In this document: positions 1 through 64,000 of the stretch, piece after piece
How the letters are laid out: every line of letters begins with the position of its first letter
Numbering within the stretch: position 1 is the stretch's first letter
Assembly (NCBI GenBank): GCA_044892525.1
Contig: CM097885.1
Span: 107,136,001-107,200,000, forward strand
Length of the DNA: 64,000 nucleotides
Direction: 5' to 3'
DNA from: Schmidtea polychroa
Taxonomy: Eukaryota
Translations under genes and position numbers: made by a program
The notes under the pieces: model-generated
Seen by the model: the letters and a program-made list of their open reading frames with translations, nothing else
The model's database searches: none
Told to the model about the DNA's origin: nothing

Positions 1-16
1 CAATGATGGAATAATC

Positions 17-805
17 GTGTTAATGTATAAAGGTTTTGAGTTAGATAATAATGAGTATTTATTTGATTGTGGTTGTGTACCACGAAAGCTTGATGAAGTT
101 CGATTTTTGACGAATCAGGAACCGTCGCAAATTTTTATAAATGATATAGTTTCTGTGAAACAAGTGAAATTAAAGAAAGTGGAAGAAAGTTTTAAAATTG
201 AATTACCAAATAGGAAAAATGATATAAGGGATAAAGATGATGAGACGCACGAGGAACAAGAAATGAGAAAAGATGAAATAGTAAATGAAATTAAAAAGAT
301 TATTGTTGAAAATGAGATGAAAACTGAAGTTAAAAATAAGGCTTTTATGATAGAGATGACGATTGATAATGATATAAAAGAAAAACAATGAAGAAGTTTG
401 TATGAAATTAGATGTAAGATAATACAGAGACTCCAAGAGGAGAGAGATCAGAACAACTCAGAGAAAACTGAGAAAGTTGTACATTGTCTAGTAAATGAAT
501 TATATGGTAAATTAGCAGAGAAAATAGAAGTAGAAAATTACGTGAGAAAAATTGAAAATTAGTTTAAAAAGAGGTTTGGTGTAGTGTTAAAGTATATAAA
601 AGAAAATACGGAGTTCTGCGATGATAGTGTAATAACCGCGGTGATGACAAGAGAAATGGATAGAGATATGGTCCTAACAATTATTAGTTATATTTTGTTA
701 GAAATCGAAACATATGACTACTTGGATATGGAAAAACAAGAGGAAATAATTAAAATGGCGAGCAGAGTTTTACATAAATATGTAGGAATGGATAAAGGAA
801 AATAG
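17..805 (+). pseudogene. Fragmented accessory ORFs of an unidentified (probably LTR) retroelement
   Basis: GFELDNNEYLFDCGCVP (17..391) matches FKGxELDDDEYLYDCWFIP read on the minus strand near 36690-36730. ORF 584..805 loosely resembles 3202..3573. The ORFs are broken by stops, and the family recurs in the window. Confidence 0.45.
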
Positions 806-907
806 AGGTTGAGAGAAATTAGTTGAACCAACAATTAACCCAGTGTTAGAAACTAGAGAAAAGAATGGCATTGCGCCGAAAAGGAAACCCGTAAAATTAC
901 CGTTGTA

Positions 908-1806
908 ATGTTTATGATCTTAATATTGTGTGCAATTATAACTCAAACCTCTTCGTAAATTGCATATGATTGCACTAAAACAAAGATTGGAAAAGTTTAT
1001 TCTATGGTGGATTAGCAATTAGTGACAAAATTAAAGACAATTCAAAAACTGTATAATTTCATACACATTCATCTTTGGACATAAGAGTGGAGGAATGTTG
1101 CTGTAATCGAACCGATGATGACGAAAATTTATATATATTGGACAGCCAAAGAACAACAGAAAATCAAAATCATTTTTCAAAACCAGACAATTGAGACATT
1201 GAGTAAAAGAAAATCTTTTGTCAAAAATGGGAATCTACAAAAACCTCTTCAGGGTTATGGAATCTCTACGAACAATCAATGGTCAACATTAGAATCTCAA
1301 GATTAAACAATATACCTTAATAACGAAACGAATCACGTTCAAATACAGATTTATAATAATGAAATAATTGTATCGTACGAATGAAAGGTTTTATAAATGA
1401 TAAAATTCAGGTAGTGTTAGACGGACGTCGACAACAAGCAAAATTTAGCCATCAAAATTCAGAAACCAAACCAACATCAAATGAATGCATGACGAGAATT
1501 AAACATTGCATGCAAAAAACCAACTCTGACCGGTGGCATACCGTGTTCATCGAAAATAGACCTATTAATCTTCATAATAATAAATTCGTTCAGAGAATAA
1601 CTAATAATCAAAATTTAACGTTATTATTGACATTCTTATGTATAAAATACAACAGTCTATCATTAAACTATAAAGAGAATCCATTCATTAGCAATTGTGT
1701 TAAAATATCGTTCATATTTGTAGTTATAGCCATTCCAATTGGCATTCTACTCATTTACATTATGATCACTATAATTATAGAAAAGGAGGACAAATTTTAT
1801 ATATGA
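908..1806 (+). pseudogene. Degraded envelope-like glycoprotein gene (signal peptide, AYDC motif, C-terminal TM)
   Basis: Frame from ATG 908 reads MFMILILCAIITQTSS*IAYDCTKTKIGKVYSMVD and continues in frame into ORF 1115..1306. A hydrophobic C-terminal segment (ISFIFVVIAIPIGILLIYIMITIII) lies in a shifted frame in ORF 1381..1806. Several stops. Confidence 0.4.
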
Positions 1807-2988
1807 CTTTCCGTATTCGGTACCGCGGAAATAATTACGGTTAGAGACATGGGCGTAGTAAGATATTGGTGGGTTACAGGTTAGCATACATTTTATCTCG
1901 TCGTGCTGTTTCCAGCGTAACCCAGAATACAATGATGTGTTATCGCTTGATACCCGTTGAGTGATCAACGTTGGTACTGTATCAAGGGTTTTAGTACCAG
2001 CAAGAAGTGAGCATGCGCCTGCATAATATAATTGTCCGGTACTCACTTGGAATCACGGACTGCCGATAGAAGGCCTATGTCCGATTTACATTGGTCCCTG
2101 CCATTAGATTGTGTTCCCAAATTTAACCTCGTCCCCTCAAAATATCACGGTCATCACACTTCTCATGAGGTATACTAAATTTGTTTTACTATAGACTCAT
2201 ATTACATTTATTTTAACATAGGCACATTTAAATTTGTGATAGAGATAGAGATAGAGACGTAAACTCATAGATTATCCCTCATTTGAGGTCGACACTTCGA
2301 TCAGGTGGGCCCTTTGAATTTTGCTCGAGCCAATTGCCCGGGCGTATCCTCTTCCTCGGCCTTCCGGATAGCTCAGGTGGATGAATCGCTGCCATTTCTA
2401 CCATCACCAGGTGAATCTGGGCCGTCACCTCTTGGTAAATCGCTTATGGTGGAGCTGCGTTTCTAATTTCCGGACTTGGAGACGGAGGGCCTGGATTTAA
2501 GTTTGATTTTTAGCGTTCTGCAGATGTAGCTGCTAGATCAGCTTCAAGCGCTTTTGCATCTTTGTGGGGGTTGAACCAAGTGCTTTCCAGTTCCCGGCAC
2601 CGCCCCTTTCGTTGACCCACAAGTGGATCTTGTGCCAGGTCCACTCGGTCTGGAGGCGGGAAATAGACTTTGCTGCTGGCTCGTCGACGGTAGTGCTGTT
2701 GTTTTTCCATTCGCTTGGCGCTTTGCGAGAGTGTCCTGCGCTTACGTACTGACCTGGAAACTTCCGCCTTGGCTGTTTTGGCTTGACATTGTTGAACAAC
2801 AACTATCTTTAAATTCTCGTAGCAAAATTTAAGAAGAACTAAATGAGATGGCGTGAGATGAGTGTCCTTGCATAGAAAAAACCTAGATCGACACTCGTGC
2901 CCGCCTATTCATTTACGCTCACATACATATACTCGCAGCATCTGTCACATCCGTCAGTCGGTATTCCCTGCAACTACCTGACCCGTGT

Positions 2989-5900
2989 TTATCCTCCATT
3001 TTCTATCATTGGTAGAGGTTGAAAGTTAAGCATCGGATATACTTCACGGGTTTGGTAATCTGCAATCCTCTGCAATGGTTTCATAGTTGTTTTATTTACT
3101 AGATTTCTAACCGTCTCCTCGGTATCATCTACTTCCTCAGTAGTCTTGTCTTTACTTTCTTTTTCTATTAGACTCACATCATACAGTATTTTCCATCTCC
3201 TTCAATTTATCCATAGAATAGAATTCCTTTTTAGTTTATTATATATTATTTTAGCTATATTTTCTACTTGATCCTTTTGATTGATTCGTAGAAATTTTTT
3301 GTATCTCGCTACTAAGTATGCCATCGCCGTAATCACTTTATCCCGATTCACTCCTGTTGTAAATAATATCTTTAACACGGTATCCTCATTTGCTTCTTCC
3401 GTACTCAATTCTCTAATTTCTTTCTCCATTAATTTAATCTTTTTAACTATATTTTCTATTAGCGCTGATGGCTTTGCTTCTGGGAATCGTCTCATATTCA
3501 TTGCTTTAATTAGCTCTGTTATCATATTCACATACTTATCCTCATCCTGATTTTTTGGAACATCATGTCTCATATTATTGACAATATCTCTTAGGCGCTC
3601 TGCTGCCTTTCTATCCTCTGACTTTTCAACTATCTAAGATTTACGAGGTCTTCCCCTTCCTCGTTTCAATGTCTCTACATCCTACATATTTGCTTGCTTA
3701 GCAATTTTTTCTATTGTCTCATGTAGATTATCATATTTAGTGTCATGGGGTTTAAAAATTACACCACTACCTGTTGGTGACTTTATAGGTACCTCTGATC
3801 CCACAATCTAAATAATTTGTCATAATCGTTTTTCTCGTTTACGCTTAATTCTACAGATGGAATTAATGTATCGATTTCATTGTTTTCTTGTCTTTCTATC
3901 ACCGCAGATATAATATTATTGTCAATTGCGTTTACTCATTAATAGATTCTATACCGTTAAAATATAACCTTATTTTATCATTGTCTCCTAATTTTCGGAC
4001 CAATTAGCTCTGGCCATCTGTTTCACTTTGTTTACTTTTGTGCAAACGTGTACCCCTGTACTATGTATAAGTGTTCTCAAAAGGTCCTTTGCGTCAATAG
4101 TTATGTTCAATGACTCATGCAGTTTCTGATTTTTTCTCACAAATTCGCCATAACATTTTATCATCTCTTTCAATTCTAACTCCAATTCAAATACTCTCGT
4201 CAAGTATTTTCTCATCTGCTTATCTCTCTTATCGAAACTCCTCATTATCCAAATCTAAGTCATTTGTAAAACATTGAAAATCATTTAACGACATCTCTAG
4301 AGTAGCGTATATAATGGCTGTTCCAATTCTAGACCTCACCCTACTTCAATGTTAAAAATTATTAAATGTTAAAATTTGAAAAATTAGTAATACCTTAGAC
4401 GGGTAGGGTGAGCCGGTGTCCCCATTATATACACTACTCTCTAGTTTCCTCTCAATAAGTCTCCCATATTGAGTTTTGAATTCTTTTAATTCCTCTCTCA
4501 AACTATTTATCTCATCATAAGCTGATATTAACTCAGCACTATTAATCTGTTTTATCTCAGGCTCATTTTTAAATCTTACTCTATTCGCGCATTATTACAT
4601 AAGTTAGCTAAGACGCCATATTTTTGACAATTATAACATTTAATCTGTCCATTAAAATTTACTTTATCTACCATCATTATTATACGGGCTTCCTCGCCTT
4701 TCTCTATATAAGTTTTGTCTACATGGACTTGTCTGTATATGTCTAAATTCATTTGTATTATCTCTATTATCATATCTATTATTTCTATTAGATCGGTTAT
4801 CTTTGAAATTATTTCTGTTAAAATCTGATGGACTATCTATAGCAAAATTATTTCTGTTATAATCAGAACGACCGTTTCTCTCAAAATTATTTCTGCTACT
4901 ATTATTTCTACTTTCAAAATTTCTATTTCTTGAATTGTCGAATCTTCTCCTGTTTTCAGGTGATTGACTTCTATCTAAGCTCAAACTGAACCTTCATCTA
5001 TTTTTACAAAAATTCAAATACAACTGCTTCATCTCCTCTCAAGGGATGTCAACATCAGACTTTCCTAACTCAGATTTCGCCTCTATTGGTTTCTGTATTT
5101 CTAGTGCATCCATATGTGAACTAAATCTGTCTCTTTGTATTGGCTCTATACGCTTAACTTTATGAACTAATTCATTTAGATTATCGTATTCGACCATGAT
5201 TAATGCCTTGTATAAATATTTTTGTATTTCAATCCAAAACTGATCCTCAATCAGCTTTGCTGTGTGCTCTCCTGCATCAAATGCTTTCTTTGCCAATTCA
5301 GTAATGTATATACATATTCTCCTACTGATTCTCTTGTTCCCTGATATCTATTCCTAAATATTTGAACATTTATTTATTGTAAGTCACTATCAATTACTAT
5401 CTCTGCTCTTAAATAACCTACAAGTTGACTAAAATTATTTCCCTTACATTCTAAATTGTTATATGCCTGTAACGCATAACATTTCAAATATAGTGGAATT
5501 CTCATTTTTAATTCATCAGGTGTCCAACCGCAAGCCTCTGAGCACTGAGAGATTTCAGTGAAAAAATCGTCGAACTTTTCGGGCTCTCCTCTATAAGGTT
5601 CTACTGGTAAAATTTTAATAAAGTTATTGTTATTATTATTATTCATCCTATATACTATTCTGTTTCTCAAATTATAAATTATTTCGGGTGGGTTATCTAT
5701 TTTAACTTTAGAGTTTACTTTATAATTTTCGAAAAACTGATTTTATTTATTTAGAATTGATCAATGATATTAATTTAGATAAATATCCCGATATAGCTAC
5801 ACTAACCCTCTGATCGCAATTCCTATCCTCCAATTGTAAATAACAAAAATTGATTTTAAAGTCCCGATTGGCGGCACCAAATGTTGAGGTCTCGTTTTTC

Positions 5901-6295
5901 GAAAATCCCAACCTTACTGGTTCTTATATATAAGAAAATAACAAAGACAAAAACTGTTTAAAAATGTTTATTTAAAATCAAAAATTTACCAACTGAATGT
6001 ACAGTTTCTTTCGATTTCAGATACTGAATAATGCGTGAAAATATGTAATTGTGTGACTGTTATGTTATTTCGTGCTTTTTTAGACTTTTCTGTTGTGTCC
6101 GTCTGAGTTAAAAATCTAATAAGGATTTACCTTTTTAGATTATGAAAAAAGTGGTTTTATTTTTGGGCGAAGAATAGTGATATTAAGTCGCTATTTATAC
6201 TATTCTATGCTTGTTAGATTATAATAATTTAATTAATTTGTTTTTAAGTGTCCTTGATAAAGATTTGAATTATATTTTTATACTTCATCCCAACA
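2989..6295 (-). mobile_element. Decayed LTR retroelement: LTR, PBS, gag remnants and accessory ORFs, no pol seen
   Basis: LTR-like TGTTG...CAACA at 5882-6295 and PBS at 5862-5879. Gag-like fragments at 5374..5670 (PVEPYRGEPEKFDDF...GW...IPLYLKCYALQAYNNL) and 5039..5296, an R/N/S-rich region, and a degenerate zinc knuckle CYNCQKYGVLANLC (4576..4773). Confidence 0.65.
5862..5879 (-). promoter_or_regulatory. Primer-binding site, tRNA-His-like (TGGTGCCGCCAATCGGGA)
   Basis: Starts 2 nt after the LTR-terminal CA on the minus strand and begins TGGTGCCG like the standard tRNA-His PBS, but diverges internally. Confidence 0.6.
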
Positions 6296-6984
6296 CAATA
6301 GTTATAAAAATTCATAGAGTAGAGTAGTTGACAGATTAATCAGCGACCCTAGAAAATCTAAACAAAACGATGGTAATTGTGACGCTGTAGACAGATAGAA
6401 TGCCACAACTCCATATTTGTAATAATATTTGTGTTTTCTATATAATGATTAAAAGTTCATATATTTTCTTTTCGATACTTTATGTATATGATTTTAATTG
6501 ATACTTAATGAATTTTGATTAATTAAATTAAATTTTGTTTTATTAATTATTTTTTTAAGTATTTTTCTGTATTTTATGCGTGGTGTTTATTTGGTTTTAT
6601 TTTTAACTCGATGTCTTTTCCTACATTCTATATTACCAGGCAACACTTTTTCAAATTGGCAAGGATTTTTTTTTGAAAGCCTAGATCAAAAGTTGAAATT
6701 TCAAAATTGTTAAATTAAAATTAAACCGATTTTAAAAACTTTTAATTTTATGATTTAAATCTAATTAAAAAATAATAGTTTGCATTATTTTGCAAAAATG
6801 TAATTGTGTTAGCAATATTTTAAATTGTTTAAATATATGAAAACCTTTATAAATTTGATATTATTTTTTAATTTGATTAAAATATTTATCTGTATATTTA
6901 TTTAAATTTTTGAGGTACAATATTGAATTTTTTATATTTTTAAAAAAATTTCCTATTACTTTGAATAACTTGATTTTAGATTGA

Positions 6985-9900
6985 ATGGACCTAAATAGTT
7001 TTTCGTGCATCAAAAAGTCTATAATAAATTCTGACAATGATAAAATTGCTGGACTTTATAATATTGGTAGTACAATAGGTAAAGGCCATTATGCTGTAGT
7101 TAAAGAAGCTAAACATGCATTTACTGGTGAAAAAGTTGCAATAAAAGTTATAGATAAAACGAAATTAGATTTACAATCTCGTGAACATTTATTCTCAGAG
7201 GTTATGTGTATGAAATTAGTGCAACATCCAAATGTCGTGAGATTATATGAAGTTATTGATACATCAACTAAATTATATTTAATATTGGAATTGGGCGATG
7301 GTGGAGATTTGTATGATTATATAATGAAATTTGAAAACGGACTCCCTGAAATTAAGGCCAAACGATATTTTCGCCAGATTGTTCAAGCTATCGCATATTG
7401 TCATAATCTTCATGTTGTACATAGAGATTTAAAACCGGAAAATGTTGTTTTCTTTGAAAAAGTAGAACTCGTTAAACTTACGGATTTCGGATTTAGTAAT
7501 AAATTCATACCGGGAAAAACTCTAGATACATCATGTGGTTCTTTAGCATATTCTGCTCCTGAAATTTTGCTTGGAGATGCATATGATGCACCAAAGGTTG
7601 ATATATGGTCACTAGGAGTAATTTTGTACATGCTTGTTTGTGGTCATTTGCCTTTCGAGGAAGCAAATGATAGTGAAACACTTTCTAAAATAATGGATTG
7701 TAAATATGAATTACCGATGCATTTATCAGATTCCTGTAAAAATCTCATTAAAAAAATGCTAGTCAGGGAACCGGAAAACCGATCTTGTCTAGAAGAAATC
7801 TTATTGGATAAATGGTTGGAATATGAAAACGAAAGCAATTATGTTTTGGATTCATTTTCTGTTCCACTCATCAGCCAAGAGCATTTAACTGTAGAAGAAC
7901 ACGTGGAAATTCTCACAAAAATGAGTGAAGGAAACCTGGCATCTGTAGAAGAAATCCAATCAATACTCGATAGGAATGAATATTCGTATATTAGTGCTAC
8001 ATACTTCCTATTGGCTGAACGGAAATTGAAGCGAAGATATTTTGAGAATTATTGCAAAATGAAGTTACTTGAAATGGAAAAGGACATCATTTTGCAGCCA
8101 ACACAAGAAATCACTGAAGAACCAATCGTTAATTTATCTCCTATTGGTCAGAAACCAGTGAACATTTCTCCGATTGTCGAAACGAGTGAAGATCGAATTC
8201 GCCGATTCAGTATGATTCTCGAAGACGAAGAGGATGAAGCCGAAGAGGAAGAGCTCGATGCCATGATTTCATTGGCGTCAGTCAGGGAGGAATTAGAATT
8301 GACTGTGCCAAAATTCGAAATTTCATCACAATCTGGAATTTCTGCACCATTCCCAAGTCGCTGTTGTTCACGATTGAGTGACTCAATCGATCAAGAAACT
8401 CCTGATCCAGAACTGAACAACAACTCCCGATTCTCAACCTTCCGTCAACAATTCACTACTAGAAATCGCTGCCGGTCAGCAATCTACAATCGCCGTTCAT
8501 TGATCTACTCAAGCCACTCTCTTTCGTCGATTCCCAGCTACAGTCAACTACTCAACAATATCCACGAAGAGAACAACAGTAATTGTCGAATTGTTGCCCA
8601 ATGCCACACAAAATCCCCACAAAAATCCAACAAGTTATCGATTATTCCCCGGTTTCAGCGTAATTTCTCAGCACAATTCAACAGACGAACAAATTCCATC
8701 TCGTCTGACGACAATTTCTACTACCTGACAAAGCATCGGGTCTCGCTGCCGAGTACGCACCCTCCACCAATCCAAACTATTCACAGCTCAAAGAAACGTT
8801 GCAGCTATCCGGCATTGTTCACACTATCCGGCAATAACAATCTCTCCCATAGCCATTCAAGCAGCGATTTATCCGACAACGAATTGTCAATTTTGCGTGG
8901 TTTTAACGAACGCAAATTCGTTGCCGTTCCAAAATCGTTTGGCAGCAAGCATTTCTATTCGGGATCTCATTCGAAATATGTCAACTTGAAGCCACATACG
9001 CCGGAATTGATGATGTCGAATAGTTCTATTGACAGTGATGGCTCCTTGGCAACCACTATCGGCACAACTGGGCCTTTGGGGAGTGGTCCAAAACTGTTCT
9101 GTTCCACTAATCGCCGATTGCGAATAAAATCCGGTAGGAGTCGACCGAGCTCAATGGGAGCAACAATGGGCACACCTTTCGATGATTTCCAATCGATGAT
9201 GTGCGGAGGAGTATCTCAGATAATATCCGAGGAACAAATCCCGATTGGCAATAGCAATAATAACGGCAATAATAATAATAACAATGACAGCAGCAACAAC
9301 AGTGCCAACTCTCAGGTGGTCAGTGGTTCACTAGCAAGCAGTCCAACAGTTGCCAGTATGACAATGCATCGAGATATTTGTGCCCCGATTCACGAGGAGG
9401 AAGAGTTGATTCGATCTCGCAGTTATATTGACAAAGAAACAAGCCTGGATAACGTCGGAGCAGGAGGATGTGGTGGAGGAGGCTCGTATCGCAGTGTATC
9501 AGTTGATTGTCGGCGTAAATCTGAATCCGCTGACGGCACGCCAGCAAAATGGATACCGACAAATGGTGGCAGTGGTATTGGAGGAATAATCAATCGCAGC
9601 TATGTGGCCTCTGGCAAACGACAATCCAATGTTGTTCCAATCACTGTTCCGTTGCAGTCCGCCCATAAATTGAACAGTCACAGTTTGTCTAGTCAATTGA
9701 CCCAATCAAATTTCAGTCTCAGTTCATTTGCCAGCAGCTTACGAGATTCTAAAGCAATGATGAATCTCGTTAGAGGAGCATTCGAGTTGCAATGCATGGC
9801 AAACAAAACCAAAACCAACTCGACCAGATCAAATTACTACACGGCCAATGATCGGTATCGATCGGATGGGGTTTGTGCGTCAGCCACTGTGAGTGGCCGT

Positions 9901-10239
9901 GAAAGTCGATGTGAATACGCGTCGGTGACCAGTTTGCCGATCGGTAATAAATCTCTTCATTCTCCCGATGATTCAGAGTCTCTGTTGGTTAGCAAGAATC
10001 AGGACTCGTCAGTGACAGCGACAAATTACAATTTCCAGAATTTAAATTCAAGAGTCGCATTAACAGGTGTCGATTCAAAGAACGGCGGAAAGAAGTGTCA
10101 CCATTCGGCAGATCAGATCGATTGCAATAATACCGGGAAACCTGTAACTGGGTTCACTAACACAAATCCTTTCATTCGTGCTAGTTCCAATATGAGTAGA
10201 AAAGCTAGATTTATTTTATCTTGTTGTCGAACGTCCTAG
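6985..10239 (+). CDS. SNRK: SNF-related serine/threonine kinase (AMPK-related family), intronless, with UBA domain and long Ser-rich tail
   Basis: [37 protein letters not shown]-loop [32 protein letters not shown] and a UBA-like segment ending [12 protein letters not shown]. These match the SNRK pattern. Confidence 0.92.
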
Positions 10240-10253
10240 ACACCCGGCAAATT

Positions 10254-10282
10254 TATCTCTCTCTCTCTCTCTCTCTCTCTCT
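10254..10282. repeat. (TC)n microsatellite in the SNRK 3' region
   Basis: Visible tandem TC run just after the stop codon; edges approximate. Confidence 0.9.
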
Positions 10283-10549
10283 ATACATATATATATTTAA
10301 ATTCCTGAGTTTTAAAATTCTATTCATACAAAATGAGTTTCTATTGTATTAACACTGTATTTTTCTGTATGAAATTGTATTCGGAAATTTTTCGTCTGAA
10401 TAAATTTGTCTTTCAACAATTTTACTGTGTTTGTTTTTGTGATTGAATATTTTTTAAATTTTCGATAAATAATTTATACTTTTGACCATTTCGAAATTCA
10501 ATCTTCCATAAACATAAAAATGTATTTCTTAATAACTACATATTGACTA

Positions 10550-10753
10550 CCGTGTTATCCCGAATATAACGCGACCCCGAATTTAGAAAAAAAATACTCA
10601 TTGAAAAATTAAAATTAAGGAAATTCAATCAGATAAGCGTTTGGTTAGGTAATACATAGGTTATATTCATGACAATAAATTTAATTAATTTAAACCAAAA
10701 TTTAATAAAAATAAAATGTTAAAAATTGTCGCGTTATATTCGGGCTAATACAG
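10550..10753. mobile_element. Tc1/mariner (pogo/Tigger-like) MITE
   Basis: Imperfect TIRs CCGTGTTATCCCGAATATAACGCGA / TCGCGTTATATTCGGGCTAATACAG, flanked by TA on both sides. Confidence 0.75.
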
Positions 10754-13471
10754 TATTTTTATTTAATCAAAAAATATCACGCGAGTTACGTACAATTTGT
10801 AATTCTTTGTTTTTTTGGTTACAAAATTGCCAAATTTGAAAAATAAAATCACTCACGATTTGTAAATTAAAACAGAAATACTTCATATTTCACTTGTTCC
10901 AACGAAAAAATGACAAAATAAAAAATTGTGTTAAAAATGCTAACTTTACTAACCGGTTTCTAAATGATTTTGTTTCTTATTAATTTCATATACCCGTATG
11001 TGAACGAAATTAATGCTTTCTTTTAAAGAAAATCGCGAAATGAATTTAGTTGTTACAAATTATTTATTTACAGTGTCATTATTTCAACACTTCCGAGTAC
11101 AACAATAGGTTACAATAAATAATTTGTTGAAGTCACCAAAAAATTAAATGAAAATTTACTAAAATTGAAACTAGTAAAATAGTTAGAGATGGAATCAATG
11201 ACATAACGCGAACAAAATTATGAGAAAGTGCATATTTAAGTGTAAAAGCACCGACATCTGAATTTGCAATAATTAATTAACACTAGATTTACGGGTAAAA
11301 ATAGCCGTAAAAATAGGTATACCTATTTCGATATGCGAAATGAAGGAGTCGGTAGATGAGACTAATTAATATTTACCTATATTTCATGCCATATCTAGAA
11401 AAAACAACATGCATTCAAAAAATAATAAATCAGAATTATATGTAGCAATAGAATTTTAAATGAGTCAAATTGGCTCAGTCCGTAAATCTAGTGTTAATAA
11501 TTTGAATTTAAATCTGAAACGAGTTAGGAATATGAAAAAGAATGGCGAACTAGACAATAAAAATCTTAGAAAATTCACAAGAAAATGAAAAACGCAAAAT
11601 ATATTACTTTAAAAAATCTCCATCTGTAAATAATTAAAATACTCGCATTTTTAAGGAACATAATTATGACAACTTGATCACTGGAATTCGAAAACCCAAA
11701 TTACCATTAATAAACATTTATTTACAAGGGACATCCGAAAGCTTTGTTTGAAGATTTTTGAAAATTGTTTCAGCTAAAATTCAATAATATAGGGATAATT
11801 CGAATATGAAAGGGGAAACAAAACCAAAGAAACAAGAATTTGAAAGAGGCAGTCTTATAATTAGAAAACAAATCAAACAAAGAAAATTGACGGAGATAAC
11901 GGATACGGAAGTATTATATAAAAGAAGCCAGAGAATAGTAAATGATACCCTTAATTAAACAATAATTAGAAAGAATTAAGTGAAGTCTTTTGCAAAACCT
12001 AGCCAAATTTGCAGAAGTGGTTAACTCGTGAGCTAAGTACGGATCGTACAAATCTAGTGCGTGTATTGACAAGTGTAAATACAATTTAAGGAACAAAACT
12101 TATTATTTGGTAGAAAGAACACGAGGAATCGATAGTATCTACATACAAAATACTAATAATCCAACGCGATATAAACTTAATTATGATAATTTCATATTTT
12201 GCACAAGATTTGGATTGATTAACTTTGTTTATTTAATTAAAATGAAATATTTTAAAATGTTTATCAAATTATAATAGTTATGTTACATTATTAACATTAT
12301 AGGAAATCTGTCACAATTAAAATTTGGCATTACAGTATGAAGTCAATTCTTATATATTGAATAAAACAGTAAACAAGATATATATTAAAAATATTTATTT
12401 TTTTTCCAAAACGGAACATTTGTTTCCCTGCATAAATCATCGTGTACATAAACCAAATTAATATGAATAATATTTTCAGCAAGTGGGTAACTTCGAACAT
12501 AGTTTTGATTATTTTATTACTGGCGCTGAAGCAGTGCCATGCAGTAACTTTTGGAGGCTCTTTTCTAGCTCTTCTGTGGCAAATTCATCAATCATATCAT
12601 TGTAATCAATTGTTCTGATTGTTCATTTTAAATTTTACTTTCCTGTAACATTATAGACCTTAGATAATTTTCAATTAATTGTAGTTTTTAGTGTATTTAA
12701 TATTTTTGGGGGTCAAGTGTGATTGCCATTGTTGAACATGCGATAATCTGGTCCTTGTTGGGATTATGTAAGGAGATGCAGAAATCAAATTTAAACAGGA
12801 TTATTTAAATTTGAGTGGAAATTAGTTAAAATTTTATTGGGGATATCAATGATTTCATTTGGAAAAAAGTCAACGAATTTTACAGGTATTGGCGCTTAGG
12901 ATGTGTGTTGTTTAAATGCTACAGTGTCGCTGATAGATTTATCATCACCTTCTTCCTAAACACCTTCATGACTATTATCTTTCTACCACCCGTGTACCAT
13001 GGGAACTACCATGTTTGTAATGTACACATTGGCTGAAAATCAATGAGCAGATGAGCTCCATTACTAGAACTACTCCTCGTTGCATTTTCACTTTCGTGTT
13101 CAATTTTAGTAACTACAATTATTTTACAAATTCATTAAATTGGCGATTTAAAACAGGAATTTTAATTTAATTAAATTAATTTATTATTTATTATGGCATT
13201 TTCGAATAGAAATTAATACCATAACTTTTTATTAATTATTATTAATTATTTTCTACAAATTATTTTATAATCATTATTTCGGATTTAATTATGCCTCTTT
13301 TGTGTGCTAATTCAAGCCAAAATTAATTATATTGCTGTCTAATTTTGGTCTTTCGTATTCTAATGCAACCATAACTGTTTGCTCTTTTTTCTTTATCATT
13401 CCGTCTCCACGATGGATTTCAAATTCAAATGATGGATTTTATTCAAAGAAGTTGAAGTGCAGTGTTACAGT

Positions 13472-13877
13472 CAGTGCTTTTTTCTGGAAAAAAATGGTGC
13501 CGGAACGTATCTGTACTATCCTTTATATGCAAAAGAATGACGCTGAAATGAGCTAACAAATAAAATAATTATGCAGGACACAAAATATACACTTATTACC
13601 GACGACAGGAAACGATTTTAATGACGTAGAATATTAATGGCGTATATTTACCGCGAGCGTGTTTTATATAATAGTAATAACACATAGGAAGCACGGAGTT
13701 ATGATTCACTCGCTTTGGCGTACGACTACTACTTTTAATTTGATTGTAATTGACTATTTGAAATGTCAGAAATAAAACATGACAAAAAACCAGAACATAT
13801 GTCAATTTTTTTAAATCATTCAGCGAAAAAAGGTGCCGGAACGCCGTTCCGGAGCGTTCCGTCAGAAAAAAGCACTG
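13472..13877. mobile_element. Non-autonomous hAT-type MITE
   Basis: TIR CAGTGCTTTTTTCTG / CAGAAAAAAGCACTG with a perfect 8-bp TSD GTTACAGT (13464-13471 and 13878-13885). Confidence 0.88.
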
Positions 13878-14599
13878 GTTACAGTAGACCAATTTAATAT
13901 AGTGCTTATGGGCGTTTAGCGTACATAAACTAAATAAGCATCTATAAAAAATTTTTCATCTTGTATTTTCATCTTCATAACAATTTGTAAGAGTCATCGT
14001 AAATAATATATACGTAGAAAACTACTTTTAATATCGGTGTATTACAAATGGTCATATCGTAAAATATTAATGGGCGATGCAAAATGGCACGGAGGATGGG
14101 TGGCGCAAAAGCGTACGTACTTACTGAAGTACACATTAAAACCTAAAGAGGGGGTAATAAAAACGAGTTTTCTACAGAAGTTCTTAATATAATAAAATGA
14201 TGTAAATACAATTATATAAGAGCCGTCTAATGTCAATTATAAAATTTTCCTTAAACAATATCAGAATATCAGAGAATCAAAATTACCAAAACCTAAAGGA
14301 AAATTTTAAAAAATATTAAAATTTATTAAAATTTTAAAATATTGAAAAATAAAATTCTATTAAATTTGTTTTTTAAAACTATTCAAACTTTTATAATTTT
14401 TATACTTTTTGGAGACATCAAATAAAGATCAAGAAAATGAAAAGAACAATTCAATTAAAGAGGAAGAGTGAAATAAATATTAGTTTAACTTCGTAGAGGA
14501 GTGAACAGGACTTATTTTATATCGACATATTTTCATTAACCTATTTATTTGACTTATATTTTTGATGCTGTTTGTTGTTAATTAAATAAAATTGTGATA

Positions 14600-15649
14600 A
14601 AAATAATGTAATATTGATTATTTTGATGAGGTTGTAAAAGTAAATTATTAAATTATATCAAATTGAACAGTTCCGAATAAAAAGAAAACCGAAATTGAAA
14701 GAAAAAGAATGGCGGTCAAGCAGAGAAGCAATGGCAAAGAAAGATATGATAAAAACAGAACTATAAAAGGGTTCAATCAGACACGAAATGGAAAAATGCG
14801 CAAACCTGAGGAAGTGCAATAAAGTGAAATGTTATCGAAATTGAAGCTGGAAAATGGGAGAGGGGTAGATTAGGGGATGGTGAAGAACACAGTGAGCAAG
14901 AAATTGTTAGAAAATGTTTAGAAAGGGTCTTAAAACAGGCAAATATGAAAAAAACAAAATATTAATTAATTAATTAATTGGCTAATAGAAAACCCGAGCT
15001 AATGGGAAGTCCGAGTCAATTAAAAACCCGAGTGATGTAGAAAACCCGAGCGATGAAGAAAACCCGAGCGCGACAATTTGGGAGAATAAACAAACTGGGA
15101 AGGGCAATTATCCAAATAGTTGGATAAACGAGGGTAAACAAAAGAAGGGGAATTACTAAAAAGGTCAACAGAAATAACTAATTAGAGAACGATAACTAAG
15201 GTAGTTAAAACCAATTAGGTCAAAAACGGAGCAATTACATCGATTATGGGAGTATATAAGGAAACTCCAGATTCAGATAATCGCCAGTAGCCTTACGTAG
15301 GGAAGAAGAAACTGAAATAGGAATTTGAGGAACAAACTCGAGAAAAAGAAGAATTATAAGAGGAACTGAAGAGTTAGAAAAGGAGCATTAAAGGAGTTCG
15401 AATCAGAGAGTGGAATATTAAATAAAAAGGTGAAACTTATTTTTAAATCACACAAGGTCGAGACTTTCTAGAGCGAAGTTCGATCGGAAATTGGGAGCAA
15501 AATCGTGGTTAACTAAAAGTTGTAATTATTTATTGAGAATTGTAAATTTGCTATAAAATAAATATACGTTGGGAGTTTGTGTTATCAATTTTGGGACACG
15601 TGGAGTCAGAGTAACCAACGGTTGATTTTTAGTATCATAAAACCCAACA
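14600..15649 (+). repeat. Solo or partial LTR with repeated AAACCCGAG motif
   Basis: Ends AAAACCCAACA, matching the reverse complement of the LTR end at 59623. It carries 4-5 AAACCCGAG units, also seen near 17385, 60105 and 63395. Left boundary uncertain. Confidence 0.5.
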
Positions 15650-16289
15650 ATTTCAACATTTCGCTGTTTGTTTTATTTTAATTCCTTTTAAGAAATTTCA
15701 ATAATTCGTGCATATGGGCTGGGGGTTTGACAATGCCAACGTTTTTTTTACTGCAAACAAAAAAATTATTAATTTTTAAACAATAAATTGGTAAATCAGA
15801 ATAAATATGAAGATCTAACTCAAAAATGATAACCAAAAATATATATTAATTATTTAAAAATTATTAAAAATTCATTGAAAATAATTTAAAAAAATTTGTT
15901 TTCTTAAAAACTCATCTAATCTTCAATGAATTTTTTTGGCCTGGGTTCAATTGAAAAAATACCACTTTTAAGTTTCTGTTAATAGTGCTACGGACTGTGG
16001 TAAATATATCAAATCTTCAACAACTGAAACATTCAACAAAATCAAATGGAATTTAAAATTTTAACTTATTTACAATACGGTGAAAAGTTCAAAATTAAAA
16101 AAAAGACAGCTGTCGATTTCTAATCAGTATCGTTGCGGATTTCGTAAATTTAGATAAATTTGTTTTACTACAGTTTTCTTTTATTTTACTACAGAAAATA
16201 ATTATTTCAATAATTATCGCTGACATAATTCTATTATTATTATTAATGTTATTATTATTATTCAAACAGGGATTCCAAATTGAAATTTG

Positions 16290-16468
16290 TTAGACAACAT
16301 TTTGTTGGTGGTCTCGGTTCATTTCTGGTTCTGCCGATATGGAACGGAAACGATTAGATATTTCTGGACTTGGTGGGGGAGGCGTTGGGATTTCGGCTGC
16401 TAGCAAATTGTTATCAGATGCTGATTTTGTGGACCGAGGAAATTGTGAATTGGTTTTGAGTTGCAGCT
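16290..16468 (-). CDS. Probable terminal exon of an unidentified spliced gene
   Basis: Acceptor TTTCATGCAG| then an open frame (E)LQLKTNSQFPRS...IPTPPPPSPEISNRFRSISAEPEMNRDHQQNVV*, GC-richer than its flanks; phase 1. Confidence 0.55.
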
Positions 16469-19165
16469 CTGCATGAAAGTATATTAAAAATAGTAAAATT
16501 ATCAAAAAACTAAAGAATTATTATTTTCGTATTGGCAATGATTAAAAAAGCTTCTAATTTTATAGACATTCACTATGCAATTAGAAAGTTTTTAACGCAT
16601 ATATTTAATCAATAATCAAGGTTGACTGTAAAATGTACCGACAGGCTGATATAGGTGAATATACAAGTATAAGTTATTCTCAGAATTTTAGCAATATTAT
16701 TATTAGATGTTTGACTTCTTAATAACATCCATAATATTTCAAAAACAAAACTATATTTTTAAAAACACAAAATCTTTTTTATTTAAACAATCTCTGTTTT
16801 TTTGCTTTGAGGATATTTTTGCAAGCATGAGTTAATAATTGAATAAGGAATATTTGTACACAAGCATTCAATAAATATTTTATATTTTAATTTTCAATCA
16901 TTCTTAAATATATTTAATTTTTTATTTTAGTCTATAATTTTATTATCTGCTTTTATTATATTATTTAAATCTATTTTAATCTGGAAATTAAATACTAATT
17001 CTATTTAATTACTTTCAAAATTATAATGATCCAAAATTTGGCATCCCGAAAAATTCGACTTAGCAAATAAACTTTCTCTCACTTTTGTATTTTAATTATT
17101 TCTGTACTTGCTTATAAGTTTTATTCTATACATATTTTTTTAAAATATATTATTAAAAGTGTCGGGGTTGTTAAATTTAAAATAATAATAATTTTCATGT
17201 AACTAAATAGAGAATATTGGAAAATTCAAGTTCAAAAAATCAACAAATCATCGAATAAAATTGGAAAACGGGTCAGATGCAAATGAGATGATGAGAATGA
17301 ATTTATCAGAATATGTTCAGAAAGGGTCGAAATGCAAGGAAACATAAAATAAATAGAAAATCGTTAATTAATTAATTAATTAAGCAAACCCGAGCTAAGT
17401 AAACAGAAAGAGAAGTAAACAAATTCGATGTTGGAAAACCATTATTATGACTACTCGGAAAACGGAAAGAGATTATCACAAGGGAGACGAATGGTGGGAC
17501 AATTAATTATTTCCTTCAACGACGATAAAATGTAAAAGACCGCTAGGTAAAGATTTAGCTAAAAAGAAATTAATCAATATTAATTCTTACTATATATGAC
17601 TCAGGCATTATGACTCAGGTTGAGATTAACGGAAGAGAAAAGAAAAGGGATCAAGTTAAGTCAAGGGATTAAAGAAAGGAGGTGATTATAATTGTAGAAC
17701 GTGCGTAAAGAAAGAAAAAAACTTTCATCTTTATATGTTAGATGAACTAATGTTATAAATAGTAATATTAAAATATTAAAAATATATTTTCTATAAATAG
17801 TAACAATTTAATTATTATTGTTAGGGTTATACAAAAAGAATTGCAAATAAAAATTAAGTGTAAAAGCAAATGTGCACAACCAAAGAAAAAGTAAAATGTA
17901 ACAAAATTTAAAATATAATTTTAAATGAAAAACTAATTAAAAATATATAAAAATTGAAAATTAATATTTTTCGGGAGGAACGGCAAGGCAAGTAAATTTA
18001 AAGATGAATATGAATTTAATTGACAAAAATATTTAAAAAATACAAACTAATTAGTTAATTAATTAATTATTTTATTAATAAAGAAAATCTCAAGATTGAC
18101 AGGCATGGCAGTAGCTTGTCAAACTAACGTAAATTCATTTAATTTTATTTAGATTTTTTTCGTCTCCTTGTAGAAATTTTTATTTAATTTGTTAATAATT
18201 TATAAGGAAAGGAACGAAAAAAATCGTTGAGTTATCATAGCTGTTGGAAAGAGAAAAAAGTCAAAGCGATTAAATTGTAAAAGAAAATTAGAGTTATTTT
18301 CTTTAGATGGTTAATCAGATTCGTATGGTTTAAGATTGTTTCCCTTAGGGTTACCTGTCCTTAGAATCAAGTGAAGGTATTTTTTTTGCAAGTGAAAATC
18401 GGGGCAGTTAATATTTTGTTGAACAAGGAAAACTTATCGTGTTGAGTTTCTTATTATGGTTGATGTTAATGTTAACTCAACACTTTTATCATTTAAATTA
18501 TCATTGGTTTTATCACTAATTACTTTTAAAAATCTAAAACTATCAAAAACTATTTAACAGGTCTTTCCTAATGTTTGGAATGACACCTGAAGCAAAATTT
18601 TCAAGAAAAATAAGAAACTAAATATAAAAAAAATTATTCTTTTATTTCAATGACGAGTAATTTAATTATGTTAATTAAAATAAATAAATATTAAAAATAA
18701 TTAAAAATCTAAGTTAAAATCAATTTTATTAATTTTACTTAAAATTCCTTAATAAAATGTCTGCGAATAACAACATCTTGTTTTTGAGCGTTAAATTAAA
18801 AGAAAAAAAATCCAGATAATTGAAACAAAAGAAATTTTTTATTATGAAATTTTTTTGAATACATAAATAATTTTATAGTGGCAATTTGTGGATTCCTCAA
18901 ATGTTTGAGAATCAGATTCGAAGATCAAAAGTTGAGATGACCAAACTATAGAAAGAAGCAATAAAATAAATAAAAATGGTGCTTCTGTTCCAAGTTGACA
19001 GGGTAGATCATTCTTGAAAATAGCTGCTTTATTTTTTAGGATTATTATGATTATCATCGATTAAAAGCTGTTAAATAATGTAAAACAAATTCTGTTTTAT
19101 TATTCCAAGTAAAACATGAAAAAGGTGGTAAACATTTGAAAAATTAAATTAAATATACTAAATAC

Positions 19166-19417
19166 CTTCAACATTTTCTGGCAAGTTTTTCGATGAAATC
19201 TCATCATATACAGAATCAGATCTCTCTTTAACAAGCTTATAAGAGTTCTGCAAAAGCTGTAGCATGTTGCTTCCAGGAAACAGATCATTGTCATTAAGAG
19301 TTGATCTATCTGATAATGCATTTGTCATCATACTGTCAAAAAATGAGCCCTTGTCACTATTTTTAGTGATTACAGAACTTTGTGTTCTAGAAGTGTCGAT
19401 GTTAAATCTTTGAGGCT
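19166..19417 (-). CDS. Probable internal exon (252 nt, phase 1-1) of the same unidentified gene
   Basis: Acceptor TTTTTCATTTAG|, donor GAAG|GTATTT, open frame throughout. The phase is compatible with the exon at 16290-16468. Confidence 0.55.
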
Positions 19418-20213
19418 CTAAATGAAAAAATAAATTTTTAAAATACACATTGTTTAGAACAAGAATATATTTCGTTATAATATGATACCTTTGAAACTTT
19501 CACATAATAAAATTACAGTGGCTCATTTATTTTCATTAACATCTTTTACTTATAGTATACTCCCAATTATCTTTAGTTGATTGTAAGAATATACATAAAA
19601 AGTACAAAAAAGACTATCAAATATGTTCTATTAATCGTTTAATAATTTCAATAAAAGATTTTCTTAGTCAACGAACATAAAGATTTTAATGTGGATAAGA
19701 ACATTTTGCCATAATTTGTGATTAAAAACGTCATAACAAAAAATACCATGCAATTTCTCAACAGCAAACATGAAATATTTCATACAATCAATATAGCTGG
19801 CTACAACAAGATGTTTAAACTAATAATATCAGTAAGACCTTTCATCTTCTTCACTTTTGATCGGATAAGTTCTATTTATATTTTCATCGTTTCTATAACA
19901 CTTGATTATTAAATTAAAACAATACATAAATTTGTTGATCTTTAGCAACCATATTCAACCTGCGGCCCGCAAAGCTTTTATGTGCAACCATAAACACATT
20001 TATTATTAAGGAACATGATTTAAATTAAAATAAACCTGGCATTCTAAATTTATTATATCTTGACATTCGTTTCGACTTTAACGCACACCTAGTGACACCG
20101 GAGAGAATTGCCATTTTTTTCATCATACCAATATAGTGTTGCGACCACGTGTAACTTTACAAATATATGTATGTGACCCGAAGAAAAAAAGGTTGAGTAT
20201 CATTGATCTATAG

Positions 20214-20575
20214 CAGTGGTTCTCAACCCGTGTTCCCGGATTACGCCTCCAGTGTTCCGCGAAACAAATGACATTTTATCTTTAAATTTTCATTTAAGAT
20301 ACATATCATCAAAAACCTTAATTAATCTTTTTATAAGATGATTCAATAAGAAAGTCGTTACACAGATATATAAACATACAAATATTTTTATTGCTTGTTA
20401 TTGTTGCACGTGGTATTTTCTTTGCTTATAAGAAGGCATTGTTTACGTTTACGACAGATTTATAGTAATTTGTGATTGGTCACTCATTGTGGGCAAGTAT
20501 TTTTTTGTCAGTGTTCCGCGTACAAAAAATCATGTGAATGGTGTTCCGCGCTTTTATATTAATTGAGAACTACTG
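20214..20575. mobile_element. hAT (Charlie-like) MITE
   Basis: TIR CAGTGGTTCTCAA / TTGAGAACTACTG; the 8-bp flanks are only similar (ATCTATAG vs ATCTTATA). A second hAT-like remnant lies immediately left (about 19945-20210). Confidence 0.7.
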
Positions 20576-23339
20576 ATCTTATAAAGATGATGAAAAAGAA
20601 AATTAAAGGTAGTTTTGATAAACCAAACCATAAATTTTGATTTTGAAAATTAATGCAAATAACGTCATACTCCTATAAATATGCCAATGTTTTAGAGTTT
20701 TTGACTGTGCTTCAATAACACTTTATTTAATATTTGTACATGCTTCAAAAATTTTCGAAACCAATAATTTAGAATAAAACATATTTTTGCATGGGGATGG
20801 GAAGTCTTCAAAAGAATTCCGCTCACATCATTTAAAAAAATAAATTATTTTACCTCTTTAAATGAAATTAAACTCATCAGAAAAATACTTTATGAAAATC
20901 ATAAAAACAGTATCAGTTTTAATTCATACATTCTAGTGCTCAGGTTAATAAAATTTCCTTGATTAAAATTTAAAATTAAAGAGGAATTTTGACCAGAAAT
21001 ATCGATTTGATGTAATTTGAGTAATGGAAAAAGAGACTTGTAATTAAATTCCACATCAAACGCAATACAATTCTTTGAAATTAAACAACATTAATATTTT
21101 GATATATATCTGCACTTTATCCTGTGTAGGTTTGACTTCAACTCTTCCCCCATATTTAGTGTCCCCGAAGAATTCCCCGAAAAATAATAAAATTATAAAA
21201 ACCACCAAATCGTGCGAATAAATTTTTTCTTAATACAAATTAAATTTACTCATAGAGATGAACAAAAGTTCAAATTCGTAAAATTTTAAAAATTGGTAAA
21301 AGTAGTAGTTGATCTGCCGAGACGTCGGCTTATATATTTTTGGTTGGTTTTCTAAACCAATCAGGGCTGATCACGCCTACGTGTTTTGATCAATTTCAAT
21401 TTTTATTTTCAATCAAAATTCAAATTAATCTGATTGGTTCATTTTATTTTTTTGTTTTAATTATTTAATTTCTTTATTTTCCTTTTTGATTGAGCAACCC
21501 CCCTTTATATCAGTCTTAACTCTTTAAATAAGATAATATTTTTTGGTAATTTGTGTCTTTTTTCGGCGATCTTTTTGCGTTTTCTATGCAATAAATGTAT
21601 TCCATGTGCAACTGCTTGCATGTAATAATTTATTATTTTTGTTTTATTTTTTATTTAGTTTTATTGTTATGTTTGTCTTTGTTTTACTTTATGTTTACCA
21701 ATAAATTAAAATATCTTTAGGTGATTTTTATGCTGTATAGCTGCTGTCTCAATTACTGATGGTTTCTAATTTCGACTTGTCTTACATAGTAGAATAATCT
21801 ATTTGATAACCAAAGTGTCATTGTCTGACAATCTTCCTTTTGTGACTTTCTTTCATGATCTCGTCGTAAAAAAATTAATTATTCTAGCATGCACTTTTAC
21901 CAATTTTCGACCCTTTCTAAACGTATTATGATAATTTCATTATCATCATGATTTTTCCATTTGTCTGATCTATACCTAGCCTGTTTTTCAAATTCAATTT
22001 TGATAGTTTATTGATTTTCTGTAATTTCGCATTCTTCATTCAATTCTAATTATACCATTTTTAGACTGTTTCATTTTTAGTTTTACAACCTCAACAATAT
22101 TTATTATTGCCATTCCACGTTTTATCTCTATTTTCTTGATGCCTTTAACAGGACATTCACAGTAATACATCTCAAGGAGGACACTTAAAAAAGGCCTATT
22201 ATAAAAAATTCACCCTTAAAATTATTTTTATGAAATGTTTTTCAACTAAAAGATGATAAGAATTACTGTTGAAAATCTTAAGTCACCTGTAATTCTATTT
22301 AAAAAATTTTGAAATGCAATCGCAAATAATCCAGATTTTACATAATATCCTGTTGAAAAACAAATGAAATAATATTCAGGATTATTTTGTAATCCTGTTA
22401 ATTATAAATTTTCTAGACGAATTTTAAAAATATTCAAAAAAATACATCCAAGTAAAAATTCTCGATTAAAAAAATTATTAAAATATTGTCAACGATCAAA
22501 AGAAAAAATCTAATTCAATGATAGAATAATGTCAAATACGTTTTTGTTAAAAAATAATATGATAAAAACATAAATATAAATAAAAATGTGTATGGAATTC
22601 TGCTAAATTACAAAGGAAAATTATAATTATAATTCTTTTTATACATAAAAAAATAATATTCCGGCAAAATCACATTTTACAGTATATAAAATAACCAGTA
22701 CAATTTTTAATTTAATTTTTTTTTCTACTCCGTTGATTCCAGAAAGCATTATTTTATATATGAAGAAATAAATTCTATGTTTGTCATTGTAGTGAATAAA
22801 AAAATAATTTATTTTTCATTATGTAGTACTTGTCAAATATTTTGCAAGACATATTTTATAAAAGTTCAGAAAATATTTTGTTAATTCATCTGGATTTATA
22901 TGATTTTTATTGTGAAGTCAAAAAAATTTCAATTTGTATAAAATTATATTTATTTTCATTTAATTTTCGAATACGAATCAATGTTTTCTATAGTTGGAAA
23001 CTAAATGAAGATAAATAATTTCTAATTGAAAACAACAGATAAAAAATGCACAAACATATATATGGATGTTACAGATAAGTTTTGCAATTAAATGTTTTAG
23101 CAGAGACAAGATAAATGTACAGAAAAACATCAAAATTCAAAAAATAATCTCCATTTAAGAAATTGTTAAAATGGACGACAGAAACAGAATCACCAAAAGA
23201 ATGATTATTTTGTAAATACGCATTATGTTATATTATTGTAATTAAATTAATAGTGTTTAGGTCAGTGCTTATATGAGCCGTTTATTTTGAAAGCCGCGTA
23301 ATTCCATTTATCAAAAAAAATCAAGCTAGCTATTTAAAT

Positions 23340-23701
23340 CAGTGCTTCTCAAACTTTCTGATGTGGCGTACCGGCAGATGTTTTTGGGAATGTGACTGTT
23401 TCACTTCTTGCTGATGACTTACATTCCATGTTACATCTTGCTGCTCCACACGTGTGGATCAGGTTGTCAGATGTGTGACATAGAGTAAAATATCAGTCAA
23501 ATCTTTTAATAAAGTGCATACAATAACTGTTTCCAATTAAATTACTACCATGCTGTATTCTTATTAGATAAATAAACAAAAAATATCAGTCACATGACCA
23601 ACCTGTTTCTCATGGCATGTAATTTTACATTTGTTTATTTTCCTTTGAAAATCTCTTCGCGTACCGGCACCGGTACGCGTACCACACTTTGAGTAGCACT
23701 G
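23340..23701. mobile_element. hAT MITE
   Basis: TIR CAGTGCTTCTCAAA / TTTGAGTAGCACTG with a perfect 8-bp TSD ATTTAAAT. Confidence 0.88.
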
Positions 23702-26085
23702 ATTTAAATAATTAGATTATTACGTTGCTTTTCATTTTGAATTAAATTATAAATAATATATTTTAAATCAAATTTTTAAAAATTTTTTTAAACGAAAATT
23801 AGTTGGTTATTAAAATGATAAAAAAATTTATTTTGAAAGTGACTTCACATCACTTTCAAAATAAACTTTCAAATATATTCCTTTTGAACAGTCTATTTTT
23901 TTTGAACAGTTCTAGATAAGTTTTTAATTTTGAGCATAGGGTCTCATGTTTTTGTAGTTAGGGCCTTCGGCGTTGAAAAATCAATCAAATGATGAAAATA
24001 ATAAATACTAAATTAAAAAATAACGATCAAAAGAGAAACAAATAAAATGAAAAAATTAATAATTAATAAAAAATAAATAAAATGAAGAAAAGACGCAAAA
24101 TATAAGGTAGCAATCGGGATTAAGTCAAAATAGATTAAGAAAAATCAAATCAAATAAATAAATTAGTAAAAATAAAATAATTAAAGGAATAACAATAAAA
24201 AATAAATAAAATAGAAAAAGACACAAATTACAACACTACTTAATCCTGACTGGATAAGATCATAACAAAATCCATATAAATACGAGCATCTGCGATTGAT
24301 TTTTCAATGTTATTTTCTTACGATTCATAGGTAAATAAATTTCGTTTTTCATTTTAAAATGTTATTTCTTTACGATTCATAGGTATTTCACAAGCTATAT
24401 TCAGACGTATTAATCCAGCAGAATCTACGTAATCAGTTAATTTAGTTATCCGAAGATGTTGTAGAGAACCAGTTTGATTAATTATTTGAGACGAATATTT
24501 GGGGATATAGCTCAGCCCGGCCCAAATGAAGGAAGCAAACCGGAAAATCTTGAGATTAGAGCACTGTAGGGATAGCCTACTGGAAGAAAGTCGTAACCAG
24601 AGGCTTACCATTAAAGCTCACTCAGAAACACCACCACATATATTCGGAGTCAGAACTGCGGAAACGTATCACGGAGTATCACATCTCCGACCGGGACAAC
24701 ATATTTCCTTTTCATCACCTCCCGGACGATCCCAAGTTATCTAAAAAGACTTTGTGCCACAACTACGGGGCAGAATCCTCGCCTTATCCTACTCCAGACG
24801 TTCTTTATATTGGAAAGAGTACGACTCAAGTCAAGATGCCGGCGCCATTAGCTATGCCACCGGTTGCTAATGAGATGCCATCTAATGCGATTCCAACTGT
24901 TCGTTCAATACGAAAACGACTCACGCGTGCTAAGTGATCAAAGCGTAAGAGAGACGATATATCTGCCGTTCCGCTTCCAGCTAAGATTGGAGCAGTCTTA
25001 ACTTAAGAGGTAGTGGAACCACCATGGTTTAGGATCGTGCCCGCAACGGTCACTCCGTGGGCCATCAACCCGCAACTAGAAGCCGACATTAATCATCTAT
25101 TACGAGAAGCAGAAACAAGTGAATTCTAACCAACCGACAAGGAAGTGACTCTGTGTTTGAAACTCGTGTCTGTATCGTCAAAATGTTCAGCTTACCCATT
25201 GATCGGTGGAAGTTCTGAGTTATATGAACTGTATTACGTAGTTGACAAATTTATATGTACTTGATTTAACTTATAATGTTATGTTTCTTGATACTTAATA
25301 TAACTTAATATCGTTCTATAATCTCTTTTTCTATGACGTAACATATTTATCGAGTGGTTGTGTAAGTTTAGATGGAAGAGAAGTTGGGAATAACCTCAAT
25401 TGGACCAGATGTTACAAGTAAACCATATCGGAGTTAATTGTGAGGATGTAAGACCTTCTATCGGCATTCCAGGACCCGAAAGGAGAATGTCATGAGGAGT
25501 AGTTCTAATAAAGGAGCTCACCTGCTTATGGATTCTAAGCCATTGTGTACAGCACCAACATGGTCGTCGCCATGGGTACACAGGCGGTCTAAAGACAACA
25601 ATCACCTTGGCGTCTAGGAAAGAGTCGGGTTTGAGAAAATCACAATCACCCCTACTTCGTCTTTTAGAAAGTGACACACCCCTAGGCGCCAACAGTATTA
25701 TTTAATGATAATAAATGTATTTTTCTTATCTAGTATAGCAAATATTTACGACATAGCCTTTATCAATTAGTCCAGTAATAAAAATAAAAACTCTAATAAC
25801 TAATTAATTAAAAAAATTAATTATTTAAATCATAGGTCTCAACTAGTGGTAAGCGTAATATTATGGGTATGCCAGCTGCGGGAAGGGATACGCAAGAACA
25901 AAATAACTAAAGTATTTGTAGAGAAAAAAAAGTAATTTATTTAGAATTTATTAAAGAAATTATCACTGTTGATAATCACGAATTTTCGGCACTGCCTTTT
26001 TAAAGTGAATTTGATCATTATTGCATTTAATTAAAGAAGAAAAGAAGAAAATGCAAAGGACTGGCTTGTATCTATTGAAGAATTT

Positions 26086-29000
26086 GTGACGATAAATTCG
26101 CTCAATTCAGGAGCAGCATTCGATTTGTTATTACATGGAGACGCAAAAGATTTATGGATGGCTTTTAAGGAAGCACAAAAGACTCTGGCCTTAGATCAAG
26201 AGATAAAAAGTTGGTTTGTTTTAAAATATGTAAAATTCCTAAATTTTTTTGGAAAATATCGAAGACATGAGTCTGATAAAGTAGAGATTGGACGAAAGGT
26301 TTGAAAATTTTGTAATCAGAGTGAGGAAATTACTGCGCGAAGTTCTTTCCGCAAATCAAACAGAAGATATGATTGTCAAGGATATTGTAACAAGACGTAT
26401 GTATTCAGAAAAAGTTAAGGATGCAATTGCAATGAACCCAGAAGTATCCCTTACAGAAATAGAGAAATTGAATGTAAATTTTGAAAATATTTTACATACA
26501 GAAGACACCAGAGAGGTATTTGTATTGGCAGATGATAGGAAAAAATCGTCGTATGTATCGGTAACAAGGAATAAAATTCCAGTAAGGCAAAATGTTCAAC
26601 CATTGACTAGACCATCAGTTTCTGAGACTAACCGGTATGTCAGTAAAAATAGAAGTTACGAAAATTATGACAATACATGACATGGTACTGAAAGAAGACG
26701 AAGCTCAGAAAGTTTATTGGTTAATGAGAGACCCAATAGGCCTACGGTTTCTTTGAAACATATTGCAAGACGAATTTACAACAAAGCGAAAGGATTACCT
26801 GAACCGGAATTGCGACCTTTACAACCCGGTCAATGTTACTGTTGTGGTAAATCAGGTAATATTCGGAACAATCGTCCTTTAAGCAACTGCTGTTTAATAT
26901 GCGGTAAGAATGATCATTTTTTTACTAATACAAGAAGAAAATAATTTTGTAAATCTGACTTATGACCTTGAGAATGATGTCACGTCAGAATCTGAAGTAA
27001 ATGAAATAGGATCGATTACAGGAAGTAATAAGAAAAATGACAAAGACCGTCTTTTAAACTAGATACGCTCCATTGCAATATTTCGTCTGTGGAGTCGTTG
27101 AATTAAATGTGCAGAACACAGAAAACCGAAATGTTATGATGTTCAAGATAACGGATGGAAGGTGGTGGAGTTTTGTTCAGTGTTGTGGAATAGTGATTGA
27201 GATGTTGTGGGATACAGGTGCGTCGGTTACTGTAATGTCAGAGGCTATATGGAGGAAGTGTGGCAGTCCAGTTTTAAAACCAGTAGATATGGCGCTCAGA
27301 GGGGCATTTGGAAACAAGCCGATATCATGCTTAGGTGACTTTACAACTTCGATGGTTTGGAATGAATTATGTCAGAAATAGAATGTAATTTTGGTTAGGG
27401 ATATAAGTCCAAGTTTTATGAGTGGAATGAATTTGATTTTAGCTTTTAAAATAAAACTTGTGCCAGATACATAAATTGCATTAATAGATTCAGATACGGT
27501 TGGTGTTAGCTACAGTGATACCGAATGATGTAAAAAAGCGCTGGATGTTTTTGGACCAAATTCAAACCCAAAACTGGTGGAGTTAGTAACCACGTATAGT
27601 ACGATATTCATGGTATCAGATTTTGATCTAGGTTGTACTAGTTTGCTTACACATGCTATAAAAATGTCTGGAAATCCAATTATTCAAAATCATAGGCGTA
27701 TGGCAATGCAGATGGAATCAAAAAAACTATCGAAGAACACAATAGAAATTTGGAGGAAGTTTTCAAGCGAATTAAATCAGCAGGATTAAGGATCAATCCT
27801 AAGAAGTGTAGTTTTTATAAGAGTGAATTGATATTCTTGGGCCATAAAATTTCAGCAGAAGGCATATCCACGAATAACAATATGATAAAGAGAATTATTG
27901 AGGTTGAAATACTGAAATGCAGCAAACAACTACGTTCATTTTTGGGATTAACAAATTATTATCGCAAATTTGTTCCAAATTTTACTGAAATAGCCAAAGA
28001 TTAAATGGAATTAAATGGAATGACAAGTGTGAAAAAAGTGTGAAAAAGTTTAAGTCAAGTTCAAAATGGTTGTGAAAAAGTCATAGCATATGGTTCAAGA
28101 CTTTTAAGTGCTCACGAGAAAGGATACTGTGTAACTAGAAAAGAACTATTAGCAATATACGAGTACGTCCTATATTTTCGGCATTATTTATATGGAAAAA
28201 AGTTTGATATACGTACGGATCATAAGGCTTTAAAGTTCTTAAAATAAACTTCGAAACTAATAAGTCCACAATTATAAACATGGTTGAGTGAGTTGTCAGG
28301 TTATGATTTTGATTAAAAATATAGGAAGGGTGAAAATCATAATAAAGCTGATGGACTATCGAGGATATTGTTAAGTTATTGCTCACAATGTCAAACCGAA
28401 CAAAAAAATTTAAAACTTGAGAAGGGCCGAATAAGATTTTTTAACGTGATTACTCCAAGTAATTTAAATATGCAGTTATATATTGAGAATCAGGAAGCAG
28501 ATAATTTGTTCTCTACAATAAAGAAATATGTACTAAACACGAGTTCCGAGATACCTCACTTGATTCGGAATTCACCTTATTTCAAAAGATTGGATCACAT
28601 ATTAGTAAAAGACAATATGTTATTAATAGTAAATGATGATAAGCAGAAGATAATAATTCCGCAGAATATACCGTCACAAGTCGTACAGCATATGCACAAA
28701 AATTCTGTCATTTAGGAGTTAAGAAAACAAAAAAGCACATGAACGATTATTTCTTTTGAATACACATGGTAACCGATATACGAGATATTATAAAAAAATG
28801 TGATATATGCATGAGAAGAAAAGTTTTGACAAGTAAAACAACTGAATATTTAATTCCTAGGGTAATAATGAATTCGATGGAACAAATCGTAATCGATATT
28901 GCTCATATGAAGGAAACCAGAAACCGTAACCGTTATTTGGTAGTAATAATAGATCACTTCAGCAAGATGGTTAGTTTAACGCCTACTCAGAACCGAGATG

Positions 29001-29644
29001 AAAAGACTGTATATCGTGTACTTTTACACAATTGGATATACAAATTCGGTAAACCAGATTACATTGTTTCGGAAAGAGGTAAGGTTTTCGAGGGAAATCA
29101 AATCAAAGGGTTAGTTGATAATTTTAACATCGAATGGATATTTACTTCGCCATATGATCATAAGTCTAATGGTTTAGCAGAACGGGTAATACGAACAGTT
29201 CGTGATATGATCGTGAAATTTTTGAGTGATGGTCAAACTGGAGGATGTTGAGACGACATTTTGCCAAAAATTGAATATTCCCTAAACTCAACAACACATA
29301 ATTCTACGGGATTTTCGCCAATGGAAATACTATTTGGAAGAAAGGTTAATATTCATGGAAAGAATTCATTCATAGATTTTAATCGAGAACAAGTATTATT
29401 GACAGCACAGAATAATGTTATGGTAGCGGCAGATAAAATGAGATCAAGAGATGCAGATCAGAAAAGTCATCGGCATTTTGAGGTGGGTCAAAGAGTTCTG
29501 GTAAAAATGGATCCACATAAGAGAGCAAAACATGGTAATTTGTTCGAAGGTCCTGTAAAGGTTCTTGGTTTTCCAACGGATCATCAAGTTGAACTAGAAT
29601 ATCCAGATTTTATAATAAATATATATTTAAAAATAGCGTGTTAG
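26086..29644 (+). mobile_element. Decayed Ty3/Gypsy gag-pol (pseudogenised)
   Basis: Gag with degenerate Cys knuckles (26717..26944), protease LWDTGASVTVM, RT C-terminal half (LRINPKKCSF...FLGH...QLRSFLGLTNYYRKF), RNase H remnant near 28110-28250, integrase (IIDHFSK...SNGLAERVIRT). Many stops and frameshifts; the RT YxDD core appears deleted. Confidence 0.88.
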
Positions 29645-31256
29645 TTTTAATGATTTTTAATGAAAATGTTACTTATTAAATCCATACACAAATAATTATT
29701 TAAAAAATATAAAAATGGTTTCCGAAATACATAGTACAATTAAAGTTATTTAGTTAGAGTTTTCTTTCTACTATGTAAAACTGAAAATTTGAAAAAGAAA
29801 GCTAATTTGTTGTACAACGGAATACAAATTGACATTCTTCATGTCACATTCTATTTGTGAACAAATTAAGCATAAAATGCGTGTTAAAACGGATACACGT
29901 GAAATTCATTACTTATATACTCGACATGCTTTCATACAACTTTATTTTGTAATTCATATAATGCAGTTTTATTATAAATACCAACCCATATTATAGATGT
30001 GTTTATTCAGTGCAAACGGGTGTATCTAGTGATACTCATCTAATAATCTTCACGAACATCTTTATTACTTTATTATCGACCTTCAGATTGCTTGATCCGC
30101 GTTTACAAAATATTTATAATATTATTAATACATTCGCTGCGTTTACGAAATCATGCAAACTGTCAATGCGTTACCGGCAACGTAAGTTATAAAATTAACT
30201 GCATCTGTTTCTTGATTCTCGATAACAATTATGAAAGAAATTATGAATTTTTCATTTTTTTGAGGGAATAATACAAAATTGAAGATAAGCATTGCGTCAT
30301 CCTATAAAAAAACAAAAAGCGTAACAGGAAACACAAAACATTTTATGTATTCAATATATTTAATCCTTTTGTATAATTTGCGCTTTTGCATAATTTGTGT
30401 CTCAGTACGGCATGCAGACGGCCGTAAACGTTGACGAACAAGATGAAACATGCCAGCGGATCGGTAAGTTTCCAGTAGTCTGAGATAAAAATAATGACTA
30501 CTCGTAAATCAATATTTGACAGGTTTATAGCAATTTTATTAGTCTGTATCATAATTAAAATACATCGCATTCGTTTGGTTCCCGTAGCAAGTACTAAAAT
30601 TCTGCTTGCGTATTTATCCGGCTCTCGTATGTGAGACATAAAATTATTTTACGGCTTCATACGGTTCCGTGGCGAAAGAGTTAACATGAAGCCATGATTA
30701 CTTTGTTTTAAATCTTAATTGGTATTTTAGAAGGAAAATATTTTAAAGAAATGAAAACTAATAACATAAAAGACTTTACCTAATTTTAAGTCTAAACCGT
30801 CATTTGTAAAGCTGTTTCCAATAATCGAGACGCCCCTATAATTGAGTGGCAGATGTTTAGATACCATAGTATTATGATGTCCATTTATTGAAACTGCCGG
30901 CGTATAAGGTGGCCTGGGAAAATGCAAATTTTGATTGTAGAAAATATTGTTGAAATGCGAACTTGAATTCGACTGGTCAAGAACATAAATCTAAAATTTG
31001 TCATACAGTATTTCAGTTCACAAAATAAATATAATAATCATTAAAATCTTTTAGTTTCTTGACATTTGATAGGTTTTCATTTACAATTTTGTTTATCTTC
31101 AATTTTTCAAATTATCAACGTATTGTTTTCTATTTAATATAAATTTTCGTCATAGAATTTTACAATTTGTATTGGAAAAGTCTGTGCAGAAAATTCTTAT
31201 TAAATAAAAACAAATTTATTCCGGTTTACATTATTACGGTATTAATAATAAATGTA

Positions 31257-32445
31257 CAGTGGAATCTCGCATAACGAGCATAATTCGTTCCAGAATGTTC
31301 CTCGTAAAGCGAAACACTCGCTAAGCGAAACAACGCTTCCCATATAAATTAATGTAAAATACGATAATTCGTTCCGTGCCGAAAAAAACACTCAAAATAT
31401 TTTATGTACATATACATTTATTGAATGAAAATTATATACATGATCATGTTGTTAAGGATGGTAAATCATCTTGATCTTTCCTTCTGTCGCGGAATAAACC
31501 AACCTGTAATACGAATTCATTTTACAAAAATTAAAAAGTATGCGAAATAATAAGTTTGTTGTAATGATACATAACTAATTTTTTTTTACCAAAAAGCTGT
31601 CTAGTGACGTTTGTTTTTGGCGACGCTTCAAAATTTGGTGAAAAGGCAATACAGCATTATCATTAAATAAATTTGTAGCGCGCATAGCTACTGCTTTATT
31701 GATGTGATATTTCTCAATGTACGACGCAGCAGTTTCCCATGATTTCAACATTTCTCTTATTGCGCCAGAAGATTGCTGTTTTATTGTTCCCTCCTCCTTC
31801 TCTCTCCTCCACAACTTCTTCTTGAGAAACATAATGTAACTCCATTAGCTCTTCAGTGGTCAGATCTTGGCTGTGCTCTCTCACAAGCTCGTGGATATCA
31901 TTGCCATTTACCTCTAGTCCCATGGCCGTGGCCAAAGACACGATCTCGTTAACTACAGATTCCACAGGTAATGTTTCAACCCCCTCAAAGATACATTCGC
32001 CATCACCATCTGGCCAAAGTTTCTTCCACGCAGAAATAAGAGTTCTCTTGGTAACTGCCTCCCATGCCGTTTCGATCATCTTGAGGCCGGCAACTATGTG
32101 GAAGTGATTTTTCAATAAAAATCACAAATAATTATTAAACTTTATACTAAACAAATCACAAAAATCATTGTATAAACACAGGTTTGTAAAAATTTATATC
32201 ATAAGCAAAAGATGCTAGCGGAACAATTGTAAATACATACTGATGTATTCATAAATAATGATAACAATAATAAAGCAAATAATTTTGTTCTTAAATTTTT
32301 GTTTACGTTAATTTTTTTTACAATCCAGGACTTTCACTCGTTATGCGAAAAATCGTTCGTTAAGCGAGTCGTTTTTTTACAATTTATTTTACTCGTTATG
32401 TGAATTTCTCGTTATAAGAGGTGCTCGTTAAGCGAGGTTTCACTG
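31257..32445 (-). mobile_element. Internally deleted Tigger/pogo (Tc1-mariner) DNA transposon
   Basis: TIRs CAGTGGAATCTCGCATAACGAG / CTCGTTAAGCGAGGTTTCACTG with TA TSD. ORFs 31714..32115 and 31575..31832 give the Tigger transposase C-terminus (AWEAVTKRTLISAWKKLWP...KQTSLDSF). Confidence 0.9.
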
Positions 32446-33003
32446 TATTAAGAAATCACTAAAATAATTATGAATGCGAGAAACACTGAGGGATAAGTCT
32501 AACTACATAATAAATGAGCTCTTCTTTAATTTTGAGCTTTGGAACCGGTGTTTTACTGGTGTGTTGTCAGACCTTCTTGCTTACCTTAACCATTGGTCCT
32601 AGCCAGCGTTCTAACAGTACTGTAATATGACACTAAGCATTTAGGACGTATCGAAATGAAATTGTCTGGAAAAACTTTAAGTTATGAAAAAGAACAAATA
32701 TTTTATGTTACAAATTACTTTGAATTATTGAATAATAAAAGATAAATGTGAATGAAAGTGAATCTATCGAAAAATACTGCTTTGTTGACTACTGTTTGGT
32801 GGACTCAGATACCATTTAATAGGATGTTATAATACCTAACCTCTCTACTGAATATTAAGGATTATTGGTCCAATTAAGTACTTAACCTTCACTAAGTCTC
32901 AAGAGATCTGCAATAAAATATTTTATTTTATTTAAATGTTTTCTAATACATGAATATGCGTTGACATTTCATCAATTAATTTCTTTGACCTCTAGTTTAA
33001 TAC

Positions 33004-33942
33004 TCACGAATCTTTAAATTTACCGTCGAATTCTAAACTTTCTAAAGAGGTGTCTCTGTCTGTTAATGTAAGTGAACTTGATATTTCTAGTATTTCAACT
33101 TTTTTCTTGAAGGGATTAACAAAAAGACAATACGTGACAATTATGATAACCAAAGCTATGGCCGAAGCGCAGCTAATTCCGATGGCCAATTGACTCCATG
33201 AATTGAACAGCTGCTGTTCGTTAACTGATTTCATTTTGACTACAGTTTCAACCGTTTGGTTCATTACTCTACATACTAAGATTACGTTTTCATTTTTAAA
33301 ATAATCTTTATCAAGAGTATATTCACCGAAATAATAGCAGGATCTTTCTTCAGTTTTGACGTTAGAAAAACCGTCCGGGACTTCAATTTTCAACTTAAAA
33401 TAATAATTAGATGAAGCAAGATTTTCACAGAAACATAACAAGGTTGACGTTAATTTATCAGTGCTCGTAGTCGAATAGAATCTTAATTCAAAATCGTATT
33501 CCGGGTCATCATAGAATTCAATCAAAATACTAAAAAGAATGTTCGTTAAAATGTCCCCGTCTCCACCACTGTAGAGAAATGTTAGACCTTTCAGAGAATA
33601 TTTTAGACAGTCACTGCCACAATTCCAGTCGCATGTCAAATAGTTTAATTCAACTGAACTGCAATTTCGATAAATTCGAAAACCTGATCCCATATCTTTC
33701 CAACTCGAGCATGTCAATGTGGATACTTTGCTATTATAGATTTCCCTGTTATCTATTTCGTAATATATTATTAAATTCTCTATTTCTGTGGCTGTCGACT
33801 TTATTTCAATAGTAAAATTAATAGATTCTATAGTTAATTTTGGAAATATTTTCTGAATATTTTCTAACAATTTTATCTCTACACAATAGTTTTCCCAAAA
33901 CGATGCCATCAGAATGAGGATAAAAATGCATTTATAATTCAT
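33004..33942 (-). CDS. Uncharacterised type I single-pass membrane protein (312 aa), intronless
   Basis: Signal peptide-like start MNYKCIFILILMASF, Cys-containing ectodomain, TM segment LAIGISCASAIALVIIIVTYCLFV, short Ser/Thr-rich tail. Confidence 0.7.
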   Translation of the reverse strand: MNYKCIFILILMASFWENYCVEIKLLENIQKIFPKLTIESINFTIEIKSTATEIENLIIYYEIDNREIYNSKVSTLTCSSWKDMGSGFRIYRNCSSVELNYLTCDWNCGSDCLKYSLKGLTFLYSGGDGDILTNILFSILIEFYDDPEYDFELRFYSTTSTDKLTSTLLCFCENLASSNYYFKLKIEVPDGFSNVKTEERSCYYFGEYTLDKDYFKNENVILVCRVMNQTVETVVKMKSVNEQQLFNSWSQLAIGISCASAIALVIIIVTYCLFVNPFKKKVEILEISSSLTLTDRDTSLESLEFDGKFKDS

Positions 33943-34036
33943 TTGAAATATAAATTGATAAAATTATTATTGTAAACAGATATTGTAAATAGATTTTATT
34001 TTAATATTTAATTACCTAATTTAAATAGAAAAAAGA

Positions 34037-35183
34037 TCAAAAGGGCCCCGACATAAAGGCTTCCGGCAAAAGGCCTCTGATATAAGGGCCCTGGCAAAAA
34101 CGACCCCTGTCAAAAGGGCCCTCACCAATTGGATCGCGTAGATAGAAAATTGAATTGGATCTTAGTGAATGGTGATAATACACAACTTTATAACTACGTA
34201 CTTTCATGCATTTCATTCTATTATGAAATGCCAGTAAGCAAACCTGACTCTGTTTCTCCTTCTGTAAACAAGTATTTACACACATTAGGAGCCGTTACAT
34301 TTTGCTTGCAAACAAATTTTCCTGGGTTTATTTAATTTGTTTATTTAATAATAATTTTAAAAAAGGGGTCATCCATTTAAGATTGGCGGGTGGAGTCCAA
34401 AGCTGGACAATAATTACAGGGGGATTCTTGCCAAATTTGACGCCCAAAGATAAAGTTTTTCCAAAAGTTACAATTCGTCTTTTTTTTTTGATATTGTGAA
34501 TAAAAGTTTTTAAATCCTTTATAGTTCTTTATGTTCTCACTGAAACAGCAATTAAAGACCCAGTATGCGAAAACCTTTTAATTAACTGCCACTGAATGGT
34601 TGACACATTATGGAGTCCCTGGTATCTCCTTGGCACAAAGATCACAGATTGACAGTGGCTCATTAATTCCAGTTTCTCATATTTATTCTCAAAATCGTTG
34701 TGTGATGCGTCAAGCGATTTTGGATTAAAGTTGGGGAAAAAAATCCAATATTTTTCTGGACGTTCCGGGGGAGGGGGGTCTGGACGTGAGTGGACTGGAG
34801 AATCTAATATTTCTATACGTTTGTTATTACACATGAATATAGTACCATGGAATGGTTTTGGCGAGGGAGTAGTTGGACCAGGAGAGGCCGGAATAGTAAA
34901 TTTGGCACGAATTCGATCAATCTTGTCAGTGAAGAATTCACGGAATGCTTTAGCAAAAGTGGATTTATCATGCTGGTCAGGAAGAGAATATGTGGTGGTG
35001 CGGTGTAAAATAGAATTTAGGGTTTACCAGAGCGAGTGGGGATAAGTGTATAGTTGTTGATTGGGTGTGAAACTTCCAGAAACAGTGTGTTTTTGTTTAC
35101 TCAGTGTTTACGCGGGTCTATTGGCGGGGCCCTTTTGTCCGGTGGCCTTTATGTCGAGGCCGTTATGTCCCGGGTCCTTTTGA
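34037..35183. mobile_element. Non-autonomous TIR element with GC-rich subterminal tandem arrays (MULE/foldback-like)
   Basis: Left array of TCAAAAGGGCCC / ACATAAAGGC units at 34037-34125 and the inverse array ending GGGTCCTTTTGA at 35183. No clear TSD found. Confidence 0.45.
34860..35045 (-). pseudogene. Fragment of a CR1/L2-type LINE ORF2 (region upstream of RT)
   Basis: Minus frame reads HSLW*TLNSILHR...SLPDQHDKSTFAKAFREFFTDKIDRIRAKF, matching the LW..NSLL..R...F..FF..KI..IR pattern of these LINEs. Confidence 0.65.
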
Positions 35184-35508
35184 CGGGTCACCAGAAAAAG
35201 AATTGCTATTTCATTCAGGCATGCCGACCATAAAATTATTTTGTGGGTCAGATGAAATATTCTTTATTTTTAATATTTCATCTGACCCACAAAATAATTT
35301 TATGGTCGGCATGCCTGAATGAAATAGCAATTCTTTTTCTGGTGACCAGTCAAAAGGACCCGGGACATAACGGCCTCGACATAAAGGCCACCGGACAAAA
35401 GGGCCCCGCCAATAGACCCGCGTAAACACTGAGTAAACAAAAACACACTGTTTCTGGAAGTTTCACACCCCATCAACAACTATACACTTATCCCCACTCG
35501 CTCTGGTA
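35024..35508. repeat. Near-perfect inverted repeat (238/237-bp arms, 10-bp spacer)
   Basis: 35024-35261 is the reverse complement of 35272-35508 with about two differences; the mirror ORFs 35104..35322 (+) and 35211..35429 (-) reflect it. Confidence 0.95.
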
Positions 35509-35717
35509 ATAAACTGATATTTAAAAAAAAATTTTATAATAAAATTTTTTACTCTTCATATTAATTGATGAGTACTTTTAATTTTTTAATCTATTGTGTG
35601 TAATGAGGATAGAAGAATTTTTTGGTAAATAATTCTTTAAAAGAAAGAAAAATAATTGTCATAAATATGCAATTTATTTCTATTTATTAAATAACAAAAC
35701 AAACGAATTTCATAATA

Positions 35718-36212
35718 CAGGCATCCCTGGTATAACACGGTATTCGTTATTATTATTACTTATTACACGGTATATGATTTGAGATTAATATAACACGGTT
35801 TTGATATAGCATGAATTTGAAAAATCGAATATGCATTGGAAATTTCAATCTTTGTTTCAATTGCGTTCAATAAAGGCTGCCCTAAAGTTTATGCTGGAAA
35901 TACCACGAATTATTGAAGAGGGAGAATATTCAACAGAACAAATTTTAACGCCGATGAGAAAAAGGTACCAGGTTATAAGCCTTGTAAAGATCGTCCTACC
36001 CTTGACATGTGTAGTAACCTATAGGGAAATTTTGTAGTTAAACCAATAATAAATTGTTCCTTGAATCCCGGAGCATTGTAAAATGTCAATAAGTATCATC
36101 TACCACTTCCCCGGCAAGCAAATAAAAAGGACTGGATGACGTAAAATTTATTTGAAGACTGGTTTAAAAATTGTTTTATTTTAGAAGTAGAAAAACATTT
36201 GAAGAAAATCAC
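35718..36212 (+). mobile_element. Truncated Tigger-like transposon fragment
   Basis: TA|CAGGCATCCC left end with repeated TAACACGGT subterminal motifs, and DDE-domain remnants (IIEEGEYSTEQI; NPxAL; FEDWFKNCFI.EVEKHL). Truncated on the right. Confidence 0.7.
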
Positions 36213-37332
36213 TGTATAACGCTAGGAAGTTTCTTTTCCGCTGTATTTACGGTGTCTACCAATTCATACTTTGCATCCACTTTTGGATATACTTGGATAT
36301 ACTACTTTAACTAAATTCTTTAATAACCCTTTTGTCTCATCGACTTCTAATTGTGACCTTCTAGGCTCTTTTTTATCTCATACAAAGTTCTAAGCTTTTT
36401 AGTAATAATTTCACTATTCATTTCGCTTTTTGATACCTGGCATTCATTTTGTACTTCTGTTATTTTACTTTTATCTTTGTCATTCGTTTCTAAGTCATTA
36501 TTGTCTATTACATTTTAACCTTTAGCTCTATTTTCATTTACATAATCTCCTTTTATATCACCATTTGACCTGACGGACTCATATACTGTATTTGATATCT
36601 GATTTTTAATTACTACTACATAATTCACTAAATATCGTGTATCTGAACGTAAGTATCCGTCTAAATCTAAATCTTGTGGTATAAACCAACAATCGTATAA
36701 ATATTCATCGTCATCTAACTCTTAACCTTTGAATATCAATAGAATAATCCCATCTTTTCACATTCTTTCAGCGGCTCCAATGTTCATCTATATACTCCGT
36801 TTTCCCATCATTTTCATAACCCAAAGCTATTACAAGTGGTTTTAATTTCAACTTGGTCTCTCTAATCTCTTTTCCTAACTTTTGCAATAAGCTAATTAAT
36901 TTCCATTTATACTTCGATCCTTTGATATAATATAATGGCCCTACTACATTTAAAATTTCTAATTTACTATTTTCGTCGAATTCCATTTCCTAAACTAATT
37001 TCAACTATTTGTTAATTTTATTTTATCCCACTCATTTAAAGTTTCTCTCAGTCCCCTTACAATTTTCTGTGGATCACTTTTAACCTTTGTATAATCGCTC
37101 GTCATTTTTGCTATCTTCACTTTATTTTTATTTCCCGATATAAAACTATAATCGATTAAAAGTCATCATTATGTAAACATCGATTTTTAAACTTCAACTT
37201 TAGTAACTGTTTCCCATCGGTCTCTTCTAATCTCTCCTTTAAGTCTTACACAATTTTCTACTTCACACCGAATATAAGCTAGATCTTTATTATTTTCATC
37301 TACAACATCAATCAACATAAAATCTAACCATG
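36213..37332 (-). mobile_element. Decayed retroelement accessory-ORF region (target of the Polinton insertion; continues at 52338-52573)
   Basis: ORF 52330..52554 (...YREITW) continues in frame after the TSD as LDFMLIDVVDENNKDLAYIRCEV. The region is homologous to the ORF at 17..391. Confidence 0.6.
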
Positions 37333-37665
37333 AGTAGTGAGGAATCTATGCACCCCAGCACCCCAACCCTCAAAAAAAACAGCGCTATTGACCCATATTT
37401 TCCACATTTATATGCTTTTTTACCCCATATTCTTCACTTTTTTTAACTTTTAAACTTTGTCCCCTATTGCCATTAACCCTTAATTTCTTCCCTTAAAAGT
37501 AAAAAAGTTCGGAATAGATGTATTTATAGATTAGTAATTCCGAGAAAAGGTAACGGGGTGCATAGATTCCTCACTACTTGGTCTTAAGGATTTAATGTTA
37601 TAAGGATTTAATGTTATAAGAATATCAGATTACCTAATTCATAATGATCTAGGTCGCCTGATCAC
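37333..37665 (+). repeat. Left TIR of the Polinton (333 bp)
   Basis: Reverse complement of 51999-52331; no mismatch found by eye. Confidence 0.95.
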
Positions 37666-38250
37666 CTTAAGGTTTTGAAAGTTTTAAAAATAAAAAATTT
37701 TATGAAAATAGTAAAACTGCTCTGAGGGGACAGTGGTATTTTTTTTTTTTTTTTTTTTTCACTGTCCCCTCAACAGTTTTTTTTGATCCGGATCATTTTT
37801 TTTTTTTTATTTATCAACCTCTTTCGTTTATCAAATCTCTTCCAATATACAAGCTGGCCAGACTCATACATCAGAATCAATCCGATAATAGCAGCACGCC
37901 TTATTATTCGCTTCTCGCTCACGAAGTCGATTTCAACGGCGTTTTAAGCGTGCTGCTCGAAAGTACAAATGAATTCGAAAGCGAATCCGAAAGAGGTCCG
38001 AAAACAACCAAGAAATAAATGTGCACATTATAGAATCGATCCGGGGGTGTTCGAAAGACAGGTGGCGATAATTACCGGTTCGCCACCATCACCCGTTTCA
38101 ATATTTTTTTTTTCATATTTATGTTTAAAAAATAATTAATTAATAAAAAAATAAAATAAAATAAAATAAATAAAATAAAATATACAAGTACTTTATAAAT
38201 ATAAGATACCCACACTATTATTTTCAAATTTTTAATATTATTTTATGTTG

Positions 38251-38333
38251 AAAAAAAACTAACCACAGTTAGGATTTGAACCGCTATCTATTTGAACCAC
38301 TGTGCCGGTCTAGCCCACTGCGCCATCAAGGTT
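38251..38333 (-). ncRNA. tRNA-like Pol III cassette 1
   Basis: A box TGGCGCAGTGG (38315-38325), B box GGTTCAAATCC (38272-38282), T8 terminator (38251-38258). No canonical cloverleaf. Confidence 0.55.
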
Positions 38334-38491
38334 TGAATTTTTGTCATTTTTTAGACTATAAATAATCGATTCAAGTTAAAACGTTTTTGATCTTAAATTT
38401 CCAAGAGTTGCCGTTGACCAATCACCTTTAAAACTTGTACAAGTACTAAATCGAGTATGCTGATCAATATTTTGTTTAAAAAAAAAATTTG

Positions 38492-38572
38492 AAAAAAAAT
38501 GACCGAAATGGGATTTGAACCCATTGGTATTGGCAATGCAGTCGAGTGCTATTACCACTAAGCTATACTCAA
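38492..38572 (-). ncRNA. tRNA-like Pol III cassette 2 (tRNA-Cys-derived appearance)
   Basis: GTATAGCTTAGTGGTAATAGCACTCGACTGCA resembles the 5' half of tRNA-Cys(GCA). Perfect T arm ATGGG-TTCAAAT-CCCAT and T8 terminator, but the anticodon and acceptor stems do not pair canonically. Confidence 0.6.
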
Positions 38573-38725
38573 TATGAAATAAGTTGTTAATGTGTGACTA
38601 TTTATTGATGAAATTAATAATTAATTATTCATTTTCTCGACAACTACCACTCAGATCCATCTGAAAATTTAAATATATACTAAAATCAGTACGCTGAATC
38701 AGATTCCGTTGAAAAAAAAATATCG

Positions 38726-38807
38726 AAAAAAATTGACCAAAATCGAAAATTGAACCCGGTACTCCCGGTGATAAAATTGAAGCCTATTCCCACTCCGCTA
38801 TAATGGC
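38726..38807 (-). ncRNA. tRNA-like Pol III cassette 3
   Basis: A box TAGCGGAGTGG (38790-38800), B-box-like GGGTTCAATT (about 38747-38757), T7 terminator. Confidence 0.5.
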
Positions 38808-38863
38808 TTACATAATATATTTAATTAATCCTATTGTGTGTGTGTAAATTTTAATATATAAAA

Positions 38864-40156
38864 ATGAATAATATAAATCTTAAAATTCAAGAAAAAAATA
38901 AATTAAATCTTGATTATAATAAAGAATTTACTCATGAAATCAAGAAAAACGATGTACTTAAAATCTCCCCAACTTCAGGATCTATTGCAAACTTAAATCG
39001 TAGGGGTGATATAGTTTTTCAATCTCTTCAAACATCAAACCCTATAGATATTTGTAATGCCAAATTATATTATAAAATCGAATTAGAAATTGAAGCAAAC
39101 AAAGATATAACCCTAGAAAATAATTTCTTTCCAAATTTATTCTCCAATATGAGATTAAAACTAGGATCATCAGAAATTGAAACTGTTTTACATCCGGGAG
39201 TATATTCTACAATGTTAAATTTTATTTTGACTGGTTGTGATTATAAAAACGAATATGGTGAATTAACAGGTTGGATTCCTGATGTTAATAAAGGGGATTT
39301 AGATAAAGATGGTTTAGATGTAAACCATGGTTACTATAAAAGAGCTGAACTTTATAAATCTAAAAAATTTGAAGGTTATTTTGAATTAAAACACTTGTTT
39401 GGATTCCTTCAAAACTATAATCGTATACTTCATAATGTTTTTATAGAATTCATCTGTAATAGAGTAGAAGGTGATAAAAGATTGTTCTATGGAGCTGTAG
39501 ATACAAAAGCTAAATTAAAATTATCAACACTTGAATTACATATACCTGAATGGACATTAAACCCACATTCTGAGATTAAACTCCTTGAAAGATTAAATTC
39601 CAACAAGTCTATAAATGTAAATTATTTAAATAGAATCTGTAGTGAATTTAGTATGACAGAGGGTTCAACATATTCTATAAAGGTAGCAAATTTAGCATAC
39701 CGACCAAGATATATCTTGATTGGATTCAAAGAAACAGATTCATCTTTCCAAAAAAATAACAATCTATTTATTCAAAAGATTGGAGATGATAATTTAAAAA
39801 CAATACAAATTCAATTAAATAGTTCTTATTATCCAATAAATAGAATGGAATTTAATATTGAAAATAATGAAAACATATTCCCATATCTAAATTATATTGA
39901 AACATGTTATGATTTCAAAGTTGAACCGCAATTAAGTTTAGAAGATTTCAAAAATTTATATTCTATATTTTGTATAAATGTATCAGACCAAGATGATCGA
40001 TTAGCCATAAATAATGTTGATGTTACACTTCATGTAACAAAGGATTCTAATTTTAAAGCTAAAGTATATACATTAATATTAGAAGAAAAGAAAATAGAAA
40101 TGAAATTATATGGTGGAAAGATTTCAATTATTGAAAATGTTAGGGGAGATTCTTGA
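38864..40156 (+). CDS. Putative major capsid protein (double jelly-roll, hexon-like)
   Basis: 430 aa, beta-rich, typical Polinton MCP size and position. Patterns such as FFPNLFSNMRLKLG, LKHLFGF, RPRYILIGF and YSIFCINVS resemble Polinton MCPs. Fold inferred. Confidence 0.8.
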   Translation: MNNINLKIQEKNKLNLDYNKEFTHEIKKNDVLKISPTSGSIANLNRRGDIVFQSLQTSNPIDICNAKLYYKIELEIEANKDITLENNFFPNLFSNMRLKLGSSEIETVLHPGVYSTMLNFILTGCDYKNEYGELTGWIPDVNKGDLDKDGLDVNHGYYKRAELYKSKKFEGYFELKHLFGFLQNYNRILHNVFIEFICNRVEGDKRLFYGAVDTKAKLKLSTLELHIPEWTLNPHSEIKLLERLNSNKSINVNYLNRICSEFSMTEGSTYSIKVANLAYRPRYILIGFKETDSSFQKNNNLFIQKIGDDNLKTIQIQLNSSYYPINRMEFNIENNENIFPYLNYIETCYDFKVEPQLSLEDFKNLYSIFCINVSDQDDRLAINNVDVTLHVTKDSNFKAKVYTLILEEKKIEMKLYGGKISIIENVRGDS

Positions 40157-40185
40157 TATAATCCCTGATATTTTAACATTTTAAA

Positions 40186-41592
40186 ATGTCTTTAAATAAA
40201 TATTGGAGATGTGAAACTTGTAATTGTCAAGTTACAAGACATCATAAAGCAAGCCATCTTAAAACTAAAAAACATACAGTAGGTGACCTAATTCCACGAG
40301 CTGGAGGCGATTTGCAATCTTCAAAAACAACATCTTCAATATTAAAACCTTTTACTACAGAAAAATATCCAGGTGAAAGACATTTATTTAAACACAACTA
40401 TACTGGACCAGGAACACGTCTAGATATTAGATTAGATGAAAATAATAATCCCAAACAAGGAGAAGAACCAATAAATAGAATTGATCAAGCAGCTTTAAAA
40501 CATGACATTGCATACAATTCAACAAATCTTAGAGATAGACATGTTGCAGATGTGAATTTAATACATGATTTAAATAGTATCCAAAATCCATCAACCCAAG
40601 AAAAGATTCAAAGAGCTCTAGTTAAATTAGCAATGAAAGGTAAGATTTTCATAGGCTTAGGACACAGTCCGATCACCATGGGTGCAAGACTTCATAGGAA
40701 AGCAAAAGATGTTGCTTATAAAAAGATTATCGAACAAGCAGACGCTGAAAGATCCCTCGAGAATATATCCAAGACTAGTTTACAAACCCCAACAGAATCA
40801 GAAATAAAATATGCAAAGGAATTACACCATGAATTTAGAAAAAATAAAAAATATTTAAAAGTTCAAGTACATGAAAAAGATCAAACATGGTCTGCAGATT
40901 TAGTCTTTATGCCCAAATCATCAGACCCTGAAAAATATAAAATAATTTTAACTGTAATAGATTTATATACAAGATTTGCTTTTGCAAGATGTTTAGAAAA
41001 TAAAACAGGATATTCTATTACAGAAGCATTTGAAAATATATTTGAAGAAAATCAAAGAATCCCAAAATATTTATGGTGTGATAAAGGAACAGAATTTTAT
41101 AACAAAGTTTTTACAAAGTTTTTAAATGAAAATGATATTAAATTATATTCAACAGAAAACGAAGGAAAAGCAGTCGTAGTTGAAAGATTAAATAGAACAT
41201 TAAAAAATAAAATGTGGAAATATTTTACTGCTATTGGAAAACAAAAATGGAACAATGAATTGTTACAAAAGATTGTAAATGAATATAATAATGATGTACA
41301 TAGTTCTATAAAATCAACACCTTTAAATGCTTCCATGAAGCCTGAAACCATTAAAGTGGTAAATATTGAAAATGATATTGAAAAACCAAAGTTTAAAATT
41401 GGTGACCGAGTAAGAATATTTAAATATAAAAATAAATTTGAAAAAGGATTCACAGCAAAATGGACAAATGAAATTTTTATTATAAATAAAATAAATTATA
41501 CAACTCCAATAACATATAGCATCTTTGATTTAAATAATGAAAAAATATTAGGTAGATTTTATAATAATGAACTACAGAAAACAGATTTTTAA
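40186..41592 (+). CDS. int: Retroviral-type DDE integrase with N-terminal zinc finger and parvovirus-type phospholipase A2 domain
   Basis: DDE residues in WSADLVFM / LWCDKGTEF / VVERLNRTLK, C-terminal KFKIGDRVRI...KWTNEIF region. PLA2 motifs YTGPG and DQAALKHDIAY. C-x2-C...H-x5-H finger at the start. Confidence 0.93.
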   Translation: MSLNKYWRCETCNCQVTRHHKASHLKTKKHTVGDLIPRAGGDLQSSKTTSSILKPFTTEKYPGERHLFKHNYTGPGTRLDIRLDENNNPKQGEEPINRIDQAALKHDIAYNSTNLRDRHVADVNLIHDLNSIQNPSTQEKIQRALVKLAMKGKIFIGLGHSPITMGARLHRKAKDVAYKKIIEQADAERSLENISKTSLQTPTESEIKYAKELHHEFRKNKKYLKVQVHEKDQTWSADLVFMPKSSDPEKYKIILTVIDLYTRFAFARCLENKTGYSITEAFENIFEENQRIPKYLWCDKGTEFYNKVFTKFLNENDIKLYSTENEGKAVVVERLNRTLKNKMWKYFTAIGKQKWNNELLQKIVNEYNNDVHSSIKSTPLNASMKPETIKVVNIENDIEKPKFKIGDRVRIFKYKNKFEKGFTAKWTNEIFIINKINYTTPITYSIFDLNNEKILGRFYNNELQKTDF

Positions 41593-41603
41593 GTCGACAA
41601 GCC

Positions 41604-42395
41604 CTAAAACAAACTTTTCCATATTTCAGCTTCTTCTCTATCCAAATAAATATAATTATATTTTTCTTTCCAATGATTATCAACAAACATATCAAACATA
41701 TTCTTATCAGGTTCAACATTTGAAAATAAATCATTATAAATCATATTCTTATCACGGCGATCTAATTTAAAAAATATAAAACAATTGGAATTATTTCTTA
41801 TTGAATTTTTATCTAAAGCATAATATGTTTGAGATATATAAATAACATTACAATTATTATGTCGACCTCGTGTAAAGTAACTCTTTTGAATCTCTTGATT
41901 TTTCATATTAACAACATCATCAAATATAACTAGATTCTTTTTATCTTTAGGAAGTAAATCACAATGTAAAACATCTTCAGGTTTATTAGAGAATAAAACT
42001 TGAATTGCCTCCTGCCCTTCTTCACAAATATAATCATTTTTATTACTAATATCTGATTCTAAAATCTTTTCCTTATACCAATCAACCATATCACAAGGTT
42101 GAAAAACTTCTTCAGGACACCTATGTTGATTTTTAAAAATATCAATTATTGCTTTTTTAGTTAATTTATTTTCAAATCCACATTTCAAAAGTTGTAATTC
42201 TGGTTGATTTATGGTTGTAGAATAAAAGATTAAATTATTATAATCTAAAAAATCATCTTCAAGTAACATTCTCAAAACAAGTACATTCTTTCCACATCCA
42301 GAAGAACCAACAATTAATAATCTAAAATTATCAGGAAATACTTTATTATTGAATTTACTCTTATGTCTATTTAAAATTGGTTTCCAAGTATCCAT
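41604..42395 (-). CDS. A32/FtsK-like genome-packaging ATPase
   Basis: Walker A GSSGCGKN, Walker B LVIFDD, and motif FTRGRHNNCNVIYISQ, typical of Polinton and poxvirus A32-like ATPases. Confidence 0.92.
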   Translation of the reverse strand: MDTWKPILNRHKSKFNNKVFPDNFRLLIVGSSGCGKNVLVLRMLLEDDFLDYNNLIFYSTTINQPELQLLKCGFENKLTKKAIIDIFKNQHRCPEEVFQPCDMVDWYKEKILESDISNKNDYICEEGQEAIQVLFSNKPEDVLHCDLLPKDKKNLVIFDDVVNMKNQEIQKSYFTRGRHNNCNVIYISQTYYALDKNSIRNNSNCFIFFKLDRRDKNMIYNDLFSNVEPDKNMFDMFVDNHWKEKYNYIYLDREEAEIWKSLF

Positions 42396-42411
42396 TTTTA
42401 TTTATTATAAA

Positions 42412-43020
42412 ATGACAACTGAAGAATCTTTGCAAGAATTAATAAATTCAAATAAAAATAAATCAGTAGTAATTGATGGTAAAAAATATTTTATTGGAAA
42501 ACATGTAAAAGAACAAGTTAGAGCGAAGCTCCACGAAGCTAAAGAAGGTGGCATTCTTCCATTAGCTGCTTTAATACCTGCAATCATTGCAGGTTTATCA
42601 GGTGCTGCTGGAATAGCTGGAGGAATTGCAACTACAGTTCAAAAAGCTAAAGAATCTCAAAAGACAGACCTAGAAAAAGAAAAACTACAAACTGAAATCG
42701 ATTCAATGAAGAAGGTAGGGCAAGCTAAAGGGGGAGTGTCCGTTGGAAAGGGTCTCTATCTTAATCCATATCAAGGGACTCCGTCTCAGGGGAGTCGGCA
42801 AAAGTCTCAGGGCAAAGGTCTCTATCTTGATCCTTATAAAGGTAGAAGTTTAAATGATTTTTTAAAAAATCAAATTTCTACATCTGAATCTTTATCTTCA
42901 AAAGATAAAGAAGATTTAAAAAAAATATGTAAATCTTTAAAGAATGGATGTCTTTGTAAAACTAAAAATGGCAAAGGTTTATACTTGAAGCCCTTTCCAA
43001 CGGATCCTTTACCAAAATGA
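42412..43020 (+). CDS. Putative virion core or membrane-active protein (Polinton PZ-like)
   Basis: Likely start is the ATG at 42412 (in frame with the track ORF). It contains GG|ILPLAALIPAIIAGLSGAAGIAGG and three GKGLYLxP repeats. Confidence 0.65.
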   Translation: MTTEESLQELINSNKNKSVVIDGKKYFIGKHVKEQVRAKLHEAKEGGILPLAALIPAIIAGLSGAAGIAGGIATTVQKAKESQKTDLEKEKLQTEIDSMKKVGQAKGGVSVGKGLYLNPYQGTPSQGSRQKSQGKGLYLDPYKGRSLNDFLKNQISTSESLSSKDKEDLKKICKSLKNGCLCKTKNGKGLYLKPFPTDPLPK

Positions 43021-43042
43021 TACCATTTTTAATACCATAAAA

Positions 43043-43912
43043 ATGGTATATGAAGAAAGATTAGCACTTTTAAAAAAATTACAATCAGAACAAGATAAAT
43101 ATAATAAAAAAGATACAAGTCAACATGCTGAATCTATAATATTAAATGAGGTAATAACACAACAACAGGGGCCAACAATTAAAGCTATAAAAGGATTAAA
43201 TGAGCAAGCAAAATTTAAAGAGTTAGAAGATGGAGGAAGTCCCCATGAACAAAAAATAAAAAAACTAGAGTGGAAGGAAGAATCCAGTGAAAACCATCCT
43301 GAAAGAAATCAAAGAAAACGCAGAAGAATTTCTAATGCGGAAGAAGAAGAAGAAATGTTTTTAAAAACAAAACCTCTTAAAGTTGATCCTAAAATTAGAG
43401 ATGATTTACCTCCTTCAATTAGACCCACATTTAATACTAATACTGAAGGATATCAAATAATAACAATTAATAAACAAAACTTTACTTTATATTCAAATTC
43501 AGAAAATAAATCACGTATTCATTCACAAAATGTTTATAATAATGAATATTTAGACTTTGAATTTACAGATGATTTTTATAAATTACTTTGTGGATATTCT
43601 TCAGATGATCTTGAAGAAATTAAAAAATATTTAAATTTAATAAGATTAATAAGAGCTGGTTCTAAAGCAAAATATATTCAAGATTTAAAGAATTATTTAG
43701 ATAAAAATGAAAAGGGTTATGTTGTTACAGAGGGAGAGGGATTAATTAGTGAAGGAAATTCCATCAATCTTTTTATTGAATTAAGAAAACTATTAGCTGC
43801 AAGGAAAGCAGGACATAATAATTTAGATTCTGATATTTTAAAGATTTCTAAAGATTTGTTAAAACAAGGAATAATTTCAAAAGATAAATTTAATAAGTAT
43901 ACGAAGTTATAA
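43043..43912 (+). CDS. Polinton hypothetical protein (possible core or DNA-binding protein)
   Basis: Intact 289-aa ORF co-oriented within the structural gene block; basic NLS-like RKRRR and a C-terminal ELRKLLAARKAGHNN motif. Confidence 0.7.
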   Translation: MVYEERLALLKKLQSEQDKYNKKDTSQHAESIILNEVITQQQGPTIKAIKGLNEQAKFKELEDGGSPHEQKIKKLEWKEESSENHPERNQRKRRRISNAEEEEEMFLKTKPLKVDPKIRDDLPPSIRPTFNTNTEGYQIITINKQNFTLYSNSENKSRIHSQNVYNNEYLDFEFTDDFYKLLCGYSSDDLEEIKKYLNLIRLIRAGSKAKYIQDLKNYLDKNEKGYVVTEGEGLISEGNSINLFIELRKLLAARKAGHNNLDSDILKISKDLLKQGIISKDKFNKYTKL

Positions 43913-43964
43913 ATACGAAGTTATAAAATACGTAGTTTTAAAATACGAAGTTTTAAAATACAAA

Positions 43965-44417
43965 ATGACTCCTTCAATATTAGATTTTTTAAAAACATTT
44001 GGAATAAATGCAAAAACAAATTTTGATTTAAAAGATTATGCAAATTATTTAAATTTAAAAATTAAAATATTAATGAATGATGAATTATCAAGTCTGGAGA
44101 GTCCCCTGAATATAATAATCAATTATCAAAATTCAAATGAAAAAGGATCTCATTGGGTTTGTATATATAAGAAATCTATCTACTTTGATTCTTTTGGGAT
44201 TAAACCTACTAAAGAAGTTGAAGATTATCTCTTGAGGGGTTCTCCGATTGATTCCCCAAATGGTTATACTTTTAACTCTTTACAAGTTCAACCTTTGAAT
44301 ACTAAAATATGTGGTATTTTAAGTTTATATGTTTTGTATAGATTGAATATGGGGCATACGCAGGATTTTGAATCTATAATTCAAGAAATTTATAATGATC
44401 TAGAATCTCTACTATAA
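43965..44417 (+). CDS. Adenain-like cysteine (maturation) protease
   Basis: GSHWVC (His), YFDSFG (Asp), QP...CG (Gln, Cys): the adenoviral protease catalytic pattern. Confidence 0.92.
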   Translation: MTPSILDFLKTFGINAKTNFDLKDYANYLNLKIKILMNDELSSLESPLNIIINYQNSNEKGSHWVCIYKKSIYFDSFGIKPTKEVEDYLLRGSPIDSPNGYTFNSLQVQPLNTKICGILSLYVLYRLNMGHTQDFESIIQEIYNDLESLL

Positions 44418-44465
44418 GGATTTTTACTATAAGGATTTTTACTATATGAATTTACTACTAAAGAA

Positions 44466-45230
44466 ATGGAGCTTCACAACCCTCCGGAAGATAATTTAAA
44501 AAAAATGGTAAACATAATGTCAGATAAATATTCAAGAACTTTATCTATAAATTCAAAAGAATCAGAGTTTACTATAAACTTTCAAGATTCAATTAAATTA
44601 GATCAAAATTTAAATTATGAATTGGGGCTATTATGGTTTTGTGCTTATAATACTATTTTTAATATAACTAAAGATAATAATAAATTTACTATTCAAACTC
44701 GTGATGGGCATAAACCAGAAATTATAACAATAGAACCTGGGGCATATGAGATAAAAGATTTAAATGATATACTTTCTAAAAAAACAAATGAAGGAATTAA
44801 AATTAAAATGGATATACCAACTTCAAAATGTGTAATGACTTTGAAGAATATAAAAATTAGTTTTTTAGATAATTGTTTCTTTCACACAGTTTTAGGATTT
44901 AAACCTATGGATATAACAATAAAAGAAGATAAAATAATAACATCAGAACATATTATAAAAATAATAAATACAAACACAATAAATATTCATTGCGATTGTA
45001 TAACAGGTTCTTATAATAATGGTAAACAAACAAATGTTTTATATTCCTTTCCCTCAAACACAGTTCCTATGGGATATAAAATAGTTGAAAGAATGAATCC
45101 TCCAAATTATTTACCTTTATGTAGAAAATATATAATGGATATTAATTTTAAAATTCTTAATCAAGAAGGAGAATTGATTGATTTTAATGGAGAAGAGATT
45201 TCAATGTATTTACATTTGAAACAGGTTTAA
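44466..45230 (+). CDS. Putative minor capsid protein (penton-like single jelly-roll)
   Basis: 254 aa; IEPGAYEIKDLN and INIHCDCITGSYNNGKQTNVLYSF...YLPL...DINFKILNQEGELIDFNGE patterns resemble Polinton minor capsid proteins. Confidence 0.8.
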   Translation: MELHNPPEDNLKKMVNIMSDKYSRTLSINSKESEFTINFQDSIKLDQNLNYELGLLWFCAYNTIFNITKDNNKFTIQTRDGHKPEIITIEPGAYEIKDLNDILSKKTNEGIKIKMDIPTSKCVMTLKNIKISFLDNCFFHTVLGFKPMDITIKEDKIITSEHIIKIINTNTINIHCDCITGSYNNGKQTNVLYSFPSNTVPMGYKIVERMNPPNYLPLCRKYIMDINFKILNQEGELIDFNGEEISMYLHLKQV

Positions 45231-45256
45231 CGAAGTCCATTTTAAATTATTAATAA

Positions 45257-46267
45257 ATGAGTTCTTATATTCCATGTAATAGAGGTGGTGGAACAATAAA
45301 AACAGGGTTTAATACAGAAGAAATATTAACTTTAACAGAAAATAAATATATTAATGAAAGAGGTGATTCAATGAAGGGTGATTTAATTTTAAATGGACAC
45401 AAGATAAAAGAATTATCTTTTCCAACTGATGAAGCTGATGCAGTTAATAAGAAATATGTAGATGGTGTTAAAAAATATACTGATTTAACAACAACAAGAA
45501 TTGAAAGTTCATTAACAACAAAAATTGATTCAATGGAATCAAAGCTTAATAATATCGAACAACGATTTAATGATAAATTTGACAAGTTACAAAGTCTGTT
45601 AACTGAACAAGTTGTAAAGTTAAATACTGCTATATTAAATTCTAAAGATAAACAAATTATGAATACTAAATTTAATGCAATATATAATATAATAAATGAG
45701 ATGATTACATCATTTAATAAAAGAATTTCAAATTTAGAGTCTCGTGGAACACACACTAACACCACACATAGTATTAGAAAAAGAGCTGCTGAATTAGAAC
45801 AGAATAAAACATTATTACCCCATACATATAAACATTTTATAGAACCAAGTTTAATAACAACAAACAGTAAAGAATGGGGTGTTTTTATGGTTGTAAAAAT
45901 TATTGATCCTTATTTCTTTTTGTTTGATGATGATAATGAAAGAATGAAATGGTTTGTGAAATGTGATTATAATAGTAAGCTTGAAAAGGGTGATGTTATA
46001 ATGACTAGTTATGATTTACCACACGGAGATTGGTATGTTAATACTCATTCACATGGACTACATAAAGTTAAAAGTAAGAATATTCATTTTTCTAGTTCAC
46101 TTGTACAATATATAGATTTAATATTTTATGAAAAAAAGGTTGATGTTGATGAAGTTCGTAAAGCATTGAGAGAATTGTATAAAGATATCCTCTCAACAAG
46201 AGTTTCTTTTGATATCCGAGTATTGGTGCCAGATGGTGCTCAGAAGAATAAAGTCTTATTTTTTTAA
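45257..46267 (+). CDS. Putative fibre or receptor-binding protein
   Basis: GDSMKGDLILNGHKIKELSFPTDEADAVNKKYVD resembles a phage and virus fibre repeat, followed by a long heptad coiled coil and a beta-rich C-terminal domain. Confidence 0.55.
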   Translation: MSSYIPCNRGGGTIKTGFNTEEILTLTENKYINERGDSMKGDLILNGHKIKELSFPTDEADAVNKKYVDGVKKYTDLTTTRIESSLTTKIDSMESKLNNIEQRFNDKFDKLQSLLTEQVVKLNTAILNSKDKQIMNTKFNAIYNIINEMITSFNKRISNLESRGTHTNTTHSIRKRAAELEQNKTLLPHTYKHFIEPSLITTNSKEWGVFMVVKIIDPYFFLFDDDNERMKWFVKCDYNSKLEKGDVIMTSYDLPHGDWYVNTHSHGLHKVKSKNIHFSSSLVQYIDLIFYEKKVDVDEVRKALRELYKDILSTRVSFDIRVLVPDGAQKNKVLFF

Positions 46268-46275
46268 TTATTAAA

Positions 46276-46872
46276 ATGGAAGAAGTAAGAGAAGAAAAAT
46301 TTTACCCCGAATTGAGATCATCAGGATATTATTCTTCCAAGGCCTCGGCTCCCACAGAACTTGAAATTATGAGAGTAAAAGAATTTAAATCAGAAACCTT
46401 ACATTTACAAGATTTATTAAAGCATTATAAAAAAATTAAAAATAGATGGAATAAAGGGAATACAGTTTTAAAAGTTATAGGTTATTCTTTAGGATTTGCA
46501 TCTGCAATATTAACAGTTATTTTACCCATAACTTTACCAGTTGTTACTCTTGCACCTGTAATACTTGGAAGTATTTCTGTGGCTGATGGTTTCTTAACTG
46601 AAATAGTTTCATTATCTTATACTTCTAAAAAGAAAAGTTTATATAGAGAAGTTTGTTTATCAATAGAATTAGGAATCTCTAAATTATTTTTATTTCAATT
46701 AAAAGCTTTGGAAGATGGAATCCTGACAGACGAAGAAATAATGAAATCAAATCAAATAATACAAGATATAAAGAATGAGGTTATAAGATTAAAAAGGGAG
46801 GGCATGGTGGCTAATGTTATAAGTAATAAAAAAACATCTCGAGAAAAATGGTTAAAGAATTCTTACTTATAA
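46276..46872 (+). CDS. Small hydrophobic-hairpin membrane protein of the Polinton
   Basis: Central hydrophobic stretch VLKVIGYSLGFASAILTVILPITLPVVTLAPVILGSISVA, then KALEDGILTDEEI motif; intact ORF. Confidence 0.65.
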   Translation: MEEVREEKFYPELRSSGYYSSKASAPTELEIMRVKEFKSETLHLQDLLKHYKKIKNRWNKGNTVLKVIGYSLGFASAILTVILPITLPVVTLAPVILGSISVADGFLTEIVSLSYTSKKKSLYREVCLSIELGISKLFLFQLKALEDGILTDEEIMKSNQIIQDIKNEVIRLKREGMVANVISNKKTSREKWLKNSYL

Positions 46873-46966
46873 AATGGGTGTATTTTTAAAAAAGTAGATC
46901 AGGTTGCTATAGTTGCTTAAATTAATTGTCGACATTTTATTATTAAAAAATTAAATATCGTTGGTT

Positions 46967-47521
46967 TCAGTTATGGTTGAAAGCCAACCTATGAATCATT
47001 AATTTATGATCTTTAAATTCTTTATCACTTAGACCTTTTATATATTCAGGATCAGTATTAAAATATTTAAGTTCTAAACATATAGGATTAAAAACTTGAG
47101 AATATAAAGGTTTCTCGATTTCTCTCTCGGGATAAATAATTTCAACATTATAAATATCAAGATCAGTAATCTTTGTATCATATAACTTATTCAACTTTTC
47201 TAGATTTTTTATTATAGGGATTAAATTATTTCCAATAGGTAGAGTTGTCTTTAAATCACTTAGTATGAATCTCTTATCATCATAATTTGATAATGATACT
47301 TTTTGAGATTCTATCAAGTGAATATCATGGTTTTCACTTTTAAGTTGATGTATTTCATCAATTTTATCTTTATGATTTGGATTCAATGTATCTATATAAT
47401 CTTGATGAGAAAGATTCTTTGCAACCACTCTCTGTATTCCTTTACATCTGTTATCCTTTAAATTAGTAATATTTTTTATAATTTCAAAAATGTTATTTTC
47501 TTGATTTTTAGTTTCCATCAT
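46967..47521 (-). CDS. Stand-alone paralogue of the pPolB C-terminal region (184 aa)
   Basis: Aligns to the last ~170 aa of PolB (KGIQ...NYDDKRFILSDLKTTLPIGN...LKYFNTDPEYI). It has its own ATG and upstream motif. Confidence 0.85.
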   Translation of the reverse strand: MMETKNQENNIFEIIKNITNLKDNRCKGIQRVVAKNLSHQDYIDTLNPNHKDKIDEIHQLKSENHDIHLIESQKVSLSNYDDKRFILSDLKTTLPIGNNLIPIIKNLEKLNKLYDTKITDLDIYNVEIIYPEREIEKPLYSQVFNPICLELKYFNTDPEYIKGLSDKEFKDHKLMIHRLAFNHN

Positions 47522-47545
47522 TTTATAGTGTTAAAATTCTAATTC

Positions 47546-50500
47546 TTAGACCAGTCGTAATTGATTTATAATTATTTCTGCAGTAATGCTTTTTAACATT
47601 AATTTATGTGATTTAAAGTCTTCTGGTGTTAGTCCTTGGATATATTCAGGATCAGTATTAAAATATTTAAGTTCTATAGGTTTTATATTTTGAACTTGAT
47701 TATATAAAGGTTTAGGAATTAATATTTCAGGATATTGGATTTCTACTTTAGCAAGTTGAAGGTCTGTAATCTCTAGGTTATAAATTTCATTTATTTTATC
47801 AAGATTTTTTATTATAGGGATTAAATCATTTCCAATAGGTAATGTTGTCTTCAAGTCAGAAAGTATAAATCTTTTATCATCATAATTTGTTATAGCAATC
47901 TTGTTACACTCTTCAAGATATATATTATGTTTCTCTGATTTAAGATGATGGGTTTTAGCAATTTTATTTTTATAATTTATATTTAATGAATCTTTATACT
48001 CTTGATGTGTGAAGATTTTTGACACTGATTTTTGAATTCCTTTACTTTTATTTTCTTTATAGCTTTTCGGGTTTTCAGGGAATGAAGGATATTCAAATGT
48101 GTGATCTATTTCAACAGATCCTTCTCCCTCCCCTATTATAAATTTTATTGTATGCTCTTTCATAATTGGGTTGTCTTTCATTTCAAGAGAATATTGTTTA
48201 GGTCTAATAAACACTCCTCCACTTATTGGAGTATTTGGTTTTTCATCTTTAAAAGTAAATAATTCTCCAGAGTTGTTTATTAATTTATTTAAGGTTTCGT
48301 TTTCACTTATTTCCTTTTTTAAATCTTTACTATGACCTTTTAAAAACATACTATCAGTGTCCATAGCATGCATGGATATTCGATCTCCAAAATGTGGTAC
48401 TAGAACATCATAGTAGGCTTCATACATTTGAAGCTTTGAAAGTTCTAAAATTGAAAACCCTATAAAGATTGGTTTATTATAAGTTTTTACAGAGTTTTTA
48501 ATCTCTATGGCTATAAGGTTACTAGAGAATATCTCGGCATTTTTAAATGTGGGCTTTCCAATTATCCGGTTGTACCTATTAAGGTCTTTGGATGTATTGG
48601 TCAAAAGCTCTACACGTGTGTACTTGTCTATATTCTCCATGGTCTTTCCAAAGACCGCATTGTTCAGGAGTTTGTAAATCATATCAAGAAATGCATTTCC
48701 AGCTCTCTTTGCTGCATTTCTTTTCAAAATATTTCCCTCTATGAATTTTTTCATAAAAGGGGCTTGTCGAAATTTAATAATGGAATGTACTTTTTTTAAA
48801 ACCATTCCATGGGAGAGATAAAACTGAAGGAGTCTATAATGACAAAGGTAATCAGTTTTATCGGTCTGATCGCATAAAAGTTTTATACAGGGCGATCTAT
48901 CCTGAGCCATCTGCCAGTCTGAAAGTTCTTCAGTCGAGATCTTTCTTCTTACTGGAGCAAATGGAAAGAATCTTGTCCTGGATTTTATTTCATTGGGATA
49001 TTCAAGATCGCATTCTATGACATATCCAAATTGAGAATCTTTTGGTGTTTTTAGAATTTCTTGTATTAATTCCTCAGTGGGCTCTTCCCAGGTGAACTTG
49101 CCAATTGGAAGGTATTGAGTCATTACTCCCGCATATAAAGCTGTTGCATCTATATACATTATTTCAGAAGGATTAGAAAGACCTTCCATTATTTCCTTAC
49201 GATCTTCTGGGTTTGTTATTTCTACATATAGAGCATCAGGATCTTTGAAAAATTTAGGATAAAGAGTTGTAAAATTATTAGCATTTATTTCTCTATTCCC
49301 TTGTACTGAAGAAATACCTCCTCTAATATTATGTTTATATACATTAAACATATCAAGCTCAACTAATAATTCAATAGTTTTATTTCTTACTGCTACATCT
49401 TCATCAGTCCATATGGTATATAATAATATATCCCAAGCTAGAGAGGGAGCGGTTATATAATTATAAGGTTTTAATTCAAAAGCTTTTGAAAATGTCTCGA
49501 AGCAATCAGCTAAGATATAAACATCCAAGGAAAGATACATGTCAGTATATTCTCCAAGGTTTCTACAGTTGAATAGATTCCACATTTTAACTGCACGGGA
49601 ATATTCCTGATCAGAAATCCCTGATTGTGTTAAAACAGAAAAGAAATCTTCTTGGGGTGGGAGTAATTCATTATATTTTTCAAAGGAGTCTATATAATCA
49701 TATGGATAGATTCCTTTTGCTAGACAGGTATTATATTCCTCTAATGGAATATTGTTTTTTAATAACACATGTTCTTTTGTATATTTAAAATCCTCAGGGT
49801 TCATAGTTTTAGCAATCCCATCCAAAGACATCCCTAAGAAATTTAACGAGTCCAAAAACTTAAAGCATCCATATTGAATGCTTTTATATTTTTCTTTTGT
49901 AAGTCCAATAACCTTGAAAGAGTTTTTAGCATTTGCGGCCAGATGCTTAATGAATAGGTGAATATCATAGCCAAAAAGATTGTGAAATATAAATGGTATG
50001 TGTGTTGGTTTTTTACAATTGAGATTACATTTTTTATGGGCTGCTCCTCTGTAATTATTTTCTCTTTTAAAATGATCATGGTCTGCAACCTTTGGCTCCT
50101 CATCCTCAAACTCTTGTTTACACATCCAGCAGTGTGTTGCATTTTTATATTCTTCCTCTTGTTCTTCTGAAAAATTCATAGGAAAGTTGGATTTTAATAT
50201 TATATATAATTCATGTTCTAGATTATTTAAAGTTTTAACAAAATGATCTAGAGTCTCTTTGTCAGAAGTTCCTCTAAATGAATATTCTCTAGATTCTACA
50301 AGTTCTGGATAATTACTTTTAAAAAACATTTTATAAGCAGAGGGTAATTGTTTTGTTAGTTTTACAGTATTAGTTTTTGTTCGTCTTAGTTTTACATTTA
50401 TAGCTTCAAAATCACAATAAACCACTCCCAATGCTTCTAATAGATTGGAATAGTTTTTAAACCTCATATTAGCATTTTTCTTGTGTGGCATTTTTATTAA

Positions 50501-51925
50501 AGCAGGTTGATTCTTACAACAGAGTCTCTCATGTTTAATAGCAGCAAGTTTTGAACTTGAATGATATAAACATCTTTTACAACATATGCCTCCACGAATG
50601 AGTGTGTTTCCTTTCATAAAACTTTGAAAATTCTTTATTAAGATATAATGAAGTTTTTTATCTAACATAGTGCCTCCGGACGCAGTGCTTTCTGCTTCTG
50701 GTTCTAATGAAATGCCTTCTTCTGCTTCTCTCCTCGGGTGAACGCTTTGAACCTCTTCACCATATTCTTCTCCATCAAAGTCTTCATCTGGTTTACCTTC
50801 TTCTAATATTAAAAGATCTACTTCTCTCTTTTCATCTGAGATTTCCATGTTAGAAATGTAAATAGGAATAATGTGTTTATAATTTTTATTTTTTCTAGTT
50901 TTTGTAATTTTGGTTGGAATGAATTGATAAATATTAATTTTAAGATTATTTAATTTTTCAAATGCTGGAACATCTTCAATTTTCATTGGGTGGGAAAAAT
51001 CTTTTGGATAAATTAATTCAGATTCATATTCTTCATATTTTTGAACTCTCTGTGGGTTAGTTGCTTGAGGATGTAAGTGTGCAAGTATTGACCATTGAAA
51101 ACATTTATTATCTTTATTCTGTACATTTATAACATGGTTGGAGGTGAATGGTGTGTGAATAAAAGATTTAGGATTTGGTGGTGCGCCTCTCCAGTATTCA
51201 ATCTCTATATTTTGAAAAGAGTGGAATCTTAAATTAGATTCTCCTAGTTCTTGTTCCACCTGTTCTTGTTTTTCTTCCAATTCTTTAGCTATATCATTAA
51301 CAAGTTTATTTCCTGCTTTTGTAGAAAATAAATATTTATATGAGGTTTCAATTTTTACATCTAGAGGCATTGCGATTGAATCATCTCCTCTCCAGTATTT
51401 TGCATTTCCTGTAAATTTAACTTTTATAACATTAAATCTTGATCTACCAAATTTTTTTATAGCATCATCCATTGATGATATTATTTTTTTTTTATTTTCT
51501 CTTATATATTGCATGATTGATCTGGGTCCTCGTTTTACTTCTGCAATTACATCGGTGTGATTGAAGTCATCCCAATTAAACTCTAGTTTTTCAGCTTTTT
51601 CAGTCATTGAGTTTGAATCAGAATCTTTTGCTTCAAGACCACAATCTTCTATGTGTCTTAAGTAAAAAGATTTTATCCTCATCGTTTTTCCACATGCTGA
51701 ACATTCGAATATTTCTCTGTTTTTAGGAACTCCAATACAATTTTTAAAATGCTTCTTATAACCTGAAAATAAATATCTATCCTTACATTTAGTACAGATT
51801 TTGGAATTAGTGTCATCTAGTGTGTTAGCTTTTATTAAATGGTCTTTTGATTTTTTATGAGATGTTAAAGCAGTTTTATTTTTAAAATTTTTTTCACAAA
51901 TTTCACAATTGAAAATAGCTTCCAT
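47546..51925 (-). CDS. polB: Protein-primed family B DNA polymerase
   Basis: Exo I YCDFE, Exo II HNLFGYD, Exo III YLSLDV, Pol A YIDATALY, Pol B KLLNNAVFGKT, Pol C DTDS. N-terminal zinc fingers, CFQWSILAH...HYILIK protease-like segment, and EndoVII-like CWMC...DHDH...HKKCN insert. Confidence 0.97.
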   Translation of the reverse strand: MEAIFNCEICEKNFKNKTALTSHKKSKDHLIKANTLDDTNSKICTKCKDRYLFSGYKKHFKNCIGVPKNREIFECSACGKTMRIKSFYLRHIEDCGLEAKDSDSNSMTEKAEKLEFNWDDFNHTDVIAEVKRGPRSIMQYIRENKKKIISSMDDAIKKFGRSRFNVIKVKFTGNAKYWRGDDSIAMPLDVKIETSYKYLFSTKAGNKLVNDIAKELEEKQEQVEQELGESNLRFHSFQNIEIEYWRGAPPNPKSFIHTPFTSNHVINVQNKDNKCFQWSILAHLHPQATNPQRVQKYEEYESELIYPKDFSHPMKIEDVPAFEKLNNLKINIYQFIPTKITKTRKNKNYKHIIPIYISNMEISDEKREVDLLILEEGKPDEDFDGEEYGEEVQSVHPRREAEEGISLEPEAESTASGGTMLDKKLHYILIKNFQSFMKGNTLIRGGICCKRCLYHSSSKLAAIKHERLCCKNQPALIKMPHKKNANMRFKNYSNLLEALGVVYCDFEAINVKLRRTKTNTVKLTKQLPSAYKMFFKSNYPELVESREYSFRGTSDKETLDHFVKTLNNLEHELYIILKSNFPMNFSEEQEEEYKNATHCWMCKQEFEDEEPKVADHDHFKRENNYRGAAHKKCNLNCKKPTHIPFIFHNLFGYDIHLFIKHLAANAKNSFKVIGLTKEKYKSIQYGCFKFLDSLNFLGMSLDGIAKTMNPEDFKYTKEHVLLKNNIPLEEYNTCLAKGIYPYDYIDSFEKYNELLPPQEDFFSVLTQSGISDQEYSRAVKMWNLFNCRNLGEYTDMYLSLDVYILADCFETFSKAFELKPYNYITAPSLAWDILLYTIWTDEDVAVRNKTIELLVELDMFNVYKHNIRGGISSVQGNREINANNFTTLYPKFFKDPDALYVEITNPEDRKEIMEGLSNPSEIMYIDATALYAGVMTQYLPIGKFTWEEPTEELIQEILKTPKDSQFGYVIECDLEYPNEIKSRTRFFPFAPVRRKISTEELSDWQMAQDRSPCIKLLCDQTDKTDYLCHYRLLQFYLSHGMVLKKVHSIIKFRQAPFMKKFIEGNILKRNAAKRAGNAFLDMIYKLLNNAVFGKTMENIDKYTRVELLTNTSKDLNRYNRIIGKPTFKNAEIFSSNLIAIEIKNSVKTYNKPIFIGFSILELSKLQMYEAYYDVLVPHFGDRISMHAMDTDSMFLKGHSKDLKKEISENETLNKLINNSGELFTFKDEKPNTPISGGVFIRPKQYSLEMKDNPIMKEHTIKFIIGEGEGSVEIDHTFEYPSFPENPKSYKENKSKGIQKSVSKIFTHQEYKDSLNINYKNKIAKTHHLKSEKHNIYLEECNKIAITNYDDKRFILSDLKTTLPIGNDLIPIIKNLDKINEIYNLEITDLQLAKVEIQYPEILIPKPLYNQVQNIKPIELKYFNTDPEYIQGLTPEDFKSHKLMLKSITAEIIINQLRLV

Positions 51926-51998
51926 TTTTAAAAGAATCTTTTGGTTGGATACGATGTTTTGGTTTTGATATTAATTTTTATTTTTTTTAAATCTAAAA

Positions 51999-52331
51999 GT
52001 GATCAGGCGACCTAGATCATTATGAATTAGGTAATCTGATATTCTTATAACATTAAATCCTTATAACATTAAATCCTTAAGACCAAGTAGTGAGGAATCT
52101 ATGCACCCCGTTACCTTTTCTCGGAATTACTAATCTATAAATACATCTATTCCGAACTTTTTTACTTTTAAGGGAAGAAATTAAGGGTTAATGGCAATAG
52201 GGGACAAAGTTTAAAAGTTAAAAAAAGTGAAGAATATGGGGTAAAAAAGCATATAAATGTGGAAAATATGGGTCAATAGCGCTGTTTTTTTTGAGGGTTG
52301 GGGTGCTGGGGTGCATAGATTCCTCACTACT
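51999..52331 (-). repeat. Right TIR of the Polinton (333 bp)
   Basis: Ends ...CACTACT followed by TSD ACCATG. Confidence 0.95.
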
Positions 52332-52950
52332 ACCATGTAATTTCTCGATACGTTTTACCAAATATTTTCATCACATTTTCAAATTCGTTTCCATCTTTCA
52401 AATTTACATCATAATAATCGGCACACAGGTCAATTACAACTTTCAATTTTCGAATCCTCAGTGCCATTTGACTCAAGTCATTTAGCGATGAGATTACTTT
52501 AGATGTTTCTGTTGATAAATTTCTGTTAAATTTGTTGATCCTCAGCATAATCATTGTTATTTTTTCTCTTTCATACTATAGTAAATTATCGCTATATAGT
52601 TTATTTTTAAAAATCTGGATTTCCCAGATGGTAATATTTTATATTTTAGTATACACAATTCCTAATTGTGAATACTAAAATATTAACAAAAATAACTGTA
52701 CATTACATAACTTCCCCTTTTAAAACCGGAGGTTAACATGAATCAATAAAAAGTACGTAAAAAAAAATTACATTCAATAACCTTTTTTTTCGTATGTTTT
52801 ATATGTTTTTGTGTTTTTTTTTTCTGTTTCTTTGTATCTACAACTTCAATAAAATTAAAAATTTACATTTTGTTTTGTATTTACAAGAAAAATAAAAACT
52901 GTACAATTAACGCTGTTTGTGCGTGTGTTTGTTTGTGTATGTTTGTGTTT

Positions 52951-55900
52951 TTATTTAAAGCATTCACTGTAACGTTTTTTGTATAGTGGAGCCAGTATTG
53001 TGTCTTTATCGAATATTTTGATTGAATTTTTGTGGTTGAATGTGATGTTTTTGTGAATTGGTTGTTTTTTTGTTTGTGTTTGGGTTTGTGTTTTGTCTTG
53101 CGGTGAGTTGTTTTGTGGGTTTTTGTTTTGGTGATAGGGTTTTATTCGTCTTATGTTTATTTTCATTTTGTTGTTGTTTTTGATTATTGTGGCGACGTTT
53201 TTGTTAATTTCTAGGAGTTTGAATGGACCCTCGTATTTGGATTCGAATCCTTTTGTGAATGGTTTTTTTATTAAGATGAAATCTGTTGTTAATACTATTT
53301 TTCCGTTTAATTCGGAGTCCGGTCTTCTTTTTAAAATTCCTTTTGGTTTCTGTTCGGTGGTTTCGCTATTTTTGTTTGTTATTTGTTTGCTGTTTTCGGT
53401 GTTTTTGTTTGTATTTGATTTAAGTGATGGCAAGTTTGTTGCTTTTCCGAAAATTTTGTATGCTGGACTTTCATTATCTGTTGAATTTGGGCTATTTCTT
53501 AGTCCGATTAATATTGTTGGAAGTTGGTTTAACCAGTTTTGGTCATTGGCTTTTGTCCTGATGCTTTCTTTTAATGTTCTGTGAAACCGTTCGATTTTCC
53601 CATTTGATTGTGGGTTGTAAGCTGTTGTTCGATTTCTTTTGATATTGTATTTATTGCACAGTATTTTGAACATTTCTGATTCGAATTGTCTGCCTTGATC
53701 AGTTATGATTGTTTTCGGTTGGCCGTAACGAGCTATCCAGTTTAGTTCGATCATTTCGCAGATATTTTTTGCTGTGATTTCTTTTATTGGGATCGCTTCG
53801 AACCAATTGGTTTTTCTGTCTATAATTGTTAGTAGATATTTGTAGTTGTCGTTTGGTGGTAGTGGTCCTACTACGTCTGTGTGTATTGTTTCAAACGCTT
53901 CAATGCTTGGGAAGTTTACTTTTTGTGTTTTAGGTTTTTTTGTTGTTTTATTTAATTGGCAGCTGTGGCAACTTTTGACGTAATTCTTGATGTCTTCCCG
54001 CATGTGAGGCCATACATATTTGTTATGTATTAACTCGAATGTTATTTTGTTTCCCGGATGATTGATAGTATGTATCTTTTTTATGCAGTCTTGTCGGAGT
54101 TCTTCGGGTAGTAGGATTCGTTTGTTGCTTTCGTTGGAGACATCGTGCCATATTCCGTCGAGTTCCTGTAGTTTCAGGCTGTGTTTAGTAGGCAGTTTGC
54201 TTAATGTATCGGTTTGTCTGGATTTGATTTGATCCAATTCAATTATTTCTCCGAATTCTAGGGCGTTTATGTCACTTTCAATTCTGGATAGAGCATCTGC
54301 TGCTATGTTTGATTTTCCTGCTACGTAGTTTATTGTGCAGTTGAATTGTGAAATGAAATTGATTTGTCTGATCTGCCTTGGTGAAGGGTTTTTCATTTCT
54401 ATTGCATTTGTTAGCGGTTTGTGGTCTGTGAATATTTTGAAGGTTCGTCCTTCGAGTAAATGTTGAAAGTGTTTGATTGCTTCGTGTATTGCTAGGAGTT
54501 CTCTGTCAAATGTTGAGTATCTTGTTTGATGTGATTTTAGTTTTTTCGAGAAAAATCCCAATGGTTGTTTGCCGAATTTATTTTCCTGGAAAATTGTTGC
54601 GCCCATTGCAAAACCAGAACAGTCTGTAGTTAGTTGATACTCTAGTTCTGGATCTGGGTAACCGAGTAGTGTTGCCGTTGATAGGCTTTCTTTGGCTTTA
54701 TTGAATGTGTCGGTTGTTTGTTGTGTCCAGTTTATTGTGACATTCCGTTTTGTTTTGATAACATCGTTTAGTGGTGCTAGTAATTTACTGCAGTTTGGGA
54801 TGTAAGAATGATAAAAGTTTACCATTCCTAGAAATCTCCTCAACTCTCTTGTGTTTGTCGGCAGTTTGTAGTTTTTTATATTGTTTATTTTGTTTTCTAT
54901 TGGTTGTGTTCCTTTGTCGTTTAGCGTGTGACCAAGGAAATTTATTTCCGTTTTCATAAATTCGCACTTTTGAGTGTTTATTTTTAGTTTTGCATTGTCC
55001 AGCGTTTTGAACACTTTTTCCACGTCCTTTAGATGTGTTTCTTTGTCTGGGCTTGTTATTAGGATGTCGTCCAGATAAGCGATTGTGTTTTTGTTGTTTT
55101 TCATTGTTTGATCCATGAATCGTTGGAAAGTTGCTGCGGCATTTCGTAGACCGAAAGGCATTCGGTTGTATTCGAACATGCCGATCGGTGTTGTTATTGC
55201 TGTCTTTTTTATGTCCTCTTTTCTAATTGGGATCTGATGATATGCTTTTTGTAGGTCAATTTTTGAAAAATATTTTGCGCCATTTAGTCGATTTATTATG
55301 TCTTTTATTATCGGTAATGGATAGCTGTCGGGCTCTGTTATTTTGTTCAGGAGTCTGTAATCGCCACAAGCTCTCCATTCCCCGTTAGCTTTTTGTTTTA
55401 GCATCAGTGCTGAAGACCATTCTGAGTTTGAATGTTTTACTATATTATTTTCCAACAGTTCGTTAAATATATTTTTTGTGATTTCTATTTTTTTTGGATC
55501 CAGTGGTCTTACTTTTGAGTGGACTAGGTTTCCGTTTGTCAGTATTGCGTGTTCAGTAGTGTGGTTTGAATTTCCATTGAAAGTTACTGGTTCGCAGAGT
55601 TTATCGTATTTTTCCAGTAGTGTGACTATTTCTGGTACGTGTTCAATAGTTTTAATTGTTTTGATAGTTGGTCTACTTGTTTGAATCACGCCGATGTCTA
55701 CTTTCGAAAAGTTTGATGTTGTGTTCCTGGCTGTTTCTTTGTCTGTTTTGTTGTTTTCGACTATTTTCTTGTTTCGACAGTCCACTATTAGGTTGTAATT
55801 TGCTAAGAAATCGGCCCCGATTATTGACTGTTGTACTTCTGCGATTGTGAATGGCCAACTGTATTTTTTTGAATTTATTGTGAGTGTTATTGTATATTGG

Positions 55901-56136
55901 CCAAATGTTTTAATTTTGGAGCCATTGGCAGCGGTTAGTGACTTTTCTGTAGTTTTTGCATTTGTGTATAAGTAGTGTGGTAATAGGGAGATCACGGAAC
56001 CTGTGTCGATTAGAAAATCTGTATTGTTTGAATGCACCGTGAAAGTATTATTGTTGTCACCAAATGTGGGTGCTATCAATGGTGACATTTTTAGTTTTCC
56101 TGCTCTGTTTTGTGGAATTCGCAGGGTTTTATGCAT
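52951..56136 (-). CDS. pol: Gypsy Pol polyprotein (PR-RT-RH-IN)
   Basis: FLIDTGS protease, YLDD RT, RNase H (TDCSG...DRELLA...TDHKPL), integrase HHCC and DDE (DVVG / TDQG / IERFHRT), GPF motif. Probably expressed by -1 frameshift from gag. Confidence 0.95.
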   Translation of the reverse strand: MHKTLRIPQNRAGKLKMSPLIAPTFGDNNNTFTVHSNNTDFLIDTGSVISLLPHYLYTNAKTTEKSLTAANGSKIKTFGQYTITLTINSKKYSWPFTIAEVQQSIIGADFLANYNLIVDCRNKKIVENNKTDKETARNTTSNFSKVDIGVIQTSRPTIKTIKTIEHVPEIVTLLEKYDKLCEPVTFNGNSNHTTEHAILTNGNLVHSKVRPLDPKKIEITKNIFNELLENNIVKHSNSEWSSALMLKQKANGEWRACGDYRLLNKITEPDSYPLPIIKDIINRLNGAKYFSKIDLQKAYHQIPIRKEDIKKTAITTPIGMFEYNRMPFGLRNAAATFQRFMDQTMKNNKNTIAYLDDILITSPDKETHLKDVEKVFKTLDNAKLKINTQKCEFMKTEINFLGHTLNDKGTQPIENKINNIKNYKLPTNTRELRRFLGMVNFYHSYIPNCSKLLAPLNDVIKTKRNVTINWTQQTTDTFNKAKESLSTATLLGYPDPELEYQLTTDCSGFAMGATIFQENKFGKQPLGFFSKKLKSHQTRYSTFDRELLAIHEAIKHFQHLLEGRTFKIFTDHKPLTNAIEMKNPSPRQIRQINFISQFNCTINYVAGKSNIAADALSRIESDINALEFGEIIELDQIKSRQTDTLSKLPTKHSLKLQELDGIWHDVSNESNKRILLPEELRQDCIKKIHTINHPGNKITFELIHNKYVWPHMREDIKNYVKSCHSCQLNKTTKKPKTQKVNFPSIEAFETIHTDVVGPLPPNDNYKYLLTIIDRKTNWFEAIPIKEITAKNICEMIELNWIARYGQPKTIITDQGRQFESEMFKILCNKYNIKRNRTTAYNPQSNGKIERFHRTLKESIRTKANDQNWLNQLPTILIGLRNSPNSTDNESPAYKIFGKATNLPSLKSNTNKNTENSKQITNKNSETTEQKPKGILKRRPDSELNGKIVLTTDFILIKKPFTKGFESKYEGPFKLLEINKNVATIIKNNNKMKINIRRIKPYHQNKNPQNNSPQDKTQTQTQTKKQPIHKNITFNHKNSIKIFDKDTILAPLYKKRYSECFK

Positions 56137-57266
56137 TTATATGCTTTGTCGCCAAATTTGTTATGAAAGTAGCAGTGGTTTTTGTTTAGGAAATCTTTTC
56201 TTGAATTCCTTTCTGGGCTGCTATTTCGGTAATTGTTGTATCGATTTGGTGAGTTTGAGCGGTTTCTGTAGTGACCGTTTGGGGATTGTCTGTGGCTGTA
56301 GTTCTGTCTATTGTTTTCGTTGGGTGGTCGGTCGTAGTTTTGTCTGTTATGATTGTATGATAGTTGGTCTGTGTTAAAATTGTTTCTGTTGAATAGGTCT
56401 CTGTTTTCGTTTGGATTGAAATTTTGCCTGTTGTATTTCTCTTTTATTTCGGCTAGTTCCGCTTTTATTTGTCTGTTTTCGACAATTATTTCGTCGAATT
56501 TGCTGATCAAAGTGTTTATTAATCGGTTTGTTGTTTCATTTGGTTCTGTGTTTTTGTTGGTTGGTTGGGTGTTGTGATTAGTTTTGTTTCTGTTGTAGTT
56601 TTGTGTGCTGCATATAGTAGGATAAATTTCTTCATTGATTTTATCTGCTATGTCTGCTAGCGTTTCTACGTCCGAATTGCTACTGGCTGCGAGGATACGT
56701 CTTATTTCGGGCGGCATTGCTCGCATGAAAAATTCTTTTACTAATTCGTTTGATCCCGAATTAGTGATGTTTGGTTGGAGGTACTCCAATTTTTGTTTTA
56801 GTTGGCGAAGGAAATCTGTTGGTTTATTGTCGCCAAGTTGTGTGTTGTTGAGACATGATTCCAGCATTTGCCTCCTGTTGATTTTGTTTTTGTTTGTTAG
56901 GACGTTGCAAAGCTTGTTGAACGGGTCTTCGCTCTTTGAAATTTCCTCAATTTGGTCAGCTATTTCGTTCAATTTGCTACTTGGGAGTGCAGCGATAATG
57001 TTTGAACATAGCGTTTTCGTTGACTTTATTCCCGATAAGGTTAGGGTTAATTTAGCAAATTCAAGCCATTTTTGGGGTGTCCCATTTTCGTCACTAAAGT
57101 AGTTTGGGATGTTTGTTCTTGGGTTAATTACTGAGTTTATGGTGTGTGTATTATCTGTGCTAGTGTTTGGGTTATAGTAGTAATTCGTATTTTCCATCAT
57201 GTGTGTGTTTTCAGTATTATTGGGGGGTTGTGAAATGTTTGTTGGATTTGTTTGGTTTGATGCCAT
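56091..57266 (-). CDS. gag: Gypsy Gag
   Basis: 391 aa with capsid-like region and C-terminal CYFHNKFGDKAYKCIKPC knuckle; overlaps the pol frame and ends G GAA AAC TAA. Confidence 0.9.
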   Translation of the reverse strand: MASNQTNPTNISQPPNNTENTHMMENTNYYYNPNTSTDNTHTINSVINPRTNIPNYFSDENGTPQKWLEFAKLTLTLSGIKSTKTLCSNIIAALPSSKLNEIADQIEEISKSEDPFNKLCNVLTNKNKINRRQMLESCLNNTQLGDNKPTDFLRQLKQKLEYLQPNITNSGSNELVKEFFMRAMPPEIRRILAASSNSDVETLADIADKINEEIYPTICSTQNYNRNKTNHNTQPTNKNTEPNETTNRLINTLISKFDEIIVENRQIKAELAEIKEKYNRQNFNPNENRDLFNRNNFNTDQLSYNHNRQNYDRPPNENNRQNYSHRQSPNGHYRNRSNSPNRYNNYRNSSPERNSRKDFLNKNHCYFHNKFGDKAYKCIKPCEFHKTEQEN

Positions 57267-58399
57267 TAATTGGTTTGTTGATGTTTTTTTTTATTGCTTG
57301 TTGTGTTACAAAAAATGAGTTTGTTCAAGGATATGGCTTACTGTGTTCAGCCAAAAGAGTCACTATCCTTTATACTTCTATAATAAGTATGCTGAAAGGC
57401 GTAGTGATTGAAAAAAATTGTCGAATGCGAGTGTCGTGTTGTGTATATTTTTTCTTCTGACACCAGTTGTTATGGAGGTTATAGTTGTTATTATAGTTAA
57501 TAAATTATTGTTTTTATTGTTATTATTGTTAATTATGTTATTTTGGAGGAGAATTTGAAGAGCCCGAAAGAGTCACCGTTAAAACTTGTAGCGGGACAAT
57601 CGGGGTGCGTGTTATGTTCAAAATATAAGATTTACAAACAATATAAAGTTATAGATATAATGCAAAACAATAATAAATGTTACAACTTTTAAAATTTATT
57701 ACAACAAAGAAATAAAACCTCGTATCTATCTTGGATGTTCGTGAAATATACTTCCAAATATTTTCTTTGATTTTCTTTCTGTACAATAAACTCTACTTAA
57801 AAGTCTTTGGTAAAGAAATGAATTTTCAGTTCTCAAAACTAATACAAATTATCGTTTCCATATTCTATTCGTCATTGATTTTTTTAATTTTCAATTTTTT
57901 TTTTAACTATAGCGATAATTTACTATAGTAAATTATCGCTATATAGTTTATTTTTAAAAATCTGGATTTCCCAGATGGTAATATTTTATATTTTAGTATA
58001 CACAATTCCTAATTGTGAATACTAAAATATTAACAAAAATAACTGTACATTACAGTCTTCTTTAGCCAAAAACCTTTTTTGCTAGTACCTTTCAAACATT
58101 CTGGCCACATTCCTTTAAGACTACGCTGCTCGTTATTTTTGAACTAACATTGATTATTGCTATGAACTGGACTAGGGCTCCTTCGAATATTATTTTTAAA
58201 CCAGCATTGATTTACACGATGGCTCATTTTCTGGCAATGACTACAATGACTACATTGAAGTGGTCTTTCTATTTCCTCATTTGAGCTGGCTGTTGACTTT
58301 CTTGGTTCAAATTTCACTCTGAACTTGGAGATGGGCTGGTTGACCTTTGGAGTAAGATATCACTGACTGCAGTTATTGATCTCTCTCTCTCTCTCTCTT

Positions 58400-60250
58400 T
58401 CGGTTCACTGATAGTCGCAAAGGATTCAGCCTTTGACCGAGTCACTTTGAGGTTCATTATGATTCTCATGGCCCTTTCTAATCAAGTCATCAAAATTAGT
58501 AAAGTCAACAAAACACAAAGCCTTTTTGATTTCTTTCTTGACTCCTGTAAAAAATTGATCCTGCAGTAATTTTTTAACTTGCTTTGGCACTTCTCTTTAT
58601 CTGATTTCATTTGAAACGCTTTCTCTGCAAGAGTAGTTAAATGATATGCAAACTCACTTATCGATTCATCTGACCTTTGCACTCGACTGTAAAACTTATG
58701 ACCATCATTCTCTTTATATCTCCTCCAATCAACTTGGCTGCTAGCGCATCTTTCAATTTTGTCCAATCATTTGCTATGGGTCGTCTATTAATCTGTTTCC
58801 AGGCTTCTCGCGCTGCGCCTTTCAGATATAACGGTGGCCCTTGTACCATAGTTTTTTGACTCCATCCTTAAGTTGTAGCATACATGTAATAGTCTACCAT
58901 GAAGTCAACAAGTTCGACTGGATCTCCGCCGTACTGATCGACGGGTAATCTTTGACAGCTGGCATAGTCGTTTCCATTGTTCACTGGAGTAGCAGACACT
59001 GGGATTTGCTCATTGACATTTAAGCTGCTCGTCGCCATACTTTCTAATTGTTTTTTATTTATCAGATTGTAGAATTTCCCTTGGGAAACTTTTTTTTTAC
59101 AATTTTGAACTTTACTTTTTGTTTTAATTTTGAATTGATTTTCAATCGTAGTCTATAAATTCTCTCGTAACTTCTTACAACTTTATTTCAACAGCTTCTA
59201 AATCTAGCTAAATTTACTCTTTTATTTCAACTGCACAATTTATTCACTTTCTTTTTTTTTACTAAAACAGTTTATTTTCACTTTCCCTTATTTCAATATT
59301 CCAAAAATTCTCCAGAATATTTTTATTCAATTACTACTATTTATTTTTTTTTACTTTTCTCTTATTTCAACCACGACAATCTATTTCTTTTCTACTTTTC
59401 TGATTTAATTTTTCTTTAACAACGTTATCTTCAACTTTCTACCTCGACAATAATATTCAACTTTCAATTAATTTGTTTTAGACTTGGATCACGACAATAA
59501 TATTCAACTCTTAATCTATTTTACTTTTCTCTCCGACTTTGATCACGTCTGAATATTCAAATGCTTTAATAAATCTTCCCCAATATTCACCGCCGACTTG
59601 GATCATGTCGGGTTCACCAAAATGTTGGGTTTTATTTTTCAAGTCAGTTTCCTCTGACTTCGTGTTCTTATTTAAAAAAATAAATCATAACTCAACACAG
59701 AATAACTTTATTCAATTTCAATCAAATTACAATTTTTCACTATATTTGCACCTCGCTCAATATAAATATTACTCGCTAAGGGAGATAACCCAAGGGGTAA
59801 TCACCTTTTCTGGTACAAGAATTAAATTTTTTTTCATTTACTATGTTTCGTTCTCCGATCACTGATCGCCTGATTCTCTAAGCTTTTCTTTGTTTCTTTA
59901 ACCAACTGGCGGCTTGTCTCTCTTTTTATACTGTTTCTGAGAGGGAAATAATCTAGGGCATTGCAATTAATTATCTCCCAGGAATACTAGGGTTTTCAAA
60001 TTATTTCAAATTTTTTTTTCTAGATTGGCTCTCGGAATATTCCCTCTCTTATCTGATCGACCAGGTCTCACTGCTCTTCGAGTTTCCTTCAGCGCTCGGG
60101 TTTTACATGGGCTCGGGTTTCCCATAGGTTCAGGCTTTCCATTACAGATTAATTAATTTTAATTAATTTGTTTTTACGCATTAACTTTCTCTGTGAACCC
60201 CTTATTAAATTTTCATTATAATTTTTGAACTCGTCTATCAATTTGGTGCT
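58400..60250 (-). mobile_element. Decayed LTR retroelement 5' part (LTR, tRNA-Trp-like PBS, gag remnant)
   Basis: LTR end at 59623, PBS TGGTGAACCCGACATGATCC (59600-59619) close to the tRNA-Trp complement, and gag-like PLYLKGAAREAWKQI...DWTKLKDAL. Right boundary approximate. Confidence 0.7.
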
Positions 60251-60380
60251 CAACCATGTCTGATATATCCCCGTTCAATATTGATTTTTAATTTTTAGTA
60301 AGGTTAAATTAATTTTCCATTTTTATTGATTTTACCAATATATGTTATGCCTTCATTTTATACATAATTTTTTTTGGTTT

Positions 60381-60550
60381 NNNNNNNNNNNNNNNNNNNN
60401 NNNNNNNNNNNNNNNNNNNNNNNNNNNNNNNNNNNNNNNNNNNNNNNNNNNNNNNNNNNNNNNNNNNNNNNNNNNNNNNNNNNNNNNNNNNNNNNNNNNN
60501 NNNNNNNNNNNNNNNNNNNNNNNNNNNNNNNNNNNNNNNNNNNNNNNNNN
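60381..60550. other. Assembly gap (N run)
   Basis: 170 N. Confidence 1.
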
Positions 60551-61656
60551 CTAAATATTAAAATAAAGCAAAACACAAAAATATAATTATTTACCTGATT
60601 ATTTAAAAATGAATCATATTTATTAAAAGTACGATCATTTATATTATGAATTGGCATTTTTGAAGGAAATAATGTTGCTTCCAATAATTTCCCATGGACA
60701 TTTTCTTTGAAATTTTCTTGCCCCTTTGAACTAAGAGAAAAATATATATTTTATAGTTGCGAATATTTTCGAAGACAATATTTAATACTTTATGAAAAGT
60801 ATCTGATATAATCATATTGAAATAAATATTATATAAATAATTTAATGTAAAAGTAATGTAGACGAAATATTTAAAAAAAACGATTTTTCTAGAATTAAGT
60901 TATTAATGTGAATAAATAACTTTGTTTATTGTTCGTTAAATTAATTATAATTGAAAGGGTAGAATTCACGTTTAAGTTAAAACGGAACATTACTAATAAA
61001 CATTAGATTACAAACATTCAGATTACATAAATTTTTATATCAACATTTAAATTAATAAAGTAAAGTAGGTTTAAAATATAAAAATAAATAAAAATATATT
61101 AAATATTAAAATAAATTAAACCAGCATTGAAATCAACATCAAAATTAAAATAAAACCCTCGAAGATATTTGTTTGAATGTTACGAAAAAAACGCAGATTT
61201 TGTGAATAGAATAAATTTTAGTTAAGTAATTTTATTTTGGAAATTTTATTAATTGATTTTGTTGATATTGAAAATGAATTTGATGTAGTTGCGGCTAACA
61301 ATAATAATGTAATTAATACAACCAGTTTTTGTTAAATTCGAAATTCTATTTCAATATATCAAAGATAAATAAATAAATAACAAAATTTCATTTTATTTTT
61401 CATATAGAACATCCAATTATATTCAAAACTAAAATTCATAAATTTCCATTATTTCAACTTCCATATTTTTTATGTCTTTCTTGTTAATTATGATTTTAAT
61501 TATGATTTTATGATTTATGATTTTTCCATTAAATAAATAAATATATTTTCTGGCTTTATATTTAAGTTATCCAATAAGTCTATATAATTGTATTGCAAAT
61601 TTCTTTATTATTTTCTCTACAGATTTTATTATATCCCAGGTACTCTATCGAACAAG

Positions 61657-61673
61657 AATTATTATTATTATTA

Positions 61674-61712
<39 letters not shown>
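61657..61712. repeat. (ATT)n microsatellite
   Basis: Visible tandem ATT run; edges approximate. Confidence 0.9.
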
Positions 61713-61714
<2 letters not shown>

Positions 61715-62854
61715 AATTATAAAATAAAAGTTGCAATGAATTAATTATTAGAATGCGCCATTCAGACACACGTTTCAAGATATATTTCAACAATTTTATA
61801 ATTTGTTTATTAAATCTATAATATCTACAGTTTTTTCTATGATTACAGGAAAATTGTCGAAATATATCACGAAAGTAGTGTTTGAGTGATGCTTTCTAAT
61901 AATAATTATTAGGGTTACATAGAAATTTAAAAATAAATTGGAAATGGAAATTGCTAGAAAGTCATTAGAAGCTAATTAAATATTCTAAAAAAAATATATA
62001 AATAATTTGTCTCTGGCAAAAAAGATAATCCGTGGAAGATTAAAAGTTGAAGATGAATAAAATAATAAAATAATATAGGTCCCTTGAAGGGTCCATAACA
62101 AAAAAAAACTAACTAATTAATTAGTTAATTCAACTAATTTATTATTCAATGGAAACCTGTAAATTATTGGGAAGATCTTGAAGTTGACAAGTTAATTAGT
62201 GGCCTAAACCATTTTATAGGGAATCGATCCCATAATTACTTGTTTGTCCCGAAAAGTAAACGTGACGGGCTAATTAACTACGAAAAATAATGACAACCCG
62301 TTATATAAATAGGAACAGTAAGTGAAAAAATTGACAACTTTTGGTGAGAAGAATGAGAAGGCTTATTAAACCAATAACTAACCATCATATTGCGCATTCA
62401 TCTCAAAGGTAAAATTAGTATTTTATTTTATTTTTGTTTTCATTTATTTTCTAAAAAAAATAAATTAAAAATTAAAATTAGACGAGAATATAAATTTTTG
62501 CAATATCAATTCATTATTTGTCGATACTAGGCTTTTCTTTTTATGTATCTATACCATAACTTCCAATTTACCAATTAGAGTTGATTTCTTATATTTATTA
62601 ACTATATTTATTTCGTTAACTTCCAGTATTTATTTACGTTACTTATTTTTATATCATTTATTTATCATCTAGCATTTTAAAAAAGAAATGAAATTTAAAA
62701 ATCATGTGTCCTTTATTCAATCATTATGGACATATTTTTAAGGAATCATTCATTGACATTCCAATCTTCTTAATTAAATATTTTTGCTTATAAAAAATAA
62801 TGTGCTGATCACAACTCTGAATTATATTGAAATACCATATTATTATAAAAATAT

Positions 62855-63662
62855 TGTTGGGTACTTTGTGCAAGTCTCTGCTTGACTCCTTGGTGTCCTT
62901 TTATTAATCAAATCGAACAACCCAATACAATAATATTTATTCGAAAGGATCACAATTACACTTTTCCTTTATTACACATTTTAATGAAGCAATCTACGTG
63001 TACACAACTTTAAATAACTCTTTACTCTGCACACTTTTCAATGCTAACCTGAATTTTTCGCAGAAATAAATCTTCAGACGGGAAATGTTCCCTTCTGGCA
63101 CGCTAGATTCAAAATGATTTGGTTAGAACTAAGTTAAATTCACGTTTACTTCACTTCACTGTAATCGCCCTTTTCTTTCTTCGAGCAACTGGTAATTCTG
63201 TTTACTTGTGGATGGCTTTTATATCTGTCTAGCAATTATATTATCTCCTCATCAAATCATTTTTGATACTTTTTCTGGGCTTCCTCTTGCCGACCTAATT
63301 GGCCTGGGCAATTTATTTATTTTTTGATAAACTACCCAATTTAATTACTCATCGGCTAATTCGATTGCCTCTACCTAATTAGATTGACCACTCGGGTTTT
63401 CGATTAGCTAATTATTTTTTTAATTAAATTTGAATTTTTGTGATTATTTCCTTCTAGGGATCTCCATTAACTTTATTTTTATTATACTTGAAATCGTCTA
63501 ATTGTTGGACATCCTCCAATAATACCAGTGTCCCACGAAAAATATTCACTTTTTATTTTTCAAGTTTTTAATTAATATTTTTGTACTTTAAATTATTACA
63601 GTGAATTTGATGTTTTTATTGATTTTCACCTCGTTTTGTGCCTCTCTCATCGAACCCCAACA
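62855..63662. mobile_element. Solo LTR (808 bp)
   Basis: Starts TGTTGGG, ends CCCCAACA, flanked by 4-bp TSD ATAT; contains the CTCGGGTTTT motif shared with other LTR-like pieces. Confidence 0.75.
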
Positions 63663-63833
63663 ATATTTTATATTAAAAATTTTATTATATAAAGATTTAA
63701 AAGTCGAATTATATAAATGAAACATATTTTAGTAAGGTATTGTGTGGACCCGGGAACAAAGACATATGACGTCATCGATGACGTCACAAAGACATATGAC
63801 GTCATACCCCCACCCCCGGGGGAGGGGGGATTT

Positions 63834-63967
63834 NNNNNNNNNNNNNNNNNNNNNNNNNNNNNNNNNNNNNNNNNNNNNNNNNNNNNNNNNNNNNNNNNNN
63901 NNNNNNNNNNNNNNNNNNNNNNNNNNNNNNNNNNNNNNNNNNNNNNNNNNNNNNNNNNNNNNNNNNN
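63834..63967. other. Assembly gap (N run)
   Basis: 134 N. Confidence 1.
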
Positions 63968-64000
63968 TTACGTTGCGGTATTTTAAAAACTTATTGATAA

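Follow-up and report, generated by a model that had tools for sequence, protein, structure and literature searches.

A 15-kb element at positions 37333 to 52331 of a 64,000-nucleotide stretch of Schmidtea polychroa DNA (the window; contig CM097885.1) raises the question of whether a capsid-encoding Polinton in an animal genome can be intact, young, and still able to make particles, and how such an element came into being. The initial annotation, made from the sequence alone, had described a recent Polinton insertion with a full virion gene set, and foresaw neither the very large family nor the recombinant origin reported here. Taken as a whole, our account, in which an intact and very young capsid-encoding Polinton is an A/B chimera at its polymerase arm and has multiplied to approximately 750 copies, is in our judgment quite probable.

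Termini and gene content

Polinton/Maverick elements have long TIRs with AGT-repeat termini, and their insertion produces a 6-bp target-site duplication (TSD). The element begins with AGTAGT and ends with ACTACT, and its type A TIRs (left, 37333 to 37665, + strand; right, 51999 to 52331, − strand) are identical over 333 bp, with the first mismatch at TIR position 334 and a gapped similarity continuing to approximately 376 bp. The TSD ACCATG flanks both ends (37327 to 37332 and 52332 to 52337, + strand), no N occurs within the element, and its interior is tiled by 11 ORFs of 150 to 1,459 aa, each starting with ATG and free of stops; the matching TIRs, exact TSD, and uninterrupted ORFs of the initial annotation were all reproduced. 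The terminal 24 nt recur as an internal inverted copy (37555 to 37578, − strand), rendering the first 246 nt able to fold back, and this inverted copy was absent from the three B-type ends examined. A candidate structured RNA at 37850 to 38105 was dropped because its folding was no better than that of shuffled sequences (z-scores, −0.5 and −1.4). The flanks of the element are themselves repeats, and no joint across the empty site was found among the contig joints listed. The description of the neighboring elements as mostly decayed was overstated, given that the adjoining Gypsy-type retrotransposon (52574 to 58054) has identical 134-bp LTRs and an open 1,061-aa pol frame.

The predicted structures placed the two proposed capsid proteins among double and single jelly-roll proteins, respectively. 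The 430-aa ORF (38864 to 40156, + strand), a predicted major capsid protein of the double jelly-roll type, matched Pfam DJR-like_dom (E, 1.3e-26), and its model (pLDDT, 89.5) resembled the major capsid proteins of Sputnik, PBCV-1, and mavirus (best E, 2.4e-14). Profile placement held for this ORF; the 254-aa ORF (44466 to 45230, + strand) had no Pfam match and was placed by its predicted fold (pLDDT, 85.2) as a single jelly-roll penton (minor capsid protein), with similarity to the mavirus penton (E, 8.3e-11) as well as to adenovirus penton bases and adomavirus LO5.

Among the replication, integration, and packaging genes, the 468-aa rve integrase (40186 to 41592, + strand; rve PF00665 E, 8.1e-12) carries an N-terminal parvovirus-type PLA2-like domain (Phospholip_A2_4 E, 1.6e-8), with residues D238/D299/E333 and the PLA2 motifs present, and the 263-aa ORF (41604 to 42395, − strand) was identified as an A32/FtsK-type packaging ATPase by Pox_A32 (E, 9.7e-9) and Walker motifs. 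The 1,459-aa protein-primed family B polymerase, PolB-A (47546 to 51925, − strand; PF03175 E, 1.6e-14), has locatable Exo I to III and Pol A to C motifs; PDB sequence searches with it gave nothing significant, and in a FastTree phylogeny it grouped with unnamed homologues, the named matches from insects, a tick, and a mollusc being 30 to 35% identical. Adintovirus polymerases carry an OTU-like domain N-terminal to their core; a candidate Cys/His motif pair can be seen in the translation here, but searches of aa 241 to 442 in Pfam and by PDB profile found no OTU match.

The remaining virion-arm assignments are of lower strength. The 150-aa ORF (43965 to 44417, + strand), a putative maturation cysteine protease without a significant profile match in Pfam or PHROG, contains His63, Asp75, Gln109, and Cys116, a set that may correspond to the Ulp1/adenain-type cysteine protease motif. 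The basic 202-aa protein (42412 to 43020, + strand), which has a hydrophobic Gly-rich stretch, matched Adeno_PX under the cut-off (E, 0.044) and is a possible, weak candidate for a pX-like core protein. Profile searches (Pfam, PHROG) assigned no significant family to the charged 289-aa protein (43043 to 43912, + strand), and the look-alikes of the 198-aa protein (46276 to 46872, + strand; long hydrophobic stretch at aa 64 to 113) were unnamed viral and eukaryotic clusters. The fiber-like label given earlier to the 336-aa ORF (45257 to 46267, + strand) is weak: PHROG tail-fiber matches span aa 35 to 95 only (E, 1.1e-5), coiled-coil-type Pfam matches were under the cut-off, and a further search gave no match at ≥0.9.

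The polymerase junction and the origin of type A

Between positions 37683 and 47460, the element is approximately 95 to 100% identical to its nearest relatives in lineage B, which is the more diverse of the two. In a comparison by 500-bp bins with the closest of 10 B copies, identity was 96 to 100% in almost every bin between 37833 and 47333; from 47833 onward it was 67 to 79% against all B copies. The B-derived arm ends at a single-base boundary (47460/47461), to the right of which lies a foreign arm with a divergent polymerase, PolB-A being 57 to 58% identical to PolB-B, and TIRs unrelated to B (best local alignment score between type A and the outer TIR of B, only 23). The 184-aa ORF at the junction (46967 to 47521, − strand) consists of 20 foreign-arm codons fused in frame to a PolB-B tail (aa 21 to 184) that is 92 to 98% identical to PolB-B C-termini. 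This ORF, one of the 11 counted in the initial annotation, represents the stranded leftover of the replaced polymerase. Inward of the left TIR, positions 37683 to 38377 hold a remnant of the inner TIR of lineage B, including a hairpin (38061 to 38088) and the first Pol III unit; this inner TIR occurs at both ends of B copies and at the left end only in type A, and among 10 B copies, 7 had the hairpin at the right end, whereas none of 7 A copies did.

The 30-mer of junction A occurred 753 times in the genome, its B counterpart 823 times, and the PolB-A end 761 times (controls, 0), and the remnant adjoined the PolB-A end in all 30 PolB-A ends fetched. These counts gave no A-type parent carrying a capsid arm of its own, and we therefore infer the donor of the polymerase arm. 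In a FastTree phylogeny rooted on the paralogous segment of PolB-A, the remnant nested inside the B polymerase ends; owing to a long rooting branch (0.53 substitutions per site), a short segment (460 bp), and modest root support (0.81), the direction of the swap leans on the diversity data as well, B being more diverse than A in 7 of 7 regions compared (polymerase core, 0.062 versus 0.018). The type A element is a chimera, and its likely origin is the replacement of the polymerase arm and TIRs in a member of the resident lineage B by those of a sister lineage, A, with the hybrid then multiplying to approximately 750 copies. The swap suggests that the polymerase and the terminal origin must travel together.

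A third polymerase beside the capsid arm (L137) was rejected as a third swap, since it comes from a distinct Polinton family that has capsid genes of its own, and the locus looks like a one-off hybrid; the fetched parts of six copies of this polymerase family, which did not reach the far ends, contained no Pol III units. Two runs presumed to be RNA yielded contigs over parts of the element, which were set aside as evidence of expression because contig depth cannot rank the parts. The summed contig depth of polymerase A relative to the capsid arm was approximately 1/3 in run X1 and less than 1/10 in run X5; this may reflect a lower share of type A in another sample, although summed depth is no copy number.

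Copies, selection, and tRNA-type Pol III units

A capsid-gene 28-mer occurred 2,022 times in the genome, with copies on all four large contigs and different 6-bp TSDs. The 28 full-length copies, picked by an exact terminal 39-mer that favors young copies, had a median pairwise distance of 0.0068 (~0.7%), and all 28 had a perfect 6-bp TSD, one pair having common flanks. Across its 15 kb, the copy in the window has only 6 private substitutions, and its sister copy is 0.15% away. Together with the identical TIRs, these values bear out the initial view of a young, intact, capsid-encoding Polinton/Maverick, and the copy number check it had proposed placed this copy in a very large family. A second sample of 20 capsid loci, spaced evenly over the first 100 matches listed, comprised 7 loci with PolB-A, 11 of B type, 1 tandem fragment, and 1 locus that is a hybrid involving a third family; 17 were near full length, 16 kept a full capsid frame, and in 6 the polymerase frame, whether A or B, was full length. 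We estimate from the 2,022 loci and the 17/20 proportion that some 2,000 young copies make up roughly 3% of the genome DNA. Two 30-kb TIR pairs were rejected as dimers: in the first, a 15-kb insertion interrupts a single copy, and in the second, the 20 kb retrieved contained one copy with unrelated polymerase fragments.

All 11 ORFs were full length in only 7 of the 28 near-identical copies. In this set, dN/dS was 0.25 on shared variants and 0.39 on single-copy variants; the shared-variant values were 0.08 for the capsid, 0.23 for the penton, and 0.18 for the ATPase, with small counts per gene, and the fiber-like ORF had no purifying signal (1 synonymous and 5 non-synonymous shared variants). 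Purifying selection, as estimated from these variants, shows recent function and not present particles. Four-gamete conflicts rose from 24% under 200 bp to 40 to 46% at longer range (206 sites, 27 copies), a mosaicism for which gene conversion between chromosomal copies could be an alternative source.

Three degenerate tRNA-type Pol III units sit upstream of the capsid gene on the − strand: unit 1 (38254 to 38325), with an A box, a B box, and a T run and no cloverleaf tRNA; unit 2 (38495 to 38570), with the best tRNA likeness (Rfam RF00005, 26.7 bits; cut-off, 29); and unit 3 (38728 to 38800), with a deviant B box. This ordered combination of A box, B box, and T run was observed 3 times in the element, never in 2,000 shuffles, and nowhere else in the window, and at least one such unit occurred in all 20 sampled loci. 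ARAGORN, run with default settings, called no tRNA, and a cloverleaf with acceptor and anticodon stems was not found. Pol III-type units also occur in other DNA viruses, as in adenovirus VA RNA and gammaherpesvirus TMERs, whose small RNA transcripts serve to control the host. For the units in the element, we put the chances that the Pol III machinery binds or transcribes them at about even.

Life cycle, rival explanations, and known systems

From knowledge of Polintons and protein-primed replicons, a copy of the element would leave as linear DNA, be replicated from its TIR origins by its own polymerase, and be re-inserted by its integrase with a 6-bp duplication. Two linear genomes in one cell presumably recombined close to the 3′ end of the polymerase; the newly acquired TIR would then have been copied onto the other end, so that polymerase and origin stayed matched. 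It is roughly a toss-up whether genomes are still packaged into particles by the capsid, penton, ATPase, and protease. The joint reading combines a live recombining polintovirus population with thousands of proviruses, extrachromosomal module exchange, particle packaging, a single polymerase-plus-origin replacement that produced a fitter lineage sweeping to approximately 750 copies, an old polymerase tail working as an accessory protein, and left-end Pol III small RNAs; it is unlikely to hold in all its parts.

The same anatomy and history would be compatible with spread inside cells only, as a self-synthesizing transposon whose capsid genes were kept from a recent viral past or for an intracellular packaging step, with no infectious particles. 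Intracellular transposition would be expected to give chromosomal copies in the thousands, each flanked by a TSD of its own, at least one gene is broken in 21 of the 28 copies, and viral contigs gave no confirmed relative (4 short metagenome loci had flanks that were not useful). Nevertheless, shared variants in the capsid, penton, and ATPase genes are mostly synonymous relative to site counts, the full capsid frame persists in 16 of the 20 evenly sampled loci, and adintovirus DNA was co-purified with nuclease-treated particles from insect cells, according to PMC8502044. We consider this explanation a serious contender that falls somewhat short of probable.

An improbable alternative reverses the swap or makes the 184-aa ORF a real accessory gene, with A ancestral and carrying an old polymerase-tail paralogue, and B formed when another polymerase body was fused onto this ORF. 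The TIR arguments cut both ways because the TIRs differ in length (333 and 438 bp in A, ~1 kb in B), and the ORF has a start context resembling those of the other ten genes and is full length in 28/28 near-identical copies; however, at the polymerase break rate an ORF this short should, by our arithmetic, be broken about once among 28 copies, so the absence of breaks is not telling, the even sample includes 1 A copy of 7 in which the ORF is broken, and both the greater diversity of B in every region and the nesting of the A remnant inside B oppose the reversal. That collapsed or mis-joined repeats in the assembly created the youth, copy number, or junction is scarcely credible: although one copy pair has common flanks, a number of matches are on small contigs, and sequencing errors may account for some frame breaks, the copies occupy all four large contigs with distinct 6-bp TSDs, the identical junction recurs 753 times, and both arms also appear in contigs from independent runs.

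Capsid-encoding Polintons have been described before, as has polymerase swapping. The element shares TIRs, a 6-bp TSD, pPolB, rve integrase, packaging ATPase, a putative protease motif, and double and single jelly-roll capsid proteins with the polintoviruses (Polintoviricetes), as described in PMC11161782, and differs from that description in the stranded polymerase C-terminus present as its own ORF, the row of tRNA-type Pol III units, and a family of approximately 2,000 loci in one animal genome. With adintoviruses, as presented by Starrett et al. 2021 (PMC8502044), it has in common an animal host, the core gene set, a PLA2-like domain, a fiber-like ORF, and replication and virion modules that are exchanged; here the integrase carries the PLA2 domain as a fusion, whereas theirs is a PLA2X gene with a pX tail, and the present element is known from assembled contigs, for which no free linear ends were reported and which cannot show them. 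Nematode Polintons likewise combine near-identical structural genes with different polymerases in one genome, and Jeong et al. 2023 (PMC10748475) give these polymerases as 16% identical and infer that the pPolB gene moved alone; here, in contrast, the polymerases are sisters (58%), the TIRs changed alongside, both the breakpoint and a remnant can be seen, and a single junction is present 753 times. Our search of the main texts of open literature for units of Pol III or tRNA-like type in Polintons of animals found only the tRNA genes of polinton-like and MELD viruses (PMC12220804, PMC8502044), which likewise combine internal promoter boxes of Pol III type with T runs as terminators; the units here are instead not cloverleaf, ~72 nt long, one to three per end, and predicted from sequence.

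The evidence we consulted for continued particle formation by animal Polintons is indirect, namely co-purification from insect cells (PMC8502044) and expression in corals (PMC11131425). The family described here retains a replication-module swap with its breakpoint, its remnant, and the parent lineage all still present, and its approximately 2,000 young copies, with capsid genes under selection, make this genome a strong place to seek animal Polinton particles.

Structure and surroundings of the Polinton

The Polinton at 37333-52331 starts with AGTAGT and finishes with ACTACT, its TIRs are identical over 333 bp, ACCATG stands at both flanks, and eleven open frames tile its length, in agreement with the matching TIRs, exact TSD and 11 uninterrupted ORFs of the initial annotation. 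Pfam searches identified the 430-aa ORF (38864-40156, plus strand) as a double jelly-roll-like protein, alongside an rve integrase with a PLA2-like domain at its N-terminus, an A32-type packaging ATPase, and a family B polymerase. As modelled by AlphaFold, the 430-aa protein resembled the major capsid proteins of virophages and PBCV-1, and the 254-aa protein (44466-45230, plus strand) resembled the pentons of mavirus and adenovirus; these fold matches uphold the jelly-roll placement on which the annotation had been staked beforehand. Catalytic motifs were found in the polymerase, integrase, ATPase, PLA2, and putative protease. The fibre label of the 336-aa ORF (45257-46267, plus strand) is weak. 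The element is a Polinton member by every decisively testable feature, with the protease assigned from motifs.

The element had been set apart as intact among mostly decayed neighbors. Its intactness held, but local uniqueness did not, since a Gypsy-type LTR retrotransposon at 52574-58054 is also intact (identical 134-bp LTRs; open gag and pol frames of ~399 and 1061 aa). This retrotransposon lies ~240 bp from the right end of the Polinton, one repetitive flank holding both. The window also contains an uninterrupted 1084-aa frame (6985-10236, plus strand) bearing a Ser/Thr kinase domain at its N-terminus (Pkinase, E 1.8e-71), presumably akin to SNF-related kinases and with no exact sequence match in the protein collection, as well as a near-perfect palindrome at 35024-35509 (238-nt arms, 99% complementary, 10-nt spacer), possibly a MITE or fold-back element.

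The polymerase junction and its remnant

The end of the polymerase and the 184-aa ORF (46967-47521, minus strand) form a 75% internal duplicate in the window. Sampling the first 100 listed capsid-motif places of the genome at intervals of five (20 loci) revealed window-like type A elements at 7 loci and, at 11, type B elements that have the capsid-integrase arm in common with type A. The type B polymerase is 57-58% identical to that of type A, and type B TIRs, up to ~1 kb long, differ from those of type A. Over its last 164 residues, the 184-aa ORF shares 92-98% identity with the type B polymerase C-terminus, and identity to B ends at a single base, 47460/47461. Left of the junction, identity to the closest B copies was 96-100% in nearly all bins; from 47833 on, it was 67-79%. 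The left boundary of the B-derived sequence, 37683, is immediately inside the type A TIR, and the sequence from there is the inner TIR of B, which 7/10 B copies and 0/7 A copies have at the right end.

The A junction 30-mer had 753 occurrences and the corresponding B 30-mer 823, the latter an underestimate because B is more diverse (B exceeded A in 7/7 regions compared). The polymerase-A end occurred 761 times and adjoined the remnant in 30/30 ends fetched. Rooted on the paralogous segment, with the root on a long branch, the remnant nested within B. A FastTree analysis placed the A and B polymerases as sister groups among 31 homologues. An A-type parent carrying a capsid arm of its own was not found.

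The first 24 nt of the element recur inverted at 37555-37578 (within 37333-37578), so that a short inverted repeat delimits each type A end, which by its sequence can fold back on itself; the inverted internal terminus was absent from the three type B ends examined. At another locus, L017, a 126-nt terminus is inverted within the left end.

Three Pol III-type units, each with an A box, a B box, and a T run, lie ~240 bp apart on the minus strand between the left TIR and the capsid gene, and no such units were seen in 2,000 shuffles or the rest of the window. Units 1 and 2, and 2 and 3, aligned better than shuffles, while 1 and 3 did not; at least one unit was present in 20/20 sampled loci. Predicted from boxes and terminator, these are candidate Pol III units, and tRNA searches rejected a cloverleaf tRNA identity. 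Polinton-like viruses are described as carrying tRNA genes (PMC12220804).

Family size, age, and related loci

In the 781-Mb assembly, whose largest contig holds the window, the terminal 39-mer occurred 205 times and a capsid 28-mer 2,022 times (controls, 0). We compared the window copy with all 27 other ~15-kb-spaced end pairs among the first 100 terminal 39-mer places listed, a set biased towards young copies, from which two shorter pairs were omitted and two 30-kb pairs handled separately. Perfect 6-bp TSDs flanked 28/28 copies, one pair of which has common flanks and is not independent, and all 11 frames reached at least 95% length in 7/28. Pairwise distances were 0.0009-0.0163 (median, 0.0068). 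The claim of a young, intact insertion was borne out by the identical TIRs, a nearest copy 0.0015 away, and 6 private substitutions; the element is intact and young, yet ordinary as a Polinton, one of thousands. In this set, dN/dS was 0.25 on shared variants (capsid, 0.08) and 0.39 on single-copy variants. Four-gamete conflicts rose from 24% within 200 bp to 40-46% beyond, so the copies are mosaic.

Several loci of the same assembly depart from this pattern. In four B-type loci (L111, L117, L133, L139), the penton, protease, and 289-aa (43043-43912, plus strand) regions have 62-85% protein identity to the window copy against 96-98% for the capsid gene, showing further module exchange within the virion arm. 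In a hybrid (L137+L138, G000:C1:23897806-23914805), the family's capsid arm breaks off inside the 336-aa ORF; next come the AGTAGT terminus and polymerase of another, separate Polinton family and, last, an inner TIR of type B. This locus may be a one-off intermediate produced by nested insertion and deletion. A type A copy (L075-L078, G000:C1:265140870-265171174) is split by 15 kb of inserted DNA carrying a gag-like frame, itself sitting in a polymerase gene with 77% identity to type A, a sign of one more related lineage. Within 17 kb, another locus (L141+L142, G000:C1:26303778-26320777) carries three tandem repeats limited to the left part of the element (Pol III units, capsid gene, integrase start). 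Loci L181-L192 represent a distinct and very abundant Polinton family (polymerase 28% identical) with integrase, ATPase-like, and 355/407-aa frames of its own, 11,872 first-look candidates, and 150/150 scored matches 98-100% identical to each other's query.

A proposed origin of the hybrid family

Going by what is established for Polintons and protein-primed replicons, a copy would be freed as linear DNA, replicated from its TIRs by its own polymerase, and then re-integrated. The Polinton polymerase is reported to have a terminal-protein domain at its N-terminus (PMC11161782). We propose that recombination close to the 3' end of the polymerase joined an A and a B genome, yielding a molecule with a B left arm and an A right arm, after which the A TIR may have been copied onto the left end, as via strand-displacement replication through a panhandle. 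Such copying would keep origin and polymerase matched, and TIR length does vary between copies (333, 438, and ~1,000 bp). The hybrid would afterwards have expanded to ~750 sites. Given the selection on capsid, penton, and ATPase, the family is likely to have had a packaged stage recently, and the odds that particles are produced at present are about even.

Animal Polintons with capsid genes have been described under the name adintoviruses, which are reported to exchange virion and polymerase modules and to have co-purified with insect-cell particles (PMC8502044). Polymerase swapping is reported in nematode Polintons (PMC10748475), expression of Polinton core genes in corals (PMC11131425), and piRNA targeting of Polintons in a planarian and a Maverick expansion in Dugesia (PMC8532177, bioRxiv 10.64898/2025.12.11.693146). 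In searches of main-text literature not aimed at the remnant, we found no report of a polymerase swap that left a visible remnant and replaced the TIRs as well. The element is of value as a documented case of joint polymerase and TIR replacement with expansion to about 750 copies, and its family as a place to search for particles.

Follow-up and report, generated by a model that had tools for sequence, protein, structure and literature searches.

The Polinton and its row of promoter units

The window, the whole stretch of 64,000 nucleotides of Schmidtea polychroa DNA analysed here, contains an intact, adintovirus-like Polinton/Maverick element of about 15 kb (Table 1). The element encodes a capsid protein, a PLA2+integrase protein, an A32 ATPase and a protein-primed DNA polymerase B (pPolB). 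Long terminal inverted repeats (TIRs), AGT termini, a 6-bp target site duplication (TSD), pPolB, an integrase of the retroviral type, the A32 ATPase and a double-jelly-roll capsid were all found, which assigns the element to the Polinton/Maverick group. Four units with RNA polymerase III (Pol III) promoter boxes lie on the minus strand between the left TIR and the capsid gene. The preliminary description of this DNA had already placed such units inside a Polinton or adintovirus and between these two features, and the coordinates bear out both statements.

Table 1. Features of the Polinton and of its Pol III promoter units (window coordinates)
Feature	Position	Strand	Remarks
Polinton/Maverick (adintovirus-like), intact, ~15 kb	37334..52331		AGT termini; 6-bp TSD ACCATG at 37328-37333 and 52332-52337
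Left TIR	37334..37693		partner 51971-52331; 361 nt, 97% complementary
Double-jelly-roll major capsid gene	38864..40156	+	transcription directed away from the array
Segment common to host rDNA intergenic spacer	38373..38852	-	units 1 and 2 with their spacers; near-identity, empty-site copies, AAAATT junctions
Unit 1	38726..38807	-	A box 38800-38790, B box 38756-38747; three inner T4 runs; T7 at 38732
Unit 2, tRNA-Cys-like	38492..38572	-	A box 38565-38555, B box 38521-38511; T8 at 38499
Unit 3, resident	38251..38332	-	A box 38325-38315, B box 38282-38272; second B-like word at 38298; T8 at 38258
Unit 4 head	38019..38092	-	relaxed A box 38085-38075, B box 38042-38032; 44 nt from A to B; 240 bp behind unit 3
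Single T4 between unit 4 head and hairpins	38001..38004	-	possible early Pol III stop, +89
Unit 4 hairpin 1	37890..37957	-	12-pair outer stem; z -3.2; one pair varies G-C, G-U, A-U
Unit 4 hairpin 2, pre-miRNA-like	37828..37888	-	25 pairs, 9 of them G-U; 7-nt loop
Unit 4 hairpin 3, A-rich loop	37717..37776	-	z -8.6; one pair changed from G-C to A-U on both sides
T4, T4, T6 and T5 runs	37686..37716	-	predicted end of unit 4 read-through transcript, ~380-400 nt

Several further features were observed in the window. The integrase (40186-41592) carries an N-terminal parvovirus-type PLA2-like domain. A 184-aa open reading frame (ORF) duplicates the 3′ end of the pPolB gene over 300 nt at 75% identity and a distance of 600 bp (46967-47521 and 47546-47896). 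A gypsy-type LTR retrotransposon with identical repeats of 134 nt and an intact pol gene (1061 aa) occupies 52574-58054, 240 bp from the right end of the Polinton, and a near-perfect palindrome with 238-nt arms and a 10-nt gap is located at 35024-35509.

The Polinton family is young and numerous, with at least 40 copies that are about 100% identical to the array region. The capsid gene has approximately 3200 candidates in the genome, and exact words of units 2, 3 and 4 occur 2966, 2728 and 2770-2940 times, respectively. The family is also modular: the TIRs vary between copies, and two pPolB alleles with 71% identity are found beside near-identical capsid modules (e.g. L176 and L177, C1:747900-765500). 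Some TIRs extend to 1019 bp across units 3 and 4, which are then present at both ends of the element. The same two units also occur beside the pPolB allele that is 71% identical to that of the window.

The layout of a type-2 Pol III promoter, with an A and a B box at tRNA spacing and a run of T downstream, is strict in units 1–3 and has a relaxed A box in unit 4. The strict A boxes of units 1–3 are the only three in the whole 64 kb. The complete A-B-T pattern, a standard consensus but one drawn up after the units had been seen, did not occur in any of 200 block-wise dinucleotide shuffles of the window or of 5000 shuffles of the 1170-bp region. The three minus-strand units with their boxes and T7-T8 runs, as given in the preliminary description, are thus well founded, and the element does carry Pol III promoter units. 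Their number, however, has to be corrected. A relaxed scan of the window revealed five A/B pairs at 40-50 nt, of which four belong to the array; the fifth, at 36969, is a poor match outside the element. The additional array member, with its A box at 38085, continues the phase of 235-240 bp shared by all four units. The four pairs are on one strand and spaced by 44-45 nt, which is the spacing of the host tRNA-Cys gene. It had further been claimed that the units are alike only at their promoter boxes, which is too strong: they also have in common the letters just after the A box and a GGTYA ahead of the T run, and units 1 and 2 are followed by stretches that share 75% of their letters over 80 bases. 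Neighbouring units are 195-306 bp apart in most of the sampled copies and about 487 bp apart where a 98-aa ORF separates units 2 and 3, in a survey that used fuzzy unit labels and mixed units 1 and 3. The number of units varies among copies through unequal recombination.

The tRNA fold is lost in all four units. The scan with tRNA and covariance models suggested in the preliminary description was performed with ARAGORN and Rfam. ARAGORN detected no tRNA anywhere in the window, and a cloverleaf with an anticodon stem was not found in any unit by ARAGORN, Rfam or folding, in agreement with the earlier view that no unit folds completely. Unit 2 alone touches the Rfam tRNA model, with 26.7 bits against a cut-off of 29.

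Units 1 and 2 have counterparts in the host rDNA spacer

Unit 2 has a perfect T arm and lacks the anticodon stem. Its resemblance to tRNA-Cys, noted before, is supported by 48 identities to the host tRNA-Cys in a gapped alignment versus 39 to tRNA-Trp, while unit 3 is nearer to tRNA-Trp than to tRNA-Cys; as only these two host tRNAs were compared, the assignments are tentative. The host tRNA-Cys and tRNA-Trp genes themselves (993 and 829 pattern matches) form long tandem arrays with periods of 281 and 284 bp (L031, C1:269.25 Mb; L190, C4:55.02 Mb). Partial pairing of the acceptor and T arms can be seen in the sequences of units 1 and 2. The folding of unit 1 is no better than that of shuffles (z +0.07).

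A word spanning the junction between unit 2 and the spacer that usually follows unit 1 occurs 1025 times in the genome, with periods of 13 kb, on small contigs and at chromosome ends. These 13-kb repeats are the 18S-5.8S-28S rDNA, and on three contigs their spacer matches the segment 38373-38852 of the window almost letter for letter. The host rDNA spacer has an exact counterpart of unit 1 and a repeated unit that is nearly identical to unit 2, the matching copy being located between the 28S and 18S genes of tandem rDNA, that is, in the intergenic spacer. The rDNA spacer holds an additional A/B unit 237 bp upstream of the units matching units 1 and 2.

Each sampled rDNA spacer contains tRNA-like A/B units about 240 bp apart and antisense to the rRNA (e.g. 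L187:2244-3300, C1:12251-13290). Besides unit 1, the row comprises an A/B unit that the Polinton lacks and unit 2 in one to three or more copies. The papers covered by a literature search contained no description of tRNA-like Pol III units in rDNA spacers.

Polinton copies without the segment have a clean empty site, and filled sites are flanked on both sides by AAAATT, which also occurs at the rDNA junction. Among 50 loci anchored on the capsid gene, 11 empty sites, 8 filled sites and 31 other junctions were counted. The piece present or absent among Polintons is exactly the one shared with the rDNA, and it is less diverged than the capsid gene or unit 3 (99%, 98% and 93% identity, respectively, among 37 loci). 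For these two reasons a transfer from the rDNA to the Polinton is the likely direction. Units 1 and 2 were most likely captured recently by the Polinton from the host rDNA spacer, and their spread may represent hitch-hiking after a single event. With 13 and 17 haplotypes, their variation is too little for a test of selection.

Selection on the promoter boxes of unit 3

The preliminary description had named conservation of the boxes among element copies as a check, and unit 3, present in other elements in one or two copies per end, provides it. In 69 distinct haplotypes, variants found in two or more haplotypes, here called shared, number 1 in 21 box sites and 38 in 56 other sites. The single shared box variant lies at the R position of the A-box consensus and is allowed by it. 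The ratio of shared to singleton variants is 1:7 in the boxes versus 38:10 elsewhere (Fisher p 0.0006). Among the copies, purifying selection thus acts on the boxes of unit 3. Folding of the unit is no better than that of shuffles (z +1.17), and no conserved fold was seen. Since the boxes stand still, the remainder drifts and the fold does not exceed that of shuffles, it is the promoter that has been kept and not the shape of an RNA.

In many copies a 98-aa ORF is present upstream of unit 3, on the same strand, with its stop codon inside the unit (L176:1778-2074 (-); also L039 and L059). It is absent from the subfamily of the window, and Pfam contains no family for it.

Unit 4 is a candidate hairpin RNA gene

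Unit 4 extends from 38092 to about 37690, just outside the interval covered by the preliminary description. Its tRNA-sized head is followed by a T4 run at +89, a basal stem with two hairpins, an A run, the third hairpin and four T runs. The promoter strand is free of T4 from +90 to +376, a stretch of 288 bases after the T4, and then the four T runs follow. The head folds as one hairpin (z -0.75) and has no tRNA match in Rfam. The boxes of unit 4 are not visibly stiller than the rest of it (2 and 1 shared variants), and the A box fits the relaxed consensus only.

The body of unit 4 folds with z -5.4 on the promoter strand versus -1.2 on the opposite strand. Hairpin 2 reaches z -5.3 on the minus strand and +1.3 on the plus strand, so its stem folds on the minus strand only. 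In 73 haplotypes, pairing in the stems is kept by 10 of 12 shared variants versus 5 of 17 singletons (Fisher p 0.008), two stem pairs have changed on both sides, and in hairpin 2 all six shared variants keep the pairing. Under a null model of transitions only, the p values are 0.08 for 10 of 12 and 0.10 for the six of hairpin 2. The p of only 0.08 under this null and the non-independence of related copies make the strand asymmetry of folding a stronger argument than the variant counts.

Assembled contigs from three runs presumed to be RNA cover the unit 4 region and parts of the capsid gene, in a contig depth that shows neither strand nor level. The depth is highest at 37805-38107, where nearby A runs can prime libraries, and none of the contig pieces spans the T4 at 38004 with 31 letters to its left and right; this coverage is therefore not counted as evidence of expression. 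In vitro, T4 is an efficient stop signal for human Pol III, and viral tRNA-miRNA units yield both early-stop and read-through products (PMC3141230). In the first 73 bases flanking the host tRNA-Cys gene, the only T runs are T4. A search of the element's own sequence for targets of the hairpin arms gave results no better than shuffles, and words from the arms had 0 matches in literature text. Judged from its sequence, unit 4 is a candidate for a gene of the kind encoding adenoviral VA RNAs or the TMERs of MHV-68, with a predicted transcript.

Distribution among copies and relatives

Among the 50 capsid-anchored loci, which were picked with outgroup proteins and are therefore biased to divergent copies, 43 contain units 3 and 4, 8 contain unit 1, 9 contain unit 2 and 6 contain none. 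The array is dispensable in some lineages. A search of viral contigs revealed no relative. Capsids with 73-75% identity exist (P0002, P0003). In 27 metagenome loci representing distant relatives, most of them too short to include the element end, neither a tRNA nor a convincing A/B pair was detected. Another Polinton family in the genome, with 2 copies, has no A/B pair and no homology to the units.

Two microRNA-like matches were observed in or near other Polintons. A distant Polinton from a metagenome, with a capsid 50% identical, has an intergenic hairpin matching Rfam mir-754 with 48.6 bits (E 2.6e-8; cut-off 84; L091:5436-5515 (-)); it is followed by T7, and A/B boxes are absent upstream. 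A match to Rfam mir-753 above the cut-off, with 81.2 bits, lies about 1.2 kb outside another Polinton (L193:3166-3227) and points to a planarian host.

Proposed mechanism and alternative explanations

We propose that the array is a four-unit row of Pol III promoters, in which units 1 and 2 were captured from rDNA, unit 3 is kept for its boxes and unit 4 is read into a hairpin RNA that feeds or jams the small-RNA machinery of the host; we give this reading an even chance of being correct. TFIIIC and TFIIIB would bind the A and B boxes. Units 1–3 would give short RNAs of about 75 nt that are unable to decode, and the main role of these units would be that of a Pol III hub, keeping the element end open and feeding unit 4. 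Pol III would have to pass the T4 at +89 often enough to yield the 380-400-nt RNA of unit 4, which is the weak step in the proposal. By analogy to the TMERs and VA RNA, the pre-miRNA-like stem could then be cut to a small RNA or act as a decoy that binds Dicer or Argonaute. Planarian Polintons are targets of piRNA silencing (PMC8532177), which would provide the motive for an anti-silencing RNA borne by the element.

The main rival explanation, which we regard as rather unlikely, is that the boxes work on the DNA only. As TFIIIC-bound tDNA barriers they would shield the first genes from silencing that spreads from the end, and the hairpins would belong to another transcript, for example the 3′ end of a Pol II mRNA of the 98-aa ORF. 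tRNA genes bound by TFIIIC do act as barriers (PMC10530723), some elements are bracketed by units 3 and 4 on both sides, and the boxes and terminator have been preserved while the RNA between them lacks a common fold. The termination of the ORF within unit 3 on the same strand and the T4 at +89 of unit 4 point in the same direction. A barrier, however, needs no T7-T8 terminator, yet the terminators are kept, and the head of unit 4 is in phase with the other units. Several copies (L061, L062, L073, L076) lack the AATAAA and the A run that follow the hairpins, and the subfamily of the window has lost the ORF and retains the hairpins; both observations count against this rival. It is improbable that each of units 1, 2 and 3 works as a small decoy RNA that the element has evolved to counter innate or RNAi defence. 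Their promoters and terminators are intact, the partial arm pairing of units 1 and 2 would fit such a role, and in MHV-68 a single viral tRNA-like module suffices for a phenotype (PMC4337559). Units 1 and 2 are, however, unchanged rDNA-spacer sequence of which the host already has many copies, units 1 and 3 fold like shuffles, and unit 3 drifts freely outside its boxes. For these reasons the idea of the preliminary description that its three units are VA-like effectors is not supported, whereas the presence of Pol III promoter units in the element is.

A still less probable explanation regards the whole array as neutral cargo, that is, tRNA pseudogenes carried by a successful element. Lineages without any unit, the shifts in unit number by unequal recombination and the young, little-varied capture of units 1 and 2 are in line with it. 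The stillness of unit 3, specific to its boxes, and the strand-specific, pair-keeping structure of unit 4 contradict neutrality of the whole; for units 1 and 2 alone neutrality may hold. We attach hardly any probability to the units being insertions of a host tRNA-derived SINE, an alternative raised in the preliminary description, even though unit 4 resembles SINE anatomy with its tRNA-derived head, body and A run. All 30 sampled unit 4 loci lie within Polinton sequence, 27 of 30 sampled unit 2 loci are in Polintons and the other 3 in rDNA (L116-L118), and the genome counts of units 3 and 4 are on the order of that of the capsid candidates. For the sampled loci, a tRNA-derived SINE is excluded by the lack of dispersed copies outside Polintons and rDNA.

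Setting these alternatives beside the promoter row that ends in a hairpin RNA, we also put forward, with considerable reserve, a more far-reaching version of the latter. An animal Polinton would have built its own gene of the tRNA-miRNA type, unit 4, independently of herpesviruses and adenoviruses, and would tune it by stacked Pol III promoters, two of them lately acquired from the rDNA spacer.

Relation to known systems

Polintons are held to be ancestors or cousins of the adenoviruses. The VA RNAs of adenoviruses are about 160 nt long and have an internal A/B promoter near the 5′ end and a long double-stranded body. Unit 4 shares with them the position of the promoter, the double-stranded body and the related protein-primed dsDNA lineage, but its predicted transcript is longer (380-400 nt), and units 1–3 are short and unstructured. 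The Rfam model of the VA RNA family gave no match up to E 10 in 36000-41000.

MHV-68 has eight TMERs, tRNA-miRNA hybrids transcribed by Pol III, which lie in a cluster at its left end (PMC4337559). Like the array, they form a cluster of type-2 Pol III genes at the left end of a dsDNA element, with hairpins behind a head of tRNA size, a terminator in between that may act early, and no role in decoding (PMC4337559, PMC3141230). Pre-miRNA-like hairpins behind a Pol III head are also found in unit 4, as prediction and variant pattern indicate. In contrast to the TMERs, which have a tRNA-like 5′ domain, the head of unit 4 has no cloverleaf, three of the four units lack a hairpin trailer and two are host rDNA spacer; moreover, there is no sequence match, the host is an invertebrate and processing is a prediction. 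On our reading, the array would work like the TMERs without being a member of that group.

Pol III genes as cargo of Polinton-like elements are known from the polinton-like viruses of protists and from virophages, for which 558 canonical tRNA hits with a proposed function in aiding translation have been reported; the units described here differ in lacking an anticodon stem and in failing detection by ARAGORN (PMC12220804). With TFIIIC barriers the array shares a boundary position and the retention of A and B boxes where no working tRNA is left, but such barriers are known from chromosomes and not as cargo of transposon ends, and they leave the hairpins unexplained (PMC10530723). In the adintovirus paper, a term search located a single mention of tRNA genes, in the legend of a figure that deals with other viruses, and none of a VA-like RNA (PMC8502044). 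No such array was described in the titles and abstracts covered by our literature search on Polintons, with most subscription papers and the Repbase notes outside its scope, and this agrees with the preliminary description, which knew of no such Pol III cluster in Polintons. New here are the putative viral-type tRNA-like and hairpin genes for Pol III in an endogenous animal Polinton, whose transcription is predicted from sequence, and the likely capture of an rDNA-spacer segment.

Implications

If our proposal is true, genes of the VA/TMER type would be extended to endogenous animal Polintons, with a candidate hairpin-RNA gene at approximately 3000 copies. The capture also exposes a feature of the host, a tRNA-like Pol III row in each sampled rDNA spacer, antisense to the rRNA. 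Should the more far-reaching version be correct, lineage-specific microRNAs would be carried by the Polintons of this host group and might even have originated from them; the mir-754-like hairpin in a distant relative may be compared in this regard. The array bears on the question of how Polintons persist in the face of the strong RNAi and piRNA defences of their hosts.
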